In this document: one piece after another, positions 1 to 64,000 of the stretch
Layout of the letters: each line of letters opens with the position of its first letter
Position numbering within the stretch: the first letter of the stretch is position 1
Origin: Candidatus Aminicenantes bacterium
Lineage (GTDB): Bacteria > Acidobacteriota > Aminicenantia > Aminicenantales > UBA8522
Length of the DNA: 64,000 bases
Reading direction: 5' to 3'
NCBI GenBank assembly: GCA_017886205.1
Contig: JAFNEO010000040.1
Location: 57,346 to 121,345 of the forward strand
Program-made: the position numbers and the translations under genes
Notes under the pieces: generated by a model
Seen by the model: the letters and a program-made list of their open reading frames with translations, nothing else
Database searches by the model: none
Told to the model about the DNA's origin: nothing

Positions 1-677
1 TCGAAGACCTGGCAGCGGTCGCCCATCCGGACCCGGTCCGTCCAGAAGGCCTCGACCGAAAGGCGGACCCAGAGGTCCGCTGACCCCAGTATGATTTTTG
101 AGGTATCGTCCGTGGTCAACGATTCGCCGAGCCGGACATCGAATTTATAGATGAGGCCGTCGATCGGGGATCGCAGCTCGAGCTGTCCCAGCTGGGCTTT
201 GACCAGGTCGACTTCCTTTTCGGCCAGGGCCAGGTTGCTCATGTCCAGCTCGACCTGAAGCTTGGCCTGGGTAAAGGCGTACTCCGTGTCGGCGTTCTTG
301 GCGTAGAGGCTCTCCTTCCTTTTCAGGATGTCGCGGCTGATGGCCAGCGCCCCGCGGATAGACTCCACTTTGGCCTGGGCGACCTGGAGTTGGGCCGCCT
401 CAACATCATTTTGGAGCAAGAGTAATGTCTGGCCTCTTTTGACGGCATCGCCCTCCCGGACATTGACCCTGACGACCTTCCTGGTCACTGACGGAGAGAC
501 GAAAACTTCCCGGCCCGCCGGCTCGATCTTGCCATAAACCCTGGCCGGCGCCCTGCCGAGATCGGGAGGCTGGGCGACTGCAGCCGGCGGAGAAGACCGG
601 GTCAAGGTCCGAACGATGAAGACAATTCCGGCGATGACGATGGCCGAATAAAAGACGATCCTGATGATTTTTTTCAT
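1..677 (-). CDS. HlyD-family membrane fusion (periplasmic adaptor) protein of a tripartite efflux system. The N-terminus is at 677 and the gene runs past the window start.
   Basis: The reverse-complement translation starts MKKIIRIVFYSAIVIAGIVFIV (an N-terminal TM anchor). It continues with coiled-coil segments and beta-rich segments typical of HlyD/MFP proteins. Its ATG overlaps the stop of the upstream ABC ATPase (ATGA overlap at 674-677). Confidence 0.7.
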   Translation of the reverse strand, partial: MKKIIRIVFYSAIVIAGIVFIVRTLTRSSPPAAVAQPPDLGRAPARVYGKIEPAGREVFVSPSVTRKVVRVNVREGDAVKRGQTLLLLQNDVEAAQLQVAQAKVESIRGALAISRDILKRKESLYAKNADTEYAFTQAKLQVELDMSNLALAEKEVDLVKAQLGQLELRSPIDGLIYKFDVRLGESLTTDDTSKIILGSADLWVRLSVEAFWTDRVRMGDRCQVF

Positions 678-1429
678 GAGGTTGGCACTCCTTGTCTGCC
701 CTGCCTCGAATCGTAGATGACCGCGCCGTCCTCGATCTTCACCAGCCGGTCGGCAAAGGGGAAGACGCGGGGATCGTGAGTGACCAGCACAACCGCGCGC
801 GTGGGTTCCAGGGAGAGTCTTTTCAGAGTGTCGAGGACGATGGCGCTGCTCTCCGCGTCCAGGGCGGAGGTGGGCTCGTCGCACAGAAGAAGCGGCGGGT
901 CGTTGATCAGGGCCCGGACGATAGACACGCGTTGCTGCTGTCCTAAGGAAAGCTGCTGGGGCATGGCGTCGACATAGTCTCTGAGCCCCAGCATCTCGAG
1001 CAGCTCTCTGGCTCTGGCCTTGACCGCTCTCGGGACAGAACGTCCCTGGATGGCGGACGGGAGCAGGATATTATCGATGACGGTCAGGGCAGGGACGAGA
1101 ACGGACTGCTGGAACACGAACCCGATCTTCTGCATGCGCAGCGTGGCCAGGCGGTTGGAGGAAAAGCGCGTGACCTCCCGGCCCTGGATGAAGATCCGGC
1201 CCTCGGAGGGCTGAAGCAGAAAACCCATGATGGTGAGGAGCGTGGTCTTGCCGCTCCCCGACGGACCGGCGATGATCGTTAGCTCGCCGGCGAATATCTC
1301 CAGGTCGAGCTTCTTGAGAACGCGCCGCAAAACCTTCCCATCGAAAAAATCCCGGGCGATCCCCTCCAATTGGATCGGAGGGGCGCTCTCCGCTGCCTTT
1401 ATCCTCTGTTCAACGATTTCAGAGATCAA
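674..1429 (-). CDS. ABC transporter ATP-binding protein (MacB/LolD-like). The likely TTG start is at 1429 and the ORF extends in-frame to 1510.
   Basis: Walker A GPSGSGKTTLL, ABC signature LSLGQQQRVSIVRAL and Walker B LLLCDEPTSALD are present. The gene is tightly packed between the permease stop at 1441 and the MFP start. Confidence 0.85.
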   Translation of the reverse strand: MISEIVEQRIKAAESAPPIQLEGIARDFFDGKVLRRVLKKLDLEIFAGELTIIAGPSGSGKTTLLTIMGFLLQPSEGRIFIQGREVTRFSSNRLATLRMQKIGFVFQQSVLVPALTVIDNILLPSAIQGRSVPRAVKARARELLEMLGLRDYVDAMPQQLSLGQQQRVSIVRALINDPPLLLCDEPTSALDAESSAIVLDTLKRLSLEPTRAVVLVTHDPRVFPFADRLVKIEDGAVIYDSRQGRQGVPTS

Positions 1430-1440
1430 AGGGGAATTCC

Positions 1441-2562
1441 TTAGCGGAAGACCGACGCCGGTTCGACCTTCACGGCTTTGCGCATGGCCTGGGTGGAGCC
1501 CAGCAGGCAAAGGACAAGAGTTATCGCGGCGTGGAGCGGAGGAAACCAGAGAGGCATATTCGTCGGAAGCTGGCCGTTGCGCGTCCCGGCGATGAACCCG
1601 GCCAGGAACAGGAAGCCAACGAAAACGCCGATGAGTCCGACGATCAAGGCCTGCCAGAAGACGACGACGAGGATGTCCCTTTTGCGGGCGCCTATCGCCT
1701 GAAGCACTGCGTAATCCCGCCGGTGGTTGAGGACGCTCGTGTACATGGTCAGTGTGATGATGACGACGCCGACCAGGGCGCCGATGATCACGGAAAACCC
1801 GAAACTGCTCCCGATCCCCGTGTTCAGAATATAGAACAGGCGTGTCGAGGCCGCGAGCTGTGGTGATGTCAGGACGGCAGTTCTTGGCAGGAGCGTCCGG
1901 ATAGCCGAGGCGACGGCCGACACCTCGGCTTCAGGCCTGACTTTGAGGATGATATGGCTGCAGCGGCCGGGCGGAAGTCCCGAGACTTCCCGCGCTTTCT
2001 CGATGTTGGTGAAGATGATGGTCCCCCCGAAACCCCGGATGTTCCGCGTGATCGCGCTGATCCGAATGCGCCGGCCGCTGACCTCATAGAACTCAAGGAG
2101 CCCCGGATACCCAAGGACCTTGAGGTCGAGGCTGTCGACCGTAGCACCCTCGGAGTCGAGCAGGACTTGAAGTGATCCCTCGTCGAACCTCCAGGGGCCG
2201 TTTTCTAGGCGGGGACGGGGCAGCCCGACCATCTGGACGGGCTGGTATTTTCCCTCCCGGCTGCGAAACGATCCTCCGCCCAGGATCAGTGGCTCTACCC
2301 ATTCAACCTCGCGAAGGCCGGCGATCCGGTCCACATAGCGCACCGGGAGCGAACCCGAGGAGTTGACCTCGTCGACATCCTTGGTCAGGACCCATATATC
2401 AGCCCCGCTGTGGTCCACGAGCACTGACATATAAGTAAACAGGCCGAACATGATGGCCAGCTGCTGACCGACGAGAAACACGATAGCGACGACTCCCAGG
2501 ACGGAGCCGGCTGTTGTCGAGCGGTCGTGCGTGAGGATCCTGAATCCGGTCTTTCTACGCAT
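1441..2562 (-). CDS. ABC transporter permease, FtsX/MacB-like, with a large periplasmic domain
   Basis: A 373 aa protein with an N-terminal TM segment, a long periplasmic region, and a C-terminal cluster of three or four TM helices. It sits immediately upstream of the ABC ATPase. Confidence 0.75.
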   Translation of the reverse strand: MRRKTGFRILTHDRSTTAGSVLGVVAIVFLVGQQLAIMFGLFTYMSVLVDHSGADIWVLTKDVDEVNSSGSLPVRYVDRIAGLREVEWVEPLILGGGSFRSREGKYQPVQMVGLPRPRLENGPWRFDEGSLQVLLDSEGATVDSLDLKVLGYPGLLEFYEVSGRRIRISAITRNIRGFGGTIIFTNIEKAREVSGLPPGRCSHIILKVRPEAEVSAVASAIRTLLPRTAVLTSPQLAASTRLFYILNTGIGSSFGFSVIIGALVGVVIITLTMYTSVLNHRRDYAVLQAIGARKRDILVVVFWQALIVGLIGVFVGFLFLAGFIAGTRNGQLPTNMPLWFPPLHAAITLVLCLLGSTQAMRKAVKVEPASVFR

Positions 2563-3619
2563 AGGCTTTCACGCGGTTCAGAGCGATGCGCCGGCCATCC
2601 TCGATCCCGGCGGCGATCCCGGCCCCCAAGGGGGCCAGGATTGTTCTTGCCTTTAGCGCCGCCGCTCCACCCAGGATGATCGGGATATCAGGAGTCCTTT
2701 CCCTGAGGCCTAAAATCAGTGAGCGCGCGGCGGGCAGGTGAGAGATCTGGCTCACAGAAAGGAAAACGACGTCCGGCCGGACGCTCATAACGGTCTCGAG
2801 AAGGTCCAGGTGAGGAGCTCCCCGGCCGATGAAGGCGACCGACCAGCCCTCGCTGGCCAGCAGATTGGACATCAGATCGATCCCGATGTCGTGTTCGTCG
2901 CCCGGCACGCACGCCAGGACTGCAGAAAAGGAAACAGCCTTCTTTCGGGGCAGGCTGTCGAAAATTCGATAAATGACGTAGCGGGTGATCTCGGTCGCGA
3001 GGTGCTCGGCGGCGGCGCTGATCTTGTTCCTCTCCCAGAAGACCCCGACCTGGCGCAGGGCCGGCATGAGGAGGCTGTCCGCGACTCTTGCCGGCGGAAA
3101 CCCGAGCTCGAGAAAGGTGAGGCCGAATTCAGCCGCCTCTCTTCGTTTATTCCTGAGGGCCAAATCGAAATACCTTTGCACATCTTCGGACGGCTTCTCA
3201 TCTTCATCGAGAGAAGGTCCAGGCAATCGCAGAACCAAATCCCGCGCCCGGATGAGCGGCCGGGAGAGTTCATCCGCCTCGGGAGGCTTGACCATTCCAT
3301 GGGTTGCGATCGTCCAGGCCTCCAAAATCCTCTCTCCCCATGCCTTTCCCAGGCCCCGGCTTTCCAGGACAGAGATGAGCCAGGACATCTCCTCCACCAG
3401 ATACTCAAACAGGCCAAATGAATAAACGGCCTTAAGGGTTTCGCCGAATCGCCTGTGGCAGTCCTCGAGCAGATCCTGCTGCCGGCGATCGAGTTTGCCG
3501 GTCTCCTTGCCTAGCTCCAAGCCGAGCCTCTCTTGGACCAGGGCCAGAATCCGCGGATAGAGCTTATCGAAAGCAGCCAGGGCCTGAGGGGTCAGCGGCT
3601 CGAAATCCATGACCTCCAT
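2555..3619 (-). CDS. Cobalamin (B12)-binding domain protein with an N-terminal helical domain. It has no recognisable HTH.
   Basis: The C-terminal domain carries the canonical B12-binding motif DEHDIGIDLMSNLLASEGWSV...GG (DxHxxG...SxL...GG). It overlaps the permease gene by 8 bp, which suggests co-transcription. Confidence 0.6.
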   Translation of the reverse strand: MEVMDFEPLTPQALAAFDKLYPRILALVQERLGLELGKETGKLDRRQQDLLEDCHRRFGETLKAVYSFGLFEYLVEEMSWLISVLESRGLGKAWGERILEAWTIATHGMVKPPEADELSRPLIRARDLVLRLPGPSLDEDEKPSEDVQRYFDLALRNKRREAAEFGLTFLELGFPPARVADSLLMPALRQVGVFWERNKISAAAEHLATEITRYVIYRIFDSLPRKKAVSFSAVLACVPGDEHDIGIDLMSNLLASEGWSVAFIGRGAPHLDLLETVMSVRPDVVFLSVSQISHLPAARSLILGLRERTPDIPIILGGAAALKARTILAPLGAGIAAGIEDGRRIALNRVKAYA

Positions 3620-3710
3620 TTTAGCAAAGCAGGGACCTTCTTTGAATAGACCAGGGAGACTTTATTTCGGCCGGAAAATGTGGCTAAATAAGGCTCAAAA
3701 AGGAGAAACC

Positions 3711-5804
3711 ATGATGATGAATGTTCGAATAAGATGGGTATTCACAGCGACATCACTTCTTTTCCTCCTATCAAGCGCCCGCTCCATCCTCGGCGATACG
3801 CCGAAGTTCCCAACAGTCCTTTACGGCGCGTCCTATTATCACGAGTATATGCCGTACGAAAGGCTGGAAAAGGACGTCGAGCTTATGGAAAAGGCGGGCA
3901 TCTCATTCGCCAGAGTGGGGGAATCCACTTGGGGTTTACTCGAGCCTCGGGACGGCGAGTTCGACTTCGCCTGGCTGGAACGGGTGATCGACCGCTTGCA
4001 CAAGGCGGGAATCAAGGTCATCCTCGGAACGCCGACCTATTCCATCCCAGCCTGGCTCTTCAAGAAGCACCCTGAGATCCAGGTCAAGCAGATCAACCAG
4101 CCCCGCTACACCTACGGGCTGCGCCAGATGACCGACCTGACTCATCCGACCTACAGGTTTTATGCCGAGCGGATCATCCGCAACGTGGTGGGGCATTTCA
4201 AGGACCATCCGGCCATCATCGGCTACCAGCTCGACAACGAGACCCACGCCTCGGGCACGGCGGACGCCCATGTTCAGTCGCTTTTTCGCGAGCACGTCAA
4301 GAAAAAGTTCAAGACCGCGGCGGAACTCAACAAGGCCTGGGGGCTGAATTACTGGGGACAAAATATCGCCGATTTCGACGAGTTGCCGCCGCGTGACGGC
4401 ATCCTCAACCCAGGCTACAAGCTCGAATGGGAAAGGTTCCAGCAGAATATTATCGCCGATTTCCTGGCCTGGCAGGCGGCGATCGTCAGGGAAATCAAGC
4501 GGCCCGACCAGTTTATCAGCCATGACTTTGTCGGGGGATTCCCGTCCGACGTCGATCAATACGAAACCGCTAAAGCTCTCGACATCCCGGCGGTGAATAT
4601 CTATATGGGACTCCAGGACCAGATGGACGGAGAGTTCATCGCCTATTGTGGAGATATCAACCGGTCGCTAAAGCAAGGGAACTACCTGGTGACCGAAACA
4701 ACGGCCCAGACAATAGGCTGGGACTCCAAGTCTCAGATCCCGCCTTATCCTGGGCAGCTCCGGCTCGCGGTCTATAGCAATATCGCATCGGGCGCCAACC
4801 TCGTGGCCTACTGGCACTGGCATTCGCTCCATTACGGCCAGGAAACCTACTGGAAAGGCGTCCTGGCGCATGACCTGGAGCCGGGAAGGGTTTATGATGA
4901 GGTGACAGAGATCGCCCGGGAGCTGAGGAAGTTCGGGCCGGAGCTGGCGAACCTCGAGAAGAAAAACAGGGTGGCAATTCTCTACAGCTTGGACTCCTGG
5001 CACGGACTAAATTTCATGCCTTTTGACGAGACGGTCAGCTACATGACCGTCCTGAACCAGCTCTATCGGGTCCTCTACAACCTCCATGTCGAGGTCGATT
5101 TTGTGTTCCCGCAGAGCCTGAACTTATCCGACTACCAACTCATCGTCGTGCCGCCGCTCTATATCGCGAGCGATGAGCTGCTCGATCGGCTGGCCGGCTA
5201 TGTCCGGGATGGTGGCCATCTCCTGGTGAGTTTTAAAAGCGGTTTTTGCAACGAGAATTCGACGGTAAGATGGACGATGGCGCCCGGGCCCCTGCGGGAG
5301 GCCGCGGGGTTCTATTATCAGGAATTCACTAACCTCAGATCGCCTCTTAAGCTCAAAGGCGATCCCTATGGAGTGGGGGAGGAGAACAAGGTCTCGGTCT
5401 GGGAGGAATACCTGATTCCGGAAAAAGCGAAAGCCCTGGCCTATTACGACCATCCTATCTTTGGACAATATCCCGCCATCATGCGGAATTCCTATGGGAA
5501 GGGAACGGTGACCTATGAGGGGACTTATCTTTCGGACAAGCTCCAGCAGAAAGTCGTCCTCGAGGCTCTGAACATCGCCGGAGTGGCGATAACAGATTCA
5601 ACGCTCCCCGCCGCCGTCAAAGCAAAGCATGGGGCCGTTCAGGACGGGAAGGCGGTCCACTTCTATTTCAATTTCTCTGCCAAGCCGCAGGAGTTCGTCT
5701 ATGTTTATGCGGATGGAACAGAGATGCTCTCCGGCAAGCCTACGGCAAAGTCCCAGAAGATGAATCTTTCGGCTTGGGACTTGGTGATTATCAGGGAAAA
5801 ATAG
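3711..5804 (+). CDS. Glycoside hydrolase family 42 beta-galactosidase with an N-terminal signal peptide
   Basis: GH42 hallmarks are present (FARVGESTWGLLEPRDGEFDF..., the IIGYQLDNE catalytic region, and a trimerisation and C-terminal beta domain). The RBS aaaaggag lies 8 nt upstream of the ATG at 3711, and the N-terminus MMMNVRIRWVFTATSLLFLLSSARS looks like a signal peptide. Confidence 0.8.
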   Translation: MMMNVRIRWVFTATSLLFLLSSARSILGDTPKFPTVLYGASYYHEYMPYERLEKDVELMEKAGISFARVGESTWGLLEPRDGEFDFAWLERVIDRLHKAGIKVILGTPTYSIPAWLFKKHPEIQVKQINQPRYTYGLRQMTDLTHPTYRFYAERIIRNVVGHFKDHPAIIGYQLDNETHASGTADAHVQSLFREHVKKKFKTAAELNKAWGLNYWGQNIADFDELPPRDGILNPGYKLEWERFQQNIIADFLAWQAAIVREIKRPDQFISHDFVGGFPSDVDQYETAKALDIPAVNIYMGLQDQMDGEFIAYCGDINRSLKQGNYLVTETTAQTIGWDSKSQIPPYPGQLRLAVYSNIASGANLVAYWHWHSLHYGQETYWKGVLAHDLEPGRVYDEVTEIARELRKFGPELANLEKKNRVAILYSLDSWHGLNFMPFDETVSYMTVLNQLYRVLYNLHVEVDFVFPQSLNLSDYQLIVVPPLYIASDELLDRLAGYVRDGGHLLVSFKSGFCNENSTVRWTMAPGPLREAAGFYYQEFTNLRSPLKLKGDPYGVGEENKVSVWEEYLIPEKAKALAYYDHPIFGQYPAIMRNSYGKGTVTYEGTYLSDKLQQKVVLEALNIAGVAITDSTLPAAVKAKHGAVQDGKAVHFYFNFSAKPQEFVYVYADGTEMLSGKPTAKSQKMNLSAWDLVIIREK

Positions 5805-5807
5805 GTT

Positions 5808-5953
5808 CTATTTTTCTTCGTCGACGATTCTATCACCCGGGATATCTTCTTCAATCGACTCGTCTTCAGGGTAGAGAAGCCTCGTCCCGCACTTGGTACA
5901 GAGCTCGCTCTTTTCATCGATAATCGCTTGGCAATAAGGACATTTTTTCAGCG
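5808..5953 (-). CDS. Small zinc-ribbon protein of 48 aa (MALKKCPYCQAIIDEKSELCTKCGTRL...)
   Basis: It has two CxxC pairs spaced like the N-terminal zinc ribbon of the kinases in this window. It is an intact ORF in the gap between GH42 and the sthA-like gene, but is not in the ORF track because it is shorter than 60 aa. Confidence 0.35.
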
Positions 5954-6018
5954 CCATACTTATATATTACTCTTCCTGGGCTCGATTTCCTAGGCCCCCA
6001 GATTAGAGATGGGGGCGG

Positions 6019-7428
6019 CTATTTGTTTTCCGCAGGGGTCCTTTGTTCGAATTTTTTCAGGGCATCGGCGGCGGCCTTGCCGAAGCCCTCCGAAACCGTA
6101 GGATGGTTGTAGACCATGTCCCTGATGTCCTCGACCCGGGCGCCGAGCTTGACCGCCAGCGCGGCGAAGTGGATGATCTCAGAGGCATCCTGGCCGGCGA
6201 CGTGGGCGCCGACGAGGCGGCGCGTCCCGCCGTCGAAGATGAGCTTGAAGAATCCGGTGACGTTCGCGTCGAGGCAGGAGCGGACGAGGTCGTTGTAGCC
6301 GCACTGGCCGATGACGATCTCGCCTCCCCCGGTTCGGGCCCACTCCTCGGTCAGGCCGACCGAACCGACCTCGGGGTCGGTATAGATACCCCAGGGAGCG
6401 CAGGTGTAATCCATTTTGACGTCTTGTCCCATGGCGTTCTCAGCCGCAATCCGGGCTTCGACGACGGCCATGGACGAGAGCATGAACCTCGCCAGGACAT
6501 CGCCAGCGGCATAGATGCCTGGCACGGAGGTCTGCATGCACTCGCTAACCTGAATCTCTCCCCGGGGTCCGGCCGGGATGCCGGCCGCCGCGAGGTTGAG
6601 CGCTTCCGTGTTCGGCCGGCGCCCCACGCTGACCATGATCCGGTCGGACTCAAACTCCTCGCCGCCGGTGAGAAGCGCTCGGACGCTCCCTTCGTCGGTG
6701 GTCTCGACTCGCTCGAGGCCGGTCCGGACGAGGAGCCGGATGCCCCGCTTTTTAAACTCCCGGGTGATCAGGGCGGCGACATCGTGGTCCTGGCCGAGCA
6801 GGGCCCGCTCCGCTTTCTCGACTACGACGACCTCGGAGCCAAGGGACCGGAAGATGAAGGCCATCTCGCAACCGATGACCCCGGCCCCGACGATGAGCAA
6901 GCGGCCGGGGACGGCATCCAAAGCCGTCAGGTCGTCCGGAGAGAGGATACTTCGGCGGTCAAAGGGAATTCCGGGGAGGGCGATGGGCCGCGAGCCCGTG
7001 GCGATAATCGTCCTGGGAGCAGCAAGCTCGCGGACCGTGCCGTCGGGGAGACGGACCTCGAGCGTCCGCGGCCCCTTGAACGAGGCCGTCCCCGTCAGGG
7101 TCTCGATGGAGTTCTTGCGGATCAGGGTGGCCAGGACGCCGAGCTCGCAAAGCGTTGTCTTGTGCCGACTGTCGAGGATTTTTCCGAAGTCGGCCCTGGC
7201 GCCTTCGACGACGGGGACGCCATAGCGCTTGCCCTTCTTCAGGTCCTCCAGGAAATGGGCCGCGTTGCTCAGGATCTTGCTGGGCAGGGTCCCCGTCTGG
7301 ACGCAGCCGCCGCCGAGCTCGGGCTCGCGGTTAAGCATGCAGACTTTGGCCCCGAGCTGGGTGCCCCGAAGGGAGGCGGAGATGCCCGCCTCGCCGCCGC
7401 CGATGACGATGAGGTCGTGTTCGTTCAT
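6019..7428 (-). CDS. sthA: Class I pyridine nucleotide-disulfide oxidoreductase-family flavoprotein, SthA/UdhA-like (soluble NAD(P) transhydrogenase-like). It has a single Cys in the redox motif.
   Basis: The FAD-binding GxGxxG is IVIGGGEAG. The redox motif reads GGGCVQTGTLPSK, with Thr replacing the second Cys as in the SthA motif GGGCTHWGTIPSK rather than the Lpd motif CLNVGC. The NAD site is VIGCEMAFIF, and a C-terminal HPTVSEG interface domain is present. Confidence 0.6.
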   Translation of the reverse strand: MNEHDLIVIGGGEAGISASLRGTQLGAKVCMLNREPELGGGCVQTGTLPSKILSNAAHFLEDLKKGKRYGVPVVEGARADFGKILDSRHKTTLCELGVLATLIRKNSIETLTGTASFKGPRTLEVRLPDGTVRELAAPRTIIATGSRPIALPGIPFDRRSILSPDDLTALDAVPGRLLIVGAGVIGCEMAFIFRSLGSEVVVVEKAERALLGQDHDVAALITREFKKRGIRLLVRTGLERVETTDEGSVRALLTGGEEFESDRIMVSVGRRPNTEALNLAAAGIPAGPRGEIQVSECMQTSVPGIYAAGDVLARFMLSSMAVVEARIAAENAMGQDVKMDYTCAPWGIYTDPEVGSVGLTEEWARTGGGEIVIGQCGYNDLVRSCLDANVTGFFKLIFDGGTRRLVGAHVAGQDASEIIHFAALAVKLGARVEDIRDMVYNHPTVSEGFGKAAADALKKFEQRTPAENK

Positions 7429-7607
7429 GTCTTTCCCTTTCTCAAGTTATCATGAGGGCAGCGCAAAGGCAAACACGGGACTTCGAGAGCGCCCGATATT
7501 CAATTTGGTGACAGGCACAAAATTCAAGAGAATTTCGAGCCTGTCACCGAATTTAATTAACGCCGTTCTTAATGTGCTATCCAAGAAAAGCTTACTATGA
7601 GGTTGGT

Positions 7608-7636
7608 TTGACTATAACCCGACTAATTGCTATTAT
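7608..7636 (+). promoter_or_regulatory. Candidate sigma-70-type promoter TTGACT-17-TATTAT
   Basis: It has a perfect -35/-10 pair with a 17 nt spacer, about 150 nt upstream of the 7789 CDS. Confidence 0.3.
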
Positions 7637-7788
7637 TTCCGCCGGCAAATTCAAACTTTTGGATTGGGGATATAGTGGGCCCTACAAAGAGGGATAGCGC
7701 TTCTCAAAGAAAAGAGAAGAAATCTCCCCCAGAAGGCTGGCTGCATCGGCACAAGACACTCGGTAAATCCGGCAAAGGGGGGTTTTTC

Positions 7789-8367
7789 ATGTCTCTGAAG
7801 TGGGTTGTACCATTTCTTTGCATCTTCTTGGCGTTTGACTGCGAAAAAAGGGGTTCGCTTGACCTGGACTATAACACCTTTGACCAGAGTCCCGGCACCG
7901 GGTGGCGGCAGCTGGCCGCCGATGGCCGCTTCCTCGATGCCGCCAACTTGATTGACAAGTACATTGAGAAGCACAGGGACCTGGACGAGTCGCAAATGAC
8001 GATTCTCCACTTTCATGCCGGGCAGATGTATGCCTTTGCCGACGACTACGAGACGGCCATCGAGCGTTTCGGCATGTCAACCTACCCCGAAGAGCCCCCC
8101 GATCTTCCTCTTCGCTGGAATGCTTACGTGCAGGCTACGATCGCATTTCTCAGCAAGGACCTGAAACGGCTCAAGGAGTGCCGCGAGGAGATAGTCGAGG
8201 GACCGACCGTCCAGGGGGAAAAGGCGAACCTGGACGTCGTGGATAGATTGATTGAACACTTCGACGAACCGTACTCCAAAGCCTATGGAGCCCGCCGAGG
8301 TCAAAACCCTCAGCCAAAGCCGCAAGCAAGCCAGCCTACCGGATCCGTAAGGTCGTCTGCACGCTGA
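7789..8367 (+). CDS. Hypothetical secreted protein
   Basis: The internal ATG at 7789 follows a G-rich RBS. The N-terminus MSLKWVVPFLCIFLAFDC is signal-like. No recognisable domain was found. Confidence 0.45.
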   Translation: MSLKWVVPFLCIFLAFDCEKRGSLDLDYNTFDQSPGTGWRQLAADGRFLDAANLIDKYIEKHRDLDESQMTILHFHAGQMYAFADDYETAIERFGMSTYPEEPPDLPLRWNAYVQATIAFLSKDLKRLKECREEIVEGPTVQGEKANLDVVDRLIEHFDEPYSKAYGARRGQNPQPKPQASQPTGSVRSSAR

Positions 8368-8541
8368 TAAGGACCGTCGAGCCGAGAGGCGAATACAAAT
8401 TCGGACCGGACGCCCGTCTTACCGTGGAAGGGCGCACGGCGGTTTGGATGTTCGGCAAGGACTGACGGCGTTCTGTAGCAATCCGGTTGACTCTTGTTCG
8501 TTTGCTTGATATTCTTTTCCCAAGGAGATAAGGGGAAGGCT

Positions 8542-11061
8542 GTGGCCACGAGGTGTCCTAAATGCGATTTTGATAATACTCCTGACTCCAAGTTCTGCAA
8601 AGAATGCGGGACACAGCTCCCGGCGATCCCGAAAGTTGCTGTCACCGAAACGCTTGAAACCTCAAAAGAGGAACTCACCACAGGTTCCACTTTTGCCGGA
8701 CGTTATCAGATTATCGAAGAGCTGGGCAGAGGCGGAATGGGAAAAGTTTACAGGGTCCTGGACAAGAAGCTCAACGAAGAAGTCGCGCTAAAGCTCATCA
8801 AACCAGAAATCGCTTCGGATAAGAGAACTCTGGAACGCTTCAGTAACGAACTCAAGATTGCCCGAAAAATCGTCAACAAGAACGTCGGCCGGATGTATCA
8901 CCTGAGCGAGGAGCAGGGGACCTATTACATCACCATGGAGTACGTCCCCGGTGAAAATCTCAAGAGCTCCATCCGGAGATTCGGACCGTTGCCCATAGGG
9001 AAGACCATCTTTCTGGCAGTGCAAATATGCGAAGGGCTGGCCGAAGCCCATAAATTGGGTATCGTGCACCGCGACCTTAAGCCGGGCAACATCATGATCG
9101 ACGAAGAGGGAAATGCCCGCATCATGGATTTTGGGATCGCCCGGTCGCTTAAGGAGAGGGGCATCACGGGAGAGGGTGTAATTATTGGCACGCCTGAGTA
9201 TATGTCACCTGAGCAGGTTGAGGGAAAAGACGTTGACCAGAAGTCGGACATCTATTCTCTAGGAGTGATTCTTTACGAGATGGCGACCGGACGTGTCCCT
9301 TTCAGCGGAGATACGCCCTTAAGCGTGGCGGTGAAGCAAAAGACAGAAGCACCTGCGGATCCACGCAAGCTCAATGCCCAGGTCCCTGAAAACCTCAGCC
9401 AAGTTATTCTGAAATGCCTAGAAAAGACCAGGGAGAAACGGTATCAAACCGCCGAAGAATTGCATTCAGAGCTATCCCGTCTAGAGGAAGAAATCCCAAC
9501 TGCAGAACGGGCTATACCAAAAAGAAAGTCGACCAGATTAAAAGAGAACGCCGCTCGAGTAGGCAAAGCCAAGTGGAAGAAGGTCGGTCTCTACGGAGGC
9601 GCAGTTATTCTCTTGGCCCTTATCGTTTATGCCGGGCTTCATCTATTCACTGGCCGCCAGGAGGGCATAGATTCGATCGCCGTGCTCCCCTTTGAAAATG
9701 TGAATGCCGACCCGAACACAGACTACCTTTGTGATGGGATCACCGAAACCATCATCAATAAGCTCTCGCAGTTGTCCAACGTGAAGAAGGTCATAGCACG
9801 AAACTCGGTCTTTACCTACAAGGGCAAAACCGTAGACCCCAAAAAAGTGGGCCAGGAACTTGGGGTCAAAGCGGTCTTATTGACCCGGATGGTTCGACTT
9901 GGAGATCGGCTGACCATAAGCCCGACTTTGGTCAGGACAAAGGACAACAGCCAGATCTGGGGGGAGAGGTACGACCAGAAGTTCGAAGACATATTTTCCA
10001 TAGAAGAGAAAATAGCGACCTCCATCGTTCAAGCGCTGCGGGTGAAGCTGACCAAGCAGGATCAGCAGAAACTCTCCGAGAGGCCCATTGACAATGCCGC
10101 GGCTTATGAGTTCTATCTTAAGGCTCATTCCGAGATCATGCGCTTCAAAGAGAATGCCTTAGATCGTATCGTCCAAGATCTTCAGAATGCCCTTGACATC
10201 ACCGGCCCTAATCCACTTCTTTATTCGGCTATGGCTGACGCTTATCGTCAATATGTCAATATCGGCGCCAGACAAGAGGATTATTTAGCAAGAGCTGAGG
10301 AATATGCCAAGAAGGCTTTGGCTATAGACCCAAATTTCTCCAAAGCCTATGTCGTCCTCGGGTATATCTATGAATATGGAAACCAGCAAGAGGGGATTCG
10401 CTATTTCAAGAAGGCACTGGCTGTGAATCCGAATGAACCATATGCCTTGCGAAGGCTTGCGCTGATCTATCAAGATGTCGGAAAGCCCTCGGCGGCACTT
10501 CCACTCCTGGCAAGATATAAGAAAGTCGATCCGTTGAATCCGGACAATTATCTTCTCCAAGGATACTCGCATTTCTATGATGGTCAATTCGGCCTTGCGC
10601 TTGACCCGTCCCGTAAACAGTATCAATCAGATCCCGAGAATCCGATTAAAGCATTCTTCTATGCCCATACCTTGGCTTACAACAAAGCGCTTGATGAAGC
10701 TTTCTCTATTATTGATAAATGCGCCAAGACGGATCCGAACAATGTCATCAGCAAGTTCGGACTTCTGCTGAAATATGGGCTGCAGAAAGACAAAGAAAAA
10801 GCGTTCCAAATCATGACTCCCGATTTCCGAAAAACATGTCAACGGGACGGGGAATGGTCATATTATGTTGCGGACGCGTTTGCCTTGCTCGATGAAAAGA
10901 AAGAAGCCTTGGATTGGCTGGAGAATGCGGTCAACCGAGGCATTATCAATTATCCCTTTATCAATACGTACGACTCCTTCCTCGCCAACATCCGCGGAGA
11001 GGAGCGGTTCAAGAAGCTCATGGAGCGGGTGAAATACGAATGGGAGCATTTTGAGGAATAA
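8542..11061 (+). CDS. Zinc-ribbon Ser/Thr protein kinase (type A) with a TM segment, a periplasmic TolB-N-like domain and TPR repeats
   Basis: It has an N-terminal CPKCx8FCxxCG ribbon and a Hanks kinase domain (GxGxxG, VALK, HRDLKPGN, DFG, TPEYMSPE). A TM helix is at about aa 365-385. The GTG start at 8542 follows the RBS aaggagataagg. Confidence 0.85.
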   Translation: MATRCPKCDFDNTPDSKFCKECGTQLPAIPKVAVTETLETSKEELTTGSTFAGRYQIIEELGRGGMGKVYRVLDKKLNEEVALKLIKPEIASDKRTLERFSNELKIARKIVNKNVGRMYHLSEEQGTYYITMEYVPGENLKSSIRRFGPLPIGKTIFLAVQICEGLAEAHKLGIVHRDLKPGNIMIDEEGNARIMDFGIARSLKERGITGEGVIIGTPEYMSPEQVEGKDVDQKSDIYSLGVILYEMATGRVPFSGDTPLSVAVKQKTEAPADPRKLNAQVPENLSQVILKCLEKTREKRYQTAEELHSELSRLEEEIPTAERAIPKRKSTRLKENAARVGKAKWKKVGLYGGAVILLALIVYAGLHLFTGRQEGIDSIAVLPFENVNADPNTDYLCDGITETIINKLSQLSNVKKVIARNSVFTYKGKTVDPKKVGQELGVKAVLLTRMVRLGDRLTISPTLVRTKDNSQIWGERYDQKFEDIFSIEEKIATSIVQALRVKLTKQDQQKLSERPIDNAAAYEFYLKAHSEIMRFKENALDRIVQDLQNALDITGPNPLLYSAMADAYRQYVNIGARQEDYLARAEEYAKKALAIDPNFSKAYVVLGYIYEYGNQQEGIRYFKKALAVNPNEPYALRRLALIYQDVGKPSAALPLLARYKKVDPLNPDNYLLQGYSHFYDGQFGLALDPSRKQYQSDPENPIKAFFYAHTLAYNKALDEAFSIIDKCAKTDPNNVISKFGLLLKYGLQKDKEKAFQIMTPDFRKTCQRDGEWSYYVADAFALLDEKKEALDWLENAVNRGIINYPFINTYDSFLANIRGEERFKKLMERVKYEWEHFEE

Positions 11062-11077
11062 AAAGGAGCCAGGGGTT

Positions 11078-13630
11078 ATGAAATGCCCGAAATGCCAAGC
11101 TGAGAACCCCGAGACCAAGCAGTTCTGCGCTGATTGCGGAACCCGAATTCGGGGACATGTTCCGGATTCTCCGGAATCCAGTACGTGTCCCCAGAATTCC
11201 AAGGATGTCCACCCAGAAGTTACAGAGACTCTTCAAACGCCCGTTCACGAGCTGACCACAGGCTCAACCTTCGCCGGCCGCTACCAGATCATTGAGGAAC
11301 TTGGCCATGGCGGCATGGGCAAGGTCTATAAGGTCTTCGACACCGATATCAAGGAGAAAATTGCCCTCAAGCTGTTGCGACCCGAGATCGCCCTGGACAG
11401 GGAAACCGTGGAGCGCTTCTCGAACGAGATGAAGCTTGCCCGCAAGATCAGCCACCGGAACGTCTGCCGCATGTTCGACCTGGGCAAGGCCGAGGGCACG
11501 ACTTTCATTACCATGGAATTCGTGCCGGGCGAAGACCTGAAGAAGTTCATCCGGAAGACGGGTCAGCTCGGGCCTGGCCGGGCCGTCTCGATCGCCAAGC
11601 AGGTCTGCGAGGGCTTGGCAGAAGCGCATCATCTCGGGGTTGTCCACCGGGACCTGAAGCCCCAGAACATCATGGTGGATGAGGACGGAAATGCCCGGAT
11701 CATGGATTTTGGGATCGCCCGGTCGCTCAAGGTGAAGGGGATCACCGGCGCCGGGGTGATGATCGGGACTCCGGAGTACATGTCGCCGGAACAGATTGAG
11801 GGTAAGGAAATCGACCAACGCTCGGACATCTATTCGCTGGGCATCATCCTCTTTGAAATGCTGACCGGCCGCGTGCCGTTTGAAGGAGATACGCCGTTCA
11901 CGATCGGCGTCAAGCACAAGAGTGAGCCGCCGCGGAATCCAAGGGAACTCAACGGGCAGATTCCCGAGGAACTCAGCCTCCTGATCCTGCGCTGCCTAGA
12001 AAAAGATAAAGAAAAGCGATATCAGACGGCAGCGGATATCATTTCCGACCTGGATAAGATCGAAACAGGCCTGCCCACCACCGATCTTGTCGTGCCCCGG
12101 AGAAAAACACTCACCTCGCGGGAGATTACCGTCAAGTTCAGCCTGAAAAAACTACTTTTCCCCGGTCTTGCTATTGGAGCGCTCGTCATCGCGGCAGGGA
12201 TCATTCTCTGGCGCGCTCTCCCCAAGAAAGAAGGCGTTTCCCCCAAATCCGGTCCCCCATCCATCGCCGTGCTGCCTTTTGTCGATGACAGCCCGGAGAA
12301 AGGCCATGGGTATCTGTGTGAGGGATTGCCAAATACACTCATCAATGCCTTGAACAATATCCAGAATCTTCGGGTTCCGGCCAGGACCTCGGCTTTTTCA
12401 TTCGTCGGCAAAGGCATCGATATCCAGGGAATCGGCCAGAAGTTGAACGTTGAAAATGTGCTCGAAGGGAGCATCCAGGTTGTTGGGAATAACCTTCGCG
12501 TCACAGCCAGCCTGATCAAAGTGAATGACGGCTACCAGCTCTGGAATGCGACCTATGATCGAAAACTGGAGGACGTCTTCGCGATCCAGGATGAAATTGC
12601 CCAAGCCATCGTCAAAGCCCTGAAGATAAGGCTTCTGGGCGAGCAAGAAGAACGGCTCGTCAAGCGCGACACGGAAAATATGGAAGCCTACAAGCTTTAT
12701 TTGGAAGGGCTCTATTACTGGAACAAGCGGACGGGAAAAGACCTGAACAGGGCGATCGAGCTGTTTAGTCAGGCCATCGATAAAGACCCCGATTATGCTA
12801 TGGCTTACGTCGGGCTGGCCGACTCCTATAGCTTGCTCACAGTCTACGCTGATGCACGCCCCCAAGACGTGTATCCTCGAGCTAAAGCGGCAGCGACCAA
12901 AGCTCTCGAGATCAATGAGGCTCTGGCCGAAGCTCACAATTCCCTGGCCTATATATACGACCGCTACGATTGGAACTGGAAAGCCGCCGAAGCCGAATTC
13001 AAGCGGGCCCTCGAGCTCAATCCCAACTATGCGACGGGCCACTTCTGGTATGGTGAGCACTTGGCGTTTTTCGGCCGCTTTGAGGAATCCATCCGGGAGA
13101 TGAAGCGGGCTCTGGCACTCGACCCGGTTTCGCTTGTCATCAACGCCAGCCTGGGCTGGGCCTATATCATGGCTCAGCAGTTTGATGAGGCAATCGCCCA
13201 GTTGCATAAAACGCTCGAATTGGACCCCCATTTTTATTATGCCCGCATCATGCTCGGGTTTGCGCACCTCGATAAGAAGAATTTTTCCGAAGCCATCGAT
13301 GAGATGAAGAAAGGCAGGGAGCTTTCAGGCGACGCCCTCATGATGGTTACTGGATTAGGAGAAGTGTATGCCACGGCCGGAAAACTCGAGGAGGCGAAGG
13401 GGATTCTCGAGGAACTGGAGGCGAGATCCAAACAACAATACATCTCGCCATTCGCGTTGGCCCACATTTATGTGGCTATGGGCGATCTTGACAAGGCCTT
13501 CGAGTTGGCGGACAAGGCTTATGAGGAAAGAGACGAGAACCTTATTTCAATCAAGATCCACCCCACTTGGACCGTTGTTCGCTCGGACCCACGGTATAAG
13601 GCGCTGTTGGAAAAGATGGGCTTGGACTAA
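11078..13630 (+). CDS. Zinc-ribbon Ser/Thr protein kinase (type B) with a TM segment and a long C-terminal TPR domain
   Basis: It has the same N-terminal ribbon and kinase motifs. The ATG at 11078 follows aaaaggagcc. The C-terminus carries many TPR repeats (NPNYATGHFWYGEHL...). Confidence 0.85.
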   Translation: MKCPKCQAENPETKQFCADCGTRIRGHVPDSPESSTCPQNSKDVHPEVTETLQTPVHELTTGSTFAGRYQIIEELGHGGMGKVYKVFDTDIKEKIALKLLRPEIALDRETVERFSNEMKLARKISHRNVCRMFDLGKAEGTTFITMEFVPGEDLKKFIRKTGQLGPGRAVSIAKQVCEGLAEAHHLGVVHRDLKPQNIMVDEDGNARIMDFGIARSLKVKGITGAGVMIGTPEYMSPEQIEGKEIDQRSDIYSLGIILFEMLTGRVPFEGDTPFTIGVKHKSEPPRNPRELNGQIPEELSLLILRCLEKDKEKRYQTAADIISDLDKIETGLPTTDLVVPRRKTLTSREITVKFSLKKLLFPGLAIGALVIAAGIILWRALPKKEGVSPKSGPPSIAVLPFVDDSPEKGHGYLCEGLPNTLINALNNIQNLRVPARTSAFSFVGKGIDIQGIGQKLNVENVLEGSIQVVGNNLRVTASLIKVNDGYQLWNATYDRKLEDVFAIQDEIAQAIVKALKIRLLGEQEERLVKRDTENMEAYKLYLEGLYYWNKRTGKDLNRAIELFSQAIDKDPDYAMAYVGLADSYSLLTVYADARPQDVYPRAKAAATKALEINEALAEAHNSLAYIYDRYDWNWKAAEAEFKRALELNPNYATGHFWYGEHLAFFGRFEESIREMKRALALDPVSLVINASLGWAYIMAQQFDEAIAQLHKTLELDPHFYYARIMLGFAHLDKKNFSEAIDEMKKGRELSGDALMMVTGLGEVYATAGKLEEAKGILEELEARSKQQYISPFALAHIYVAMGDLDKAFELADKAYEERDENLISIKIHPTWTVVRSDPRYKALLEKMGLD

Positions 13631-13642
13631 GGATAGAAATCC

Positions 13643-16177
13643 ATGAAATGCCCCAAGTGCCAGGCTGAGAATCCCGAGACCGTGAAATTCTGCGGGGAGT
13701 GCGGGACCCAGCTCGGGGGAGAGGGAATAGGGGGACATAAGGATATGCGCCCAGAGGTTACTAAAACTCTTCAAGCGCCTATCCAAAAACTGACCACCGG
13801 CTCAACCTTCGCGAACCGCTACCAGATCATTGAGGAACTTGGCAAGGGCGGGATGGGCAAGGTCTATAAAGTCTTCGACACCAAAATCAAAGAAAAGGTC
13901 GCCCTGAAGCTCATCCGGCCGGAGGTCGCCGCCGACAAGGACACGATCGAGCGCTTCTCGAACGAACTCCGGCTGGCCCGGAAGATCAGCCACCGCAATG
14001 TCTGCCGGATGTTCGACCTGGGGGAAGCGGAAGGCGCCCACTTCATCACCATGGAATATGTCGCCGGGCAGGACCTCAGGGGTCTCGTCCGGCAAACGGG
14101 CCGGCTCACGGCCGGGAAAGCGGTGTCGATTGCCAGGCAGGTCTGTGAGGGCCTGGAAGAAGCCCATAGGCTAGGAGTCATCCACCGCGACCTGAAGCCC
14201 GGGAACATCCTCATCGACAAGGACGGCAACGCCCGGATCATGGATTTCGGCATCGCCCGGTCGCTTGCGGGGAAGGGCATTACGGGCGCCGGAGTGATGA
14301 TCGGTACGCCCGAGTACATGAGCCCCGAGCAGGTCGACGGGACAGAGGTTGATCAGCGCTCGGATATCTATTCGCTGGGCGTTATACTTTATGAAATGGT
14401 GACAGGACGAGTTCCCTTTATCGGAGATACACCTTTGTCCGTGGCTGTGAAGCAAAAGACAGAAACCCCTCCAGACCCCAGCAAGCTCAATGCCCAGGTC
14501 CCGGAAAACCTTGGCCAGATTATTCTGAAATGCCTGGAAAAAGCCAAGGAGAAACGATTTCAGAGCGCCGAAGAATTGAAGGTTGAACTGACTCGCCTTG
14601 AGGAAGAGATCCCCACTGCGGAAAGGGTCATTCCCAAAAGGAAGCCCACCAAGTCAAGGAAGGTAGCCGTCGGGAAAGGCAAGATCCGGTGGGCTAAGAT
14701 TGCTCTTTGCGGCGGCGCGGCTATTCTTCTGGCCTTGATCGTCTATGCAGGCCTCTACCTAGTCTCCGGCCAAAAAGAGGTCATCGATTCGATCGCCGTT
14801 CTTCCTTTCGAGAACGTCAACGCCGACCCGGACACGGATTACCTCTGCGACGGGATCACCGAGACGATCATCAACAAGCTCTCGCAGCTGTCCAGTTTTA
14901 AAAAGGTCATTAACCGCACTTCGGTCTTCACATACAAAGGCAAAACTATTGACCCCAAGAGCGTGGGACAGGAACTTGGGGTCAGCGCGGTTTTATCAAC
15001 CCGGATGGTTCGACTTGGAGACCGTCTGACGATCAGCCCGACCCTAGTCCGAACCAAGGACAACAGCCAGCTTTGGGGGGAAAGGTACGACCGGAGGTTC
15101 GAGGACATCTTTTCCATCGAAGAGAATATCGCCACCTCCATCGTTCAAGCGCTGCGATTGAAGCTGACTGAGCAAGATCAGCAGAAAATCTCTGAGAGGC
15201 CCATCGAGAACGCATCGGCGTATGATTTATATCTCAGGGCGAATTCCGCGATCTGGAGCTTTAGGGAAGACGCCTTGGACCGTATCGTCCAGGATATTCA
15301 GAGAGCTCTTGATATCACCGGCGCCAATGCGCTTCTTTATACGGTTATGGCGAGCGCCTATTTTCAATACGTCAACATCGGCGCCAAACAAGAAGATTAC
15401 ATAGCGAAAGCGGAGGATTATGCGAACAAGGCTTTGGCAATGGATCCGAGCTTTTCTAAAGCCAATGTTGTCTTTGGGTACCTTTATCAGTACAGAAGCC
15501 AGAAAGAGGCCATCCGCTTTCTTAAGAAAGCCCTGGCCATAAATCCGAACGAATCGGATGCCCTGCGAGTACTCGTGTTTATTTACCAAGATGTTGGAAA
15601 GCCCTCGGCGGCACTTCCATTCATGGAGCGATTCAGGCAATCGGATCCGCTGAATTCTTACCATGATGTCCTTCAAGGATACTTCCGCTATTTTGACGGT
15701 CAGTTCAACTATGCGCTCGACGCCTTTCGCAAATCGTATCAGTCGAATCCGGAGAATCCGGTCAGAGGATTCGAGTATGCCCTTTTACTGGCCTATAACA
15801 AAGCATTCGATGAGGCCTTCTCAATCGTCGATCAAAGCGCCAGGGCGATTCCAAACAATGTCGGGACCAAGTTTGGGCTTTTGTTGAAATACGGGCTCCT
15901 GAAGAATAAAGAGAAAGCTTTTCAAATCATGACTCCCGATTTCAGAAAAACGTGTCGGCGCGATTTCGTTTGGTCATACTTTGTCGCACTTGGTTTCGCC
16001 TTGCTCGGCGAAAAGAATGAGGCTCTGGATTGGCTGGAGAACGCCGTCGACCGGGGCTTTATCAATTATCCCTTTATCAGCAAGCACGACACTTTCCTCG
16101 ACAACATCCGCGGCGAGGAGCGCTTCAAAAAGCTCATGGAGCGGGTGAAATACGAATGGGAGCATTTTGAGGAATAA
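13643..16177 (+). CDS. Zinc-ribbon Ser/Thr protein kinase (type A paralog)
   Basis: It is collinear with and clearly paralogous to the 8542-11061 kinase over the kinase, TolB-like and TPR regions. Confidence 0.85.
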   Translation: MKCPKCQAENPETVKFCGECGTQLGGEGIGGHKDMRPEVTKTLQAPIQKLTTGSTFANRYQIIEELGKGGMGKVYKVFDTKIKEKVALKLIRPEVAADKDTIERFSNELRLARKISHRNVCRMFDLGEAEGAHFITMEYVAGQDLRGLVRQTGRLTAGKAVSIARQVCEGLEEAHRLGVIHRDLKPGNILIDKDGNARIMDFGIARSLAGKGITGAGVMIGTPEYMSPEQVDGTEVDQRSDIYSLGVILYEMVTGRVPFIGDTPLSVAVKQKTETPPDPSKLNAQVPENLGQIILKCLEKAKEKRFQSAEELKVELTRLEEEIPTAERVIPKRKPTKSRKVAVGKGKIRWAKIALCGGAAILLALIVYAGLYLVSGQKEVIDSIAVLPFENVNADPDTDYLCDGITETIINKLSQLSSFKKVINRTSVFTYKGKTIDPKSVGQELGVSAVLSTRMVRLGDRLTISPTLVRTKDNSQLWGERYDRRFEDIFSIEENIATSIVQALRLKLTEQDQQKISERPIENASAYDLYLRANSAIWSFREDALDRIVQDIQRALDITGANALLYTVMASAYFQYVNIGAKQEDYIAKAEDYANKALAMDPSFSKANVVFGYLYQYRSQKEAIRFLKKALAINPNESDALRVLVFIYQDVGKPSAALPFMERFRQSDPLNSYHDVLQGYFRYFDGQFNYALDAFRKSYQSNPENPVRGFEYALLLAYNKAFDEAFSIVDQSARAIPNNVGTKFGLLLKYGLLKNKEKAFQIMTPDFRKTCRRDFVWSYFVALGFALLGEKNEALDWLENAVDRGFINYPFISKHDTFLDNIRGEERFKKLMERVKYEWEHFEE

Positions 16178-16193
16178 AAAGGAGCCAGGGGTT

Positions 16194-18707
16194 ATGAAAT
16201 GCCCGAAATGCCAAGCTGAGAATCCCGAGACCAAGCAGTTCTGCGCTGATTGCGGAACCCAGCTTATAAATTCCAAGGATGTCCACCCAGAAGTCACAGA
16301 GACTCTTCAAACGCCCATCCAAGAGCTGACCACAGGCTCAACCTTCGCCGGCCGCTACCAGATCATCGAAGAGCTGGGCAAAGGGGGGATGGGGAGGGTT
16401 TATAAAGTCGTCGACACCAAGATCAGGGAAAAGGTCGCCCTGAAACTCATCCGGCCGGAGGTCGCTTCCGACAGGGATACGATCGAGCGGTTCAGCAACG
16501 AGCTTCGCCTGGCCAGAAAGATCCGCCACAAGAACGTCTGCGGCATGTATGACTTGGGAGAGGCCGAAGGCTCACACTTCATCACCATGGAATATGTCCA
16601 CGGCGAGGACCTTAAAAGCATGATCCGCATGTCCGGCAGCCTGAGCCTGGGGATGCTCTTAAGCGTCGGGAAGCAGGTCTGCGAAGGCCTTTCCGAAGCG
16701 CACAACCTGGGCGTCGTCCACCGGGACCTGAAACCTCAAAACATCATGATCGACAAAAATGGGAACGCCAAGATCATGGACTTCGGGATCGCCCGGTCGC
16801 TTGCGGGAAAGGGGATTACGGGCGCCGGGGTGATGATCGGCACTCCGGAGTACATGAGCCCGGAGCAGGCCGAGGCGAAAGAGGTTGATCATCGCTCCGA
16901 CATCTATTCCCTGGGCGTCATCCTGTACGAAATGGCGACGAGCCGCGTGCCGTTCAAGGGGGAGACGGCGCTCAGCATAGCCATGAAACACAAGGGCGAG
17001 GCGCCGAAAGATCCCAAGCAGCTCAATCCCGGCCTGCCCGACGACCTCAGCGGCGTCATCCTGAAGTGCCTGGAGAAGGACAAGGCCAAACGGTACCAGA
17101 GCGCTGCCGATGTCCGCTCCGAGCTCGAAAAGATCGAAAAGGGGATTCCCACGGCTGAGCGGTTCGTTCCAGAGCGCAAACCCATCACCTCGCGGGAGAT
17201 CACAGTAACATTAAAATTGAAAAAACTCGTACTTCCCTTTTCAGCGGCACTCGCGGTTATCGTTATTGGGCTGATCGCCTGGCGGCTTATCCTTCCGAAA
17301 AAGGGCGCCGCGCCCCTCTCTCGCGTCCGGTCGATGGCCGTCATGCCGTTTGAGGACCTCAGCCCGCAGAAAGATCAGGGCTATCTGTGCGAGGGCCTGG
17401 CCGACGAGTTAATCACGAGGCTCATCGGCGTCGAGCAATTGAAAATCCCGGCGCGGGCCTCGGCTTTCCTGCTGAGGGGGAAGGGGCCGCAGGAGATCGG
17501 GCAGAAGCTCGCCGTGGATGCCGTCCTCGACGGAACACTCCTCAGAGCCGATCAAAAGCTCCATGTTAATATCCAGATCGTCGACGCCCGCAGCGGCTAC
17601 GGCCTCTGGTCCGGGAAATTCGACGGCGATGAAGAAGGCCTTTTCAACCTGCGTGACAAGATCGCCTTGAAGATTCTCGAAAGTCTGGAGGTCAAGCTGC
17701 TCGGAGAAGCGCGGACAAAGGTTGTAAAAAACTACACTTCGAATCCGGAGGCTTATAATCTCTATCTCCAGGGTCGCTATTTCTGGAATAAGCGGGCGCC
17801 GGATGACGTGAAGAGGGCCATCGATTACTTCAACCAGGCGATCGTCCTGGACCCGGATTTTGCCCTGGCCTATTCCGGGCTCGCCGATAGCTACCTCATC
17901 CTCCCTCAATTCCCGGAAATCCGGACGAGCGAGGTCTTACCCAAAGCCAAGGACGCCGCACGCAAAGCCCTGGTCCTTGATGACACGCTTGCCGAGGCAT
18001 ATGTCTCGCTGGCTAATATCAAACAATCGGAATGGGACTTGCCAGGCGCAGAAAACGATTATAAGCGAGCCATCGAGCTCAACCCGAATTACCCGACCGG
18101 TCACCTCTGGTATTCTAATCTATTGGCCATGATGGGCCGAATGGACGAGTCCCAGGCGGAGATGAGACGGGCTCTCGAACTGGATCCCCTCTCTCTCCTT
18201 TTTAACGTGGTCAAAGCACTGAATTATTTGCAGATCAGAGAATTCGATCAGGCCATCGAGCAAGCCCGCAAAGCGGTCGAGCTCGACCCGAACTTCGTTT
18301 GGAGCCGTTGGTCGCTTGGCGTGTGTTTCCGGGCCAAAGGCATGTTCAAGGAGGCGGTTGCCGAGCTTGAAAAAGCAAGGGAGTTCTTGGGAAGCAGTTC
18401 TTCCGGACTGGGAGACCTCGGAATGGCCTATGCGCTGTCCGGAGAAAAAGCCAAGGCCGCTGAGGTGCTTTCCCTTCTCGAGGAGCACCTGCAAAGAGGT
18501 TATCTTGTGAACGCCGAGATCGCCTCTGTCCATCTGGGCCTCGGCAACAAGGAGAAAGCCCTGGAGTATCTGGACAAGGCGGCTGAGGATGAAGATGAGG
18601 TCGCCTACCTTGATGATGCCAATACCTTCTTATATGACCCTCAGTGGGAAAGCCTCCGCCCGGACCCTCGTTTTAAGAAGTTGCTGAAGAAACTGCATCT
18701 GGAATAA
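16194..18707 (+). CDS. Zinc-ribbon Ser/Thr protein kinase (type B paralog)
   Basis: It is a paralog of the 11078-13630 kinase. The 130 bp spanning the preceding stop, the RBS and the first 22 codons is nearly identical to the sequence at 11015-11143. Confidence 0.85.
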   Translation: MKCPKCQAENPETKQFCADCGTQLINSKDVHPEVTETLQTPIQELTTGSTFAGRYQIIEELGKGGMGRVYKVVDTKIREKVALKLIRPEVASDRDTIERFSNELRLARKIRHKNVCGMYDLGEAEGSHFITMEYVHGEDLKSMIRMSGSLSLGMLLSVGKQVCEGLSEAHNLGVVHRDLKPQNIMIDKNGNAKIMDFGIARSLAGKGITGAGVMIGTPEYMSPEQAEAKEVDHRSDIYSLGVILYEMATSRVPFKGETALSIAMKHKGEAPKDPKQLNPGLPDDLSGVILKCLEKDKAKRYQSAADVRSELEKIEKGIPTAERFVPERKPITSREITVTLKLKKLVLPFSAALAVIVIGLIAWRLILPKKGAAPLSRVRSMAVMPFEDLSPQKDQGYLCEGLADELITRLIGVEQLKIPARASAFLLRGKGPQEIGQKLAVDAVLDGTLLRADQKLHVNIQIVDARSGYGLWSGKFDGDEEGLFNLRDKIALKILESLEVKLLGEARTKVVKNYTSNPEAYNLYLQGRYFWNKRAPDDVKRAIDYFNQAIVLDPDFALAYSGLADSYLILPQFPEIRTSEVLPKAKDAARKALVLDDTLAEAYVSLANIKQSEWDLPGAENDYKRAIELNPNYPTGHLWYSNLLAMMGRMDESQAEMRRALELDPLSLLFNVVKALNYLQIREFDQAIEQARKAVELDPNFVWSRWSLGVCFRAKGMFKEAVAELEKAREFLGSSSSGLGDLGMAYALSGEKAKAAEVLSLLEEHLQRGYLVNAEIASVHLGLGNKEKALEYLDKAAEDEDEVAYLDDANTFLYDPQWESLRPDPRFKKLLKKLHLE

Positions 18708-18724
18708 CGCAGGGGAGGGATAAA

Positions 18725-19609
18725 ATGAAGAAGTCCCCTTATGTTGTCTTTTTTATCTTTTTGCTTTGTTCCCCCATGGCCTGCCGGCAGAAGGCGGCCG
18801 AGCCGGATCCCGGAAAAGCCGCGGCTCAAGCGAAAGTTGAGGAGCAGGCCATGAAGACCATCCGCATGGAGCAGATGACCTGGCCCCAGATCAAGGGGGC
18901 GATCGAGTCGGGGTTTACGACGGCCGTCTTCGCGGTGGGGTCGACCGAGCAGCACGGTCCGCATCTGCCGACGATGACCGACGCGCGTATCGGTGAAGAC
19001 TTAGTGGAGCGCGCGGCCCGCAAGCTCGGTCACGCGCTTCAGGCGCGCACGATCGACGTCGGCCTATCGGATCACCACCTCGCCTTCGCCGGCACGATTT
19101 CCCTCAAACCCGAGACGCTGTTGCTGATCATCCGCGATTATGTGGACAGCCTCGCGCGCCATGGCTTCAGGCACATCGTCGTCATCCCGATACACGGCGG
19201 CAACTTCGCGACGGTGCGGCAAGCCATCGACGAGGCGCGGAAGGCCCATCCCGAGATTGATGTCACGGGCTTCACGGATATGCCTGGGCTGATGGACACC
19301 CTCTACCGGATGTCGGCCAAATACGGCATCTCCGCGGAGGAAGCCGGAGGGCACGCCGGCGAGTCTGAGACCTCGATGATGATGGCCCTGGAGCCCGGGC
19401 TGGTCGCCGTCGACCGCTTCGCGCCCGGCTACCTCGGTCCGTTCGGCGAGGCCGAGACGAAGCTGATGATGGAGAAGGGCATGTCGGCCCTCACCGCCAA
19501 CGGCATCCTGGGCGACCCCCGCAGGGCATCCGCCGAGAAGGGCGAGGTCTACCTCGAGCGGCTCGCCGACTTCGTGGTCTCCAAGATCGAACCAAAGACA
19601 GCCGAATGA
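18725..19609 (+). CDS. Creatininase-family amidohydrolase (creatinine amidohydrolase-like) with a lipoprotein-type signal
   Basis: Family motifs are present (MEQMTWPQIKGAIESGFTTAVFAVGSTEQHGPHLP... and HGGN, E...H metal ligands). The N-terminus is MKKSPYVVFFIFLLCSPMAC. Confidence 0.7.
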   Translation: MKKSPYVVFFIFLLCSPMACRQKAAEPDPGKAAAQAKVEEQAMKTIRMEQMTWPQIKGAIESGFTTAVFAVGSTEQHGPHLPTMTDARIGEDLVERAARKLGHALQARTIDVGLSDHHLAFAGTISLKPETLLLIIRDYVDSLARHGFRHIVVIPIHGGNFATVRQAIDEARKAHPEIDVTGFTDMPGLMDTLYRMSAKYGISAEEAGGHAGESETSMMMALEPGLVAVDRFAPGYLGPFGEAETKLMMEKGMSALTANGILGDPRRASAEKGEVYLERLADFVVSKIEPKTAE

Positions 19610-19658
19610 AACTAACATTTCATTGCCGCATCCAAGGCTCTTGGCAAGGAGGAGGGAT

Positions 19659-20936
19659 ATGAGTAAAACGGGAAAGTGCTTATTGATCTTGTGGGGACTC
19701 TTTTTTCTGGCCATTCTTGCATCGGCGGACCAGACCTATGCGATTAAGGCTGGGCGGCTGATCGATGGACAGAGTAATCAGGTCCGTCAGAATGTCATCA
19801 TCGTTGTTCAAGGGAATAAGATCACTGCGCTTGGCGAAAACGCGGCTATCCCTAAAGAGGCCGTCATTATCGACCTCAGCGATAAAACTGTGCTTCCCGG
19901 CTTCATCGATGCCCATACCCACATTATGGTTGATGGCGTGGATGATTATGGAGCTGATCTTTACAAGAATTCGACGCCCTTCCGGACTATCAGGGCCGTA
20001 GCTTCCGTGCGTCAAGCCCTCTGGAACGGCTTCACCGCCTTGCGGGACGTGGAGTCTGAGGGGGCTATGTATGCCGATGTGGATGTAAAGAAAGCGATCA
20101 ATATGGGCCTCATTCCAGGTCCACGATTGTGGGTATCAACGCGTGGATTGAACACATCGGGACGCTATATGCCCAATGATTATTCCTGGGAGCTCGATCT
20201 TCCCAAAGGCGTCCAGATGGTCAGCGGGATTGATGAGGGCCTGAAGGCGGTTAGAGAGCAGGTCGCCTATGGGGCTGACTGGATCAAGATTTATGTGGAC
20301 TGGCCTTTCTTTATTGATAAGGACGGTGGAATATCCGGCCTGACAAATTTTACCCCGGAAGAATTGGCGGCCATGGTGAATGAGGCCCATAGGCTCGAAC
20401 GCAAAGTGGCGGCTCATGCCATCAGCCGGAACGGGATAAAAGCCGCTCTGGAAGCCGGCGTCGACAGTATCGAACACGGAAGCGGGTTTGATGATAGCTT
20501 GATCGATCAGGCTAAGACGCAGGGAGTCTATTGGTGCCCGACATTGCTAGTGTTCGAACACAGTTTCGAACAAAGGGCATCCCCGCTTCTCAAGCAGTTG
20601 CTAGAAATAGAATATAAGGCGCTCAATAAAGCCTATAAAAAAGAACTGAAGATCGCCCTAGGCACGGATGCCGGCTCCTTTCCTTGGTCGATAAACCAGG
20701 CCAAGGAATTTGAGCTCTTGGTCAAGAAAGCAGGCTTCAGTCCGATGGACGCTATAAAAGCAGGCACCTCTGTCGCTGCCGAATTGCTCGGCCAATCGGC
20801 TGAAATCGGTCACATAGCACCCGGGATGTTAGCCGATATTGTTGCCGTTCCTGGTGATCCATTGCAGGACATCTCGGTGCTTCAGAAGGTCATGTTCGTC
20901 ATGAAGGACGGCAGTGTATTTCGGCATGACAAATAG
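19659..20936 (+). CDS. Metal-dependent amidohydrolase superfamily protein with a signal peptide
   Basis: The metal-binding HTH motif (GFIDAHTHIMVD) is present, with later conserved His and Asp residues typical of the amidohydrolase fold. The ATG at 19659 follows the RBS aaggaggagggat. Confidence 0.7.
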   Translation: MSKTGKCLLILWGLFFLAILASADQTYAIKAGRLIDGQSNQVRQNVIIVVQGNKITALGENAAIPKEAVIIDLSDKTVLPGFIDAHTHIMVDGVDDYGADLYKNSTPFRTIRAVASVRQALWNGFTALRDVESEGAMYADVDVKKAINMGLIPGPRLWVSTRGLNTSGRYMPNDYSWELDLPKGVQMVSGIDEGLKAVREQVAYGADWIKIYVDWPFFIDKDGGISGLTNFTPEELAAMVNEAHRLERKVAAHAISRNGIKAALEAGVDSIEHGSGFDDSLIDQAKTQGVYWCPTLLVFEHSFEQRASPLLKQLLEIEYKALNKAYKKELKIALGTDAGSFPWSINQAKEFELLVKKAGFSPMDAIKAGTSVAAELLGQSAEIGHIAPGMLADIVAVPGDPLQDISVLQKVMFVMKDGSVFRHDK

Positions 20937-20998
20937 CGAGCTCCTTCGCCCGATGCAAAGAAGCGACTTCAGGCTCACTAAAAAGGAGAAGTGATGCC

Positions 20999-22525
20999 AT
21001 GAACACGCGAACCATGCTTGTTCTTGCCGCCGTGATTCTCGGTGGTCTCATTTCCGCTGTGTCCGGACCGGGCTGCTCCGCGCCGTCGTCGGGTCCGCGC
21101 ACAACCATCCAGGTGTCCTTTGATACCACCGGTCGCTACGTGATCCTGGCTTCGACCAAGGCCGCCGCGGCCTACGGAGCGGCCATCACCGAAGCGAAAC
21201 AACTGCATGCCTCCGCCGAGTTCCGCGAGTTCGATCCGGGCGATCTGGCGACCCTGCTGACGGCACTGAAAACGAATCCGCCTCGTTACGCGTTGGTCTT
21301 CATGCTGCCCGACGAGATCGACGTCAACTCCGGCTGGCGCTGGGTGACGATGGCGACCCAACTCGACGCCGATCCTTTCGTCGATCTGCGCACAGGCTTC
21401 ATCACCGGCGAGAATCCGAACGCGGCGCTCGCCTTCCTCAAACGCATCGGACAGTTCGCTCGCGGCGGGATCACGGTGCCCACGCGGATGGTGGACAACC
21501 TCGGCCCGAATCCGCAAGCCCCCAAGGGCAGTTGCGTGGCGGATAGGGGCAGCTTCATGATCCCCGCCTACGCCGATGCGATGGAAGTGATCACGATCTC
21601 GCATGGACTGGAAGGCTTCACCGCCGAGAAGATGAAGCTCATGGAAGACGCCGGCTTCGTTCACTACGGCGGGCACGGATATCCCGACCGCGTGGTGGAT
21701 TCGCTGAACGGGCCGTGGGTGCGCAAGATCCACTTCGCGCCGGGCCTTTTCTTCAACGGCGCTTGTTACACCGGCGTGCCGTACGGATGGTTCGACATGA
21801 TGGGGCCGAAGGTGACGCGAAAGACCGTCAAGGCGCCCGAGTCGTTCTGCCTGGGCGTGCTCGCCAGCGGCCCCGTAGCCTACTTTGCCTCGCTGCACCC
21901 GGATCACGGTATCCCCGTTTACCAGGAGATGGAGTATCTGGCGTATACCGGCGCGCCGCTGGGCGATGTAATCAAGTACACGCACGACGGCGTGGTGCTG
22001 GGCGGCGGAGGTAAACTGTCCGTCTTCGACGAATTCAAGGACGGCATGTCACACCCGGCGTGGACGCCGGCCGATTTCATGCTGAAAGGAACCGCCTCGC
22101 GCGTTCTGTACGGCGATCCATCACTGAAGGTGATGCAGCCGTTCGCCGAGCCGCCCTTCGACGTGACGTGCACCGCGCAAGGCCGGGCGCTGCAGGTGAC
22201 CGCCACGATCCGGAACCTCAAACTGAAGAGCACCTTCACGGAGACCTACTACAGCGAGATGTCCCAGACCAAGCAGTTCAACGACCGGGCGCTGATCATC
22301 TGCAAACTGCCCGCCAGCTGGACGGCCGTCTCCGGCATCGCGCAACTGTCCGTGACCTCAGGCGGCCAGACGTTGACCGGCAAGCTGATTGGCTTCGGCG
22401 TCGAGCAGGACGGCGGAGCAAACCTGCTGCACGTGCTGATCGATCTGCCCAGCACCGGCTATCAGGACGGCCCGTTCCGTAAACCGGGCGCGAAAGTCAG
22501 CTTCAACGCGAGCCGAATTCAGTGA
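20999..22525 (+). CDS. Hypothetical secreted protein, possibly a clan CD (gingipain/caspase-like) cysteine peptidase
   Basis: It has a signal peptide. VHYGGHGYPD and FFNGACYTG lie about 37 aa apart, resembling the His-Gly ... Ala-Cys catalytic dyad of clan CD peptidases. Its GC content (~63-65%) is somewhat higher than that of its neighbours. Confidence 0.4.
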   Translation: MNTRTMLVLAAVILGGLISAVSGPGCSAPSSGPRTTIQVSFDTTGRYVILASTKAAAAYGAAITEAKQLHASAEFREFDPGDLATLLTALKTNPPRYALVFMLPDEIDVNSGWRWVTMATQLDADPFVDLRTGFITGENPNAALAFLKRIGQFARGGITVPTRMVDNLGPNPQAPKGSCVADRGSFMIPAYADAMEVITISHGLEGFTAEKMKLMEDAGFVHYGGHGYPDRVVDSLNGPWVRKIHFAPGLFFNGACYTGVPYGWFDMMGPKVTRKTVKAPESFCLGVLASGPVAYFASLHPDHGIPVYQEMEYLAYTGAPLGDVIKYTHDGVVLGGGGKLSVFDEFKDGMSHPAWTPADFMLKGTASRVLYGDPSLKVMQPFAEPPFDVTCTAQGRALQVTATIRNLKLKSTFTETYYSEMSQTKQFNDRALIICKLPASWTAVSGIAQLSVTSGGQTLTGKLIGFGVEQDGGANLLHVLIDLPSTGYQDGPFRKPGAKVSFNASRIQ

Positions 22526-22659
22526 GAGATAAGGAGCCCGGTATGCACAAGGACCCAAAGAGCAGGAGAGGAGGGACTACCTGGAGTTCATCGCCCAGGT
22601 CACTTCATTATCTACACTATTTCTCCTCTTCGCTATCATAATATTCGCTCGACCTTTGC

Positions 22660-22850
22660 GCGCCCGTAGCTCAGCGGATAGAGCGGTGGACTTCGAATCA
22701 GAACGGGTGGATTTTTCTAACCTCCTGAAAACAAAGTAATAGTCAATCTTTCCAGCAAGTTACAGATTATCTCTAGGTATACAGAGGTATACGAAAGTCT
22801 ATGGAAGTATACCGGGGATGGTCACAATTTGGTCACAATTCTCATTTTGG
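22660..22850 (+). repeat. Truncated 5' copy of tRNA-Arg(TCG) (nt 1-40, with D-loop variant agCggata) plus a conserved ~150 bp arm. This is an attL-type remnant.
   Basis: The first 40 nt match the intact tRNA at 39460 up to the anticodon loop (cttcgaatc), then diverge into agaacgg.... The downstream 150 bp is about 93% identical to 32481-32630 and contains the direct repeats ggtatac (x3) and ggtcacaatt (x2). Confidence 0.8.
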
Positions 22851-22929
22851 TTAGGCGATTCGATATCCAGTTCTGTCTGAAAGCGAAAGGATAGGGGAGA
22901 GGGCTGTTTTAATGAACTAGTTCACAGGC

Positions 22930-22960
22930 TTGACATGCCCCTTTTTTTATTTAAATATAT
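22930..22960 (+). promoter_or_regulatory. Candidate promoter TTGACA-N16/17-TAAATA upstream of the TonB-dependent receptor gene
   Basis: A consensus -35 is followed by an AT-rich -10 window, about 20 nt upstream of the RBS aaaggagg. Confidence 0.3.
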
Positions 22961-22977
22961 GGCCAAAGGAGGTAAAG

Positions 22978-25791
22978 ATGGGCAGATTCAAACCTTTAAG
23001 TCTGGTCCTGGCGCTTTGTCTCTCTATCTTGTTTGTTGGCCCTTCCATGGCCCAAGAGCAGTATGGGAACCTGAGAGGCGTCGTCGTGGACAAGGATGGC
23101 GCACCGTTGCCGGGCGTCTCCCTCGTCCTCGAATCGCCGAAGTATGGCGCTCGCACCGCGGTCACCTCCGAGGCGGGAAATTTCAGGTTCATCAACATCA
23201 CACCCTCCATCTACACCCTGAAATGCGAGCTCCCGGGCTTTAAGACCTACCTTCAGGAGAACTTGGACATCCGGGTGGGCTCTAACTTTGACCTCAGGAT
23301 CGTCATGGAGCTGGCCGTTCTCCAGGAGGAAGTGACGGTCAAGGCCGAGTCGCCCGTCGTGGACACCAAGAAGACCTCGGTCGGCGTCAACGTCACCCAG
23401 GAGGCCCTCCAAGAAATCCCTTCGGCGCGCGATCCCTGGGTGATTCTTCAGCAGGTCCCCGGAATCTTGATGGCCGAGGAGAACGTGGGCGGTAGCCGCT
23501 CCGGCATGCAAACGGAGTTCTACTCCAAGGGCACCGACTACCGCAGTGCCATGTGGAACATGGACGGCATCCCGATAACCGACCGGGGTTCCATGGGCTC
23601 TTCCTTCTATTATGATTTTGACTCCTTTGAGGAGATAAACATCACTACGGGGGGACAGGATGCGCCGGTCCAAACCGCCGGCGTTTCTATCAACTTCGTC
23701 ACCCGGCGCGGGGGGAACAGGTTTCAGGGAATGGCCCGGGTTTATTTCGCCAACGACGGCCTTCAGTCCGACAACCGGACCGAGGAATTAAGAGAGCTTG
23801 GCTACGTGGGCGACCAAATCACTCAGATCATGGACTACGGTTTCCAGCTCGGCGGCCCCATTCTCAAGGACAGGCTCTGGTTCTGGCTGGGTTGTGGCGT
23901 CCAGGACAGCCGCCGGCTCACCATCGACGGCTACCCGACCACCTACAAGCTTTACAACTACAACGCCAAGCTCAATGCCCAGCTCAGCCCCAAGAACAGG
24001 GCCGAGCTGGCCTTGTACGTTCCTCTCAAATACGCCTACGGGAGAGATGCCGGACCGTTCAACCCGCCGGAGACAACCTTTGACCAGAAGGACAATGGCA
24101 CGGTCTATGTCAAGCTCGAGGACGAACATATTTTCTCCCCGGACTTTCTGCTGTCCTTTAAGCTGTCCTATGTCAGCAACCGCTGGGATCTGTATCCCAA
24201 GGGCGGTCTTGAGCCACAGGGCGGCTATGATCTTGTCACCGGAATGTTTTCAGGAACAAACTCATATGTTTTTAATGAGCGGCCCATTTTCGATGCCAAG
24301 TTGGACGGTATTTTCTTCAGCGACCGGCTCCTGGGCGGAAGCAACGAACTCCGGTTCGGACTGGAGTACCGCCTTCCCAAGGGGCGGTATTATTGGTACG
24401 ACCCCGGGGATGTATGGAAATATTACCGCGACGGCAAGCCGTTTGCCGCCTACGTTGAGAGGGAAGAAAACCTCCAGGGACACCTGGACCACTCCAGTTT
24501 TTATTTAAGTGACTCTTTTACCGCGGGGCGTTTAACCTTAAACCTGGGACTGAGAGTAGACCGGCAGAAGGACAAGATCGATGCCTCACCGGTCCAGGCC
24601 AGCCGCGTCGCCCCCGACCTCTTGCCTGCCCTGACCTTTCCCGCCATCGACCCGGGATTCGCCTTCTTCACCCTCTCGCCAAGGATCGGTTTCACCTTTG
24701 ATTTAACGAACGATAAAAAAACGATGCTCCGGGGCAACATCGCGCGCTACAGCGAGCAAATGGCTTTGACTGCCGGCAATTTGTTAGCTCCCGCCCAATA
24801 CGCCTATGCTCTTTATTTTTGGAAAGACCTCAACGGCGACGACCGGGTCACCACCAATGAGCTCCTGGGCTACCCGCTGGACGGACTGCTCGACTGGGGC
24901 GGGTTTGACCCCTGGAACCCCACCGCCCTTGAAACGCCCAACGCCATCGATAAAAACCTCAAGTCTCCCCTCACGGATGAAATCCTCTTGGCCGTGGAGA
25001 GGGAGATGTTCGCCGATTTCTCCCTGGCTGCCACCCTGATCTCCCGCCGCATGCACCGTTTCACCTGGGAAGTTATGTACGACAAGGAAACGGACACCAA
25101 GATCACCCAGGAAGATTTTATCGGTCCGGTCACCGGATCCCTCACCTATGAAGACCGGACCTACAATTATCAGTATTGGTACTTGGACCAGCTTCGACCC
25201 GCGGGCGCGTTCATGGAGAACTGGCCCGACGCACACCGATACAATTCCTCGGTCGAACTTACGGCTGCGAAACGGCTGAGTCACGGCTGGATGTTAAACG
25301 CTTCTTTTACTTACCAGTGGGATAAGTTCTCTTACGGAGTGAAGGGCTACATCGACCCGACGAATGTCAAGATCAACGACGCCGTCGCAGTGGGCATCTG
25401 GATGGCCAAGATCAACTTCCTGTTCGAACTGCCCTGGGGCATCGCCTTCAGCGGCTTCGCCAATGCCAGGCAGGGCTACAACCTCGGCGAGCAGATCGTT
25501 GTTGATACGCCGGAGAGGGCGGAGACCGGCTTGGGAGCCTATTTCTATCTGGACACGGTCAAACCCGGAGCCAAGAGGCTTCCCGGTTTCGTCAACGCCG
25601 ACTTGAGCCTGTCCAAGAACCTCAGGCTAAAGAACTACGGTTCCCTGGTCCTGGAAGTAGATGCCTTCAACATCTTCAATTCCAGTCATACCCTTGGGCG
25701 ATACAACCTGGCTAACTCGCCTGATTTTGGGCAGATCACGAAAATTCTCAACCCGCGGGTTATACGGCTGGGGATCAAATACCAGTTCTAA
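22978..25791 (+). CDS. TonB-dependent receptor-like outer membrane protein with an N-terminal carboxypeptidase-regulatory-like domain
   Basis: It has a signal peptide, a CarboxypepD_reg-like beta-sandwich (GVVVDKDGAPLPGVSLVLESP...), a plug region and a long beta-barrel ending in the terminal aromatic residues YQF. Confidence 0.75.
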   Translation: MGRFKPLSLVLALCLSILFVGPSMAQEQYGNLRGVVVDKDGAPLPGVSLVLESPKYGARTAVTSEAGNFRFINITPSIYTLKCELPGFKTYLQENLDIRVGSNFDLRIVMELAVLQEEVTVKAESPVVDTKKTSVGVNVTQEALQEIPSARDPWVILQQVPGILMAEENVGGSRSGMQTEFYSKGTDYRSAMWNMDGIPITDRGSMGSSFYYDFDSFEEINITTGGQDAPVQTAGVSINFVTRRGGNRFQGMARVYFANDGLQSDNRTEELRELGYVGDQITQIMDYGFQLGGPILKDRLWFWLGCGVQDSRRLTIDGYPTTYKLYNYNAKLNAQLSPKNRAELALYVPLKYAYGRDAGPFNPPETTFDQKDNGTVYVKLEDEHIFSPDFLLSFKLSYVSNRWDLYPKGGLEPQGGYDLVTGMFSGTNSYVFNERPIFDAKLDGIFFSDRLLGGSNELRFGLEYRLPKGRYYWYDPGDVWKYYRDGKPFAAYVEREENLQGHLDHSSFYLSDSFTAGRLTLNLGLRVDRQKDKIDASPVQASRVAPDLLPALTFPAIDPGFAFFTLSPRIGFTFDLTNDKKTMLRGNIARYSEQMALTAGNLLAPAQYAYALYFWKDLNGDDRVTTNELLGYPLDGLLDWGGFDPWNPTALETPNAIDKNLKSPLTDEILLAVEREMFADFSLAATLISRRMHRFTWEVMYDKETDTKITQEDFIGPVTGSLTYEDRTYNYQYWYLDQLRPAGAFMENWPDAHRYNSSVELTAAKRLSHGWMLNASFTYQWDKFSYGVKGYIDPTNVKINDAVAVGIWMAKINFLFELPWGIAFSGFANARQGYNLGEQIVVDTPERAETGLGAYFYLDTVKPGAKRLPGFVNADLSLSKNLRLKNYGSLVLEVDAFNIFNSSHTLGRYNLANSPDFGQITKILNPRVIRLGIKYQF

Positions 25792-25935
25792 GTCGAGGGC
25801 GCATAGGGGCTAAGGCTTAACTATCGACAAATCGCCGGCTCGGCTGCCAATTGTTGAATGTCGAGACTTGACCCCTTTCATTGACTCCACGGGCCTTAAT
25901 TATTATTCTATCTTCAGCGCAGCCGAGAGCAGGCA

Positions 25936-28689
25936 ATGAAGTGCCCCAAGTGCGAGACGGTTAATCCGGCCGATTCCAAGTTCTGCAAGGAATGCGCGAC
26001 GGCTCTTCCGTTATCTGAAAAGCCTCAGATATCGGTCACCCGAACACTTGAAATGGTGGCCGACGAACTCGCTAGGGGGATGGTCTTTGCCGGCCGCTAC
26101 GAAATTATCGAGGAGCTAGGCGCGGGCGGGATGGGCCGCGTCTACCGGGCCTTCGACAAGAAGATCGACGAGGAAGTGGCCCTCAAGCTCCTCAAGCCGG
26201 CGATCGCGGCGGACAAGAGGATTGTCGAGCGGTTCCGGAACGAGCTGAAAATCGCCCGCAAGATCCGGCATGCCAACGTCTGCGCCATGTTTGATCTGGG
26301 CGAAGAGGGGAAAAACCTCTTCATCTCCATGGAATATGTGCGCGGAGAGGACCTGAGCAGCCTGATCCGGCGGACTGAGAAGCTGACCGCCGGAAAAGCC
26401 GTCCTGATCGCCCGCCAGGTCGCCGAGGGTCTCGGGGAGGCGCACAAGCTCGGCGTCGTCCACCGCGACCTCAAGCCCGGAAACATCATGATCGACAAGG
26501 ACGGCAGCGCCAAGATCATGGATTTCGGGATCGCGCGGTCGCTGACCCTGCCGGGGACGACGTTGGAGGGGATGATCATCGGGACACCCGAATACATGAG
26601 CCCGGAGCAGGTCGAAGGGAAACCGGTCGACCCGCGTTCCGATATCTATTCGCTGGGGATTATTCTTTACGAGATGGTCACGGGCCGGCCTCCGTTCGCC
26701 GGGGATACTCCCTTCAGCGTCGCTTACAAGCACAGGCACGAGGCGCCCGAGGACCCGCGGAAATTCAACCCCCATCTTCCCGATGCCCTCAACCGCGTGA
26801 TTTTGCGCTGCCTGGAGAAAGACAGAGAGGCCAGATACCAGACGGCGCAGGAACTGCTGGCGGATCTGGAGACACTGGAGAGCGAGGCTCCCGTCTCCGT
26901 GGAAACGGCGTGGACGGCAAGAAAACCTCTCCCCTCAAAAGACATCTCGGTCACCTTTTCCCTCAGGAAGCTTCTCATCCCGGGCCTCGTCGCACTGGCC
27001 GTCGTCGTCATCGGGGCCGCCTCCTTCTTCATGTTTAGAAAATCCGGCCCCGGTCTCGACCCCGACCTCGTCGCGGTCGCCCCGTTCGAAAATCTCACGG
27101 GCGATCCCTCGCTCGATATCCTGGGAAGGATGGCTTCCGACTGGGTCGGCCAGGGGCTGTCCCAGATCAGCGGGCTCAAGGTTGTTCCGACGATCAGCGT
27201 GCCGCCGCTGTCCCCTACTGTGAAGTCCGGAGAAAAAACGAGCCCGGCGCTCTCTCCGCTTCATGTTCTCGCCGAACAGACCGGCGCGGGGAAGGTGGTC
27301 TCAGGGACCTATTATCTTGCCGGAGGCGAGCTCCAGTTCCTGTCCAGCATCACGGACGCCCGCAGCCGGATGCTCTTCCGTTCTCTTCAACCGGTCAAGG
27401 GACGCCTGGCCGACAGGATGGATGTCATCGAGAAGCTCCGCCAGCTCATCATGGGCGCCATGGCCGCCGACCTCGGATTTACGATCGGTGATTGGCTGGG
27501 CGTGCGTCCCCCAAGTTATGAGATCTACCAGGAGTTCATCCTGGGAATGAATGCGTTCGGGAGCAGCGATATTCCCAAGTCGATCGGCCATCTGGAAAAG
27601 GCCGTCGAACTCGACCCCGGGTTCATGCCCGCCCACATCTGGCTGGCCCGCTGCTATCAGGTTAAGGGACGGTGGGACAAGGCGGTCCCGATTCTCGAGC
27701 TCACTGATCAGAACAGAGACAAGCTCACGCCCGAAATGCTGCTCTTTTCGGATCGTCTGAGGGCGGATAGTCAGGGCAAATACGAGGAGGGTTTGCGCGC
27801 CCTCCTTGAGCTGCGAAAGCTCGCCCCGCGTGAGCCTCTTTATATCTTCGCGGCTGCCGTAAATGCGATCGCTATCAATAAGCCACGGCAGGTGATCGAT
27901 CTCTTTGAAAAAACCGAAGTCCCGGAGGGCTGGCTGAAAATAGACATAGGATCAGCGTGGTTTGGCCATTGGTCCAACGCTCATTACTTCTTAGGAAACC
28001 ACAAGAAGGAGCTTAAGGTCATCCGCAGGGCCCGGGAATATTACCCTGATGCTTTGGCTCCGATGACCCTGGAAGCAAGGGCGCTGGCGGCTCTGGGAAG
28101 GATCGAAGACGTTAAGAAAGTTGTTGACGAAAGCCTCCTCTCGAGATCTGCGATCGGCGCCTGGACCGCGGGACGGGTCATGCTCGCCGCCGCCCGCGAG
28201 CTCCGCCTGCGCGGATACCAGGAAGCCTACAAGGACATGGCCGGGCGGGCGGCGGAATGGTACAGGGAGCGGCTGGCCGGCAAGGAAGCGTCGGAGGAGC
28301 AACGATTTGAGCTGGTAGAGGCGCTTTATATTGCAGAGCAATGGGAAGAAGCAGACTCTCTCGTCGAAAAACTGAGGTCGGAAAAACCCGATGATATAGA
28401 TTACCTCGGATACGGCGGCGCGCTCGCCCCCAGGAGGGGCGATAAGGAAGAGGCGCTGAGGATTTCCGAGGAGCTGAAGGGGATCGACCGCCCGTTCACG
28501 TTCGGCGCGCAGACGTACTGGCGGGCGAGAATCGCCGCCCTCCTGGGAATGAAGCAAGAGGCCGCGGAGCTTCTTCAACAATCGTTCTCCCAGGGAACAG
28601 AATACGATGTTTTCCTCATCCAGGAAGCGGATTTTGAGCCTCTTCGTGATTATGCGCCGTTTAAAGAGCTGATGAAGCCGAAGGGGTAG
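25936..28689 (+). CDS. Zinc-ribbon Ser/Thr protein kinase (fifth paralog) with a TM segment and a periplasmic/TPR-like tail
   Basis: It has the MKCPKCETVNPADSKFCKECA ribbon and a full Hanks kinase motif set. A TM helix is at about aa 345-365. Confidence 0.85.
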   Translation: MKCPKCETVNPADSKFCKECATALPLSEKPQISVTRTLEMVADELARGMVFAGRYEIIEELGAGGMGRVYRAFDKKIDEEVALKLLKPAIAADKRIVERFRNELKIARKIRHANVCAMFDLGEEGKNLFISMEYVRGEDLSSLIRRTEKLTAGKAVLIARQVAEGLGEAHKLGVVHRDLKPGNIMIDKDGSAKIMDFGIARSLTLPGTTLEGMIIGTPEYMSPEQVEGKPVDPRSDIYSLGIILYEMVTGRPPFAGDTPFSVAYKHRHEAPEDPRKFNPHLPDALNRVILRCLEKDREARYQTAQELLADLETLESEAPVSVETAWTARKPLPSKDISVTFSLRKLLIPGLVALAVVVIGAASFFMFRKSGPGLDPDLVAVAPFENLTGDPSLDILGRMASDWVGQGLSQISGLKVVPTISVPPLSPTVKSGEKTSPALSPLHVLAEQTGAGKVVSGTYYLAGGELQFLSSITDARSRMLFRSLQPVKGRLADRMDVIEKLRQLIMGAMAADLGFTIGDWLGVRPPSYEIYQEFILGMNAFGSSDIPKSIGHLEKAVELDPGFMPAHIWLARCYQVKGRWDKAVPILELTDQNRDKLTPEMLLFSDRLRADSQGKYEEGLRALLELRKLAPREPLYIFAAAVNAIAINKPRQVIDLFEKTEVPEGWLKIDIGSAWFGHWSNAHYFLGNHKKELKVIRRAREYYPDALAPMTLEARALAALGRIEDVKKVVDESLLSRSAIGAWTAGRVMLAAARELRLRGYQEAYKDMAGRAAEWYRERLAGKEASEEQRFELVEALYIAEQWEEADSLVEKLRSEKPDDIDYLGYGGALAPRRGDKEEALRISEELKGIDRPFTFGAQTYWRARIAALLGMKQEAAELLQQSFSQGTEYDVFLIQEADFEPLRDYAPFKELMKPKG

Positions 28690-28737
28690 GATTCCAGGAA
28701 GAGGTTGGCGGCATTGAAGCAATAGTATCTTCTGGGG
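28690..28737 (+). repeat. Copy 1 of a ~45 bp junction motif (GAT[T/G]CCAGGAAGAGG[C/T]TGGC...AAGCAATAGT)
   Basis: Further copies are at 29411-29457 and 39229-39280. The motif contains the inverted repeat GCCAG-N7-CTGGC. Confidence 0.6.
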
Positions 28738-29003
28738 TTAATTGAATCCATCTTTCGTCTTTCAGCTCTGATACCGTAATTTCATCGCTTTTCAGCCAAA
28801 TCGTGCCCACCACGTGACCACGGAGGGCATATAGGGAGGAGTCTGCCTTCCTCGAATTGACTTCCCAAACTCGCTGTGCTAAAGCTTGAGCCATAATAGA
28901 TTGGGGAGAATCTAAAGTCAGCGAGAAGTGAACTAACAACCCACATTTGCAAACCTGACTTTGTCGCTTCCCGATCTGCGAATCACTTTAAAAGGAGGTT
29001 TTC

Positions 29004-29132
29004 ATGAAAAAGAGTTGGGGGAAGAGTGTTTTTGTCGGGGTTTCTATTTTGGCTGTCTGTGCAATGTTTTTGGCATTACAGCCGACTCCAACACTGGACA
29101 ACAGCTTCTGCACCTCCAGGGCTTCAGCATAG
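29004..29132 (+). CDS. Small hypothetical membrane peptide (42 aa)
   Basis: A strong RBS aaaggagg lies 7 nt upstream of the ATG. The product has a hydrophobic core. Confidence 0.25.
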   Translation: MKKSWGKSVFVGVSILAVCAMFLALQPTPTLDNSFCTSRASA

Positions 29133-29454
29133 GCTCAGTCGCTGATATCCTTGAAAAGGTCAAAGATAATCTTCCTAAGGCAGCCCAAGAGGCTGGTGTT
29201 GATACTATTGTGAGCAAATGGGAGGTTGCTTACAAGAACCCATCCATCGAAATCGTCGATGTGACCTCTCATTTGGTTAAGTTATTCAATCCCCCCGAAC
29301 AAACACTCAAGATAATTGAGGGACTGTCAAAGCAGCCTCCAATCTCATTATTAGAAGCGCTGCAAATTAAGGAAGGGGAGCAGGGAGAAGTCCCGACTTC
29401 CCCGAAGTCGAGGATGCCAGGAAGAGGCTGGCAGGGCTGAAAGGCATATGATAA

Positions 29455-29513
29455 GCTCGCTCGTCGGGCTCATAACCCGGAGGTCGTTGGTTCAAATCCA
29501 ACCCCCGCTACCA
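29455..29513 (+). pseudogene. 3' fragment of an initiator-type tRNA-Met(CAT). It spans the anticodon stem-loop, T arm, acceptor 3' strand and CCA, with no 5' half.
   Basis: The sequence tcgtcgggCTCATAAcccggaggtcGTTGGTTCAAATCCAACccccgctaCCA matches tRNA-fMet 3' halves. No complementary 5' acceptor strand lies upstream. It directly abuts the junction motif at 29411-29457. Confidence 0.6.
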
Positions 29514-29702
29514 TCCGAATATCAACGTGTTCCCCATATGAACGAGGCCGGTCGTTTCACGGAAGAGGCGCCGGTCCGCCGCCGTCTCGAGCCCGAGGCC
29601 GAATAGCCCCCGGAGATAGACCTCCCACGAGTGCCAAGTCGCCGGGTCACGGAAGAGAGGGGCGAAGACATCCCGGCTATGGAGGGCGTCAATGATATTC
29701 AA
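29508..29702 (-). pseudogene. N-terminal fragment (64 aa) of a phage terminase large subunit
   Basis: MNIIDALHSRDVFAPLFRDPATWHSWEVYLRGLFGL... is collinear with the N-terminus of the intact terminase at 47345 ([36 protein letters not shown]...). It is truncated exactly at the tRNA-Met fragment. Confidence 0.5.
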
Positions 29703-29803
29703 GGGTTCTCCTTCGGCCCGTCATATTTGTCCCTCGGATGTCGGATAGAATTGATTTTGCCATAGAACCAGTGATAGTATGATTTCAAAGAGGGACGGCA
29801 AAT

Positions 29804-30145
29804 ATGAATATCAAAATTAAGGACCTTACTGCGTCCGATTTCCCCGGCATTGATGAGGCGAAGTTCAACGAATGGAAGGCGCTCAAAATCAAGAGGAACC
29901 GTGAACAGAGAATTGCCTTTTATATTGGGGTTGGAATATTGCTCATCTTGAGCCTCTTGAGCGTCCTGACTGCTAAGTCCATATTCTTGTTGATATACCT
30001 GAGTTTGTTCCTGAGTTTGTTTATAATTGATGACGTTTACATAATTTATCGCAGAAGATACAAGCACTTGCGCCAACTTGGTAAGGAACTCAAGATGTCC
30101 GCCCGGTTGAGGGCAAAGAAAAAGGGCAAAGAGTTTACCGGGTAG
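29804..30145 (+). CDS. Hypothetical small membrane protein
   Basis: It has two hydrophobic helices and a basic C-terminus, and lies in a locally AT-richer segment. Confidence 0.35.
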   Translation: MNIKIKDLTASDFPGIDEAKFNEWKALKIKRNREQRIAFYIGVGILLILSLLSVLTAKSIFLLIYLSLFLSLFIIDDVYIIYRRRYKHLRQLGKELKMSARLRAKKKGKEFTG

Positions 30146-30416
30146 ACGACGCGGAATTCGGCGGGATGGAAAAGTTTGTCAGAAGGGGAGACTATATCGT
30201 TACGAACGGTTTGAAAAGCCCGGGCAAACTTCTTGATATCGGACAGGTTATCGTTGGTCTGAACCCGGTCGCCTTGCGCCACTCGATTCGGTAAAAAGCC
30301 GAGCGAAATCCCCTTCATCTACAAAGCCAATCAGATGGGGCTCGGGGAAATGGATGTCAACAGGATAAAGGTTAAGAACGTCACGGCTTAGAAACTTGGT
30401 TGGCCACTTATGACGA

Positions 30417-32255
30417 TCAAGTGGGAGGACGAAGGCGCTCGCGGAACCAGTGGCGCAGTGCCTTCATTCTCTCCTTCTGGGAAGCGGGCGCGCGTCTTCG
30501 GCAGGATGAGAGTTCGTCGCTTCCCTCGGGCGCTCCCCAACGGATTTCGGCACAATCGTTAGGGTTATAAGCCATCTCAAAAGCGTCTTTCCTTTTCAAA
30601 ATTTCTTCTACGCTCAGGATCTGCTGCGTTCCATCCGTTCTCGTATAAGTAATGGTCAATTGCCTGGCACATTTCTGCTTAAGCTCCTCGAGTTCCTGTT
30701 TTACCTGTTTCGGGTTTTTATTCTTAGGAAATTTGAAGGACTGCGGGGAGCGAATGATTTTTTCGGGAAATTTGAGGAGAGTATCCATGGCTATCAGCAG
30801 GCGCATATCCCTATTGGGCGTGGAGTAATCTTCCCACAGTCCCACGTCTTGGAAGGTAGCCGCCGCCCCTTTCGGCATGGGGATGATTTCCCCCGGATGG
30901 GCTTTCCTGTAGTCTTCTCCATTGGCCACGGACAGCACGCGGGTGACGAGCTGCTCATGAAAAGCCGCAAAAAGGTCATGAAAGGCGGTTACGGGGTCAA
31001 GCGGCTCGGGGTTGATCAGACGTTCCATGATGTCGTAGAACTGATCGCTCGCCATATTCTTTTGCTCGAGGGAGAAATTGTCATAATCCGGGCTTTCCCT
31101 GATTTCCTCGTTAGTCATGGGCCGCCAATTGTTTTTGGCCTGAATAATTGGCCGAAAAGCCTTGAATCCGGGATTGCCGATGACATTCTTGGTATTGAAA
31201 AGAAAATTTCCCGCCCAGAAACGTCTTAAACCTATCGTGCCGTCAGGCTGGGCGTCGATGGCCAAGAGCTGGCCGGGATGATCGACCGTCTGAGGAATCC
31301 ACCTGACAATGATTAGCGTATGTCCGTAAGGGTCAGCGAACACTGCTCCTGGCCTTAAGTCATTCCGGGTGAGAGGGAGGGGATAGTAATCAGAATGCTC
31401 GTCTTCGAGTAACGTTCGGGCCGTTCCTGAATGGATGGCATCCATGATGAGGCGCAAGAAGGAGTTAAAGGCCTGGGTTTCACTCTTTGACCCGATCTCA
31501 ACTGGGTTCAATGACCATTTTTGACAGGCCGGCGCTATCTCGAGAGTGCCTCTCGTGCATTTGTGAAACCCGAAGGGGAGCCTCATTTTCCAGGCAAAAT
31601 AGGCCCTCAGGAAATAGGGCGCATCGGCACAGTCCGGCTCCATGACGATAGAGGTCTTCCCGCCCGGATCATCTTCACCGAGCGAGAGCGAGTTGTAAAG
31701 AATATTCCGTTCCGGGTCCCTGGTGACTTCGTGAAGGGCTTTCCAGGAAGTATTTTCATCGGCATCATGAAAGAGAGAGTCAATCCAGGCAGAATAAAGA
31801 TTCTCGGCGGCTCTGTTCCATTCCTCTTCTATTTTCCAGATCCCCTGCCCTCTGCTGCTCGCGGAATTCGCCGTGGGCACTCTGAGCTCGCGGGTGACCA
31901 AGAATTTTCCTTCCCGCACGAGCGAGACAGTATAAGCCCCCTCATGAGTGAGCGTGGCCTCTGCACACAACCAGAAGGGAGGACCGCCGCTTCTTCTCAT
32001 TTTTGCGACAGGCAGAGTGCCCGAGGGTCCGGTGATAACAATACTCGCATCCTCTATTTTGGCCTCGGAAGCCGCCAAAATACGGAGGGTTTCTGCGGGC
32101 TTAACAATCTTGGGTGAAATCAGTAGGGCGAATTTTTCTTCCCTTTTTTCTGGGGACGTAAGACTCGAATTTGAAAATAAGTATTGTGTCCCCAGAATCA
32201 TAAGGATAGCCCACAGGAGAGCGTTCGTTGTCTTGTGGATTTCGCCCTTAGACAT
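30417..32255 (-). CDS. Hypothetical secreted or membrane-anchored protein (~612 aa from the internal ATG)
   Basis: It is a long ORF whose N-terminus (MSKGEIHKTTNALLWAILMILGTQYLF) has a TM or signal segment. No confidently recognisable domain was found. Confidence 0.45.
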   Translation of the reverse strand: MSKGEIHKTTNALLWAILMILGTQYLFSNSSLTSPEKREEKFALLISPKIVKPAETLRILAASEAKIEDASIVITGPSGTLPVAKMRRSGGPPFWLCAEATLTHEGAYTVSLVREGKFLVTRELRVPTANSASSRGQGIWKIEEEWNRAAENLYSAWIDSLFHDADENTSWKALHEVTRDPERNILYNSLSLGEDDPGGKTSIVMEPDCADAPYFLRAYFAWKMRLPFGFHKCTRGTLEIAPACQKWSLNPVEIGSKSETQAFNSFLRLIMDAIHSGTARTLLEDEHSDYYPLPLTRNDLRPGAVFADPYGHTLIIVRWIPQTVDHPGQLLAIDAQPDGTIGLRRFWAGNFLFNTKNVIGNPGFKAFRPIIQAKNNWRPMTNEEIRESPDYDNFSLEQKNMASDQFYDIMERLINPEPLDPVTAFHDLFAAFHEQLVTRVLSVANGEDYRKAHPGEIIPMPKGAAATFQDVGLWEDYSTPNRDMRLLIAMDTLLKFPEKIIRSPQSFKFPKNKNPKQVKQELEELKQKCARQLTITYTRTDGTQQILSVEEILKRKDAFEMAYNPNDCAEIRWGAPEGSDELSSCRRRAPASQKERMKALRHWFRERLRPPT

Positions 32256-32439
32256 GCCTAAGTATATAAATAAGAAATAAAACGCTGTCAAATGAGCTCA
32301 AATCGGCGAATATATCTTGAAGAGTCTAGCCTTTTTTATTCCAGCCTCCATACTGACATCGAGACCAAAGCGGGCTAAAAGAAGCCTATTGGCAAATCAA
32401 CAGGCTCATCAGTGACCGAGTAGGTGTTGCAACCGCAGT

Positions 32440-32630
32440 GCGCCCGTAGCTCAGTGGATAGAGCGGTGGACTTCGAATCAGAACGGACTGATTTTCCTAA
32501 CCTCCTGAAAACAAAGTAATAGTCAATCTTTCCAGCAAGTTACAAATTATCTCTAGGTATACGGAAGTATACGAAAGTATATGGAAGTATACCGGGGATG
32601 GTCACAATTTGGTCACAATTACATAAGCCA
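32440..32630 (+). repeat. Second truncated 5' copy of tRNA-Arg(TCG) (nt 1-40) plus a conserved arm
   Basis: It matches the 22660-22850 repeat at about 93% identity. The tRNA portion is identical to the intact gene through cttcgaatc. Confidence 0.8.
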
Positions 32631-32642
32631 AGTTAAGCGGGT

Positions 32643-33485
32643 TTAGCGAAAGTCCTGTGACCTCGTCTCCTGAATATTTTGAGGATAAAGCTGCCACGCG
32701 CCGTTTACTTTTTTGTACCGGGTCGTCATCGTTTTAGCAAACCGGCGGCCATCCCACGTATATCGATAGAAACAAATGTCAGGCGGATCGATGATGATCC
32801 TGTCATAAGAATTCTTCTCGCCTCTTGTTCGCTTGGAGATCGTCGTGCCCGCCTGCGCGACGATGATCGACCGCTTGACCGTTATGTAGTGACTTTGTAA
32901 ATCTCCCAGGTAGTCTCGGTGATAATGTCCGGACAGCAACAGATCTATGCCACAGGGTTCGAGCGCTTCCACGGCCAGGGCTCCCCGTCCCACCAGTGCG
33001 GCGTAAGGGCTATCCAGGGGAGGCAAGAACGGGTGATGGGTGACAAGCACTTTGAAAAGATGGCTGCCCGCTGCGCAAAATTTGTCGGCCAGGATCTTGA
33101 TCTGAGCCATCGAGATTCTGCCGTTCTTAAAAGCTGCTGCTCGCGCGGTATTTGCGCCAAGGATCATCAGTTCATCATCTTGAAAGACCGGGTTCAGGTC
33201 GGTCGTGATGTAATGTCTGTACCGGCTGAGCGGCGTGAGGGTGCGCCGGGCGACGTCGTAAAAGGGAATGTCGTGATTTCCCGGCACCACCAGACTGGAA
33301 ACGGGGATCTTCCGGATGAATGCGCCGGCTGCTTCAAACTGCTTCTTTCGGGCGCGTTGGGTGAGATCGCCGCTGATGACAACCACGCTCGGATGAAATC
33401 GGGCGATATCCTCCAACAATATTTCTGCGATCCGCTCGTCTTCCATCCCAAAATGGAGGTCCGAAATGTGCGCAACCACCCTCAT
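32643..33485 (-). CDS. Calcineurin-like metallophosphoesterase
   Basis: Motifs I to III are present (DLHFG, GDLTQ, GNHD). Confidence 0.7.
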   Translation of the reverse strand: MRVVAHISDLHFGMEDERIAEILLEDIARFHPSVVVISGDLTQRARKKQFEAAGAFIRKIPVSSLVVPGNHDIPFYDVARRTLTPLSRYRHYITTDLNPVFQDDELMILGANTARAAAFKNGRISMAQIKILADKFCAAGSHLFKVLVTHHPFLPPLDSPYAALVGRGALAVEALEPCGIDLLLSGHYHRDYLGDLQSHYITVKRSIIVAQAGTTISKRTRGEKNSYDRIIIDPPDICFYRYTWDGRRFAKTMTTRYKKVNGAWQLYPQNIQETRSQDFR

Positions 33486-34384
33486 GGTATGGCTATCTCC
33501 GGCGCAAACACCCGCAACGCCTTAGGCCGTATCCGGTAATGGAGAGGGGTGTCGAGCGCCATGAGTTGGCCGTCTGCGGAAACCGTGATCTGTCTGCGCC
33601 GCGTTTGCACCTGGACCTCTCTGGAAAGTATGAAAGTAAAATCTCTGTCCTGTCTCAGGCCGAGGATCGCCATCAGGAGAATTCTCAGAAAAGCGAGCCG
33701 GCCCGTATGTTTCAAAAGATAAGCACAAAGTTCTCCGCGTTCCAAAGACGTGCGGTCGCCTATGCGCAGGAATTTCATTCCATATTTATTGTTGCCGACA
33801 AACAGGAAAGGAGTGGTGCTCGTCAGGCTGCCCTCGGAAGTTTCAAGCCGGATGGTAATCAGGGGAAACCGCAAGAATACGCGGAGGGAAGCGTCCAGCA
33901 TGGCGGGCCATTTTCCACGGCCAAGGCGAATGATCTCCTGGTCTCGCTTTCGTACCGCCTTGGGATAGAGGCCAATTGACGAATTGTTGACGAAGATGCG
34001 GCCGTTAACTTCTCCGACGTCGATCTCGTGGATCTTGCCTTCAGCAATCGCACGAGCCGCCTCTTGCAGGTCGAAAGGAATTTTCAAATCCTTGGCGAGA
34101 TGGTTCAACGTGCCGAGCGGGAGAATTCCCAACGGTGTTGACGTGCCGACCAGCGCCGCAGCCACCGCGCTTATGGTGCCGTCCCCGCCGGCTGCAACAA
34201 CGGCATCGAAATGGGAAATCACAGCCTGTTTTGTAAATGCAGTCAGGTCGGAAACTCCCGGGCATACGATTTGGGCATCCACGTTTACAGCTTGGAATGC
34301 TTTCGCGATTTCTTCCGTTTTGTTTTCTGCATCGGGGGAAGATCCCTTGCCCGCACCGGGATTGAGGATGACCAGGATCTTCAT
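33482..34384 (-). CDS. Diacylglycerol/lipid kinase catalytic-domain protein (YegS/BmrU-like)
   Basis: It has the motifs ILNPGAGKG, AGGDGT and a further conserved segment. There is a 4 bp overlap with the downstream phosphoesterase gene. Confidence 0.7.
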   Translation of the reverse strand: MKILVILNPGAGKGSSPDAENKTEEIAKAFQAVNVDAQIVCPGVSDLTAFTKQAVISHFDAVVAAGGDGTISAVAAALVGTSTPLGILPLGTLNHLAKDLKIPFDLQEAARAIAEGKIHEIDVGEVNGRIFVNNSSIGLYPKAVRKRDQEIIRLGRGKWPAMLDASLRVFLRFPLITIRLETSEGSLTSTTPFLFVGNNKYGMKFLRIGDRTSLERGELCAYLLKHTGRLAFLRILLMAILGLRQDRDFTFILSREVQVQTRRRQITVSADGQLMALDTPLHYRIRPKALRVFAPEIAIP

Positions 34385-34948
34385 AATTCGTCGAGGAAAC
34401 GCCAGGATCCTAGCCTCATCCATATTTGAAAGTTCAGGGGCATACGAAATTCCTTTTTCGCGCCGCGCGCATCTGCCATCCATATGGCTTGGAAATGACG
34501 CCTCCTATTACAAAAGGATGTTATCCCCGGCGCCCGATTTGTGTCAAGAACTCAAAAAAAGGCGCGCCGGAGCTTCTGCTGCCGCGTTATCGGCCCGGAT
34601 GGCCGGGAAACCACCCGAACGAAGATAGGCCACCCGTCGCCATCAAAATAATATCACCCGCTACTCGTAATCCCCGCTCTCCTCGGCCGCCATATGCCCT
34701 ACCAGGAAGAAAATCCTGGAAAAGAAAGCTCCCGCTCCTTCGCGGAATTCTTTTATAACAAGTTCAGGCACACTTGCCCCAAATGATCCGACCCAATTAG
34801 CACGATCTGGGGCGCGGGCGCGTCACTTACAAATGTGCAGCAACTCTAGAGCTGCAATAACGGTAGACATATACGCCACGCAGACCGTATCGGCGCAATC
34901 CTCACAAGCATTCTCGATTCGTCAATGTTGATCTACAACGGTAGCGAT

Positions 34949-35599
34949 TCAGCCTGTCGCCTGCGCACCGCGACTTCCACGAAACAAAAAGGTCAACGCA
35001 AACCCCACCAGAAATCCGCCGATGTGCGCCATGTAAGCGACGCCACCCGTCTGCGCTGTGTCGGCAATCGAACCGATGCCGCTAAAAAATTGCAGAACGA
35101 TCCAGATCCCAATGACGATCAGCGCTGGCACTTGAATCACTTGTTGGCCCTGCAATACTCTGACCTTTCCTTTCGGGAACAACAAAATGTAGGCGCCGAG
35201 CACCCCCGCAATCGCCCCCGAGGCTCCCAAATTCGGCACGTTTGATCCGAGGGTAAAAGCCAATTGTGCAAAAGTTGCCGCAATCCCACAAAGTAGGTAG
35301 AAGATTGTGAACTTGATGTGCCCGAAACGGTCTTCCACGTTGTCACCGAAGATCCATAAGTAAAGCATGTTGCCTCCCAGGTGAAGCCACCCGGCATGCA
35401 TGAACATGGAAGTGAAGAGTGTCAGAAAATTAGCGAAGGGATTGGCCAGGAAGCGGCCAGGAACGAAAGCCCACCTTTTGATAAAAGCGTCACCGCCACT
35501 CAGCTCTACAAAGAAAAACAGGACGTTTAGAGCGATCAAGGCATAGGTGACCAGCGGAACAGTTCTGCGGCCGCTATTATCATCACCGATTGGGAACAT
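34949..35599 (-). CDS. Rhomboid-family intramembrane serine protease
   Basis: It has six TM helices, the catalytic GASGAIAG segment, and a downstream His in AHIGGFLVG. Confidence 0.8.
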   Translation of the reverse strand: MFPIGDDNSGRRTVPLVTYALIALNVLFFFVELSGGDAFIKRWAFVPGRFLANPFANFLTLFTSMFMHAGWLHLGGNMLYLWIFGDNVEDRFGHIKFTIFYLLCGIAATFAQLAFTLGSNVPNLGASGAIAGVLGAYILLFPKGKVRVLQGQQVIQVPALIVIGIWIVLQFFSGIGSIADTAQTGGVAYMAHIGGFLVGFALTFLFRGSRGAQATG

Positions 35600-35687
35600 A
35601 GGATTTATCTCCTTTTACCAAAGATGGGCATTTCGTTTTCTGGTTTGCCGGCTGAATGAGAGATCATGGACCGATCTTATCCAATCC

Positions 35688-35728
35688 CGTCGTTAAGGAT
35701 GATAAATCCCAGTGTCGTCAGATGTCAA
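35688..35728 (+). repeat. First copy of a 41 bp direct repeat (cgtcgttAAGGATGATAAATCcCAGTGTCGTCaGATGTCAA)
   Basis: The second copy is at 36414-36454 (about 90% identity). The pair flank the 35798-36313 gene, and the second copy sits immediately upstream of the IS110 transposase. Confidence 0.7.
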
Positions 35729-35797
35729 CCTGAGCTGAAAATATGTCAACGCAACGTGAATATGTCCTATTCTTAGCAACATGAATCTGTCCTATTT

Positions 35798-36313
35798 TCA
35801 TCTCAGGCCAAGAACAACGGGGCCGCGCTTCCAGGGATGGGTGGGCGGGGGAATGTACTTGGGCGGTTTCCTCCGGATTTTAATGGCCAACACCCTGACC
35901 GCCGGTTTAGGCCGGACCATCTCGACCTCCTTGTACTCCAGCTCCTTTCCCTTGAACCGAAACGAAAGCCTCCCATCGAACCACTCCCTGACCATGACCT
36001 TCTGCTGGCGCAGGGTCAAGGACGGCCGGCTGAGGACGAATGTCCGGCTCGTCCACTTGATGATATACCCGTTGTTGACTGTCCGGATGCCCTGGAGGCA
36101 GAAGATATCATCCTGACCTGCCCCCGCGATGCGGTGCTCGTCAACGTGACGCTGGACCATCGCATTGATGCGTTGCAGACGCTCAGATGAGAGCCCTGCG
36201 TTGCCAGGCTCTGTCACGGAAACGGCTTCACTCCACAAAACAGATTGTAGGGCGACACAGATAACGAGACAGGTTGACAATACGATATGCCTCATAATCA
36301 CACCTCCGCGCAA
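35798..36313 (-). CDS. Hypothetical secreted protein, possibly a chimeric or pseudogenised serine-hydrolase (beta-lactamase-fold) N-terminal fragment
   Basis: The N-terminal ~80 aa resemble the start of beta-lactamase or PBP-like serine hydrolases (GLSSERLQRINAMVQRHVDEHRIAGA), but the SxxK active-site motif is absent. It is bracketed by the two 41 bp direct repeats. Confidence 0.3.
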   Translation of the reverse strand: MRGGVIMRHIVLSTCLVICVALQSVLWSEAVSVTEPGNAGLSSERLQRINAMVQRHVDEHRIAGAGQDDIFCLQGIRTVNNGYIIKWTSRTFVLSRPSLTLRQQKVMVREWFDGRLSFRFKGKELEYKEVEMVRPKPAVRVLAIKIRRKPPKYIPPPTHPWKRGPVVLGLR

Positions 36314-36413
36314 ATTGCTACGTTGACAAATCTAACCAGAGGGGAATAATAAGAGTTACGTTTTCGGCTAGGCCGGTTTGATGAGCATTCATGGCACCGA
36401 TTTGGCCTCACCC

Positions 36414-36454
36414 CATCGTGAAGGATGATAAATCGCAGTGTCGTCGGATGTCAA
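36414..36454 (+). repeat. Second copy of the 41 bp direct repeat
   Basis: See the first copy at 35688-35728. Confidence 0.7.
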
Positions 36455-36531
36455 GATATTATGAAAAGCCTCCTTTTCTTGGAAGATTATATAATGGTGG
36501 AAAATCTTTTTAAGGAAAGGAGGTCAAATTC

Positions 36532-37587
36532 ATGTTTCACATCGGATTGGATATGCACTAGAAGTTTTCGAGAGTTGAGGTTATGGATGAAGAGGGTCAA
36601 GCTATCGATCAGAGAGTTTTGTACCATGATGATCAGGAGAAGATAAGGGAGTACTTTAGTCACATCGGTCAAGACGGAACAGTCACTCTCGAGGCCACAC
36701 GCAACTGGTACTGGCTCTTTGAGCTTTTGGAAGAGGAAGGGTTAAGGGTCAAGCTGGCTCATCCCTCAAAGGTCCGATTAATCGCCGAGGCCCGAATAAA
36801 GACAGATTCTATCGATGCCTCCACGCTGGCTCATCTGGAGAGAACAGGATATCTTCCTGAGGCCTATATTCCTTCCCGGGATGTTCGGGATAATCGAGAA
36901 CTTTTGCGTTACCGGCTTTCTCTGGTCAGAATCAGAACCAGCCTGAAGAATCGCATCCATGCCATCCTGGATAAACTGGGGATAAACCATCCTTTCTTTG
37001 ACCTCTTTGGGAAAAAAGGCCGAGAGTTTCTCAGGGCGCTCTCTTTGAGGGACGTTTACAGAAAGGAGCTGGACGGCTATCTGTCAACCATTGAATTTTT
37101 AGATGAGATCCTCAAAGGGATTACCAAAAGAATCCAGACGAGCCTAGAGAAGGATCCTCAAGCTGAGCTTCTGATGAGCATTCCTGGAATTTCCTATCTC
37201 ACGGCGCATCTTCTTCTCTGTGAGATTGGAGACATCCAGCGTTTCCCTTCGGCGAAGAGATTGTGTTCTTATGCCGGGATTGTTCCAGGGACTCATCAGA
37301 GTGCTGATCATATCTGGCATGGCCCCATCACCAAACAAGGCAATTGCTACACCCGCTGGGCCATGGTTGAAGCTGTTCAGAAGGCCCTTGCTCAAGATCC
37401 TGTACTGGCCATTTTTTACCAAAAACTCAAAAGGGAAAAAGGGGCGGCTAAAGCCCGAGTGGCAGTCGCTCGGAAGCTATTGGTAGCTGTCTATTATGTG
37501 CTGAAGAAAGAAGAGAGATACAAATTTAATTCGCTGACAAGAATACATCTGGGCAAGCCCAGGAGCTCAACTGGTCACTTAGAGTAG
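36532..37587 (+). mobile_element. IS110-family transposase gene interrupted by an in-frame TAG at codon 10 (36559-36561). Translation could restart at the ATG at 36583.
   Basis: The strong RBS aaggaaaggagg precedes the ATG at 36532 (MFHIGLDMH*KFSRVEVMDEEGQ...). The N-terminus has the conserved IS110 opening (IGLD..K.S.V.VMDE.G). The C-terminus has the IS110/IS116/IS902 transposase domain (PGISYLTAHLLLCEIGDIQRFPSAKRLCSYAGIVP). Confidence 0.75.
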
Positions 37588-37930
37588 ACCGATGTCAAGA
37601 TTGGGACGCCCAGAATCGAAGACAATACAGTGTGCTAAAAGCACGGATAGAAGTTTGGGATACAAAACATGAACCATAGGAAATGAGAGCAAGAAAATGA
37701 ATAAAGGAGATTGACAATATGGAGGCTTTTCATAGAAGTTGAGCTCAGAACCTTTGCATACTCGGCGGGGGGAGCCTTGAGAAGGTCGCTTCTCTGGCCC
37801 CGCGTGTCCTTCACTTCGCCCGGATTCTTAGGAGCTAGGAAGCGAGAAAACGAGGGCAGATGTGAACTTTGGACCAACCCGCTCCGACTATCTAAATGGG
37901 AAGTACTAATGCAATTCGCCGCTTCGGAGG

Positions 37931-39025
37931 ATGGAGATGAAAAAAACGATGGGGATTGACTGGAAGATGTCAGCAAAGCTCGATTTCCGATTCATTTTGA
38001 CCTCCGTGATTTTGCTGATGGGATTTTTTCACGGTCAGGCCCGGGGAGAAAGCAACGAGCTCTACCGCACCGAAGAAATAACCGTACCGGCGGGCGATTT
38101 TACCGTCGTGGGCGATCTGTACATCCCGGTGAAGGGCGCGAGACACCCGCTCGTGGTATGGGTGCATGGCTCCGGTCCCCTGACCCGCCAGATGATGGAG
38201 CCGCTCCTCATGCCTCAAATCGAGGTGTTTCTCAAGGCCGGCTTCGCTTTCTTCATCGATGACATTCCGGGCGCGGGCAGCTCGAAAGGCGCCATATCGC
38301 ATGTGTACCGCTACCGGGCCATGATCCTTTGCAAAGAAGTGGAGGCCCTGGAACGCCGCCCGGATATCGTCCCGGGACAAGTCGGCGTTGCCGGCCATAG
38401 CCAGGCGGGCGTGGTCATGCCTCTCGCCCTGAAGAGCTCGTGCGGTATCGCTTTCATGATCGCGGAGGCCTGCGTAGCCGAAAGTAACACCGAGCAGGAG
38501 TCCTATTTGCTCGAGAAGTTCATGATCTGCGAGAACTACCCGCCGGAGGAGGCCCAAAAGGCCCGGAGATTGAATCTCCAGCGGTACTATGCCGAGAACT
38601 ACAAAGATTATCGGGAGGCCGCCGAGTACATCAACAACCACCCGGCCGCCCAGCTGCTGGAGATTACCGAACCGCTGATTGCGGAGGATGAATTCACGCC
38701 GCCCGACAAATCGGCCGGCACGTTCTTGGACCCGATGGGGATCGTCGCCGAGACCAGGATCCCGGTTCTGGCCCTTTTCGGGGAAAAGGACAACAACGTG
38801 GACCCGGTTCAGGGTGTGGAGGCGTACGAGAAGGTCTTGAAAGCGGCGGGCAATGAATTCTATCGAGTCGAAACGATCCCCGCCGCCAATCATATGCTGT
38901 ACGCCACCCAGGCCGGTTGCGCTCGGGAGCTCATGGTGCAGATACAAAAAGGGAAGCCGGATTTCGCCCCCGGCACCTTGACGGTCCTCGCCGACTGGCT
39001 GGAAAAACTCAAGAAACACCTCTGA
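37931..39025 (+). CDS. Alpha/beta-hydrolase (dienelactone hydrolase/S9-like) with a signal peptide
   Basis: It has a signal-like N-terminus, a nucleophile elbow GHSQAG, and a C-terminal His in a conserved context (ANHML). Confidence 0.6.
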   Translation: MEMKKTMGIDWKMSAKLDFRFILTSVILLMGFFHGQARGESNELYRTEEITVPAGDFTVVGDLYIPVKGARHPLVVWVHGSGPLTRQMMEPLLMPQIEVFLKAGFAFFIDDIPGAGSSKGAISHVYRYRAMILCKEVEALERRPDIVPGQVGVAGHSQAGVVMPLALKSSCGIAFMIAEACVAESNTEQESYLLEKFMICENYPPEEAQKARRLNLQRYYAENYKDYREAAEYINNHPAAQLLEITEPLIAEDEFTPPDKSAGTFLDPMGIVAETRIPVLALFGEKDNNVDPVQGVEAYEKVLKAAGNEFYRVETIPAANHMLYATQAGCARELMVQIQKGKPDFAPGTLTVLADWLEKLKKHL

Positions 39026-39228
39026 TGACCCCCGCGACAATGATGTGAGGGCGGCAGGTTCCAAGCCCCGGACGTCAACTCCAGGTGACGGACGATGCGG
39101 CCCAGGACGGCATACTCCGTAAGGAAGGCGACGACCTTCATCGTGCCCGCGCACTCGGGCAGACCATCGGATCAGGCTCGCATACCGTGCAGATTATATC
39201 CGCCCACCTTCGTATTTCTAAGGTTACC

Positions 39229-39280
39229 GATGCCAGGAAGAGGCTGGCGGGGATAAAGCAATAGTGCTTTCTAGGATTAG
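39229..39280 (+). repeat. Copy 3 of the junction motif GATGCCAGGAAGAGGCTGGCGGGGATAAAGCAATAGTG
   Basis: It matches 28690-28737 and 29411-29457 and lies 180 bp upstream of the intact tRNA-Arg. Confidence 0.6.
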
Positions 39281-39380
39281 TTTTTCAAGATCATCGGATT
39301 TCCCATCCGTTGCTCTACAGGCAAATAAAATGTGTTTGTTCAACACTTTTTGATATAAGAGCGCCTTGAATTTGCTGCAT

Positions 39381-39399
39381 TTGTGACCAGATTGTGACC
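39381..39399 (+). repeat. Inverted-orientation copy (ttgtgaccagattgtgacc) of the arm repeat ggtcacaatttggtcacaatt found after the 5' tRNA fragments
   Basis: Its reverse complement is ggtcacaatctggtcacaa, compared with 22820-22840 and 32600-32620. It lies 60 bp upstream of the intact tRNA. Confidence 0.6.
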
Positions 39400-39459
39400 T
39401 GAAGTCGGTTTTACAACGGCCCCAACATGATGTAATATCTATTCCCAATTCCGAATTGC

Positions 39460-39532
39460 GCGCCCGTAGCTCAGTGGATAGAGCGGTGGACTTCGAATCC
39501 AAAGGTCGGGGGTTCAAATCCCTCCGGGCGCG
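39460..39532 (+). tRNA. tRNA-Arg, anticodon TCG (intact, 73 nt, CCA not encoded)
   Basis: The cloverleaf has the acceptor stem GCGCCCG/CGGGCGC, D arm GCTC-AGTGGATA-GAGC, anticodon loop CTTCGAA, a 5 nt variable loop, and T arm GGGGG-TTCAAAT-CCCTC. Confidence 0.85.
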
Positions 39533-39580
39533 CTCCCATATTCCCCATATAAACCCCCTTATAATCAGCATTTTGCCGAG

Positions 39581-39641
39581 TCCGTGATTTTACCCGATTT
39601 TCCGTGATTTTCCGCTTTAGGGTGGAGCCAAAGTGGAGCCA
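39581..39641 (+). promoter_or_regulatory. Putative integrase arm-type sites: the direct repeats tccgtgatttt (x2) and GGTGGAGCCAAAGTGGAGCCA
   Basis: The 21-mer at 39621-39641 recurs exactly at 54781-54801, 60 bp upstream of the att core at the other end of the element (inside the 3' end of the integrase gene). Confidence 0.45.
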
Positions 39642-39746
39642 AGTTTGGAAAATCTTATCGGAATAGTAGGGTTTAGAAACGATGACTCAAGTTGACATCC
39701 ACGCTGTTTTTATAGAAAAATATAGACTGAAACAGGAGATTGAAAG

Positions 39747-39935
39747 ATGAGCGAATTCCAACCGGGCATGGTCGTTCAATTAAAATCAGGTGGTCCCAGA
39801 ATGACCGTGAGGAGAATTGGTAGTGGAAACGTAGGCGGTGAAAACGATATCGATTGTGAATGGTTCTCCGGCGGCAAAGTTATAACGAAGAGTTTTAAGC
39901 CAGAGGTGCTTAAGGTTTTGGAAGGCCAAGAATAG
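39747..39935 (+). CDS. Small DUF2158/YodC-like protein (62 aa)
   Basis: The pattern GMVVQLKSGGPRMTV...CEWFSGGK is typical of the YodC family. The RBS caggagattgaaag is present. Confidence 0.4.
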   Translation: MSEFQPGMVVQLKSGGPRMTVRRIGSGNVGGENDIDCEWFSGGKVITKSFKPEVLKVLEGQE

Positions 39936-39961
39936 GATAAATTCCCTCCTGATCTGGTCGG

Positions 39962-40219
39962 CTATTCGCTCGAGGCGTCAATGTCCTGCTTAATGGTGGC
40001 GAGGAAATATTCCCTGATCTTCTTCGCGATATTTTCCCGGTCCTGTGGGCCTTGCATCTTGAGGATCAACGCAATATCTTTTTTCTCGCGTTCAGAAAGC
40101 GGCTGGTTATACTTTTTAAGGTTAAGATAGATTTCATAAAGTCGCAAGTGCTCATGTTCCCAGCCCGTTTGATCTACCATACTAAACCTCCTCCGTGCTC
40201 TTCTACCGGAGTATAGCAT
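39962..40219 (-). CDS. Hypothetical small protein (72-85 aa), the last gene of the minus-strand cargo cassette
   Basis: It is an intact ORF downstream of, and co-oriented with, the AT-rich genes. No recognisable domain was found. Confidence 0.35.
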   Translation of the reverse strand: MLYSGRRARRRFSMVDQTGWEHEHLRLYEIYLNLKKYNQPLSEREKKDIALILKMQGPQDRENIAKKIREYFLATIKQDIDASSE

Positions 40220-40439
40220 ACTCTGTCCTCGAGTTCGAGCCGATATATCGTGAAGAAGCGCTCAAGCGTCATACCGGAAGACCCCCCAAAAATATCTGTA
40301 CTAAGGATACAGATATTTCAGAAACGGGCCTTTCCCGCGTCTTCATGGCCCGCGATTCCGGCCAGGGTGAGCATACTGTGCAGCGCGTTCTCTTTCAGTC
40401 CCTCCCCGGAAACGTCAATGCTTTAAATTTCAATCGGGC

Positions 40440-40769
40440 TTATTCTTTTTTAGTTTCTTCTTTATCTTCCTCTATCCTATTTCCCCATTTTTCGTATAAT
40501 GCATTTCTAATCTCATGTGACAAATCCAAATTCTGTTTATGCTCTTCCCTTTTTAATTCTAAAAATATTACTGCCAGCCATACTAATTTTTCAAGTGGCA
40601 GGTTTTTCAGAATTTTGGATTGAAGAAATTCTATTTCTTTTATGTTTTCATAATTCTTCTTATCTTCTTCATTCTTTTTTCTTTCAAGATCAAGAAGCCA
40701 ATCGGCAATTGAATCGTGTGCTCTGTGCTCTTTTAAGTCTTCAAGCAAAACAAAATATTTTTTATTCAT
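40440..40769 (-). CDS. Hypothetical Lys/Glu-rich coiled-coil protein (109 aa) in the AT-rich cassette
   Basis: It lies in a segment of ~30-35% GC, against a ~60% background. The 26 bp gap after the upstream 295 aa gene suggests an operon. Confidence 0.45.
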   Translation of the reverse strand: MNKKYFVLLEDLKEHRAHDSIADWLLDLERKKNEEDKKNYENIKEIEFLQSKILKNLPLEKLVWLAVIFLELKREEHKQNLDLSHEIRNALYEKWGNRIEEDKEETKKE

Positions 40770-40795
40770 TTTCTCCCCTTTTTATTTAGACTTTT

Positions 40796-41683
40796 TTAGG
40801 CTGCCCATGAAGTCATTTTATCAAAATTTTCTTTGGCCTCAAAAATAGAATAAGGAGCCATTTTTTTTATGCCTTCGAATATAAGATGCATATCCCTATC
40901 AAAGCGTTTGAACCAAAATATCCAATCTGGATTCAACGATATTTTTCTGTTTTTCTTATTCCATGCGATTAATTTTCTGAATTCTAAATAGCTCAAATAA
41001 AGTATTAAATCGTCTCTTTTAATGTGAATTTTTCTTGATATGTCTCTTTGACCGACTTCTCGGTTTTCTTTTGATAGATAGTCGAATATTTTAAATGAAT
41101 ATTTAAGAATCGGCCTAAAGATTTTATAAAATGCCCACTCGAGATTTTCTGGAGAAAGAGACCAAGCGGGCCGAAAATTGTTTTTTGGGTACCGTCTTAT
41201 AATTTCAAACATGTTTTCTAATTCGAACATAAACCAACTTATCTCAATAGGAGCAAGTATTCTCGCATTATCTCTAGCATTTATAATTCCTGATAGATTG
41301 AATCTTTTGTCGTACCTTGAGATTATCCTGAAATGTTCCCTTTCTTTCTGCATATGATTCGTCTTCCATTTTTGCCCCGTAATTCTTTCATATAATTTTA
41401 AAATATCCTCCCATTTATGAACTCGGTTTTTATTATGACTAAAAAATTTAGAGTTTTGTCTATTCTTGCTATATGAATGAACATGAGCCAACCAATAAAG
41501 GAAAAAAGAATCCTTCTCGATTCGTATTCTCTTATTTTTAGATTTAACAAAATGAAATAGGCAGGAAGGGCAGCTACAATTTTTATGAACTAGGTCATTT
41601 TGAAAATTTTCATAAGACTTTTTAAGGTCTTTCTCTGTCACTATTTTGCCATTCGAGGTGGCCACTGACTTTTCCCCTAACAC
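40796..41683 (-). CDS. Hypothetical protein (~295 aa) with a Cys/His cluster (CSCPSC...H.H), AT-rich. It is a candidate accessory or defence gene. The start codon is uncertain.
   Basis: It is a long intact ORF in a ~30% GC segment inside a ~60% GC element. It is divergent from the XRE regulator gene with only a 16 bp gap. No recognisable family was found. Confidence 0.45.
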   Translation of the reverse strand: MLGEKSVATSNGKIVTEKDLKKSYENFQNDLVHKNCSCPSCLFHFVKSKNKRIRIEKDSFFLYWLAHVHSYSKNRQNSKFFSHNKNRVHKWEDILKLYERITGQKWKTNHMQKEREHFRIISRYDKRFNLSGIINARDNARILAPIEISWFMFELENMFEIIRRYPKNNFRPAWSLSPENLEWAFYKIFRPILKYSFKIFDYLSKENREVGQRDISRKIHIKRDDLILYLSYLEFRKLIAWNKKNRKISLNPDWIFWFKRFDRDMHLIFEGIKKMAPYSIFEAKENFDKMTSWAA

Positions 41684-41693
41684 AGATTAATCT
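41684..41693. promoter_or_regulatory. Perfect 10 bp palindrome AGATTAATCT between the divergent cassette and XRE genes (candidate operator)
   Basis: It sits exactly in the 16 bp gap between the cassette ORF start (41683) and the XRE ATG (41700). Confidence 0.3.
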
Positions 41694-41699
41694 TATCAT

Positions 41700-41912
41700 A
41701 TGCTGAAAAAAATTTCAACTAAGTCACGGTTTAGAATGATTCGAATTTTGAAGGGCTTGACCCAATTCGATCTTCAAAAAAAGAGTGGGGTATCTCATTC
41801 CACGCTCAGCATGATCGAGCGAGGACACCGTGAGCCTACTAGTAAACAAAAGAAAACATTGACTCGGGTTTTAGGCGTGCCCGAGCAATCTATTTTCGGC
41901 GAGGACGAATGA
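41700..41912 (+). CDS. XRE-family (Cro/CI-type) helix-turn-helix transcriptional regulator
   Basis: The motif LKGLTQFDLQKKSGVSHSTLSMIERG is a classic HTH_3. Confidence 0.8.
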   Translation: MLKKISTKSRFRMIRILKGLTQFDLQKKSGVSHSTLSMIERGHREPTSKQKKTLTRVLGVPEQSIFGEDE

Positions 41913-42130
41913 CTGATTACCCGCGCCGTTTTTGGACGATCGCGCAGACGGCCGATTTTTTGCAGCTCTCAATCAAATGTATATATGCTATGGCCAGCCG
42001 CGGGAGCCTACCGGTTGTCCGGATTTGTCCGGGACGGAAGAAAGGGCTGCGGATCGATGGACGCGAGCTCGAACGGCGGCTGGAGAAGCAGATCGAGGCC
42101 GGCGCGGGAACCAAGGGGCCGCAGAGATGA
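41909..42130 (+). CDS. AlpA/excisionase-family small DNA-binding protein
   Basis: TIAQTADFLQLSIKCIYAMASRGSLPVVRICPGRKKGLRIDGRELERRL matches the phage AlpA/Xis-type HTH. It shares 4 bp overlaps with both of its neighbours. Confidence 0.55.
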   Translation: MTDYPRRFWTIAQTADFLQLSIKCIYAMASRGSLPVVRICPGRKKGLRIDGRELERRLEKQIEAGAGTKGPQR

Positions 42131-43521
42131 GTACGGATTATTCACGGTTGATCCTGGGCTCGCTCATTATGCGGCCAGCGCTTCTGGAATCCTCGGACAT
42201 AGGCGACGGTGATTTTCCGGATGGGTTTGACGCGAAAATCTTCCGGGCGATCACTGAGGAGTGGGAAAACAGTCGCCCGGACTGTATTGACATCAATTGC
42301 TTGACGGCCAAGATCGGCGGGAATGGTGCCCACGTCTCGAGCCTACTCGATGGGCTTGTTAAACTCGACGATCAGACCTTTGGCCGCTATCTCCTCGAAT
42401 ATAAAAAACGGAATGCGGCTCGACGGTTGGCAAAAGCCTTAAAATCAGAACTGGATATAGAGTTTAAGACGGGAGAGCTTTGCCTCGATAAGATCGTTCC
42501 GTTACTTGACGAATACAAATGCCTTGAAAATTCGGCGGCTAATTTTGTCCCGTTGTCTGAGGTTGAAGCTGCGCCGATAGTTTGGCTGTGGGAGCGGCGG
42601 ATCCCAGTCGGTATGCTAAGCCTTTTGGCTGGTGCGCCGGAAGCCGGAAAGTCATTTCTTTCACTGGCGATGGCCGCCCGACTGAGTCGCGGTGTGGCCC
42701 TGCCCGACGACGGCGGCAATCCCCGGCTGTGCTCGACGCTCGTGATAGCATCTGAAGACCCGCTTGCCCAAGCGGTAAGGCCCCGGGCCGAGGCGAATGG
42801 GGCGGACCTGAACCGAATCTTTGTTGAGAAGAGCGAATATTTCGGCGAAGACATCGGTACCGAGCTAAGGCGAATTCGACAGACCATCCGTCAGAAAAGG
42901 GATATCGGACTTATCATCGTTGACCCGCTCAATAATTTGATGCCCGGCCGAGCTAATTGGTTCCAAGATCCGAGCGTCCGCCGCGAGCTGCTTCAACCGC
43001 TCATCGAGTTGGCCGAGGGGGAGCAGGTCTCTATCCTGGGCATCGTCCATTTAACGAAGGCCGAAGACCTCGGCGCCCTGGCCCGGATCCCCGGCTCAAT
43101 GGCCTACGGGGCCGCAGCCCGTTCCGTCATCGGTGTTGGTCTAGATCCGGATGACAAGGATGAAAAGCGCCGACTAGTTGTCAGCGTCAAAATGAACTAC
43201 GCCGAGAAGCCGGACGCCGTCGCCTTCCGAATCGGTTCCGATCTTCGAGTCACGTTTGAAGACAATCCCATCCAAAATGTCAGCGCCGACGACGTCTTGT
43301 CTAAGCGTCCGGAAGATAAAGCGAGCAGATCATTCGCTGATGAATGGCTCCAAGACCAGCTCTCCAATGGTCCCGCCGAAATCCACCGCCTCGTGATCGA
43401 AGCCAAAAAGGTTGGCATAGCGGCCAGCACTCTCTACAGGATAAAAGGCCGACTCAACATCAAACATCGATCCCAAGGCTTTGGCGAATTTAAGAAGTCA
43501 ACGTGGGAGCTTTTATCATGA
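42127..43521 (+). CDS. Replication protein with a DnaB-N-like domain plus an AAA_25/RecA-like NTPase (RepA/primase-associated helicase-like)
   Basis: The Walker A is LLAGAPEAGKSFLSL and the Walker B region is LIIVDPLNNLM. The N-terminal helical domain resembles DnaB-N. Confidence 0.55.
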   Translation: MSTDYSRLILGSLIMRPALLESSDIGDGDFPDGFDAKIFRAITEEWENSRPDCIDINCLTAKIGGNGAHVSSLLDGLVKLDDQTFGRYLLEYKKRNAARRLAKALKSELDIEFKTGELCLDKIVPLLDEYKCLENSAANFVPLSEVEAAPIVWLWERRIPVGMLSLLAGAPEAGKSFLSLAMAARLSRGVALPDDGGNPRLCSTLVIASEDPLAQAVRPRAEANGADLNRIFVEKSEYFGEDIGTELRRIRQTIRQKRDIGLIIVDPLNNLMPGRANWFQDPSVRRELLQPLIELAEGEQVSILGIVHLTKAEDLGALARIPGSMAYGAAARSVIGVGLDPDDKDEKRRLVVSVKMNYAEKPDAVAFRIGSDLRVTFEDNPIQNVSADDVLSKRPEDKASRSFADEWLQDQLSNGPAEIHRLVIEAKKVGIAASTLYRIKGRLNIKHRSQGFGEFKKSTWELLS

Positions 43522-43549
43522 AAGGACCCCAATATTCTCATCTTACTTT

Positions 43550-43630
43550 AATAATAATATTGAGAAGATTGAGAAGATTGAGAAAAATGATGTTCCCAAT
43601 ATTCTCAATTTTCCCAATTTTCTCAGGTGA
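43550..43630 (+). repeat. Iteron-like direct and inverted repeats (ATTGAGAAG x3, inverted TTCTCAAT copies), a candidate origin of replication
   Basis: The sequence aatattgagaagattgagaagattgagaaaaatgatgttcccaatattctcaattttcccaattttctcag lies immediately downstream of the replication gene in a locally AT-rich stretch. Confidence 0.4.
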
Positions 43631-43971
43631 GAGTAGTGAGAATATTGATGGCAAAATCCCGCCCCGAGGCAGTCGTCTTCGGGCTGGATCGATACCTGGA
43701 ATTCTGGCCGGGTTTTCCCCTGGAATGCTGCGTCGCCTAAGAGCTATTATGTCAACTAGGAATCGCCGCAACTATATGATAAATCAACAACTTCCACAAA
43801 CGGGATTTTTATTATTTCTCGGGAAAAATTATCTGCCCCAAAACAGAGATTCCGTCCCGTTGTGCCTCATAAAGACGGGGGTATATCCCATTTATATGCC
43901 ATTTTTGAGGTTTTTATCCCATTTTGAGAAGGGCCGACTACGGACGCCGAGTGCAATTTTAGGGGGTTTAC

Positions 43972-44556
43972 ATGGGTGATTTGGGCTTTACCAGACAGAA
44001 GGATCCCGTCACCGGGCGGTTCCTCCCAGGCAATAAGGGCAATCAGAAGCACGGAGTCAACGTCTTTCTTCAGACAGGCAAGCTGCCCTCTGTTCGGGGC
44101 AAGCGCCTCTTGAATAAGTATTTGAGGCAGTTCGAGAAGGACCTACTGGAGGCCCTCGGGGGCTCACCTACGCCCCAGCAAGAGTGCCTAGTCCGGCAAG
44201 TGCTGAGGGCTGAGGGTGTCCTACGCCTGATAGAGATATGGCTTCAGAAGGTGCCAGCGATCAGCGGGAAGGCGTGGAAGCGGGGCTCCCTTGAATTGCA
44301 ACCCTGTCTCGCGCAGAGCTATGGATTTTTCCTCAACGTCCAGCGGCAGGCGCTTCTGGCATTGGGTTTAGACCGGAAGCCTGAACCCGGCCAGGACTTA
44401 GCAACGATTGTCGCTGAAATAGACGAGAAGGCCGCCGCTGAGAAGGCCGAGCGCGGGGCTGCTGGTCAGGAGGTCCAGGGCCAGGGCAAGGAGACGGGGG
44501 AGGGCGAGGAAAGCGATCCTGGGGCAAATGGAGGAGAAAAAGATGGAAGCCATTGA
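43972..44556 (+). CDS. Hypothetical phage protein with an acidic Gly/Glu-rich tail
   Basis: It is an intact ORF. No recognisable family was found. Confidence 0.35.
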   Translation: MGDLGFTRQKDPVTGRFLPGNKGNQKHGVNVFLQTGKLPSVRGKRLLNKYLRQFEKDLLEALGGSPTPQQECLVRQVLRAEGVLRLIEIWLQKVPAISGKAWKRGSLELQPCLAQSYGFFLNVQRQALLALGLDRKPEPGQDLATIVAEIDEKAAAEKAERGAAGQEVQGQGKETGEGEESDPGANGGEKDGSH

Positions 44557-44812
44557 GTACCGGAAAAAAGAGATCGCGTTCACGAGCTTACGGAATTGCA
44601 TTACGTTCTGCTCGCTGGTGAACTTGCCAACGTTTAATCTTGGCAGGATCGCGAAAGTTTTTGATGTGGACGAAGGATTTCTCCGCCTTTGGCAACATCA
44701 GAACCGCGCGTTGATCAATAAGGTGCTCGGGCAGTACGGGGAAGAAATAACAGAGGAAACAAAGAAGCGATCGATGGAGGGTGAGGGGCAGGGGGGGGAA
44801 TGAGGAGACAAG

Positions 44813-45112
44813 ATGAGAGAACATGAGAACGAAAGCAGACTTGTCGCCGAGTTCGACAAGAACAGCATGGAGCTGGTCAAGGTTCACTTGACCCGATGGC
44901 ACAATGTCGATTATGTGGACGTCAGAGTCTGGGTGAAGGGTGAGCCGGGCAGTTCGGGCGCTGAGCAGCCGACGACGCGGGGCATTCGGATAAGTGCCGA
45001 GCTCCTACCGGACCTGCGTTCTGCGATTGACGTGGCGATTGAGGCGCTCGAGGATGGGCCGAAAGTCGAAATCGTCCATGATGGCGCCCAGGGGAGCCGG
45101 GAGAGTCGCTGA
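44813..45112 (+). CDS. Hypothetical protein, possibly a PC4/YdbC-like ssDNA-binding fold
   Basis: The pattern ...ELVKVHLTRWHNVDYVDVRVWVKG...TTRGIRISAELL resembles the bacterial PC4-like signature (K..V.V..F.G...VDIR.W...KGI.L). Confidence 0.3.
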   Translation: MREHENESRLVAEFDKNSMELVKVHLTRWHNVDYVDVRVWVKGEPGSSGAEQPTTRGIRISAELLPDLRSAIDVAIEALEDGPKVEIVHDGAQGSRESR

Positions 45113-45177
45113 TGGCGCGCGTGGGGGGCCAGAAGTCCTTGTTAACGGGCTCAAGACGGGCGATCGCGGGGAATAGG

Positions 45178-45351
45178 ATGTCCTATAAGCGCTGCCTGGT
45201 CTGCCTGGGTCCTGTGGCTAGGGGAAAGAAAATCTGTTCTCCCCGCTGCCGGCTGGTCAAGTGGGGAGCTAAGGCGCTGCTGGAGGCATACCGGGAGGGC
45301 CGCGCTGACGGCCTGCGCGATGTTATCAAAAAGCTGGGTGAGGCGGTGTAG
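45178..45351 (+). CDS. Small zinc-ribbon protein (CLVC...CSPRC)
   Basis: Two CxxC pairs are present. The ATG is internal to a longer ORF. Confidence 0.3.
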   Translation: MSYKRCLVCLGPVARGKKICSPRCRLVKWGAKALLEAYREGRADGLRDVIKKLGEAV

Positions 45352-45414
45352 TGAACGTCATCGAGGCGATTTCAGGAATGATTACAAAAAAAATCAAATC
45401 GGAGGTGAAATAAA

Positions 45415-45675
45415 ATGTGTGACTATGATCCAAAAAAAGAGCTTCAATCGTGGGAAGATGCGAAAAAGGCGATGCGTTGCCCGCGTGCAAAAGAAGCGCG
45501 GGAAGCCTTATTTTTGAGCGTCCCTCAGTTCTGCCAGCTTATGGAGATTTCTGAAGGCGATTACTACGACATGGTAGCCGGCTCAAAGCAACTCTCGCTT
45601 TCAAACAAACTCTTTCTGGTCGAGGCCATCCGGATTGCGAGGGAGCGGGGCCTCATCGTTGACGAAAGAGATTAG
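45415..45675 (+). CDS. Hypothetical small phage protein
   Basis: It is an intact ORF with the RBS ggaggtgaaataaaATG. Confidence 0.3.
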   Translation: MCDYDPKKELQSWEDAKKAMRCPRAKEAREALFLSVPQFCQLMEISEGDYYDMVAGSKQLSLSNKLFLVEAIRIARERGLIVDERD

Positions 45676-45833
45676 CGGGGGCAAGCATGAGAACATTTGC
45701 CTGTCTTAGCATCATGTTTTTTCTGGCGCATTTCAACGTAAGAATTGGCCTCTTGGGGATTTTCCTGACCTTCGCTTTCCTCGTCGCCTTTTTTCAAGAT
45801 ATTAGGGAACTCATTGGCGTCAGGAAATAAAAA

Positions 45834-46085
45834 GTGAAAATGATCGACTTTGAAATCCCCTGCCTCCGCTGTGGCCGCGTTATCAGGGGACGGAGAAGGG
45901 AAGATGAATACGGGAAGCACTTTTCTTGTAAACGATGCGGTGGCCAGTTTTCGATCACCTTTGAACTTCCGGACCTCGAGGCTGCCTTCATCGCCGGCGA
46001 GTTGCGACCAGGCATAGTCGTGAGGCGATCCAGACTGATTGAGGATAACTTCCCGGCGGCGGCAATATTTGGGAAGAGGAGTTAA
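45834..46085 (+). CDS. Small zinc-ribbon protein (CLRCG...CKRCG)
   Basis: Two CxxC pairs are present. Confidence 0.35.
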   Translation: MKMIDFEIPCLRCGRVIRGRRREDEYGKHFSCKRCGGQFSITFELPDLEAAFIAGELRPGIVVRRSRLIEDNFPAAAIFGKRS

Positions 46086-46236
46086 AGATGGACACGAAGC
46101 AATTTGAATTGCTTTTAAAGATTTTGGGGAAGGATAAGCAGGCACAGTCGTTGCCAGGTGGCGACGGGATTAAGGATGAAACGCCCCCAAAAAGCCAGGG
46201 AGAAAAGGCGCATTTGGGGAAAACTTTTTATCAAAA

Positions 46237-46641
46237 TTGGGTGGCGAAAACGGAGGATGGAGGCTAATGATGGACGAGAGGGACTTTGGATTATTTTTAA
46301 GTGCAGTCAAAGGCAAGTCCTTGGCTGAAATTCGGGGGGCGGAGATTGAGCGAGTTTTGAAGGAATTATTGGCGGGGGAATTTGCTGAAGTGAAAGAGAC
46401 AAAATTCAAGGTCATGCTAAAGAAGCCGAGCGGTGGCGGCCTGGCTTCTATAAACAAGGTTGAGGACCAAGTTTACATCTGGGTTGACCCTGAAAATTGG
46501 AAACACAGTTTCAGTAAGGAAATAATCCGAAGTTTAATGCGCCATGAGCTGCTGCACCTTGAGCTTGGCCTCATGGACGATGCCGACCCAAGATTTAAGC
46601 AGGCGGCGAGGGAACGTGGTATCAGCATATGGAATGTTTGA
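46237..46641 (+). CDS. Hypothetical protein with an HExxH motif (MRHELLHLE), possibly a SprT-like metallopeptidase fold
   Basis: The call rests on the single motif only. Confidence 0.3.
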   Translation: MGGENGGWRLMMDERDFGLFLSAVKGKSLAEIRGAEIERVLKELLAGEFAEVKETKFKVMLKKPSGGGLASINKVEDQVYIWVDPENWKHSFSKEIIRSLMRHELLHLELGLMDDADPRFKQAARERGISIWNV

Positions 46642-47251
46642 AAAAAGGAGCAAAGAAGTGAAGAGGGAAAAACCGAAGGGGCAGCAGGAAGTTGTTATTT
46701 CCTACCAAAAAGGGCGGATGGTTTTCGAGGTAGGCGACCGGGAATTTTACCTGACAGAAGAAGCAGCCGGGAAACTTTTTGGGCGAAGCGTTGGAATTGA
46801 ATTCGAGCGCCTATCCGGTAAGGACGAAGATTTCGGCGGCATCAAGAGCCTGGGAAATTTTATAAAGATTGCCCGGTTGATGAGAAAAGGATTGCCGTAT
46901 TTTTCAATAGCCAAAGCTATGAATTATTCGGAACAGCAAGTCAAAGAATTTTACAACTTTGAAGTGCGAAGGCCGCGGGTAGAAGGTTTTAACGTCCAAT
47001 CGATTGAGAACGAGCGCCAGCGTCAGGCAGCCGACGAGATGGACTTCTGCCGTGAGGCACAGCGCCCTCGCGCCTTGAACGAGACCGCCGATCCGACGCC
47101 CGGGGAAAAGTTTGTCGATTTACTGCGAGTCAAAACCTTACAACGCCAGGGCAAAAAAAACGGAGAGATCGCCGATTATCTAAGTCTTGACCGGACTGCG
47201 TTTGATAGATTTCTAGAAAAGAATCGGCAGTATTTGGACTTGATTCCATGA
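46634..47251 (+). CDS. Candidate terminase small subunit (the alternative GTG start at 46658 has a better RBS)
   Basis: It sits immediately upstream of the large terminase and has a C-terminal HTH-like segment (GKKNGEIADYLSLDRTAFDRFL). Confidence 0.4.
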   Translation: MFEKRSKEVKREKPKGQQEVVISYQKGRMVFEVGDREFYLTEEAAGKLFGRSVGIEFERLSGKDEDFGGIKSLGNFIKIARLMRKGLPYFSIAKAMNYSEQQVKEFYNFEVRRPRVEGFNVQSIENERQRQAADEMDFCREAQRPRALNETADPTPGEKFVDLLRVKTLQRQGKKNGEIADYLSLDRTAFDRFLEKNRQYLDLIP

Positions 47252-47338
47252 GGTTAGCTTTCTCTTTCATGGATACGTTTTCCGATATGGGGGAGCTGGG
47301 TCAGCCATTCCCGGCTCCCCACTCTTAAGCGGAAGTAA

Positions 47339-48745
<1,407 letters not shown>

Positions 48746-48758
48746 TGCGAGGTAAAAA

Positions 48759-49127
48759 ATGAGAGACGTGACAGTTAAAATTGGGGGGAAGAAACGAACG
48801 CTGAAATACACTAAGGATGTTTATTATAAAGTTGGGGAGATACTGGGCAAATCATGGTTACAAGAAGAGAATTTGAGTGCTAAGGTTATTGGCGCCCTTC
48901 TATGGGCGGGCCTGCTCTGTGAGGACCCTAACCTTGATTTGGCTGAAGTGGAAAAAGCAATGGGGGAAATTAATCGAAAGAAATTAAGAAAATTACAGAA
49001 GGCGATTAAAAGAGCCTTGCTCAATTACAGTCAAAAACTGGATCAAGGCATAAAGAGGGTATCTGAAATCAGGGGTAAAGTTGATGAACTAGGGAAAACG
49101 CTTGATACCTTGAAGAAGGACATTTAA
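48759..49127 (+). CDS. Hypothetical protein, positionally a tail assembly chaperone
   Basis: It is a 122 aa ORF directly preceding the tape-measure gene. Confidence 0.3.
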   Translation: MRDVTVKIGGKKRTLKYTKDVYYKVGEILGKSWLQEENLSAKVIGALLWAGLLCEDPNLDLAEVEKAMGEINRKKLRKLQKAIKRALLNYSQKLDQGIKRVSEIRGKVDELGKTLDTLKKDI

Positions 49128-49137
49128 GGAGAAAAAC

Positions 49138-51633
49138 ATGAGCGGCAAGATTGGGGAACTTTACATAGTCTTCGGTGCGCATCTAGAAGGTTTCAACAAG
49201 GGCATATCCGATGCCCAAAAAGCAATGTCTGGGGTGGGGCAATCCGCTGAGGGTATTTCATCTAAACTCGGTGGGCTTTGGAAACAATTTGCAATCGGGC
49301 AAATAGCTGCTAATGCTATAACAAAGGGAATTGGATTCGTTAAAGATTCCCTGGTCGATTCCGTCAGGGCGGCAATGGAATCCGAGAATACGCAACGGGC
49401 ACTTGCCTCGGCACTTGAAACGACCGGAAGAAATGTCAATGCTATGCTCCCCGGATTGGTAAAGTTTGCCGGTGAGCTTCAAAAACAAACCATACGAACC
49501 GATGAGGCGGCGATGTCCGCACTTGCCCTCTTGGCCCAATTGACCGATCTTGATGAGGAAGGGTTGAGGGTTGCCACTCAAGGCGCCGCCGGAATGGCGA
49601 CGGTCTTCAAGATGGACCTGGAAACCGCGGCCCGAAATGTTGCCAAGGCGATGGAAGGCAACTATACCATGATGGGGCGTTATATCCCTCAGCTCAAGGA
49701 CTGCAAGACCGAAGAAGAAAAACACGCCCTTGTTATGAAGACGATGGCGGAATGGTACGGACGTGCCACGGATGAGACAGGTACTTTCAGTGGATCACTC
49801 AAGCAACTCGGCAATATGTGGGATGAGGTCAAGGAAGCCGTCGGCAGGGCGGTTACGGAAAATCAGGCAATCAAAGATTTGATTGCTAAGGTTAAAGATG
49901 GAATCGTCAACCTGATCGAATCCGGCAAAATTGCTGAATGGGCGACATGGGCGGGCAAAGTATTGCATGACCTAGTCGATACATTTGTAGCCGTTATTAA
50001 TGTTGTCGATAAAGCAAAGACTGGATTCCAAATGCTGACGGGTTCTATGCCTGGCGAAAAATTCCTAAGGATGAATAAGGACATCTGGGAGCAGATTCAG
50101 GCCGGAAAAAGGGCGGTTGATGATTTCGAGAAGTCGCTGAAAATATTAAAACCAACGGAAGAAGAATTAAGGAAAGAAATCGAGAAGGGGCCTGAATCCT
50201 GGGAAAAGTATAAAGCAGGAATCAAGGCGACCGATGACCAACTTGCTGCGAATAAGGATACTATTGTCGGATGGATGACAAAAGAACTTGAGGGCATCGG
50301 TCTTCTTGAAAAAGCAAAGGAAACTGCCGATAAGAAAGCCGAAACAATAAGAACATTATCAACCAGGATAGACACGGCAGCTTTATCTCAACGCGATCTC
50401 AATACGGCAATCCAGAACGGCATCTATTCCCAGGATTCGATTACCCGGGCATTGGAATATTATAGCGAGGAAATTGTGGACACGGCTATCCCTGCCTCGC
50501 GTGATTTGGCCGATACCATAAGTCAGGCGGCCGGTACGATTCCCGATATCTCCAAGGCGGCGGGGGAGGCGGCCAAGGATACAAAGACTTTTATGCAGGA
50601 AGTCTCGACGGTCGTTTCCGACGCCATGCGGAATGTCGGTCGGTCAATGGTGGAGGCTCTTGGACTTGCCGAGATGTTCAACTATAAGGCCAAAGAATTC
50701 AATGATGATTATTACCAGATCGTGCTTTCCGATATCGAAGTGGAGTATGAAAAGCGAAAAAAATCCATAATGAACAGCATTACCGACGCCGAACTGCGTG
50801 CTCAAGCCCTGGCCGAGCTTGACGCCTGGTATCAAAAGGAATGTGATCGAATTCGGATTGATGAAGACAAAGCCAGACAGGAACATGCCGACCGGGAAGA
50901 AAAGCGGCAGAATTCGCTTTGGACAAAAGTCAAGGGCATCTTCGGCACGGCCGTTGAGGAAATGCTGACGATATGGATGACCAAACTTATCACCCCACTT
51001 TTAACGTCCATCACCGAAACACTGTTTCCTTCCCTTAAAGAGCTAGGAGAAAAGGGCAAAGAGGCTGGAACAGCGGCAGGTACGGGACTCTCATCTGGCA
51101 TCGGTGCCGGGGTTACGGCCGCCCTGGGTGCGATCGGTATGATCACGGCGGCATTTACCGGATTTATGGCACTTATTAATTGGTTAGATTCGAAACTTCA
51201 CGGGATGCCCACAGCAGCGGAACAAAGGGCAGCAGAAGAGGCTTATAAAGAAGAGGTGGCAAAAGAATATCCGGGTATTGAATTCGTCGAAAATACTAAG
51301 AGGAAAAAATCGGGAACATTACCAGACGTTGATGAAGGTTATCAGCATGGGGGTATTGCCTGGACGCCACAGCTCGCCCGCGTCGCCGAGACTGAGCCAG
51401 AGATCATCATGCCGTATAGGCAGTATTTGGGGGAGCAGCGGGGGGCGATCGCCGGCGTCGGAGCAAGAACGGTGAACTATAACTCCGCATATACAATCCA
51501 AGTTTCTGCAATAGATTCCCAAGATGCTTACAGATTCATGTCAACAAAGGGCCGTGAGGCGCTGGAGAAAATCATCAAGGAGAATGTCCGCGGGATCACG
51601 AGGATTCTGAGCGAGGAGACGGGGAGGTATTGA
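49138..51633 (+). CDS. Phage tail tape measure protein
   Basis: The 831 aa product is largely alpha-helical and coiled-coil. It has a Gly-rich hydrophobic segment (GTGLSSGIGAGVTAALGAIGMITAAFTGFMALI) typical of tape measure proteins. Confidence 0.65.
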   Translation: MSGKIGELYIVFGAHLEGFNKGISDAQKAMSGVGQSAEGISSKLGGLWKQFAIGQIAANAITKGIGFVKDSLVDSVRAAMESENTQRALASALETTGRNVNAMLPGLVKFAGELQKQTIRTDEAAMSALALLAQLTDLDEEGLRVATQGAAGMATVFKMDLETAARNVAKAMEGNYTMMGRYIPQLKDCKTEEEKHALVMKTMAEWYGRATDETGTFSGSLKQLGNMWDEVKEAVGRAVTENQAIKDLIAKVKDGIVNLIESGKIAEWATWAGKVLHDLVDTFVAVINVVDKAKTGFQMLTGSMPGEKFLRMNKDIWEQIQAGKRAVDDFEKSLKILKPTEEELRKEIEKGPESWEKYKAGIKATDDQLAANKDTIVGWMTKELEGIGLLEKAKETADKKAETIRTLSTRIDTAALSQRDLNTAIQNGIYSQDSITRALEYYSEEIVDTAIPASRDLADTISQAAGTIPDISKAAGEAAKDTKTFMQEVSTVVSDAMRNVGRSMVEALGLAEMFNYKAKEFNDDYYQIVLSDIEVEYEKRKKSIMNSITDAELRAQALAELDAWYQKECDRIRIDEDKARQEHADREEKRQNSLWTKVKGIFGTAVEEMLTIWMTKLITPLLTSITETLFPSLKELGEKGKEAGTAAGTGLSSGIGAGVTAALGAIGMITAAFTGFMALINWLDSKLHGMPTAAEQRAAEEAYKEEVAKEYPGIEFVENTKRKKSGTLPDVDEGYQHGGIAWTPQLARVAETEPEIIMPYRQYLGEQRGAIAGVGARTVNYNSAYTIQVSAIDSQDAYRFMSTKGREALEKIIKENVRGITRILSEETGRY

Positions 51634-51865
51634 CGATGGGGGCTACTTTATGAGCTTCGATTCAAGAAAGTGGTCGATATCGGACTTTCGGAAGAGGACC
51701 TTCCGCTCCAGCTTGATATACGGGAAGGCATGAGCCTTCATGAGACGAAAAAGGGTCTGATGTGAAATCTTGAGATATTCCATGACCGCCTTTTTTGTCA
51801 TGAGGACATCGGTTTCCATGCCGGGGAGATACTATCATCCCGAGAAAAATAAATCAAAAAACCCC

Positions 51866-51894
51866 TTGACAGGGTTTTTATTATGTTCTATTAA
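51866..51894 (+). promoter_or_regulatory. Candidate promoter TTGACA-17-TATTAA, with the downstream direct repeat TGATATTA x2
   Basis: It is a perfect -35 with an AT-rich -10, about 40 nt upstream of the 51933 gene. Confidence 0.35.
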
Positions 51895-51932
51895 ATGATA
51901 TTAGATGATATTAAAATAAGGGAATAGAGACC

Positions 51933-52115
51933 ATGAAAGCATACCTGACCGTTGAAAAAATCATGGGGATCCTCCAGATTTCCCGGACTACGGCTTACGG
52001 CCTCATCAGCTCTCGCCGTTTGAAGAGCTACAAGGTGGGTCGGCTGGTTCGAATCCGCGAGATTGACCTCAAGCATTTCATTGAGGGGAAACCCTCAAGG
52101 AAAAATAAAAAATAG
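51933..52115 (+). CDS. Excisionase/HTH_17-family DNA-binding protein
   Basis: The motif LQISRTTAYGLISSRRLKSYKVGRLVRIREIDL is a typical Xis-like winged HTH. Confidence 0.55.
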   Translation: MKAYLTVEKIMGILQISRTTAYGLISSRRLKSYKVGRLVRIREIDLKHFIEGKPSRKNKK

Positions 52116-52128
52116 AGAGGAGGAGATT

Positions 52129-52305
52129 ATGGTTGGAGACATTTTTCTAAACTTTACCCGCGACAAAATCCTAAACGTCAACGTCAAGGACGCGGATGCG
52201 CAAGAAGGCGTTGAGGTTGGGATTGAAAACGGGAATGTCGAGCTGCAGGTTAGGTTTTCCAAGAAACAGATCGCGGTTCTTCGGGCGGCTTTGGAAAAAT
52301 ACTAA
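52129..52305 (+). CDS. Hypothetical small protein
   Basis: The RBS gagaggaggag precedes the ATG. Confidence 0.3.
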   Translation: MVGDIFLNFTRDKILNVNVKDADAQEGVEVGIENGNVELQVRFSKKQIAVLRAALEKY

Positions 52306-52343
52306 TCACGGCGGCGGAAAACAAAATCAAAAAGGAGGAGACG

Positions 52344-52733
52344 ATGAAACCGAATGATGGGAAAGGCGGAATTCCCAACCGGGATTCCAAGGGTCGTTTC
52401 TTTCCGGCCGGCCAGATGGATCCACAACAAACAGTGACGCACCGATGGATGGAGGAGGAGGAGAAGCTAGCCAAGATTTATGTCCAGGTCTGCGAACAGA
52501 TCGGACAGGCAAAACTCATTAAGTTTCTGGACATCAAACAGTATCGAGTCGGATCCAGGACGGGCATTTTTTTCTCCGGCTTTTTGACCGGCATTGGTTT
52601 TGCAATCGGGAAGGGAAGAAAGAAAAATAAAAGAGTCCCCGTCTTGACACTTTTGAAAGAGACTATAGGCGTCGAAAAAAATATTCTTCGATTTGAACAT
52701 AAGTGGCACGAGCTCGTTAAACAGGGAAGGTGA
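52344..52733 (+). CDS. Hypothetical protein
   Basis: It is an intact ORF with the RBS aaaggaggag. Confidence 0.35.
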   Translation: MKPNDGKGGIPNRDSKGRFFPAGQMDPQQTVTHRWMEEEEKLAKIYVQVCEQIGQAKLIKFLDIKQYRVGSRTGIFFSGFLTGIGFAIGKGRKKNKRVPVLTLLKETIGVEKNILRFEHKWHELVKQGR

Positions 52734-52807
52734 AGCCTGATCTTCTCGCGGAGGCCGGGGCTTCGGTCCCGCCCGAGTCGAGGAACTCAAAGAGCAAGGA
52801 ACAAAGA

Positions 52808-53161
52808 ATGCCCATATTCAAGAGTCCGCGGCGCATCCCAATTGGTGTCTCGTGGTCCGAGGTCTGGGAAATGCAAGAGGAGATGTTTAGACGGAGACCT
52901 TTCCGCCCGGCTGGGCGGCCTGGGCCTGAGCCCGATGCGAGAGATGCGGGAGCGGCTTTTCTGGCAAAGCTCCTCGAGGATCGAGCCGAAGTTCTAGCCG
53001 TGGAGGGACTTGATCTGGCTCGGCTAGAAGGCATCAGCGAGAGAACGCTTCGGCGGGAAAAAAGCGCGCTCGGCATTAAGAGCCGGATGCGGAAGGTGAA
53101 GGACGGGGAGTGGCGATGGACCTGGGTGAAGCCATTAGAAGAGAAGCGGGGCAAAGCATGA
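52808..53161 (+). CDS. Hypothetical protein with a possible HTH
   Basis: Both the start and the function are uncertain. Confidence 0.25.
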   Translation: MPIFKSPRRIPIGVSWSEVWEMQEEMFRRRPFRPAGRPGPEPDARDAGAAFLAKLLEDRAEVLAVEGLDLARLEGISERTLRREKSALGIKSRMRKVKDGEWRWTWVKPLEEKRGKA

Positions 53162-53640
53162 TGAAAGGAAAAGAGTTCGGCCCGAAGAAAACCAAGCGTG
53201 ATTATGATAAGTGGGAAAGGTCGCCCGAGGGAATCCGCTATAACATGACGACTATGGGCGATGTCACAACCGAAGATGAAGCGAATAACTGTCTTATTGT
53301 GCAAGTCCTCCAGCGACTTCCAAAAAGAATCAGAGAAAAGGTTTTAGAAAAAGTGATATTTGTGCATACTGTCGCCGACGGAACCGTGCATCCATTTCTT
53401 CATGGAGAGGGGGGTGGTGGGGCGTATATTATCTTTAACTTTCGAGGAATCAAAAGCGAGAAGCGCAAGCTGTGTACGATCGCACACGAGATCGGGCATT
53501 TTATTTCGGCCTCCAAGAACCCGACCAAATCGGTTCCCGCAGATGAGAACGAACGTCGCGCGGATGATCTCTCTGAAAAGTGGGGATTCGGCAGAGCTTA
53601 TAAAACTTACAAACGGTTCAAAGGAGCCTTTTCATTATGA
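53158..53640 (+). CDS. Putative HExxH zinc metallopeptidase (ImmA/IrrE-like?)
   Basis: The motif IAHEIGHF is present. It lies near the integrase and regulatory genes. Confidence 0.35.
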   Translation: MMKGKEFGPKKTKRDYDKWERSPEGIRYNMTTMGDVTTEDEANNCLIVQVLQRLPKRIREKVLEKVIFVHTVADGTVHPFLHGEGGGGAYIIFNFRGIKSEKRKLCTIAHEIGHFISASKNPTKSVPADENERRADDLSEKWGFGRAYKTYKRFKGAFSL

Positions 53641-53721
53641 AACAAGAAAAAAATCTCGTCTTCATCCGGGCCAAGGACGGCAAGTCGGATTTGTCGCTTA
53701 TCCTTTAATGAGAGGTGAGGC

Positions 53722-54846
53722 ATGAAATTCACCGAGATCAAAGACGACAAGGGCCGAAGGTGGCAGATTGATTTCAACTGTCGCGGCCACAGGATCAACC
53801 GGATCGTTTATGGAGACCGGCGCCATGCTGAGGATGAGGCGATCCGAATCAAAGCCGATATTCTGGCCGGCAGATTCATCCCGGTCAAGGAAAAGGGGAG
53901 ACATCAGGAGGACGGCTCATTCTCGGCTCACGCGGACGAGTTTCTCAAGAGCTACTCAAAGCAGAGAAAAAAGAGTTGGACCCGAGATGAAATCTCAATC
54001 GAGAATCTCAAAGACTTCTTCGCCGGAATGAACCTGGCCGATGTCACGAGCCGCGATGTCGAAAGGTATATGGCCAAGAGGAGCGCGGACCAGGACAAGC
54101 GAGTGAAGGAACCGGGGGAGGAGACGCCGACGATCTCCCATTCCACGATCAACCGGGAGCTCGCCTGTCTCAAGACGATGCTCGAGAAGGCCGTTGAGTG
54201 GGGCAAGCTCAAAGAGAATCCGGCCAGGAAGGTCAAGAAATTCCGTGAGGAGAAGCAGGGCGAGCGAATCCTGACGGCCGATGAAAAAGAAAAGTTGATC
54301 GCAGCCGCAAGCGCCGAGCTCCGGCCCATTCTCACGATCGCGCTCAACACGGGCATGCGGAAGGGCGAGATTCTCAACCTGCGCTGGTCTGACGTAGACC
54401 TCGTGAAAGGCTATATCCTGATCAGCCGGACGAAGAGCGGGGAGCCGCGGAAGGTCCCGATGAATCATCACGTGCTCGGCGTCCTGGGCGGCATGGAACA
54501 GCGGGGGGAATACGTTTTCGAGGGCGAAAAGTCCGGCGCTCCTGTCACCGATGTGAAGACGAGCTTCCGCGGGGCTTGCAAAAGGGCGAAGATCAAGGGG
54601 CTTCGTTTCCATGACCTGAGACACACCGCGGCCACGATGATGGTGGAAGGCGGCATCGACCTCGTAACGGTCTCTCGGATCCTGGGACACTCTTCGATTC
54701 AGATGACCATGAGATACGCTCACCCGACACCGGAGAATATGCGGCTAGCGGTTCAAAAGCTCGGAGAATTCTTTGATAGAGGTGGAGCCAAAGTGGAGCC
54801 ACGCAAGATCAGGCCATCTGCAACTGCTTTGAAATCATACAATTAG
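53722..54846 (+). CDS. int: Tyrosine-type site-specific integrase (phage integrase family)
   Basis: It has an N-terminal SAM-like/AP2-like domain. The catalytic residues lie in GMRKGEILNLRW and HDLRHTAATMMVEGGIDLVTVSRILGHSSIQMTMRYAHP (R...HxxR...Y). The gene ends 14 bp before the tRNA 3' fragment. Confidence 0.9.
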   Translation: MKFTEIKDDKGRRWQIDFNCRGHRINRIVYGDRRHAEDEAIRIKADILAGRFIPVKEKGRHQEDGSFSAHADEFLKSYSKQRKKSWTRDEISIENLKDFFAGMNLADVTSRDVERYMAKRSADQDKRVKEPGEETPTISHSTINRELACLKTMLEKAVEWGKLKENPARKVKKFREEKQGERILTADEKEKLIAAASAELRPILTIALNTGMRKGEILNLRWSDVDLVKGYILISRTKSGEPRKVPMNHHVLGVLGGMEQRGEYVFEGEKSGAPVTDVKTSFRGACKRAKIKGLRFHDLRHTAATMMVEGGIDLVTVSRILGHSSIQMTMRYAHPTPENMRLAVQKLGEFFDRGGAKVEPRKIRPSATALKSYN

Positions 54847-54860
54847 ACCGCAGAACAAAC

Positions 54861-54905
54861 GGACTTCGAATCCAAAGGTCGGGGGTTCAAATCCCTCCGG
54901 GCGCG
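54861..54905 (+). repeat. 3' copy of tRNA-Arg(TCG) (nt 29-73), followed by an encoded CCA. This is an attR-type remnant.
   Basis: ggacttcgaatccaaaggtcgggggttcaaatccctccgggcgcg is identical to the intact tRNA from the anticodon stem onward. The CCA that follows is absent from the intact gene. Confidence 0.8.
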
Positions 54906-55030
54906 CCACCATTTTTCTTGTATTTTCAGCCACTTAAATCTTTTCTTATTTTTAGCCTGAGTCACCTAAGCTGAGCCAGTTTTAGCGTCTTTGTCCACAC
55001 TGTGTCCACACGGATTTGAGTAAAGGTCTA
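54906..55030 (+). repeat. Conserved ~125 bp segment following the tRNA 3' fragment (copy 1)
   Basis: It is about 85-90% identical to 56128-56250 (...ttcttgtattttcagccacttaaatcttttc.tatttttagcctgag...gtccacac.gtgtccacacgga...). Confidence 0.7.
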
Positions 55031-55158
55031 ATCTAACGATGGAACGAGGCAGAATTGCCGCACGAACGCCCCTTCAGCCATCACAGCTGCAAAAGCAAAG
55101 TCCTATCGAATTTTGAAATTTCGGACATGTCAGCGTATTTGCCAGGAGCCACTCCCGT

Positions 55159-56016
55159 CTAAAAAAGGACCTTATCCTCGCCGTTCTGCTTGATCATCTG
55201 AGCGATTTCATCCAAAATCAATTTCTTGCGGGCAATAATGGATTCGATTTCCTTGTCGGTCAGATAAGGCCCGACGGCCTGTTTGATGTTGGCGATATCC
55301 AGGGCCTTGATTTTGTCAAGGAGAACCCGGGGAACTCGACGGAAGAGAAAAGGCTTGCCGTCTGCCCGATTCTTTTTTATTCCGTTGATGCCGAGGACGA
55401 GTCTTTCGGTATATTCTTTGTTCGAGCGGAAAGCGCGGGAATGGTCGATAAGAATCGTCCGCCAGTCCTCGGTATACAATGTATTCTGCTGGGTGGGGTC
55501 ATCGTTAGCGATCAAACAGTCCCAGAGCCGGGTGATGTATTTCATGTCGTCGTACTGTTTCTGGGCCGATTCCGGAATTTTGATACCCTGATCCATAATT
55601 TCCAGAGCGCTGTATTGACTATCGGCCCATAGGGAAATGGCGCCCTTTTTTCCTCGAAATTCCCTTTCGACAGCAGGAGGAACCATATTCAGGCCGATGA
55701 GCTTGTCCATGCGGTAAGCGGCGATTTCATACTTCCAGTTGTCCATAGCGCCGCCGCCCAAGTCCCGGTTGATATTTTTCCAGGCCGCTTTCTTCTCGAT
55801 GCCCTCCTTTTTCAGATAAAGTTTCCAGGGCTTGGTCACGCCTTCGGGAATGGTTTCATATTTGGCGATCTCGGCCGTTTTTAAGAATTCCTCCCATTGC
55901 TCCCGCTGGGCGATCTCTCGGGGCGTGAACTGGCCGCGGACCAAAAAGCCCGCTGAGAAGGAACAGAGAAAAAGATTAATAATCAATAACCTTTTTTTCA
56001 TGTCCTGACCTCGCAA
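55159..56016 (-). CDS. Hypothetical secreted or lipoprotein (285 aa)
   Basis: The N-terminus is signal-like (MKKRLLIINLFLCSFSAGFL). It is the only gene lying between the two 3' tRNA-fragment repeats. Confidence 0.4.
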   Translation of the reverse strand: MRGQDMKKRLLIINLFLCSFSAGFLVRGQFTPREIAQREQWEEFLKTAEIAKYETIPEGVTKPWKLYLKKEGIEKKAAWKNINRDLGGGAMDNWKYEIAAYRMDKLIGLNMVPPAVEREFRGKKGAISLWADSQYSALEIMDQGIKIPESAQKQYDDMKYITRLWDCLIANDDPTQQNTLYTEDWRTILIDHSRAFRSNKEYTERLVLGINGIKKNRADGKPFLFRRVPRVLLDKIKALDIANIKQAVGPYLTDKEIESIIARKKLILDEIAQMIKQNGEDKVLF

Positions 56017-56096
56017 TTTACCTCTTCCCCTTCCTCAATCTACGAATAGTTTAGTGCCAAATATTTCAAAAATCAAATAGAAAATCTGATTCCTGC

Positions 56097-56250
56097 AAGG
56101 TCGGGGGTTCAAATCCCTCCGGGCGCGCTTCCTATTTCTTGTATTTTCAGCCACTTAAATCTTTTCCTATTTTTAGCCTGAGCCATTCAAACTGAGCCAT
56201 TTTTAGCGATTTTGTCCACACAGTGTCCACACGGAATTGAAGAGGCCTAA
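56097..56250 (+). repeat. Second 3' remnant of tRNA-Arg (nt 42-73) plus a second copy of the conserved ~125 bp segment
   Basis: aaggtcgggggttcaaatccctccgggcgcg is followed by a close match to 54906-55030. Confidence 0.75.
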
Positions 56251-56266
56251 CAGAAATAGATAGGAA

Positions 56267-56315
56267 CGCCGGCCTGTCACGCCGGAGGTCGCGAGTTCGA
56301 GTCTCGTCTGCCCCG
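56267..56315 (+). pseudogene. 3' fragment of tRNA-Asp(GTC). It spans the anticodon stem-loop through the acceptor 3' strand, with no 5' half.
   Basis: ccggcCTGTCACgccggaggtcGCGAGTTCGAGTCTCGTctgccccg closely matches bacterial tRNA-Asp 3' halves. No complementary 5' acceptor strand lies upstream. Confidence 0.55.
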
Positions 56316-56436
56316 CTTCGACCCTATTGGCTTCTCCTTCCTCGAAAAACCAATTGACATAGCCAATAATACACAATAAAATTCTATCGTAACGAGAAAG
56401 AGAAGAAAACAAAATCCTATTTATTGGAGGGTGGTT

Positions 56437-56982
56437 ATGAGCATAACAGAGATAGCCGCAATCATCGCTTTGGTCGTGATTGTGGTTGCGGGCATCGCGA
56501 CGTTGCTCTTTCTTCGAAAGCGCCGGACCGAAAGACTGCGCAGCAAGTTCGGTAGCGCTGAATACGCCCACGCCGTGAAGGAGGGCGGTAGCCGGAGGCA
56601 TGCGGAAGCCGGGCTCGAAAAGCGCACGGAACGAGTCGAAAGTTTCCACGTCCGGCCGCTCGTGCCCGGCGATCGTGCGCGCTTCGAAGACTCCTGGCGC
56701 AGAATCCAGGGGCGGTTTGTGGACGGCCCCGCCATTGCGGTAGCGGAAGCCGACCAACTACTGGGTGATGTGATGTCCACGCGTGGCTATCCGGTAAGTG
56801 ACTTCGAACAGCGTGCGGCTGATATCTCCGTGGACCATCCGCTGGTTATGGAGAATTATCGAACAGCCCACGAAATCGCGCTTCGCCAAACGAAGGGGAA
56901 GGGGCCGGCCAGCACAGAAGACTTGCGCCAGGCAATGATCCATTACCGGACCCTTTTTGAGGAGCTGGTCAGCAAGCCGTAA
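56437..56982 (+). CDS. Hypothetical membrane-anchored protein
   Basis: The RBS ggaggg is present. The N-terminal TM helix is ITEIAAIIALVVIVVAGIATLLF. Confidence 0.4.
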   Translation: MSITEIAAIIALVVIVVAGIATLLFLRKRRTERLRSKFGSAEYAHAVKEGGSRRHAEAGLEKRTERVESFHVRPLVPGDRARFEDSWRRIQGRFVDGPAIAVAEADQLLGDVMSTRGYPVSDFEQRAADISVDHPLVMENYRTAHEIALRQTKGKGPASTEDLRQAMIHYRTLFEELVSKP

Positions 56983-57344
56983 CGCCCCACATGAAGGTTG
57001 CGTCATGAAATCGGCTGGTGAAGAAGCTTAACGCATCTTGGAGTGTTGAGAGCGCCGGCGAGGCCCGCCTATGCGAGGCAGGGGACGAGGAGCCGCAAGG
57101 TCTTCCTATTGAGCCATCACCAGCGTGGGTTTTGCGCCCAATTTGCGCCCTCGAGCCAGAAAAGACCCCCCTCCGGGCGCGCTTGTGTTTTCCCTCTTAT
57201 CATAAAGCCTCTCCCTTATTTCACGGCTGGACTGAGTATTGACTATTCAGCCGCATTCAGATATATAAGTCTCGACCTGGTTTTCGCGCATGTGGATAAT
57301 TCTATTTTTGCGTACATTTTCGACTAAACTAAAGGGATAGTACC

Positions 57345-58673
57345 ATGGCTAAAATCATGCTTCTGGATTTCGAGGAAAGCGATTATCGACGGCTCCTGGA
57401 CAAAAAGTTCGATGTGGAGCTCAGGGAGACGAACTGGAGGTCGGGCCGGGTTGAGAGCCTCCTGCCTCCTCAAGACTGCCGGGTCGTCCTCTATCAGGCC
57501 AACCTGAACAACTACGGGACGGGACTCCATGCCGGGGACGCGGCCCATTTTGAAAAAATCGTCGCCGACGGGGGAACCGTCGTCTGTTTTATCGGAAATT
57601 GTCAGGAGTACCATCTCACCAACGTAATCGGCGAAATCCCCCATCTCAAGTTCGAGGTGAACAGACTTCCGGACAAGATCTACGAGATCAAGGACCCCCC
57701 TTATGACGCCGTCTTCAGCCAGTTTCGACCTTTCATCTCCCATGCCTATGAACTCTTTCCCACCTCCAATAACCTCGGCAAGACCATCAACCTCCGGGAG
57801 TGGGATCCGCCGGCCGAGCTGGAACTCCAAGTCCTGGCTGAAAGCTTCAGGAACTATCCGATCTCCGTGTTGCTGCGTAAGGGACAAGGATTCTACCTCC
57901 TGCTCCCCTGGTTCGGAGAAAAGAATATCGAGGTGGCCGAACTGGTCCTGCCTCAGGTCATGCCGGCCGCAGCGCCCCAGCCGCCAGCCGAGGAAGCGGT
58001 GAGTTGGCTGGACTCTTATGATTATATCTTCCCGGGACTTCTGGATGTCTATAAGGAGATGGAGCAGGAGAACGAAAAGCACCGCCAGACGATGGTCCGG
58101 CTGGAAGAGCGGATCGAAGAGCTCAAATCGAGCGAGCAAGGACAGTTCAACAAGCTGTTAACAGCCGAGGGCAAGGAGCTGCAGGAGGCCGTAGTCAAGG
58201 CGCTCAAGTACCTCAACTGGCTGAACGTCGTCGATGTCAACGATTACTGGAAGCGGGTCATCCGGGTCAAGGAAGAGGACATCTGGCTCCTGGACGAGGA
58301 TGAGAAGTCGATCGAGCAGCTCATCCAGGACGCCCCGGTCACGATGGTCACGGTGAAAGTCGGGAAGGAGGGCGCAGCGGACGAGGACTGCCTCAACCTG
58401 CAGAGGTACAAGGGGAGACGCATGCAGGAGTTCAACAACACCAAGCTGAAGGCCGTCCTCGTCGGCAACTACTTCAGCCAGATCGAGGCCAAGCTCCGAG
58501 AGGTGCCTTTCAGCGAGAGCCAGATCAACGAAGCCGCCAAAGACGGGAACGGGCTGCTGACGACCTATGACCTGTTCAAGGCCATCAAGGCCGAGAAGGA
58601 AAAAAAGACAACCAAAGAGGCCATCCGAGAGCAATTTAACACCAAGGTCGGCCTTATCACCTTTGAGTATTGA
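57345..58673 (+). CDS. Hypothetical protein (442 aa) with a central coiled-coil
   Basis: It is an intact ORF. No recognisable family was found. The 30 bp gap before the AlkD-like gene suggests an operon. Confidence 0.45.
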   Translation: MAKIMLLDFEESDYRRLLDKKFDVELRETNWRSGRVESLLPPQDCRVVLYQANLNNYGTGLHAGDAAHFEKIVADGGTVVCFIGNCQEYHLTNVIGEIPHLKFEVNRLPDKIYEIKDPPYDAVFSQFRPFISHAYELFPTSNNLGKTINLREWDPPAELELQVLAESFRNYPISVLLRKGQGFYLLLPWFGEKNIEVAELVLPQVMPAAAPQPPAEEAVSWLDSYDYIFPGLLDVYKEMEQENEKHRQTMVRLEERIEELKSSEQGQFNKLLTAEGKELQEAVVKALKYLNWLNVVDVNDYWKRVIRVKEEDIWLLDEDEKSIEQLIQDAPVTMVTVKVGKEGAADEDCLNLQRYKGRRMQEFNNTKLKAVLVGNYFSQIEAKLREVPFSESQINEAAKDGNGLLTTYDLFKAIKAEKEKKTTKEAIREQFNTKVGLITFEY

Positions 58674-58703
58674 GTCGACGGCCGAGTCGTCTTCTTCAGC
58701 ATC

Positions 58704-59453
58704 ATGGCGTCACCCAATATCATCACTCCCCAAAAACTGGCTGTTGAGGGCCTCAAGCGGCTGAAGGCGCTGGCCGACCCGGTGAGAGCCGAAGGCGCCC
58801 GGAGTTATTTCAAGGAGAGCGTGCTGTTCCTGGGCATAGCTGCGCCCGATATGAGGGAGCTGGCTCAAGAGTTCTATCAGAAAATCCGGCCGGAATGGGG
58901 AGTCGAAGAAGCGACGGAGTTTTGCGCTATCATGCTGGCGGATCCATATCACGAGGTCAGAGGCTTGGGCATCCTCACCTTTGAAAAATACCGGAAGGAT
59001 TTCCCGAGAACCACCTTTGCGACGATCAAAGACTGGCTGCTGGCTGACTACTGCAACAGCTGGGCGCTCGTGGATGTCCTCTGTCCGGCTTCGATCGGCA
59101 CGCTGCTTGAAAAATATCCGGACCTGGTCAAGGAGATCAAGGGCTGGACGAAATCCCCGAACAGGTGGGTCAGGCGGGCGTCGATCGTGTCCTTCATCAA
59201 GCTGGCCAAGAAAACCCAGTATCTTGATGCGATCTATGATATTGTCCGGTCGCACTTCGAGGACAAAGACGATTTGATTCAGAAGGCCTCGGGGTGGCTG
59301 CTCAGGGAAGCGGGGAAGATGGACCTGGCGAGGCTGGAAAAGTTTTTACGTCAGCACGGTCCGGCCATACCGCGAACGACCCTGCGCTATGCGATCGAGC
59401 GATTCCCGGTGCCCAAGAGAAAGGCCCTCCTCCTGGCTACCAGAAGGGCCTAA
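58704..59453 (+). CDS. DNA alkylation repair enzyme-like HEAT-repeat protein (AlkD/AlkC family)
   Basis: The N-terminus matches the PF08713 pattern (LKALADPVRAEGARSYFKE...FLGIAAPDMRELAQEF), and the protein is built of HEAT-like helical repeats. Confidence 0.5.
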   Translation: MASPNIITPQKLAVEGLKRLKALADPVRAEGARSYFKESVLFLGIAAPDMRELAQEFYQKIRPEWGVEEATEFCAIMLADPYHEVRGLGILTFEKYRKDFPRTTFATIKDWLLADYCNSWALVDVLCPASIGTLLEKYPDLVKEIKGWTKSPNRWVRRASIVSFIKLAKKTQYLDAIYDIVRSHFEDKDDLIQKASGWLLREAGKMDLARLEKFLRQHGPAIPRTTLRYAIERFPVPKRKALLLATRRA

Positions 59454-59461
59454 CTTAAGCA

Positions 59462-59578
59462 CCCTCACCCCTCCCTCTCCCATCAAGGGCGAGGGCTGAT
59501 TATGGGGACACTAACTTTAATTCGTGGGCAATTAGGGTTAGTGTCCCTATAATTGACTCTCCCCCACAAGTGGGGGGA
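59462..59578 (+). other. Intergenic cluster of three strong hairpins. The central one is an 11 bp perfect inverted repeat GGGACACTAAC/GTTAGTGTCCC, and the third is CTCCCCC-N6-GGGGGAG.
   Basis: These are direct sequence palindromes. There is no U-tract, so it may be a structured RNA element or a protein-binding site rather than an intrinsic terminator. Confidence 0.4.
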
Positions 59579-59678
59579 GGAAGTTGGCTTACGTTGTTTC
59601 TGATCCGTTAATCTGGTATATTTTGACTTCGCTTTGCGCCATGACCGATTCTTTCATAACATCCAGGAGGAATTCCCC

Positions 59679-62600
59679 ATGAAACCCATCTGCAAACTCG
59701 TGTCAGCCATTCTCTTTGTGTTCTTCCTTTTCTCCTTGCATGTCTATGCCACGCAGGAAGCCCGCGTGCTCCGGTTCCCAACCATATCCAACGATCAGAT
59801 CGTCTTCAGCTACGCCGGAGACATCTATTCCGTGGCCCTCTCCGGCGGGGTGGCCCGGAAGCTCACCACCCACGAGGGATACGAGTCGTTCGCCCGTTTT
59901 TCCCCTGACGGCAAGAGCATTGCCTTCACCGGCGAATATGACGGAAACCGCGAAGTCTATCTTATACCAGCCGAGGGCGGAGTTCCCAAGCGTCTGACCT
60001 ACACCGCCTCCCTGGGCCGCGACGACATTTCCGACCGGATGGGCCCCAATAACCTCGTCATCGGCTGGACGAACGAAGGAAAGAACATCGTCTTCCGCTC
60101 GCGGATGCACGAATGGAACGACTTTGTCGGCCAGCTCTACTTGGTTCCCGCGGCCGGCGGAACGCCCACCCAGCTTCCGCTCCCGCGTGGCGGCTTCTGC
60201 TCCTTCTCCCCCGACAACAAGAAGCTGGCCTACAACCGAATCTTCCGCGAATTTCGCACCTGGAAGCGCTACCGCGGCGGGATGGCCGACGACGTCTGGA
60301 TCTACGACTTCGAAACCAAGAAGACCGAGAACATCAGCAACAATCCCGGCCTAGACATTATCCCGATGTGGAGCGGGAGCAAGGTCTATTTCCTGTCCGA
60401 CCGCGACGAGAACAAACGGATGAACCTGTATTCCTACGACCTTGAGACCAAGGATACCAAGAAGCTGACCAGCTTTGCGGATTATGACATCAAGTTCCCA
60501 TCCTTAGGGCCGAATGCCATCGTCTTCGAGAACGGCGGGTTTATCTACCGCTTCGACATCGCCACCAGTCAGGCGGCCAAAGTCCCGATAATGATCGCTG
60601 ACGACCTCCTGTCCGGCCGGACTAAGATAGCCAAAGTCGGGGACAAGGTGACGAACTTCGAGATCGCCCCGGACGGAAAGCGGGCCCTTTTCGGGGCCCG
60701 GGGTGACATCTTCACGGTCCCCGCCAAGAACGGCAATACCCGGAACCTCACCCGGACGCCCGGTGTCCACGAGCGTAATTCAAAGTGGTCGCCCGACGGC
60801 CGCTCGATCGCCTATGTCTCCGACAAGAGCGGGGAGGACGAAATCTACATCGTGCCCCAGGACGGACAGGGCGAACCCCAGCAGCTCACCCGGAACGCCG
60901 ACACCTACAAGTACCAGCTCTTCTGGTCCCCCGACGGCAAAAAGATCATGTGGGACGACAAGCTGCTCCGGCTGAACTATATCGATATCTCCACTAAAGA
61001 GGTCGTCACAGTCGCCAAGGCAGAGATCGGTGAGATCATGACTTTTGTCTGGTCGCCCGACAGCCGCTGGATCGCCTACGCCAAGCCCGAAGTCGTGCGC
61101 ATGCCGAAAGTGTATCTCTATTCTCTGGAGACCAAGAAGACATTCGAGGTGACCGACGGCTGGTACGCCTCTTACAACCCCTCTTTCAGCGCGGACGGCA
61201 AGTACCTCTTCTTTGTCTCGGAGCGGGATTTCGACCCCATCTTCGGCCAGACCGAATACAACCATGTCTACGGCGCCATGTCCCGGATCTACTTCGTTAC
61301 CCTGGCCGCCGACACCAAATCGCCCTTCGAGCCCAAGAGCGACGAGGTGGAGGTGAAGAAGGAGCCCGAGAAACCGGCTGCGAAGACTGAGGAAAAGGCA
61401 ACAAAGGAAAAGCCGAAACCGGAAGCTGCCAAGCCTGATGAAGCCAAGAAGGAAGTGATCCTCAAAGTCGATCCGGACGGCCTTACCTCGCGCCTCATCG
61501 GCCTCCCGATCGATGTCGCCAACTACGGTCAGATCGTCTCCGTCGGCGACTCCATCTACTACCAAAAGAGGATGGACCGGGACCGGCAATCGTCTTTGAA
61601 GATGTACGACCTGGCGGAGAAGAAAGAGACCGACCTGGGGACAATCGACGGCTACGAGGTATCCGCCGACCAGAAAAAGATGCTCGTCGCTAAGGACAAA
61701 ACCTTCGCCATCATCGACCTGCCCAAGTTGCCGATCAAGATCGAAGAAAAGCTGGACCTCTCCCAGATGGAGGTGACCCTGGACCTCCGGGCCGAGTGGG
61801 ACCAGATCTTTGAGGAATGCTGGCGCCAGATGAAGTATTTCTTCTATGCACCGAACATGCACGGTGTGGATTGGGAAGCGATGAGGCTTCGCTACCGGCC
61901 GCTCGCCCAGTCTGTCAACCACCGCGCCGACCTGACCTACGTCATCGGCGAGCTGATCGGCGAGCTCAGCTCCGGCCACACCTACGTCGGAGGCGGGGAG
62001 ATGCCGGCACCGCCGAAAGTCAAGGTCGGTACTCTGGGCGCGCAGTTCGAGCGGGACGCCCAGACCGGCTTCTACAAGATCGCCAAGATCCTGGGCGGCC
62101 AGAACTGGGGCCGGACGCTCCGGTCGCCCCTGACCGAGATTGGAGTCAACGTCAGGGAAGGGGAGTATCTCATCGCCATCAACGGCATGCCTACGAACAA
62201 GCTCAACGATATCTATGAAGCCCTTCTCAACACGGTGGGCAAGCAAGTGACACTCAAGGTCAATGGCCGGCCTGAGGAGAAGGGAAGCCGGGATGTTGTC
62301 GTTGTCCCGATCGAAAACGAGCAGCAGCTCTACTATTACACTATGGTCCAGGAAAACATCGAGAAGGTGGACAAGGCGACCGGAGGCCGGGTCGGCTATA
62401 TCCACATCCCCGACATGGGTGTGGCCGGCCTCAATGAGTTCGTCAAGCACTACTACCCCCAGCTCCGGAAAAAGGCCCTCATCATCGATGTCCGCGGAAA
62501 CGGCGGCGGCAGCGTCTCGCCGATGATCGTCGAGCGGCTGCGGCGGGAGATCGTCATGTTCGAAATGTCCCGCGACACCATCGCCAGGCCCGACCCGGAC

Positions 62601-62993
62601 GGGCTTCTCCTCGGCCCAAAGGTCTGCCTGATGAACGAGTTTTCCGCCTCTGATGGTGATATCTTCCCGTATCGCTTCAAGAGATATGGCCTGGGCAAGC
62701 TCATCGGTAAAAGAACATGGGGAGGAGTCGTGGGCATCCGCGGGTCACTGCCCCTGCTCGACGGCGGTCAGTTGATGAAACCGGAGTTCGCGCCGTTCGG
62801 CCTGGACGGGAAAACCTGGATCATCGAAGGAGTCGGTGTTGAGCCGGATATCTATGTGGATAACGACCCGGCCAAGGAGTTTGCCGGCATCGACGAGCAG
62901 CTCAACAAAGCCATTGAGGTTATCCTTGAAGAACTCAAGACAAAGGAGGTCCAGATCCCGCCGGTTCCTCCGTTCCCGATCCGGGTGAAATAG
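59679..62993 (+). CDS. Tricorn protease homolog (beta-propellers, a PDZ domain and a C-terminal S41-like peptidase domain)
   Basis: It has a signal peptide. The repeated WSPDGK/FSPDGK propeller motifs match the tricorn N-terminus (RFPTISNDQIVFSYAGDIYSV). The C-terminal serine protease region contains GNGGGS and a catalytic His-Ser context. The RBS caggagg is present. Confidence 0.8.
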   Translation: MKPICKLVSAILFVFFLFSLHVYATQEARVLRFPTISNDQIVFSYAGDIYSVALSGGVARKLTTHEGYESFARFSPDGKSIAFTGEYDGNREVYLIPAEGGVPKRLTYTASLGRDDISDRMGPNNLVIGWTNEGKNIVFRSRMHEWNDFVGQLYLVPAAGGTPTQLPLPRGGFCSFSPDNKKLAYNRIFREFRTWKRYRGGMADDVWIYDFETKKTENISNNPGLDIIPMWSGSKVYFLSDRDENKRMNLYSYDLETKDTKKLTSFADYDIKFPSLGPNAIVFENGGFIYRFDIATSQAAKVPIMIADDLLSGRTKIAKVGDKVTNFEIAPDGKRALFGARGDIFTVPAKNGNTRNLTRTPGVHERNSKWSPDGRSIAYVSDKSGEDEIYIVPQDGQGEPQQLTRNADTYKYQLFWSPDGKKIMWDDKLLRLNYIDISTKEVVTVAKAEIGEIMTFVWSPDSRWIAYAKPEVVRMPKVYLYSLETKKTFEVTDGWYASYNPSFSADGKYLFFVSERDFDPIFGQTEYNHVYGAMSRIYFVTLAADTKSPFEPKSDEVEVKKEPEKPAAKTEEKATKEKPKPEAAKPDEAKKEVILKVDPDGLTSRLIGLPIDVANYGQIVSVGDSIYYQKRMDRDRQSSLKMYDLAEKKETDLGTIDGYEVSADQKKMLVAKDKTFAIIDLPKLPIKIEEKLDLSQMEVTLDLRAEWDQIFEECWRQMKYFFYAPNMHGVDWEAMRLRYRPLAQSVNHRADLTYVIGELIGELSSGHTYVGGGEMPAPPKVKVGTLGAQFERDAQTGFYKIAKILGGQNWGRTLRSPLTEIGVNVREGEYLIAINGMPTNKLNDIYEALLNTVGKQVTLKVNGRPEEKGSRDVVVVPIENEQQLYYYTMVQENIEKVDKATGGRVGYIHIPDMGVAGLNEFVKHYYPQLRKKALIIDVRGNGGGSVSPMIVERLRREIVMFEMSRDTIARPDPDGLLLGPKVCLMNEFSASDGDIFPYRFKRYGLGKLIGKRTWGGVVGIRGSLPLLDGGQLMKPEFAPFGLDGKTWIIEGVGVEPDIYVDNDPAKEFAGIDEQLNKAIEVILEELKTKEVQIPPVPPFPIRVK

Positions 62994-63004
62994 GGGAAGG
63001 GCTC

Positions 63005-63442
63005 GTGGCCGAGAAAGTCAAGGTCAGCTGCCTCCACTGCGGGGCGACCAATAATTTCCCCCTGGATTCCGCGGGGAAGACCGTCGTCTGCGGCCGCTGC
63101 CGGAATCCCTTGCCTGTTCCAGGGATCGTCCTCGAACTGCCGGAACAGACAGCCGCGACACTCATCCAAAGGTCTGGGCTTCCCGTCTTGGTCGATTTTT
63201 ACTCGCCGACCTGCGGTCCTTGTATGATGATGCATCCCTTAGTCGAGCGCCTGGCCAAGAGGCGGGCAGGGGAGCTTATGGTCGTCAAGGTAAATACAGA
63301 CAATAGCCCGAGATTGGCCGCCAGCTTCGGCATTAAGGCCGTCCCGACGTTTATCGTCATCTCCAAAGGGGCAGAAAGGGGACGGACTAGCGGCGCCATG
63401 GGGGAAACCGATTTCTCACTCTGGGTGGCCAGTCGGACCTGA
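63005..63442 (+). CDS. trxC: Thioredoxin with an N-terminal zinc-ribbon (Trx2/TrxC-like)
   Basis: It has two N-terminal CxxC pairs (CLHCG, CGRC) and a non-canonical CGPC active site (SPTCGPCMMM). The start is GTG. Confidence 0.65.
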   Translation: MAEKVKVSCLHCGATNNFPLDSAGKTVVCGRCRNPLPVPGIVLELPEQTAATLIQRSGLPVLVDFYSPTCGPCMMMHPLVERLAKRRAGELMVVKVNTDNSPRLAASFGIKAVPTFIVISKGAERGRTSGAMGETDFSLWVASRT

Positions 63443-63488
63443 GCGACCGCAGATCGATATTAGGGCACAAACGGCGGGAGAGGGGGAA

Positions 63489-63575
63489 TGCCGAAGAGGG
63501 GACTCGAACCCCTACTCCCGTGTACCAGGAACTAGCCCCTCAAGCTAGCGTGTCTGCCAATTCCACCACTTCGGC
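63489..63575 (-). tRNA. tRNA-Leu, anticodon GAG (87 nt, long variable arm)
   Basis: The reverse complement GCCGAAGTGGTGGAATTGGCAGACACGCTAGCTTGAGGGGCTAGT...AGGGGTTCGAGTCCCCTCTTCGGCA folds with a 7 bp acceptor stem, anticodon loop CTTGAGG, a long extra arm and T loop TTCGAGT. Confidence 0.8.
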
Positions 63576-63602
63576 ACTGAGTCGGGAGGTTTTCCCGGTA
63601 TT

Positions 63603-63974
63603 TTATTTTTTAATATCCGGGGAGGTCTCTTTTTTTTGAGGTTCTTCCTTCTTTGTCTCGGGCCCCTGCTTCTTGGGCTGTGGCGTCTGGGTGGCCGGAG
63701 TAGCCGCCGGGGCTTCTTTTTCGCCGCTGACCACAGACCGGTCGCCCTTGGCCGAGAGGATCCATAGTCCCATCGACGTCAGCATGAAGAGGATCGCGCC
63801 GATGGTCGTGACCTTACCCAGTAGGGTCGCCGCTCCCCGAGGCCCGAAGGCCGTTTGGCTTCCGACGCCGCCAAAGGCACCGGCCAGGTCGGCCGCCTTA
63901 CCCGATTGGAGCAAGACGGCCATGATGAGGACGAAACAGACCAATACATGGATGGCAACAAGTAAAGTGCTCAC
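63603..63974 (-). CDS. secG: Preprotein translocase subunit SecG with a Lys/Glu/Pro-rich C-terminal extension
   Basis: MSTLLVAIHVLVCFVLIMAVLLQSGKAADLAGAFGG...SQTAFGPRG is the SecG signature. It has the conserved synteny of secG followed by tRNA-Leu. Confidence 0.7.
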   Translation of the reverse strand: MSTLLVAIHVLVCFVLIMAVLLQSGKAADLAGAFGGVGSQTAFGPRGAATLLGKVTTIGAILFMLTSMGLWILSAKGDRSVVSGEKEAPAATPATQTPQPKKQGPETKKEEPQKKETSPDIKK

Positions 63975-64000
63975 TTCTTTTCCTTATAAGCCCTTATGGC

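Follow-up and report, generated by a model that had tools for sequence, protein, structure and literature searches.

The locus analysed here raises the question of how two gene junctions can be nearly identical when the genes that they join are widely diverged. In the 64-kb window, by which we mean the whole stretch of DNA that was analysed, taken from an uncultured Aminicenantes bacterium, a single locus contains four co-oriented paralogs, A1, B1, A2 and B2, which belong to one family characterized by a Zn ribbon, a Hanks-type kinase domain, one transmembrane (TM) helix and TPR repeats. The same nucleotide sequence recurs almost unchanged at both A-B junctions, set in gene bodies that are only 60-74% identical.

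The kinase array and its predicted products

All features described below lie on the forward strand. The first gene, A1 (8542..11061), encodes a receptor-type Ser/Thr kinase of 839 aa, supported by its open reading frame and by a gene call in L001/L085, with a GTG start in the JGI annotation. It contains a Zn ribbon, a Pkinase domain, one TM helix and a TPR-rich type-A C-terminal region, with Pfam matches to Pkinase (1.6e-58), DZR and TPR, and its catalytic motifs and TM helix could be located. It is followed by B1 (11078..13630), a paralogous kinase of 850 aa with a type-B C-terminal region, by A2 (13643..16177), a paralogous kinase of 844 aa in the NCBI call, and by B2 (16194..18707), a paralogous kinase of 837 aa again with a type-B C-terminal region. 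The reading frames and Pfam matches support all three, as do the motifs in the two B genes. For A2, JGI calls a form shorter than the one beginning with the ATG at 13643. All four genes are full-length, each having a start codon and the complete set of catalytic motifs. K5 (25936..28689; 917 aa), a fifth member of the family with an A1-like Zn ribbon, lies about 7 kb downstream of the array and is a possible further recombination partner.

The A and B types differ mostly beyond the kinase domain, and overall nucleotide identity is 74% for A1/A2, 63% for B1/B2 and 51-53% for A against B. The initial annotation had treated A and B as the two genes of a pair; all four are members of one family. 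The C-terminal two thirds of A2 are of the A type (about 75-89% nucleotide identity to A1), and its first 500-750 nt are nearer to B1 and B2 (about 78%) than to A1 (about 56-68%).

Pkinase is matched in Pfam at 1e-57 to 1e-59 by all four array genes, and the G-loop, the beta3 Lys (VAIK), HRDLKPxN, DFG and APE-like motifs are found in all five paralogs. Judged by fold and motifs, the products of the array are predicted to be Hanks-type Ser/Thr protein kinases. In searches with the kinase domain against the PDB the top matches are PknB and StkP (E about 1e-60 to 1e-62). An analogy with the rubredoxin-kinase-TPR architecture of PknG was considered; PknG is absent among the 60 best PDB matches, of which PknB, StkP, PknA and PknE are the best. 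Searches with the C-terminal regions against PDB sequences recovered generic TPR proteins only, and gave no clue to a ligand. The predicted layout comprises a cytoplasmic Zn ribbon, a linker, a PknB-like kinase domain, one TM helix and an extracytoplasmic TPR region.

The array appears compact at the level of transcription as well. A sigma-70-like promoter match (8487..8515) lies just 5' of A1, the successive intergenic gaps measure 16, 12 and 16 nt, with both A-B junctions being the 16-nt ones, and none of the gene junctions has a terminator-like site on the forward strand; such forward-strand matches number three (12372, 14707 and 15320) and fall within B1 and A2. The four genes probably constitute one operon. 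An AAGGAG ribosome-binding site (RBS) is found 5' of B1 and B2 only.

Extent of the homogenised tract and its conflict with orthology

The core of the tract lies in copy 1 at 11014..11144, where it spans the last 16 codons of A1, the TAA stop, the 16-nt spacer, which contains AAGGAG, and 22 codons from the start of B1, and in copy 2 at 16130..16260, where it spans the end of A2, the spacer and the start of B2. Direct and whole-unit alignments of these 131 nt agree with the initial annotation in finding a single difference (11107/16223); exact identity extends over at most 93 nt (11014-11106 = 16130-16222), and the spacer is identical in both copies. In B1 the core is followed by a linker segment of 50 nt (RIRGHVPDSPESSTCPQ; 11145..11194), for which B2 has 8 nt (16261-16268, QLI), resulting in a net in-frame indel of 42 nt. 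This is most likely a deletion in B2; the insert is also present in the homologous modules of L084 gene 3, L090 gene 3, L080_k1 and L089_A. After the indel the copies realign, as had been noticed, and the tract continues from 11195..11292 in copy 1 and 16269..16366 in copy 2 with four mismatches over 98 nt (96% identity), ending at ELTTGSTFAGRYQ, the conserved motif that opens the kinase domain. Beyond about 11293 mismatches occur at nearly every third base, and B1/B2 identity switches at B codon 60-75; the conversion has its 3' boundary at about 11292, at the ELTTGSTFAGRYQ motif.

The 5' boundary is less sharply defined. A possible extension within A1 (10978..11013), which brings the count to five mismatches over 167 nt (10978-11144 versus copy 2), may equally well reflect conservation of the 3' end of A between species. 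In all A-type pairs from other species that were compared, the last 25 or so codons of A are 71-92% identical in nucleotides, so that purifying selection contributes to the left edge of the tract. The earlier reading of the identical junction as a product of conversion is supported, with the end of A owing something to selection. The whole tract measures about 280-315 nt (about 10978/11014 to 11292), so that the length of about 130 nt first assigned to it describes the near-identical core but not the full tract of about 280 nt or more. The 131-nt core cannot be due to chance: when the alignment columns were shuffled 2000 times, the longest run containing no more than one mismatch was 26 nt on average and 42 nt at most, and a Bernoulli model set at 85% identity reached a maximum of 109 nt.

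The relationships of the B genes inside and outside the tract are contradictory. Over the module, taken as the first 56 aligned codons of B (168 nt), B1 and B2 are 93.5% identical, with 89% identity at third positions, as against 61-68% to orthologs (61% for B1/L084_B1 and 67% each for B1/L002_B and B2/L002_B), with 41-43% at third positions; the module of L090_3 is 80-83% identical to those of B1 and B2. Outside the module the ortholog pairs B1/L084_B1 and B2/L002_B are 78% and 81% identical, against 59.8% for B1/B2, whose third positions are down to 42%. In the kinase part B2 and its L090 ortholog share 80% of nucleotides, and the identity matrix of this part yields the groups {B2, L002_B, L090_3} and {B1, L084_B1}. 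Paralogs are thus closer than orthologs solely within the tract, and orthologs are closer than paralogs elsewhere; these opposite groupings point to recent gene conversion or ectopic recombination, as the initial annotation had proposed from the identity of the copies. The tract combines a higher similarity of paralogs than of orthologs, a breakpoint, homogenisation of synonymous and non-coding positions and a length above chance. By the same identities, B1 and B2 are ancient paralogs that split before the species compared did.

Two relatives have different versions of the locus. L002 is syntenic, with GH42 upstream and an amidohydrolase downstream, and its locus consists of one A-B2 pair, while L084 has an A-B1 pair plus a remnant. 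When a degenerate DNA pattern joining the A 3' end, the spacer and the start of the Zn ribbon was searched against metagenome contigs, L084 was the sole match and the source contig itself was unmatched. The spacer region agrees at 24 of 28 positions with that of the L084 A-B1 junction, versus 20 of 28 with that of the L002 A-B2 junction. The L090 ortholog of B2 already carries the same type of module, at 80% identity. As hints to the direction of transfer, these two observations conflict. The L002 gene was also considered as a simple A1/A2 hybrid produced by unequal crossover, which is not supported, its identity profile being patchy rather than divided into two blocks.

Taken together, we consider it highly probable that this is an old array of paralogs in which about 280-315 nt of one A-B junction were recently copied onto the other by gene conversion.

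Alternative explanations and recurrence in other genomes

The alternative that survives best, though we regard it as improbable, is that nucleotide-level purifying selection preserves the junction as an element in its own right, be it for translational coupling or RBS context, as a leader or other regulatory RNA, or for an invariant N-terminal peptide, with no exchange between copies. The A 3' end, in which third positions are also highly conserved, is in keeping with such selection, as are the Zn-ribbon windows that reach 85-89% identity between some genomes and suggest that the module is intrinsically well conserved. However, orthologous junctions have diverged, with eight differences over the 28 positions of the L002 spacer region and 61-67% identity in the L002_B and L084_B1 modules, and the module third positions are homogenised between B1 and B2 but not with their orthologs. 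An RNA element at the junction was likewise rejected: the predicted fold of 10990-11150 is not better than that of shuffled sequences (z = +0.56), and no Rfam family falls within the array, the only Rfam matches being two tRNAs elsewhere in the 64-kb window. The ortholog comparison largely refutes nucleotide selection as the sole cause.

Somewhat less probable still is a recent tandem duplication of the A-B unit, of which the tract would be the last unchanged remnant, the rest having diverged rapidly or been overwritten. The A-B-A-B order, the equal 16-nt spacing of both junctions and the visibly mosaic nature of the kinase family would be compatible with it. But a recent event should leave both genes of the unit equally old and younger than the related species. 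Instead, divergence is unequal (A1/A2 versus B1/B2), and B1 and B2 have separate orthologs at 78-81% nucleotide identity but share only about 60% with one another and are saturated at third positions. It would also be far less parsimonious to overwrite about 95% of both genes than to convert one short tract. The tandem duplication of a kinase pair assumed in the initial annotation is therefore not borne out, given that each B gene has its own orthologs; any duplication of the pair would be very old at best, and is not demonstrated.

Independent assemblies bear on the integrity of the sequence. Contigs from two sibling samples, L086 (sample 3300047197) and L087 (sample 3300047200), are 99.97% identical to window positions 3148-13637 and 100% identical to 8429-11635, respectively. 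The exact B1 protein occurs on four contigs and the exact A2 and B2 proteins on three each; in NCBI, A1 and A2 are found on a contig of 124.5 kb, and B1 and B2 are present as well, the support for junction 2 in other assemblies consisting solely of exact protein identity. That a chimeric or collapsed repeat produced the tract or mis-joined its flanks is hardly credible: the source is a metagenome contig, the sibling contigs stop in or beside the repeated 5' regions (L086 at 13637, L087 at 11635) and the 93-nt exact repeat could exceed some k-mer sizes, but three samples gave one and the same assembly of junction 1 and the unique sequence on either side of it, A2 and B2, which contain the two halves of junction 2, are present as exact proteins on three contigs of 50-200 kb, a graded 96% continuation past an in-frame indel is not expected from an artefact, and other species show the same pattern on long contigs and in complete chromosomes. 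No variation in copy number was seen, at least three sampled assemblies of the source population being identical in this respect. The suggested tendency of the array towards unequal crossover is plausible, since related species differ in gene number at the locus.

The pattern is not confined to this array. Homogenised 5' tracts between neighbouring kinase paralogs were detected in at least nine other Aminicenantes genomes. In ten further neighbouring pairs, several of them on long contigs or complete chromosomes (L075, L005, L007), the 5' tracts are 80-100% identical, the kinase domains 67-82% and the C-terminal regions 55-68%. In an unbiased scan, Zn-ribbon windows at least 90% identical were found in 8 of 121 within-genome pairs versus 0.02% of 6299 between-genome pairs, these short windows having a high variance; kinase-domain windows reached this level in 0-2 of the 121 within-genome pairs. 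The within-genome enrichment is about 30-fold.

Under gene conversion, the array of four co-oriented, probably co-transcribed receptor Ser/Thr kinase paralogs would have existed long before the event. One recent non-reciprocal homologous recombination would then have moved the tract between the two A-B junctions, including the conserved 3' end of A, the stop, the spacer with the RBS, and the Zn-ribbon and linker module of B as far as ELTTGSTFAGRYQ. Both ends of the tract sit where selection appears to keep the paralogs alike, and may thus have provided the homology for strand invasion and resolution. Afterwards B2 would have lost the 42 nt of linker, unless it never received them. The same exchange probably operates across the family, with the 5' leader and Zn-ribbon module being swapped between neighbouring kinase paralogs in many Aminicenantes genomes and the kinase and sensor parts remaining distinct. 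A likely cause of the restriction to the module is that selection removes conversions reaching into the specificity-bearing parts.

Comparison with known systems

The event represents a known phenomenon, ordinary bacterial gene conversion, in a new family, and offers neither a new mechanism nor an answer to an open question. It does provide a clean and well-controlled example of partial gene conversion from an uncultured phylum, and indicates a mosaic mode of evolution for the large receptor-kinase families of Aminicenantes. Kinase trees and orthology calls would be unreliable unless the 5' module is handled separately, and short-read assemblies tend to break at such tracts, as in the sibling samples. 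A literature search found nothing joining "Aminicenantes" and "threonine kinase", and to our knowledge gene conversion has not been described in this receptor-kinase family.

Concerted evolution between bacterial paralogs is well known from tufA/tufB and the rRNA operons. The array resembles such cases in that within-genome paralogs exceed orthologs in similarity along a bounded stretch, homogenisation extends to synonymous sites, the borders lie in conserved sequence and the pattern recurs in independent lineages. It differs from them in that homogenisation is restricted to a short 5' module of leader, Zn ribbon and linker, about 0.3 kb in a gene of 2.5 kb, while the catalytic and sensor parts are 55-75% identical. 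Concerted evolution through conversion between paralogs has been the subject of a survey across prokaryotes (PMC6053082), and two further papers (PMC13061034, PMC12046097) deal with it at antigen and PE/PPE-type loci of Mycobacterium tuberculosis.

The kinases themselves share their catalytic motifs, single TM helix and extracytoplasmic repeat domain with PknB and PknA of M. tuberculosis and StkP of Streptococcus pneumoniae. They differ from PknB and StkP in having an N-terminal Cys4 zinc ribbon, a TPR-rich outer region ("TolB-like" in the JGI annotation) in place of PASTA repeats, and many tandem copies per genome.

With Neisseria pilE/pilS and Borrelia vlsE the array shares the non-reciprocal movement of short segments between tandem homologous sequences. 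Unlike those systems, it lacks silent donor cassettes devoid of a promoter, and the exchange affects a cytoplasmic part of the protein and not one exposed at the surface. Programmed variation of the cassette type involves silent partial donors and one expressed locus; here all four genes are complete and intact, and no dedicated element for initiation was found. In the babA/babB/sabA-type paralogs of Helicobacter pylori, near-identical ends mediate RecA-dependent conversion, giving rise to chimeric genes and to copy-number differences between strains; the identical ends there swap a variable middle, and the adaptive read-out is adhesin switching. In the Aminicenantes array, by contrast, the 5' end is itself the swapped segment.

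Orthologs in different species carry different modules. It is conceivable, though we consider it doubtful, that the 5' leader, Zn ribbon and linker form an exchangeable unit that is copied time and again from one paralog to another and reassorted with respect to the kinase and sensor body, with the exchange being selectively favoured rather than neutral conversion filtered by selection. If so, paralogs with a common module might have a common cytoplasmic partner or regulatory input, and the Aminicenantes kinases would be a bacterial counterpart to the domain-specific concerted evolution of receptor-kinase and NLR clusters in plants.

The kinase array and its surroundings

Four co-oriented forward-strand ORFs, A1 (8542-11061), B1 (11078-13630), A2 (13643-16177) and B2 (16194-18707), form an array at 8.5-18.7 kb with gaps of 16, 12 and 16 nt. 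They belong to a single family: a Cys4 zinc ribbon at the N-terminus is joined by a linker of 30-45 aa to a Hanks-type kinase domain, after which come one hydrophobic helix and a C-terminal half rich in TPRs. The A and B types diverge mainly C-terminal to the kinase domain. Their initial annotation as kinase genes is borne out by Pfam Pkinase matches in all four proteins (1e-57 to 1e-59) and by the G-loop, VAIK lysine, HRDLKPxN, DFG and TPEY motifs, none of which is missing; the closest solved structures are PknB and StkP (about 1e-61). The true B starts are the ATG of MKCPKC, with AAGGAG just ahead, and TTG ORFs at 11051 and 16167, which overlap the upstream stop codons, are mechanical and were rejected as starts. 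One sigma-70-like site lies upstream of A1, no terminator-like sites were found on the forward strand at the three gene junctions, and the four genes are likely to constitute a single operon.

A fifth paralog, K5 (25936-28689), lies downstream together with an outer-membrane protein gene in a region of ~10 kb flanked by the copies of a 181-nt direct repeat (22656-22840 and 32440-32620; 95% identical), the first ~40 nt of which are identical to the 5' half of the tRNA-Arg(TCG) gene at 39460-39533. The last 46 nt of this tRNA gene recur exactly at 54861-54906, with a tyrosine integrase (53722-54846) just inside the distal copy. The interval 39460-54906, which also encodes an AAA_25 protein (41932-43521) and shows GC down to 0.37 at 40-42 kb and strongly positive GC skew over 44-54 kb, looks like a ~15.4-kb integrative element within the tRNA gene. 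A 145-nt direct repeat (54875-55019 and 56097-56240; 90% identity) lies immediately beyond this putative element's distal att-like repeat.

A homogenised tract between ancient paralogs

Direct alignment of the A1-B1 junction (11014-11144) with the A2-B2 junction (16130-16260) reveals a single-base difference and an exact run of 93 nt. The 3' side of this core is marked by an in-frame indel of net 42 nt, past which there are 4 mismatches in 98 nt up to the conserved ELTTGSTFAGRYQ motif; beyond this motif B1 and B2 mismatch at about every third base. Background nucleotide identity is 74% for A1/A2, 63% for B1/B2 and 51-53% for A versus B, and in column shuffles the longest run with at most one mismatch never exceeded 42 nt. 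The near-identical junction within diverged copies and the realignment after an indel, both proposed in the initial annotation, are thus upheld, but the tract is longer than the ~130 bp given there, totalling ~280-315 nt.

Comparison of the last ~25 codons of A1 (10990-11061) with the A-type genes of loci from other genomes (L002, L003, L072, L080, L082, L084 and L090) showed that the A 3' end (NIRGEERFKKLMERVKYEWEHFEE) retains 71-92% nucleotide identity in all A-type pairs compared, even in species without a following B gene. This conservation is unusually high at the nucleotide level, third positions included, regardless of the next gene, with codon constraint, an mRNA 3' feature or a functional C-terminal peptide as candidate causes. 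Hence, selection accounts in part for the left side of the tract, whose 5' boundary is uncertain. The junction RNA fold is unremarkable (z = +0.56), and Rfam yielded no family match there.

The genomes closest to the window are Candidatus Aminicenantes MAGs. The syntenic locus in L002 (CAYGXD010000030.1), with GH42 upstream and an amidohydrolase downstream, has two genes, an A followed by a B with 81% nucleotide identity to B2 and 60% to B1. In L084 (Ga0315288_10006468) A is followed by a B with 78% identity to B1 and 60% to B2, and then by a truncated third gene, while L090 contains a B2 ortholog with 80% identity in the kinase part. As each has its own ortholog in these genomes, B1 and B2 are ancient paralogs that predate the L002, L084 and L090 species. 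Nevertheless, B1 and B2 share 93.5% identity (89% at third positions) across their first 56 aligned codons (168 nt), whereas they are only 61-68% identical to the L002 and L084 orthologs; past codon 60-75 each gene again groups with its own ortholog, and B1/B2 third-position identity is 42%. Such incongruence, extending to synonymous and non-coding sites, is a classic sign of gene conversion or ectopic homologous recombination. The tract is real and statistically secure, and these comparisons support the earlier reading of it as a recent gene conversion, here one between ancient tandem kinase paralogs.

The alternative of an assembly artefact is countered by independent contigs. The 121-kb contig Ga0494780_000029 of JGI metagenome 3300047198 (reversed) is identical to the window, and junction 1 with its unique flanks is contained in two sibling-sample contigs, L086 (3300047197; 99.97% identity over 3148-13637) and L087 (3300047200; 100% over 8429-11635). 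Junction 2 is confirmed in other assemblies by exact protein identity only, with exact A2 and B2 proteins on 3 contigs each, all in the 50-200 kb class; the exact B1 protein occurs on 4 contigs. A1 and A2 are both on one 124.5-kb NCBI contig, and B1 and B2 are also in NCBI.

Direction of transfer and history of the array

The linker insert of B1 (HVPDSPES...) also occurs in homologous modules (the 5' leader, zinc ribbon and linker part) of L084 gene 3, L090 gene 3, L080_k1 and L089_A and is therefore ancestral to the module type; most likely, B2 has lost 42 nt of linker. The hints as to donor and recipient conflict: the spacer common to both junctions matches the L084 A-B1 spacer at 24/28 positions and the L002 A-B2 spacer at 20/28, yet the L090 B2 ortholog has the same module type at a level of identity (80%) that vertical descent would predict.

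The initial proposal of a tandem pair duplication does not hold for a recent event, since the divergence of A1/A2 and B1/B2 is unequal. The first 500-750 nt of A2 are nearer to B1/B2 than to A1, and the A family as a whole is a mosaic when species are compared. Relative to A1, A2 has a chimeric structure (13643-14400), its zinc ribbon, linker and early kinase domain being 77-92% identical to B1/B2 and 56-68% to A1, and is A-type from about 14150 on; the A1 zinc ribbon instead resembles that of K5 (74%).

The suggested copy-number instability of the array is plausible, in that gene number differs in L002 and L084, but the assemblies of this population showed no such variation. In L084, A and B1 are followed by a 220-aa remnant and another orphan zinc-ribbon start (MKCPKCHFDN...), evidence that deletions have occurred between the kinase paralogs of this related genome. 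The remnant (8222-8884, minus strand) comprises a B1-type zinc-ribbon/linker module and the first ~45 kinase-domain residues fused to a juxtamembrane/TM segment.

Recurrent 5'-biased homogenisation in Aminicenantes

Among the loci fetched from other genomes, ten further neighbouring kinase pairs (from L070, L075, L069, L080, L021, L003, L007, L024, L005 and L002), several on long contigs or complete chromosomes, share an 80-100% identical 5' tract, which, counted from the first Cys codon, starts at -200 to 0 and ends at about +170 to +250 nt. Identity is 67-82% in the kinase domains of these pairs and 55-68% in their C-terminal regions. An unbiased scan with 72-nt windows across 121 within-genome and 6299 between-genome pairs found identity of at least 90% in the zinc-ribbon window in 8/121 of the former versus 0.02% of the latter, and each kinase-domain window reached it in 0-2 of the 121. 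With a match in the upstream 40 nt also required, the values were 4.0% within genomes and 0.02% between them. The event in the window is thus one case of recurrent 5'-biased homogenisation in this kinase family. The N-terminal modules of L002 A and B (10001-10200 and 12537-12740) share ~80-90% identity and resemble neither window ortholog; they record a homogenisation event that arose independently in this other species.

The 5' bias may stem from a recombination hotspot, from selection for shared modules, or from removal of conversions into specificity-determining parts. At least three module types occur together in the window (B1=B2, A2 and A1~K5), which counts against selection for genome-wide uniformity. 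The bias towards the 5' module across Aminicenantes is the sole mildly novel aspect; the mechanism itself is well known, and the kinase family is a new instance of gene conversion.

Follow-up and report, generated by a model that had tools for sequence, protein, structure and literature searches.

The interval at positions 32440–39499 of the 64-kb window (the whole stretch of Aminicenantes DNA analysed here) is probably the tRNA-proximal one of two blocks in an accretion array at a tRNA-Arg gene, an array composed of decayed, integrase-less remnants that resemble CIMEs (cis-mobilizable elements). The sequence-only reading had described a single decayed 7.1-kb island without integrase; its attL, its decay and its missing integrase stand, but the interval is not one self-contained unit and belongs as proximal block to an array starting at 22660. 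Most likely, we are looking at a known kind of thing in an uncommon subtype, as islands carrying the 5′ half of a tRNA are a known minority type. This corrects the extent of the flagged island and explains about 35 kb (22.7–57.2 kb) by a single tRNA-Arg gene that served as one integration hot spot on both of its sides.

Fragments of one tRNA-Arg gene delimit the array

A single tRNA-Arg(TCG) was called, and the fragment claimed to lie 5′ of it is identical to the intact gene throughout, from tRNA position 1 to two bases beyond the anticodon loop (Table 1). A second fragment followed by the arm, at 22660–22850, had been overlooked; its identity block spans the same part of the tRNA, and its presence turns the structure into a two-block array from 22660 to 39499. 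The sequences upstream of the two fragments are mutually unrelated. Three 3′ fragments to the right of the gene (54861, 56083 and 57169) had likewise been missed, and downstream of the tRNA a phage-like element together with two 3′ scars mirrors the array. The identity block shared with the left-hand elements comprises tRNA positions 1–40, that shared with the phage-like element positions 29–74. As in the Islander description of end-fragment islands (PMC4383910), the full tRNA gene and its two cognate fragments lie on the same replicon, all on the plus strand, and both 5′ fragments begin at tRNA position 1, upstream of the gene.

Table 1 Features of the integration hot spot, in window coordinates.
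Feature	Position	Strand	Basis or remark
Distal 5′ tRNA-Arg(TCG) fragment	22660–22699	+	39/40 vs intact gene; leftmost attL core of array
Arm copy 1 (P′ arm)	22700–22850	+	stops exactly past second GGTCACAATT
Block 1, 9.6 kb, without integrase	22851–32439	.	Pfam, tblastn
TonB-type outer-membrane protein, block 1	22930–25791		
Ser/Thr kinase with TPR repeats, block 1	25936–28689		
3′ fragment of tRNA-Met(CAT) gene, block 1	29455–29513	+	
594/624-aa protein, block 1	30417–32291	-	
Proximal 5′ tRNA-Arg(TCG) fragment	32440–32479	+	40/40 identical to 39460–39499; attL core of 7.1-kb interval
Arm copy 2 (P′ arm, 141 nt)	32480–32620	+	aligned to family
Fusion-junction segment, 40 nt past arm	32621–32660	+	resembles L050 post-arm sequence
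Metallophosphoesterase (Metallophos)	32643–33485	-	Pfam
DAGK/YegS-like lipid kinase	33482–34483	-	Pfam
Rhomboid protease	34949–35599	-	Pfam
Chimeric ORF, 171 aa	35798–36313	-	by-eye reading; nothing in Pfam
IS110-family transposase gene	36532–37587	+	Pfam
Alpha/beta hydrolase (S15/S9-like)	37931–39025	+	Pfam
Transposase-like C-terminal remnant, frameshifted	39074–39210	-	...EVDPxxCPxxGGTMKVIAFL...
Tail of TPR-family protein	39229–39264	+	
Conserved tRNA-upstream module, candidate P arm of attR	39288–39438	+	family sequence
Intact tRNA-Arg(TCG)	39460–39533	+	ARAGORN
Phage-like element, 15.3 kb, usual 3′-half type	39534–54860	+	
Primase/helicase of phage-like element	41932–43521		
Large terminase of phage-like element	47345–48745		
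Tyrosine integrase of phage-like element	53722–54846		
attR of phage-like element, 46-nt 3′ tRNA fragment	54861–54906	+	starts three bases before anticodon loop
Two older remnants	54914–57194	+	3′ fragments 56083–56137, 57169–57194

A conserved arm follows the 5′ fragments

The repeat GGTCACAATTTGGTCACAATT reported behind the 5′ fragment was located at 32600–32620, where a GGTCACAATT pair closes arm copy 2. The same arm contains the near-invariant stretch CTAACCTCCTGAAAACAAAGTAATAGTCAATCTT and four GTATAC-type repeats at 10-nt spacing (32557–32592), and the two 191-nt fragment-plus-arm modules of the window agree at 172/191 positions. Exact copies of GGTCACAAT occur five times in the window, all at three arm sites (22820/22831, 32600/32611 and 39391); by our own arithmetic, about 0.5 exact 9-mer copies would be expected by chance in the 128 kb of the two strands.

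A 20-mer of the arm matches 55 metagenome and 12 genome contigs, with Aminicenantes as the named hosts. Based on this one 20-mer, the arm directly follows the 5′ part of a tRNA-Arg(TCG or CCG) in 54/55 metagenome and 10/12 genome contigs, and in almost all matches this 5′ part ends in the anticodon loop. Copies of the inverted repeat at many unrelated loci had been named as evidence against an island; the 20-mer is not local, and it lies almost always directly behind a tRNA-Arg 5′ part. In a 49-sequence family alignment, 32480–32620 aligns over its full length, both GGTCACAAT sites included, so that attL is retained, as in a CIME, and conservation breaks off sharply past the second GGTCACAAT, in the two window copies as well as family-wide. 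The 141 nt behind the fragment are a conserved arm shared by a widespread family of elements, and the left end of the 7.1-kb interval is a genuine attL.

An intact relative and intervals without integrase

An intact island with an integrase exists on contig L060, a relative with a complete element of the same arm family. This element starts with the 5′ fragment (38/40) and the arm, continues through 10 kb of cargo to an excisionase-like HTH_17 gene and an integrase (Phage_integrase match, 1.7e-38), and has GGTCACAATTTGGTCACAA at the 3′ end of the integrase; the intact tRNA-Arg(TCG) follows 50 nt further on. GGTCACAAT pairs lie on both arms, one where the integrase gene ends (3′) and one within the P′ arm, which gives the family the layout of a lambda-type attP. 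The phage-like element has this layout as well, with GTGGAGCCA, and the window holds no cognate integrase of the GGTCACAAT type. L098 repeats the order integrase, GTCACA pair and intact tRNA-Arg. L060 is, however, the single exemplar with both ends plus an integrase, which counts against our reading.

As had been claimed for the island, no integrase was found in the left-hand array: Pfam searches of all ORFs at 22.9–39.2 kb gave none, and tblastn with two integrases matched 53722–54846 only and nothing at 22660–39460. Neither block contains an integrase gene within its interval, and both would consequently fail the Islander integrase filter. Apart from IS debris, no mobile-element-type gene was detected at 22.7–39.5 kb, a further point against our reading. 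Both blocks are decayed and integrase-less and resemble CIMEs. Integrase-less intervals bounded in the same way were found in L067 (1.4 kb), L092 (3.2 kb), L029 (3.6 kb) and L073 (4.9 kb). Fragment and intact gene of L092 are each preceded by the same P arm with its GGCACAATTTGGTCACAATT pair.

Nine intervals from an arm to the next 5′ half or tRNA could be resolved (both in the window and one each in L030, L067, L092, L029, L073, L036 and L060), and 8/9 lack an integrase; the L036 interval has an integrase C-terminal fragment only, about 3 kb beyond the arm, and only L060 carries an intact one. Such counts would also suit an active, integron-like capture platform, on which fragment-plus-arm modules are working sites, a remote integrase moves integrase-less blocks, and the window blocks are current cassettes. 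Arm-adjacent genes are ordinary cellular ones (kinases, histidine kinases, peptidases, reductases), three arm ends lie within 3.5 kb of L030, and the left partners of block 1 differ between the window and L038. We nevertheless consider this quite unlikely: no trans-acting integrase was identified within the window, the pseudogenised contents fit decay and not a system under maintenance, an excision product was not seen, and the P-arm side is heterogeneous, so the blocks have no uniform second site. A lineage-wide Aminicenantes platform for gene capture upstream of tRNA-Arg genes is likewise unlikely; on it, the near-invariant 141-nt arm joined to the displaced tRNA 5′ half would be a reusable site, integrases encoded elsewhere would swap short blocks of ordinary cellular genes without integrase, and 41% identical sister integrases would build mirror arrays to either side of one anticodon loop. 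Integron gene cassettes were rejected, as there is no IntI-type gene and what delimits the blocks is a tRNA fragment plus arm, not attC; an Rfam scan gave tRNA only.

The tRNA-upstream module as candidate attR side

The reverse-complement repeat reported 60 nt before the tRNA is present: 39381–39399 reads ggtcacaatCtggtcacaa, with 18/19 matches and one mismatch, and forms the inverted pair TTGTGACCagaTTGTGACC within the conserved upstream module. The module also encloses a promoter-like TTTACA-17-TAATAT (39410–39438), and it is 89% identical to the L045 sequence upstream of a displaced tRNA-Arg(CCG) 5′ fragment. The inverted pair, immediately upstream of the tRNA promoter, is shared at the same position by L067, L062, L029, L058 and L059, and L040, L045 and L088 have single copies there; it is no chance match.

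On this candidate attR side of the 7.1-kb interval the core is intact, but the GGTCACAAT pair of 39288–39438 is inverted, unlike in L060, L030 and L092, where the second copy has direct orientation. The proposed attL/attR pair with inverted arm sites is supported at the attL end; the inverted arrangement is not, the arm pair next to the integrase of the intact L060 being direct. The difference between the window P arm (inverted pair and strong promoter) and that of L060 (direct pair at the integrase 3′ end) counts against our reading.

Two inverted copies could alternatively be the GGTCACAAT-type terminal repeats (32600–32620 and 39381–39399) of a transposon inserted between the arm and the tRNA promoter, and in our own reading their likeness extends a few bases past the pair (GTAtACCG...GGTCACAAT versus its partner). 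This is highly improbable: no transposase for such ends is present, only the nonsense-mutated IS110 and fragments, no target-site duplication flanks 32600 and 39399, and the direct second copy in L060, L030 and L092 is part of the integrase 3′ end or the P arm. Moreover, the P arm of phage lambda also has arm-type sites in both orientations. With no intact transposase and no target-site duplication, membership among terminal-inverted-repeat transposons was rejected.

Block 2 is a mosaic

Pfam calls support the cargo originally listed for the 7.1-kb interval (metallophosphoesterase, YegS-like kinase, rhomboid protease, IS110 transposase, hydrolase). The nonsense codon in the IS110 gene is an in-frame TAG at 36559–36561, after MFHIGLDMH, and copies of GATGTCAAGAT flank the gene (36447–36457 and 37591–37601). 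The odd chimeric secreted protein was recovered by reading the translation by eye; the 171-aa ORF, in which Pfam found no domain, reads as a putative signal peptide and serine hydrolase start fused to a transposase-like tail. The fusion point lies at TGACCTGCCCCC (36114–36125), a motif found again at breakpoints in L030, L031 and L078 and likely an IS terminus. The motif of the frameshifted remnant near the right end is one that we take to be from IS91-family transposases.

The rhomboid-DAGK-Metallophos trio is 88–92% identical at the protein level to a chromosomal trio of relative L024 and represents ordinary chromosomal synteny in L017, L018 and L024. Core status of the gene block in relatives had also been named as evidence against an island; the trio is chromosomal in relatives. 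In L024, the closest of them, an unoccupied tRNA-Arg(CCG) follows 4.4 kb downstream of the trio and with the relative orientation seen in the window, so that the trio could be native DNA, which speaks against our reading. Homology to L024 begins at 32661, within the last Metallophos codons and with the stop codon clipped, which marks the join of arm and trio as a fusion. This join is of the deletion type and is no natural element boundary, again counting against our reading. With a chromosomal trio and an arm fused to it at a deletion junction, the cargo of block 2 is a mosaic and not an intact imported island.

These observations could also be explained by orphan attL scars: L060-type elements integrated, and deletions together with IS-mediated or homologous rearrangement removed their bodies and fused fragment-plus-arm modules to chromosomal genes. 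The 7.1 kb would then never have been one discrete element, and the intact tRNA with its upstream module would be a resident gene. The chromosomal trio in L017, L018 and L024, with the same topology upstream of tRNA-Arg in L024, agrees with this, as do the clipped stop codon at 32660/32661, the IS remnants, IS110 copy and truncated gene tails that fill 35.6–39.3 kb, and the kinase-TPR paralogues, present within block 1 as well as in the core on its left, as substrates for homologous exchange. We regard these scars as possible, if somewhat unlikely. Conservation ends at the same base past the second GGTCACAAT(T) in the window copies and the family, which a functional boundary would explain better than random deletions happening repeatedly; 39288–39438 is itself family sequence, found on other contigs upstream of displaced 5′ fragments that belong to a different isoacceptor; and L092 has a clean block without integrase, its two ends bearing matching P arms.

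Block 1 and signs of exchange at the core

The distal block also carries small ORFs. Over the first 350 nt of this block, identity to L038 is 95%; L038 shares the arm of block 1 and its right flank (95% identical) but has another left flank, a constellation that points to exchange at the core. The tRNA-Met(CAT) fragment inside the block is the scar of a separate integration; it is preceded by the C-terminal tail remnant of a TPR-family protein (29371–29451).

The phage-like element on the opposite side

To the right of the gene, the phage-like element also bears HTH genes and a tail protein. It has a mirror layout and its own arm repeat, GGTGGAGCCAAAGTGGAGCCA, at 39621–39641 and 54781–54801, and shows how its integrase group organises attP. 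Among the older remnants behind it, a 106-nt arm is duplicated at 54914–55019 and 56135–56240 (90% identical) with TGTCCACAC pairs. The 53722 integrase is 41% identical to the cognate-type integrase, and the arms on the left lack its arm repeat GTGGAGCCA. As it uses different arm repeats, it is unlikely to be the helper of the left-hand blocks.

Proposed mechanism and comparison with known systems

Under our preferred reading, tyrosine-integrase elements would have built the array by crossing over in the tRNA-Arg anticodon loop, their attP carrying the tRNA 5′ half, contrary to most such elements. Upon integration, the host 5′ half would become a dead fragment joined to the element's 141-nt P′ arm (attL), and a working gene would be rebuilt by joining the host 3′ half to the upstream module and 5′ half brought in by the element (attR). 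The next integration into the rebuilt gene would shift the earlier block leftwards. Both blocks would later have lost integrase and excisionase, and deletions, IS insertions and, probably, recombination with paralogues on the chromosome would have remodelled them. The end product would be a CIME-like remnant with attL intact, attR possibly intact, and without recombination genes. Loss of the integrase with retained att sites, followed by accretion, has been described for CIMEs (PMC5704250). The island had been suggested to be immobile or mobilised in trans by the 53722 integrase: it is most likely immobile unless a cognate GGTCACAAT-type integrase comes from elsewhere, and trans-mobilisation by 53722 is unlikely given the 41% identity and the missing GTGGAGCCA on the left. 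The sequences show the att anatomy, an arm conserved throughout the family, one intact exemplar, the missing integrase and the decay. An empty site was not found, relatives L080 (85%, right flank) and L095 (94%, left flank) having other neighbours, which counts against our reading; we can only infer past mobility, as we do the order of events, the arrival of the gene content with the element and any present-day mobility.

Islander tRNA/tmRNA islands of the 5′-fragment type (PMC4383910) share with the array a full tDNA and cognate terminal fragment in the same orientation, a 5′ fragment upstream of the gene, crossover in the anticodon loop, tandem arrays and, in the intact relative L060, an integrase kept inside the island. 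Unlike these, the same tRNA gene here also bears a 3′-type array on its opposite side, by a 41% identical integrase. The ICESt1/ICESt3-related CIMEs of Streptococcus thermophilus (PMC5704250) have likewise lost integration and transfer genes but kept their att sites, and stack in tandem through later integration into the regenerated target. They occupy the 3′ end of a protein gene or a tRNA gene, and their mobilisation in cis was shown by experiment, whereas the window stack grows on the 5′ side of its tRNA gene and has an attR that is possibly intact.

A conserved attachment-site arm marks 5′-half-carrying islands in uncultured, sediment-dwelling Aminicenantes. Most of these copies would escape island finders that depend on an integrase, since that gene has usually been lost. 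Elements of the 5′ and 3′ type with related integrases at one anticodon loop also provide a natural case for asking how an attP switches the tRNA side that it carries; the basic picture of tRNA-targeted integration stays unchanged.

The attP of phage lambda resembles that of this family in its short repeated arm-type sites 60–140 nt from the core on both arms, its total length of about 250 nt and the abutting integrase gene. The arm motif GGTCACAAT presumably resembles the lambda arm-type consensus, which we take to be (C/A)AGTCACTAT. Unlike in lambda, the target is a tRNA anticodon loop, the attP includes the 5′ half of a tRNA and, for one subtype, also a promoter, and the sites are predicted from sequence. 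The tandem ssrA-specific islands of Dehalococcoides (PMC3146451) share site-specific island integration at a single small-RNA gene.

A two-block array upstream of the tRNA-Arg gene

The 7.1-kb interval upstream of the tRNA-Arg gene (32440–39532) is a real structure of a known kind, and the sequence-only reading of it was mostly right. It is probably a decayed remnant resembling a cis-mobilizable element (CIME; att sites kept, integrase lost): of the two blocks in an accretion array that was built up by elements carrying the tRNA 5′ half, it would be the proximal one, with remodelled content. ARAGORN detected a single tRNA-Arg(TCG) gene, whose first 40 bases (39460–39499) recur without mismatch at 32440–32479, from tRNA position 1 to two bases past the anticodon loop (...GGACTTCGAATC); directly after this identity the two sequences part ways. 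The proposed inverted repeat was confirmed, with GGTCACAATTTGGTCACAATT at 32600–32620 and its reverse complement, carrying one mismatch, at 39381–39399, 60 nt upstream of the tRNA. GGTCACAAT has five exact copies in the window, and each of them lies at such an arm site. While the att anatomy at 32440 is real, the description as a single island had overlooked a second fragment plus arm, which makes the region an array of two blocks. This second 5′ fragment is followed by the same 141-nt arm (the P′ arm, at attL), and both arm copies stop at the same point, after the second GGTCACAATT (22850); the two 191-nt fragment-plus-arm modules match at 172/191 positions. An inverted, degenerate fragment-plus-arm at 39290–39325 (−) was also considered and dropped, since its local alignment score was not above that of shuffled sequences.

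Features of the window at and around the tRNA-Arg(TCG) gene
Feature	Position	Length	Remark
Intact tRNA-Arg(TCG)	39460–39533		
Second tRNA-Arg 5′ fragment	22660–22699		39/40
Phage-like element	39534–54860	15.3 kb	Primase/helicase, large terminase, tail protein
Tyrosine integrase of the phage-like element	53722–54846		
tRNA-Arg 3′ fragment bounding the phage-like element	54861–54906	46 nt	Starts three bases before the anticodon loop
Further tRNA-Arg 3′ fragment	56083–56137		From the T stem
Further tRNA-Arg 3′ fragment	57169–57194		
ORF in the 7.1-kb interval	35798–36313	171 aa	
tRNA-Met(CAT) 3′ fragment	29455–29513		Inside block 1; Rfam tRNA, 25.6 bits
Protein-tail remnants	29371–29451, 39229–39264		
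Transposase-type fragments	39074–39210 (−), 22545–22610		
Copies of the AGTGTCGTCRGATGTCAA motif	35670–35741, 36396–36467, 37581–37601, 32270–32300		
Zinc-ribbon Ser/Thr kinase with TPR repeats	16167–18707		Pfam
Three adjacent ORFs	8494–16177	~845–860 aa each	
Further kinase-TPR gene	25936–28689		Inside block 1

An intact family member and its integrase

An intact family member exists elsewhere: contig L060 has both ends plus a tyrosine integrase. Its order is tRNA-Arg(TCG) 5′ fragment (38/40), arm and some 10 kb of cargo, then one HTH_3 and one HTH_17 gene (the latter of excisionase type), followed by the tyrosine integrase (Phage_integrase, 1.7e-38) with GGTCACAATTTGGTCACAA at its 3′ end, a 50-nt spacer and the intact tRNA-Arg(TCG). 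From this layout, the L060 attP consists of integrase, arm pair, tRNA 5′ half, core and 141-nt arm, and so carries the tRNA 5′ half. In a further contig, L098, integrase, GTCACA pair and intact tRNA-Arg(CCT) follow in the same order within the stretch analysed, which does not reach the left end. L098 was also the sole find of a two-sequence integrase profile (35% identity), and close relatives of the L060 integrase were not found in IMG/VR. Among the islands in Islander, a database of tRNA/tmRNA-gene islands, 159 have a 5′ fragment and 3760 a 3′ fragment, and there are 125 tandem arrays (PMC4383910).

The phage-like element to the right of the tRNA has the same layout as L060 but carries the tRNA 3′ half. 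Its integrase had been suggested to mobilise the island in trans; this is unlikely, because its arm motif GTGGAGCCA is confined to its own two arms and it is only 41% identical (E 1e-83) to the cognate-type integrase of L060.

A two-sided integration hot spot

One copy of the arm repeat of the phage-like element (GGTGGAGCCAAAGTGGAGCCA) lies in the integrase 3′ end (54781) and the other 88 nt past the tRNA (39621). To the right of this element, a 106-nt arm is repeated at 54914–55019 and 56135–56240 (90% identical), with TGTCCACAC pairs. This arm and the two further 3′ fragments, all within 54861–57194, were left behind by two or more older elements, in which crossover point and arm motif differ. 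Left-hand and right-hand identity blocks overlap solely in the anticodon stem-loop (GGACTTCGAATC). With 5′ fragments stacked on the left and 3′ fragments on the right, the tRNA gene is thus a two-sided hot spot.

Besides that, a T-arm-like stretch within the second right-hand remnant (56262–56320, ggtcgcgagttcgagtctcgtc...) resembles the 3′ part of another tRNA. In L080 (Ga0436463_0000035), a contig with the same tRNA-Arg(TCG) and a right-flank core gene of 85% protein identity to that of the window, the tRNA is followed at 6736–9223 by a 91% identical copy of the left arm of the phage-like element, then by a mere 2.4 kb of element and by a 3′ fragment; this is the right-hand element family of the window in decayed form.

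Spread and conservation of the arm

The arm 20-mer (AACAAAGTAATAGTCAATCT) matched 55 metagenome contigs, and in 54/55 the whole module of ~140 nt stands directly after a tRNA-Arg 5′ part ending in the anticodon loop (TCG or CCG isoacceptor). It also matched 12 species-representative genomes, 10 of them with real arms: five are named Candidatus Aminicenantes (one a 4.28 Mb chromosome) and five carry a doubtful placeholder label. Homologues of the window core genes are likewise named Aminicenantes or Aminicenantales, and the window itself corresponds to JGI contig Ga0494796_000016. An alignment of 49 arms showed a near-invariant stretch of ~34 nt, GTATAC-type repeats (three or four, spaced 10 nt apart) and a GGTCACAAT pair at the arm end, directly after which conservation ends. 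The arm is the conserved end of a widespread element family, with the repeats, phased at 10–11 nt, as candidate protein-binding sites. An IHF site at TATCAGCAATTTA in the arm consensus was rejected, because TTCCAG stands there in the window's own arms and in about a third of the family.

The arm matched no INPHARED phage or PLSDB plasmid, and neither the 20-mer nor a 19-mer across the fragment/arm junction had a match in IMG/VR viral contigs. The GGTCACAATNTGGTCACAA pattern gave 14 matches in viral contigs, most of them unrelated; the match in L003, a low-GC phage, stems from a tandem array with an 11-bp unit. Another of the 14 stands at the end of a viral contig (L005, IMG/VR 3300028832_002630, 4684–4837), where a tRNA-His is followed 60 nt on by TTGGTCACAATTTGGTCACAAT, the same arm-type pair beside a different tRNA. 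Apart from noise, an Rfam scan of 22400–40000 at E≤1 returned only the tRNA and a weak relic of tRNA-Met, and the arm matched no RNA family.

In a second class of loci (L033, L069, L036, L056/L066, L071, L078, L087, L053/L091 and L094), no true tRNA-Arg 5′ half stands before the arm, its place being taken by a degenerate look-alike (GGGGAGTAGTCT...ATAGAGCG...). The look-alike carries a locus-specific pair of 9–10 nt repeats (GTCAC, GTTAC, CGTTCC, TGGCAC), and at several of these loci an intact tRNA of other identity (Asn, Arg) is found ~115 nt upstream of look-alike and arm. These loci may reflect target switching or nested integration.

On the tRNA-upstream side (candidate attR, P arm), the 150 nt before the tRNA (39288–39438) are 89% identical to the sequence preceding a displaced tRNA-Arg(CCG) fragment in contig L045 and 76–79% identical to their counterparts in L048, L067, L062 and L040, and are thus a family module and not unique host DNA. 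Within them, an inverted pair stands immediately before a promoter-like TTTACA-17-TAATAT, an arrangement also found in L067, L062, L029, L058 and L059. Single copies occur at this place in L040, L045 and L088, while the pair is direct in L060, L030 and L092, the last with an extra inverted copy further upstream. Both orientations therefore exist on the P-arm side, as in phage lambda, whose P arm has arm-type sites in both orientations.

Blocks without integrase

As had been noted for the 7.1-kb interval, there is no integrase in it, and the whole stretch from 22.7 to 39.5 kb is free of one, so that both window blocks (7.0 and 9.8 kb) lack it. The same holds for the intervals from arm to next intact tRNA-Arg in L067 (1.4 kb), L092 (3.2 kb), L029 (3.6 kb) and L073 (4.9 kb); L036 has an integrase C-terminal fragment alone, about 3 kb past the arm. 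Integrase-less blocks are the rule in the arm family. L092 is the clean case of such a block with both att sites: one P arm sequence (GGCACAATTTGGTCACAATT at −74 to −55) stands before the displaced fragment and again before the intact gene. This picture fits the published definition of a CIME, and also that of accretion, in which a later element integrates into the regenerated target (PMC5704250). Three arm ends lie within 3.5 kb in L030. An active cassette-like platform would be another reading of such arrays, possible but unsupported, and we consider it improbable.

Origin of the gene content

The cargo was identified as described (metallophosphoesterase, YegS/DAGK-like kinase, rhomboid protease, IS110 transposase and alpha/beta hydrolase), including the IS110 nonsense codon, an in-frame TAG at 36559–36561. 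The 171-aa ORF, which had been called a chimeric secreted protein, indeed reads as a fusion, in which the N-terminus of a secreted hydrolase is joined at TGACCTGCCCCC to a tail resembling a transposase; it had no Pfam match. TGACCTGCCCCC recurs at breakpoints in other contigs and is likely an IS terminus.

Evidence on the 7.1 kb as an imported island is mixed. The main rival explanation, which we hold to be rather unlikely, is that the fragment-plus-arm scars alone derive from elements, the genes between being reshuffled native DNA. Part of the block is chromosomal in relatives: the rhomboid-DAGK-Metallophos trio is found in L024 (88–92% protein identity), where an unoccupied tRNA-Arg(CCG) follows 4.4 kb downstream in the same relative orientation as in the window, and the DAGK-Metallophos pair is found in L017 and L018 (75–85%). 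Homology to L024 ends at 32661, within the last Metallophos codons, and the 40 nt between arm and this point resemble the post-arm sequence of L050, indicating a deletion-type fusion between arm and trio. Debris makes up the remainder of the block, namely a remnant of an IS, the IS110 copy with its nonsense codon, a transposase-like remnant with a frameshift and the final 12 codons of a gene for a TPR-family protein. A transposon reading is disfavoured. In L038, the block-1 arm and right flank of the window (95% identical) stand behind a different left flank, an arrangement that favours exchange at the core. The search for an empty site returned only relatives with other neighbours: via the right-flank core gene it led to L080, with the same tRNA, a remnant of the same phage-like family and an unrelated upstream region, and via the left-flank gene to L095, which diverges ~15 nt past the stop codon into a transposase-like fragment.

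Recurrent debris beside arms and tRNA genes

The tRNA-Met piece of block 1 is joined directly to the arm end in L034 and L087, pointing to a tRNA-Met-targeting element family interleaved with the arm family. Short pieces of a conserved protein tail (...WKDADPGxxEVEDARKRLAGLK*) turn up repeatedly a little before tRNA genes, in the window as well as in L028, L035, L051, L052, L058, L073, L085 and L087; the same tail ends large proteins in L058 (810 aa) and L085 (1058 aa). Fragments of one transposase type (...EVDPxxCPxCGGTMKVIAFLTDYAVVxRII...) recur beside arms and att sites, also in L095 (6620–6823) and, just after the arm, in L025, L058 and L067, with identical final ~85 codons adjoining the arm directly in L025 and L058. 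By this motif, the fragments, including the frameshifted window remnant, would belong to a putative IS91-family (rolling-circle) transposase. On both sides of the IS110 copy stands a repeated motif without coding content (...AGTGTCGTCRGATGTCAA..., related to GTCAAATTGAGCTCAAGT), which is also present before tRNA-Arg genes of relatives (L024, L040) and may be the IS110 target sequence.

The L058 ORF falls into a blastp cluster including Ser/Thr-kinase/TPR proteins, and such genes are the commonest arm neighbours. In the window, the three adjacent ORFs are similar in size to the zinc-ribbon kinase and are assumed to be its paralogues, and a further kinase-TPR gene lies inside block 1. Such kinase-TPR genes would be possible substrates for recombination between array and chromosome.

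Follow-up and report, generated by a model that had tools for sequence, protein, structure and literature searches.

A winged-helix protein of an undescribed family as candidate lysogeny regulator in the AT-rich block of a small integrated element

The integrated element and its AT-rich block

The window analysed here, a stretch of 64,000 nucleotides, carries a phage-like, terminase-encoding element of 15.4 kb (39534-54906) integrated at a tRNA-Arg gene with the anticodon TCG (39460..39533, plus strand; found by ARAGORN, with an Rfam tRNA score of 71.8 bits). The 3' 46 bp of this tRNA gene form the attL core (39488-39533) and are repeated exactly as attR (54861..54906, plus strand) just after the gene for a tyrosine integrase (53722..54846, plus strand; Pfam Phage_integrase, E=2.3e-36; PHROG 1, E=1.4e-80). 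The position of this repeat, together with the strands of the open reading frames, confirms the placement given by the first-pass annotation, namely that of a small cassette flanked by attL and the regulatory region and oriented opposite to the other genes of the element.

The rightward operon opens with a short gene for an XRE helix-turn-helix protein of 70 aa, or 58 aa in the JGI gene calls (41700..41912, plus strand; Pfam HTH_3, E=1.6e-12; PHROG repressor/regulator families). This gene shares a stop/start overlap (ATGA, 41909-41912) with the one behind it, which codes for an excisionase/AlpA-like HTH_17 protein of 73 aa (41909..42130, plus strand; PF12728, E=7.7e-8; PHROG 66, 'excisionase and transcriptional regulator') and is followed by the gene for an AAA_25 (RepA/DnaB-like) replication helicase (42124..43521, plus strand; PF13481, E=1.9e-21; PHROG primase/helicase families). 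Further along are the gene for the large terminase subunit, TerL (47345..48745, plus strand; PHROG 9, E=7.5e-29), whose product is 45-52% identical to the terminases of three related loci (L001, L012 and L015), and, beside the integrase gene, that of a protein with a weak IrrE/ImmA-like M78 metalloprotease domain (53110..53640, plus strand; PHROG 87), for which the PF06114 match (E=1.3e-4) reaches 22.2 bits versus a cut-off of 22. Most structural ORFs of the element have no annotation, and these include an 831 aa protein for which tblastn against 50,697 phage records gave no match.

A block of about 1.25 kb (40430-41690) has a GC content of 31% versus a window mean of 54% and is the sole outlier this low in the 64 kb. 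Calculated over 1250 bp at a time, GC was lowest at 40401 (0.312; mean 0.536, sd 0.05), and the next-lowest value elsewhere was 0.461. The GC drop described at first pass is therefore real and unique in the window, although the flanks directly beside the block have 0.45-0.55 GC and not 0.60. The left edge is sharp (about 40422, just beyond 40440, where the 109 aa gene stops), and the right edge is gradual (41690-41880), the XRE gene being intermediate with 0.43 GC. The block contains exactly two genes in the same orientation. The first codes for a basic protein of 295 aa (pI 9.9; 40796-41683, minus strand) and the second for a Lys/Glu-rich protein of 109 aa (pI 5.7; 40440..40769, minus strand, GC 0.29), which begins 26 nt beyond the 295 aa reading frame and is preceded by a separate ribosome-binding site, GGGGAG. 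Given this spacing, the two genes are probably co-transcribed.

The third gene that had been counted as a possible member of the cassette lies outside the block, behind a 220-bp spacer of 0.52 GC. This small ORF (39962..40219, minus strand, GC 0.45) codes for 85 aa from 40219 or 72 aa from an ATG at 40180; the latter start is the probable one, judging from the preceding GGAGGAGG and from the JGI gene calls, which likewise give 72 aa. The spacer holds a perfect 11-bp inverted repeat, AAATATCTGTA-7 nt-TACAGATATTT (40290..40318), which could be a terminator or an operator and has no Rfam match. Between the ORF and attL there is a gene for a DUF2158 protein of 62 aa (39747..39935, plus strand; PF09926, E=9.8e-13; PHROG 3261; GC 0.46), and we regard the 72 aa ORF and the DUF2158 gene as separate cargo between the 295/109 aa operon and attL. 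The only structured RNA in an Rfam scan of 39300-42200 was the tRNA, and the inverted repeats that a repeat search returned inside the AT-rich block look like chance matches.

As stated at first pass, the 295, 109 and 72-85 aa proteins resemble no named family: none of them has a significant match in Pfam, PHROGs, NCBIfam or PADLOC. A DUF3797 match in the family-library searches stayed below the cut-off (E=0.016), the 295 aa protein had no PHROG match at E<=0.01, and not one PADLOC-DB v2 family was hit at E<=1 by the 295, 109 or 85 aa proteins or by DUF2158. The 295 aa protein was also without a match in tblastn against the 50,697 phage records, and a scan of IMG/VR found no relatives.

Motif and fold of the 295 aa protein

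The N-terminal part of the protein contains the motif H33-x2-C36-x-C38-x2-C41 (codons at 41561..41587, minus strand), which is nearly invariant in the family. In an alignment of 27 sequences (A2), C36 is invariant and H33, C38 and C41 are each conserved in at least 90%, and 21 more distant members share the motif in their consensus. Of the cysteine-histidine cluster seen at first pass, the three cysteines hold up, whereas the adjoining 'H.H' (H67 and H69) is conserved among close relatives only. The motif is a putative metal-binding site, presumably for zinc.

An AlphaFold model built from the 27 sequences (pLDDT 91.2, pTM 0.80) consists of a helical N-terminal domain with the H-C-C-C site and a C-terminal MarR-like winged helix-turn-helix (residues 178-252; 40928..41152, minus strand); an earlier run with 6 sequences reached a pLDDT of 57, and only its winged helix was usable. 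The C-terminal domain has the order helix-strand-helix-helix-hairpin wing that characterises the winged-helix fold, with helices at residues 178-206, 212-219 and 223-235 and strands at 239-242 and 247-250. When the full-length model was searched against the PDB, only winged-helix matches were obtained, to regulators of the MarR, IclR and ArsR type and not to Rep proteins, while a search of BFVD returned nothing significant. The profile and structure searches that had been proposed for this protein thus point to a predicted MarR-like DNA-binding domain, that is, to a regulator. At the level of sequence profiles, no match to Pfam MarR, MarR_2 or HTH_27 was found for the 295 aa protein at the gathering score, and one of the 27 family members matched MarR_2 below the threshold (E=0.0079). 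The protein is unlike MarR regulators in being twice their size and in having an N-terminal domain of about 180 residues that is absent from them. In the fold searches with the full-length model, these residues had no recognised fold or function, so that a non-regulatory or enzymatic activity is conceivable.

Control region and gene order in relatives

The first-pass annotation had the XRE gene diverging from the 295 aa gene across 16 bp. The divergence is found in every locus that could be compared (see below), but the 16-bp gap holds only if the 295 aa gene starts at the GTG at 41683. Since homologues align with the protein only from residue 13-15 and a GTG at 41665 has a Shine-Dalgarno-like site (AGGGGA), the true gap may be 34-58 bp, with the start likely at the GTG at 41665 or that at 41641. 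A sigma-70-like leftward promoter is predicted at 41690..41718 (minus strand; TTGAAA-17 nt-TAAGAT, with a TG upstream of the -10) from a consensus match, and overlaps the start of the XRE gene. Similar sites, directly ahead of the family gene and adjoining the XRE start, are predicted in L001 (TTGACT-17-TATAAT), L008/L011 (TTGATT-17-TATAAT) and L013 (TTTACA-17-TATAAT); the promoter scan as a whole was barely above shuffled sequences, with 9 sites found versus 5.9 expected. The search for operators yielded none that is repeated; the one motif conserved upstream of the family gene, CAsTrGCCAAyT, is single-copy in each locus, and the control region has no clear conserved palindrome.

The 295 aa protein and its homologues make up an uncharacterised family, with 45 clusters found at 50% identity and one relative located in a Candidatus Aminicenantes genome. 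In 12 of the 12 independent loci with upstream sequence (the window, L001, L008, L009, L011, L012, L013/14, L015/16, L017, L020, L021 and L022), the family gene and a short XRE gene (58-70 aa) are arranged head-to-head, the XRE gene leading an operon with Xis-like, replication and terminase genes. In L017 the family gene lies directly between the XRE and integrase genes, with no cargo. We regard the XRE gene as Cro-like, given its overlap with the following gene and its place at the head of a lytic-type operon; on the opposite strand, no gene other than the family gene is conserved.

Three replication modules accompany the family gene in these loci (AAA_25, DnaG-primase/DUF3987 and Phage_rep_org_N), which ties the gene to the switch and not to the type of replicon. 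This bears on the idea that the 295 aa protein might be a winged-helix replication initiator, partition or origin-binding protein of the element, which we regard as very improbable. The protein is basic, winged helices occur in many initiators of plasmids and phages, and AT-rich DNA often marks origins. However, the gene is not grouped with the replication genes and runs in the other direction, the three modules are unrelated to each other, a repeat search found no iteron-like repeats in or near the gene, and the structural matches are to regulators. The synteny with three modules and the lack of iterons led us to reject the initiator.

The identity between the window and L001, L012 and L015 is 52, 46 and 45.5%, respectively, for TerL versus 63, 34 and 35% for the family gene, so that the divergence of both is of the same order. 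The family gene has a GC content of 0.29-0.33 in its relatives, with one at 0.42, and is always under the GC of the backbone; the contrast is greatest in this window (0.32 vs 0.54). The conserved synteny, the TerL-like divergence and the low GC in every relative indicate that the 295 aa gene is a core gene and not recent cargo. Recent acquisition from an AT-rich donor, as put forward at first pass, is therefore unlikely for this gene. Since the GC contrast is largest here, a swap of modules between related elements is possible. If the assignment proposed below is right, a sharply AT-rich block beside an att site can be the immunity region of the element itself instead of a recently gained defence island.

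The same data make it improbable that the 295 and 109 aa genes, with or without the 72 aa ORF, form an accessory cassette for defence, abortive infection or a toxin-antitoxin-like function, as had been suggested together with the recent AT-rich donor. The position of the block beside attL, its opposite orientation, its low GC and the absence of matches to known families would all suit such a cassette, and genes that share a transcript with a prophage repressor often serve in exclusion, as lambda rexAB does. Moreover, the slot beside the att site, downstream of the family gene, holds variable cargo in related elements, part of it with a defence flavour: a PIN protein, a GIY-YIG protein, a DUF4145 protein and a SIR2-like fragment, the last (in L011) being a hint from a weak PADLOC match (E~1e-3) on just 47 aa. 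The proposed hotspot position is thus borne out for the neighbouring slot, but the 295 aa gene itself is core in all 12 loci. Its product has the winged helix, of the transcription-regulator type, as sole recognisable domain, PADLOC matches none of the proteins, low GC is common to the whole family, and the 72 aa ORF, without a tblastn match in any related locus, is restricted to the window and lies beyond the AT-rich block. No new defence mechanism is revealed here.

Co-occurrence of the 295 and 109 aa genes, which had been proposed as a check, was found in part. A 109 aa homologue of 62% identity directly follows the family gene in L010, and another of 55% identity follows a family gene broken by an IS in L019, so the pair recurs in two other contigs only; an insertion of this kind shows that the family gene is dispensable, at least for the host. 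Next to the family gene in L001, L009, L011, L012, L013, L015 and L017, the 109 aa partner is absent. A type II toxin-antitoxin or Abi pair was considered and rejected, as these 7 loci have other genes or none downstream and no effector domain was detected. Judged by its distribution, the 109 aa gene is an optional companion in one subclade, and it may have a defence or exclusion role.

Proposed role in the switch of the element

We favour, with moderate confidence, the view that the AT-rich block forms the leftward arm of the switch of the element and that the 295 aa gene codes for a DNA-binding lysogeny or immunity regulator of an undescribed family. The protein would bind the short control region shared by the divergent genes and, once bound, would hold the rightward operon off while the element is integrated. 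It would thereby do the job of lambda CI or SaPI Stl, though unrelated to them, and the 109 aa gene would ride on its transcript, as rexAB or sie genes do on repressor transcripts. If this assignment is right, a protein family without a Pfam, PHROG or NCBIfam model would act as repressor in the switch of a temperate element. It would also mark a recognisable lineage of very small terminase-carrying integrative elements in poorly studied environmental bacteria, and annotators could use the family gene as an anchor for finding such elements and their cargo slot.

The arrangement resembles that of lambda CI/Cro: between the integration module and the early operon there is a leftward gene whose transcript takes in further genes, and a compact control region separates this gene from a divergent, short Cro-like HTH gene. 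In contrast to CI and LexA-like proteins, the 295 aa protein has no XRE helix-turn-helix and no S24 autocleavage domain (no Pfam HTH_3 or Peptidase_S24 match; a LexA chain appears only at E=1.2). Instead, it combines the H-C-C-C helical domain with a C-terminal winged helix, and triplet operators were not recognised. With SaPI/PICI elements and their Stl repressors the element shares its small size, an integrase, a divergent pair of regulators, an Xis/AlpA-like gene, a replication gene and a terminase of its own, as well as a large, lineage-specific regulator composed of a DNA-binding domain plus a second domain. It differs from them in the position of the integrase, at the far end of the integrated element, in the C-terminal location of the winged helix, and in that neither PHROG nor Pfam relates the protein to known Stl.

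From the latter comparison arises a more specific and rather doubtful proposal, according to which the 295 aa protein is an Stl-like master repressor of a capsid-forming, tail-less satellite and its H-C-C-C domain senses a helper, redox or metal signal. This is a special case of the regulator explanation and does not contradict it. The 15.4 kb element has the integrase, the AlpA/Xis-like HTH_17 protein, the helicase and TerL, together with a few ORFs of structural size and no recognised tail module. In size and content it is similar to the cf-PICI EcCIEDL933, a tail-less element of 15.4 kb that carries int, alpA, rep, capsid and terminase genes (10.1101/2022.09.08.507074). The family gene occupies the stl position, divergent from an operon resembling str, xis and rep and beside int in L017, and the large non-DNA-binding domain of the protein is conserved. 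On the other side, the structural ORFs, mostly without annotation, may still include tail genes, the host is uncultured, with no known helper phage, and a sensing or metal-binding role is pure inference. We therefore put forward only tentatively that the family, with its H-C-C-C site and winged helix, represents a novel class of master repressors in small terminase-encoding elements that may be tail-less satellites, with the N-terminal domain as induction sensor. In that case, the metal-binding domain would answer a helper-phage protein or a redox or metal signal, with an induction logic unlike the RecA-dependent cleavage of CI, and the att-proximal slot would be a defence-cargo hotspot of an undescribed lineage of small elements in uncultured bacteria.

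As a counter-point, the XRE protein could itself be the repressor, since the element carries the weak M78/ImmA-like protease gene. An M78/ImmA-like protease partners an XRE repressor in ICEBs1-type systems, and with ImmR/ImmA, known from ICEBs1 and many prophages, the element has in common a short XRE gene and such a protease gene. The related loci yielded no M78 homologue; among them, only L012 and L017 cover the integrase-proximal region. Unlike ImmR/ImmA, the XRE and M78 genes lie 11 kb apart and are not co-transcribed, and the XRE gene, of 58-70 aa, heads a lytic-type operon.

Attachment sites and gene order of the integrated element

The last 46 bp (39488-39533) of a tRNA-Arg(TCG) gene at 39460-39533 are repeated exactly at 54861-54906, and a tyrosine integrase gene (53722-54846) ends 15 bp before the second copy. 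The 15.4 kb enclosed by these two repeats are an integrated element. On its left side, a DUF2158 gene comes first, then a 72 aa ORF and the genes for the 109 aa and 295 aa proteins, which are read leftward. The rightward genes start with a short XRE gene (41700-41912) that overlaps, at its stop, an HTH_17 excisionase/AlpA-like gene (41909-42130); they continue with an AAA_25 helicase (42124-43521), a PC4-like protein, the large terminase TerL (47345-48745), an unannotated 831 aa protein, several small ORFs, an M78 (IrrE/ImmA-type) metalloprotease-domain protein (53110-53640, weak match) and the integrase. The repeats, the integrase and this gene order therefore confirm that, as the first-pass annotation had proposed, the cassette lies between attL and the regulator. 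Just inside attL (39621-39642) stands a tandem GTGGAGCCAA(A)GTGGAGCCA motif that recurs within the integrase gene, in its 3' end close to attR (54781-54801); these copies could be arm-type binding sites for the integrase. Relatives of the element, of 13-15 kb, were found in loci L001, L012 (Candidatus Aminicenantes MAG DRHQ01000091.1), L015 and L017.

The AT-rich block and the 295 aa protein family

In 1250-bp windows, GC content fell to a minimum of 0.312 at 40401, against a mean of 0.536 (sd 0.05); the next-lowest value anywhere else was 0.461. The sharp drop described in the first-pass annotation is thus real and occurs only once in the window. Its left edge is sharp (~40422), and its right edge is gradual through the XRE gene. 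The block consists of precisely two co-oriented minus-strand genes, coding for the 295 aa (40796-41683, GC 0.32) and 109 aa (40440-40769, GC 0.29) proteins. The third ORF formerly included (39962-40219, GC 0.45) is on the same strand but lies outside the block, beyond a 220-bp spacer with a GC of 0.52; judged from its sequence, its start is most likely at 40180 (72 aa), downstream of a GGAGGAGG site. As had been stated, the proteins belong to no named family: none of the three gave a significant match in Pfam, PHROGs, PADLOC or NCBIfam, and the 72 aa ORF had no counterpart in any related locus compared.

The 295 aa gene and its homologues (family gene) have a GC of 0.29-0.33 in six loci versus 0.37-0.54 in the early operons, with the exception of L015 (0.42 versus 0.51), and the contrast is greatest in the window (0.32 versus 0.54). 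Low GC is a trait of the family gene and its neighbouring cargo across the lineage. Since the family gene is AT-rich in the loci compared, its low GC is no mark of recent import into this genome, and the block is not demonstrably the recent acquisition once suggested. The window's contrast may stem from an immunity-module swap between related elements.

A word-indexed search returned just five close homologues of the 295 aa protein (56-63% identity), and an exhaustive search with a HMMER profile of these five returned 45 cluster representatives at E<=1e-3, 18 of them at E<=1e-10, mostly of 220-340 aa, with some short fragments among the matches. Pfam assigned no family to any member. In a 27-sequence alignment, H33-x2-C36-x-C38-x2-C41 was nearly invariant, with Y24, F60, K126 and R217 also conserved; the H.H of the CSCPSC...H.H cluster pointed out before was not conserved. 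The H-C-C-C site would bind a metal. The AlphaFold model obtained from this alignment was confident (pLDDT 91.2, pTM 0.80) and predicts a helical N-terminal region bearing this site (residues 17-163), a canonical winged helix (helices 178-206, 212-219 and 223-235, hairpin 239-250) and two C-terminal helices. The family profile matched the MarR-type regulator 3bro_A (E=2e-4) over the winged-helix segment, while a fold search of predicted viral structures gave no full-length match to the model. The protein is basic (pI 9.9). In the public JGI annotation (L002-L007), the gene is called as a 185 aa protein from Met111, which loses the conserved H-C-C-C domain. Alignments of homologues identify the longer version as the correct one.

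Synteny and a variable cargo slot

The family gene is divergent from a short XRE gene (58-70 aa) in all 12 independent loci with upstream sequence (window, L001, L008, L009, L011, L012, L013/14, L015/16, L017, L020, L021 and L022). An HTH_17 gene follows the XRE gene in seven of them (window, L001, L012, L013/14, L015/16, L021 and L022), and replication and packaging genes come next wherever the contig reaches further. Divergence of terminase and family gene from those of the window is roughly parallel, with identities of 52% and 63% in L001, 46% and 34% in L012, and 45.5% and 35% in L015, respectively; the L012 integrase is 41% identical. In L017, the family gene stands directly between the XRE and integrase genes, without any other gene there; this arrangement equals that of the window's circularised element minus cargo. 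The conserved synteny, the TerL-like divergence and the L017 order therefore identify the 295 aa gene as a core gene of the element lineage. The replication module varies (AAA_25, DnaG-primase/DUF3987 or Phage_rep_org_N) and the position of the family gene remains constant; that the protein serves in replication or partition seems very improbable to us.

With a GGGGAG site of its own, the 109 aa gene begins 26 nt past the 295 aa stop. Its homologues were found only in L010 (62% identity), immediately behind a family gene, and in L019 (55%), behind an IS-truncated one. In L019 (15-2208), the family gene has lost its N-terminal two-thirds to the IS (DDE_Tnp_1 transposase, 577 aa), and the 109 aa homologue beside it is intact. 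Genes downstream of other family homologues are unrelated. L001 has genes for 104 aa, 146 aa and PIN proteins, L009 for a DUF4145 protein, L011 for a SIR2-like fragment, and L012 for a GIY-YIG and a 467 aa coiled-coil protein; L013 and L015 have others, and L017 has no cargo. As these genes differ by locus, the region between family gene and att site is a variable cargo slot, of which the 109 aa gene is one optional occupant, presumably co-transcribed with the family gene. The hotspot suggested in the first-pass annotation thus has a counterpart in this nearby slot, but the block itself, containing a core gene, does not represent an accessory defence module; we regard a defence cassette as improbable.

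A putative repressor and its control region

Beyond the observed composition, att sites, synteny, conservation and fold, we infer, with slightly better than even confidence, that the 295 aa protein is a repressor that binds the switch and keeps the XRE-led operon off during integration. Its gene holds the position corresponding to that of the maintenance repressor genes lambda cI and SaPI stl, and the family, which has no earlier description, would be new in the repressor position of a temperate-element switch. The winged helix would bind the control region common to both divergent genes, and the bound protein would silence the operon in the integrated state; the XRE protein would be its Cro-like counterpart, and the H-C-C-C domain might serve oligomerisation or signal sensing. 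Counting against a repressor, the family gene is IS-disrupted in one relative (L019). The XRE protein, perhaps with the M78 protease, might instead be the actual repressor system; the M78 gene, 11 kb distant from XRE, adjoins the integrase gene and had no homologue in the related loci examined, of which only L012 and L017 cover the integrase-proximal region. A compatible special case of repression by the 295 aa protein, to which we assign a rather low probability, is a satellite with an Stl-like repressor: beside TerL, the 831 aa protein and a few small ORFs, the element has no recognisable tail genes, and its 15.4 kb size and gene content are similar to those of cf-PICIs, capsid-forming satellites (10.1101/2022.09.08.507074).

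By consensus match only, a sigma-70-like leftward promoter (TTGAAA-17 nt-TAAGAT, 41718-41690) overlaps the XRE start, and relatives have stronger consensus promoters at the corresponding place (e.g. TTGACT-17-TATAAT in L001). In a stretch ~27 nt upstream of the conserved GTGACAGAAAAG start region, the DNA sequence itself is preserved, 1-nt indels notwithstanding. This suggests that the stretch is regulatory or untranslated and that the true 295 aa start is near 41641-41665. This motif is single-copy, and no repeated operator was identified in the control region.

Elsewhere in the window, the 5' half of the tRNA-Arg gene, through the anticodon loop, is copied at 22656-22699 and 32440-32479, and both copies lead into identical non-tRNA sequence (AGAACGG..TGATTTT.CTAACCTCCTGAAAACAAAGTAATAGTCAATCTTTCCAGC). 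Both resemble junctions from another element targeting the anticodon loop, although the DNA between them carries ordinary-looking cell genes (TonB-dependent receptor, Ser/Thr kinase with TPR repeats, DAG kinase, metallophosphoesterase). Downstream of attR there are further partial 3' copies at 56097-56129 and 57169-57183. Since an identical flank follows attR and the 56097 copy, 54907-56129 appears to be what is left (1.2 kb) of an element integrated in tandem; a 285 aa ORF within it had no Pfam match. The tRNA-Arg gene is preceded, 2 kb upstream, by an IS110-family transposase gene (36583-37587; DEDD_Tnp_IS110 and Transposase_20).
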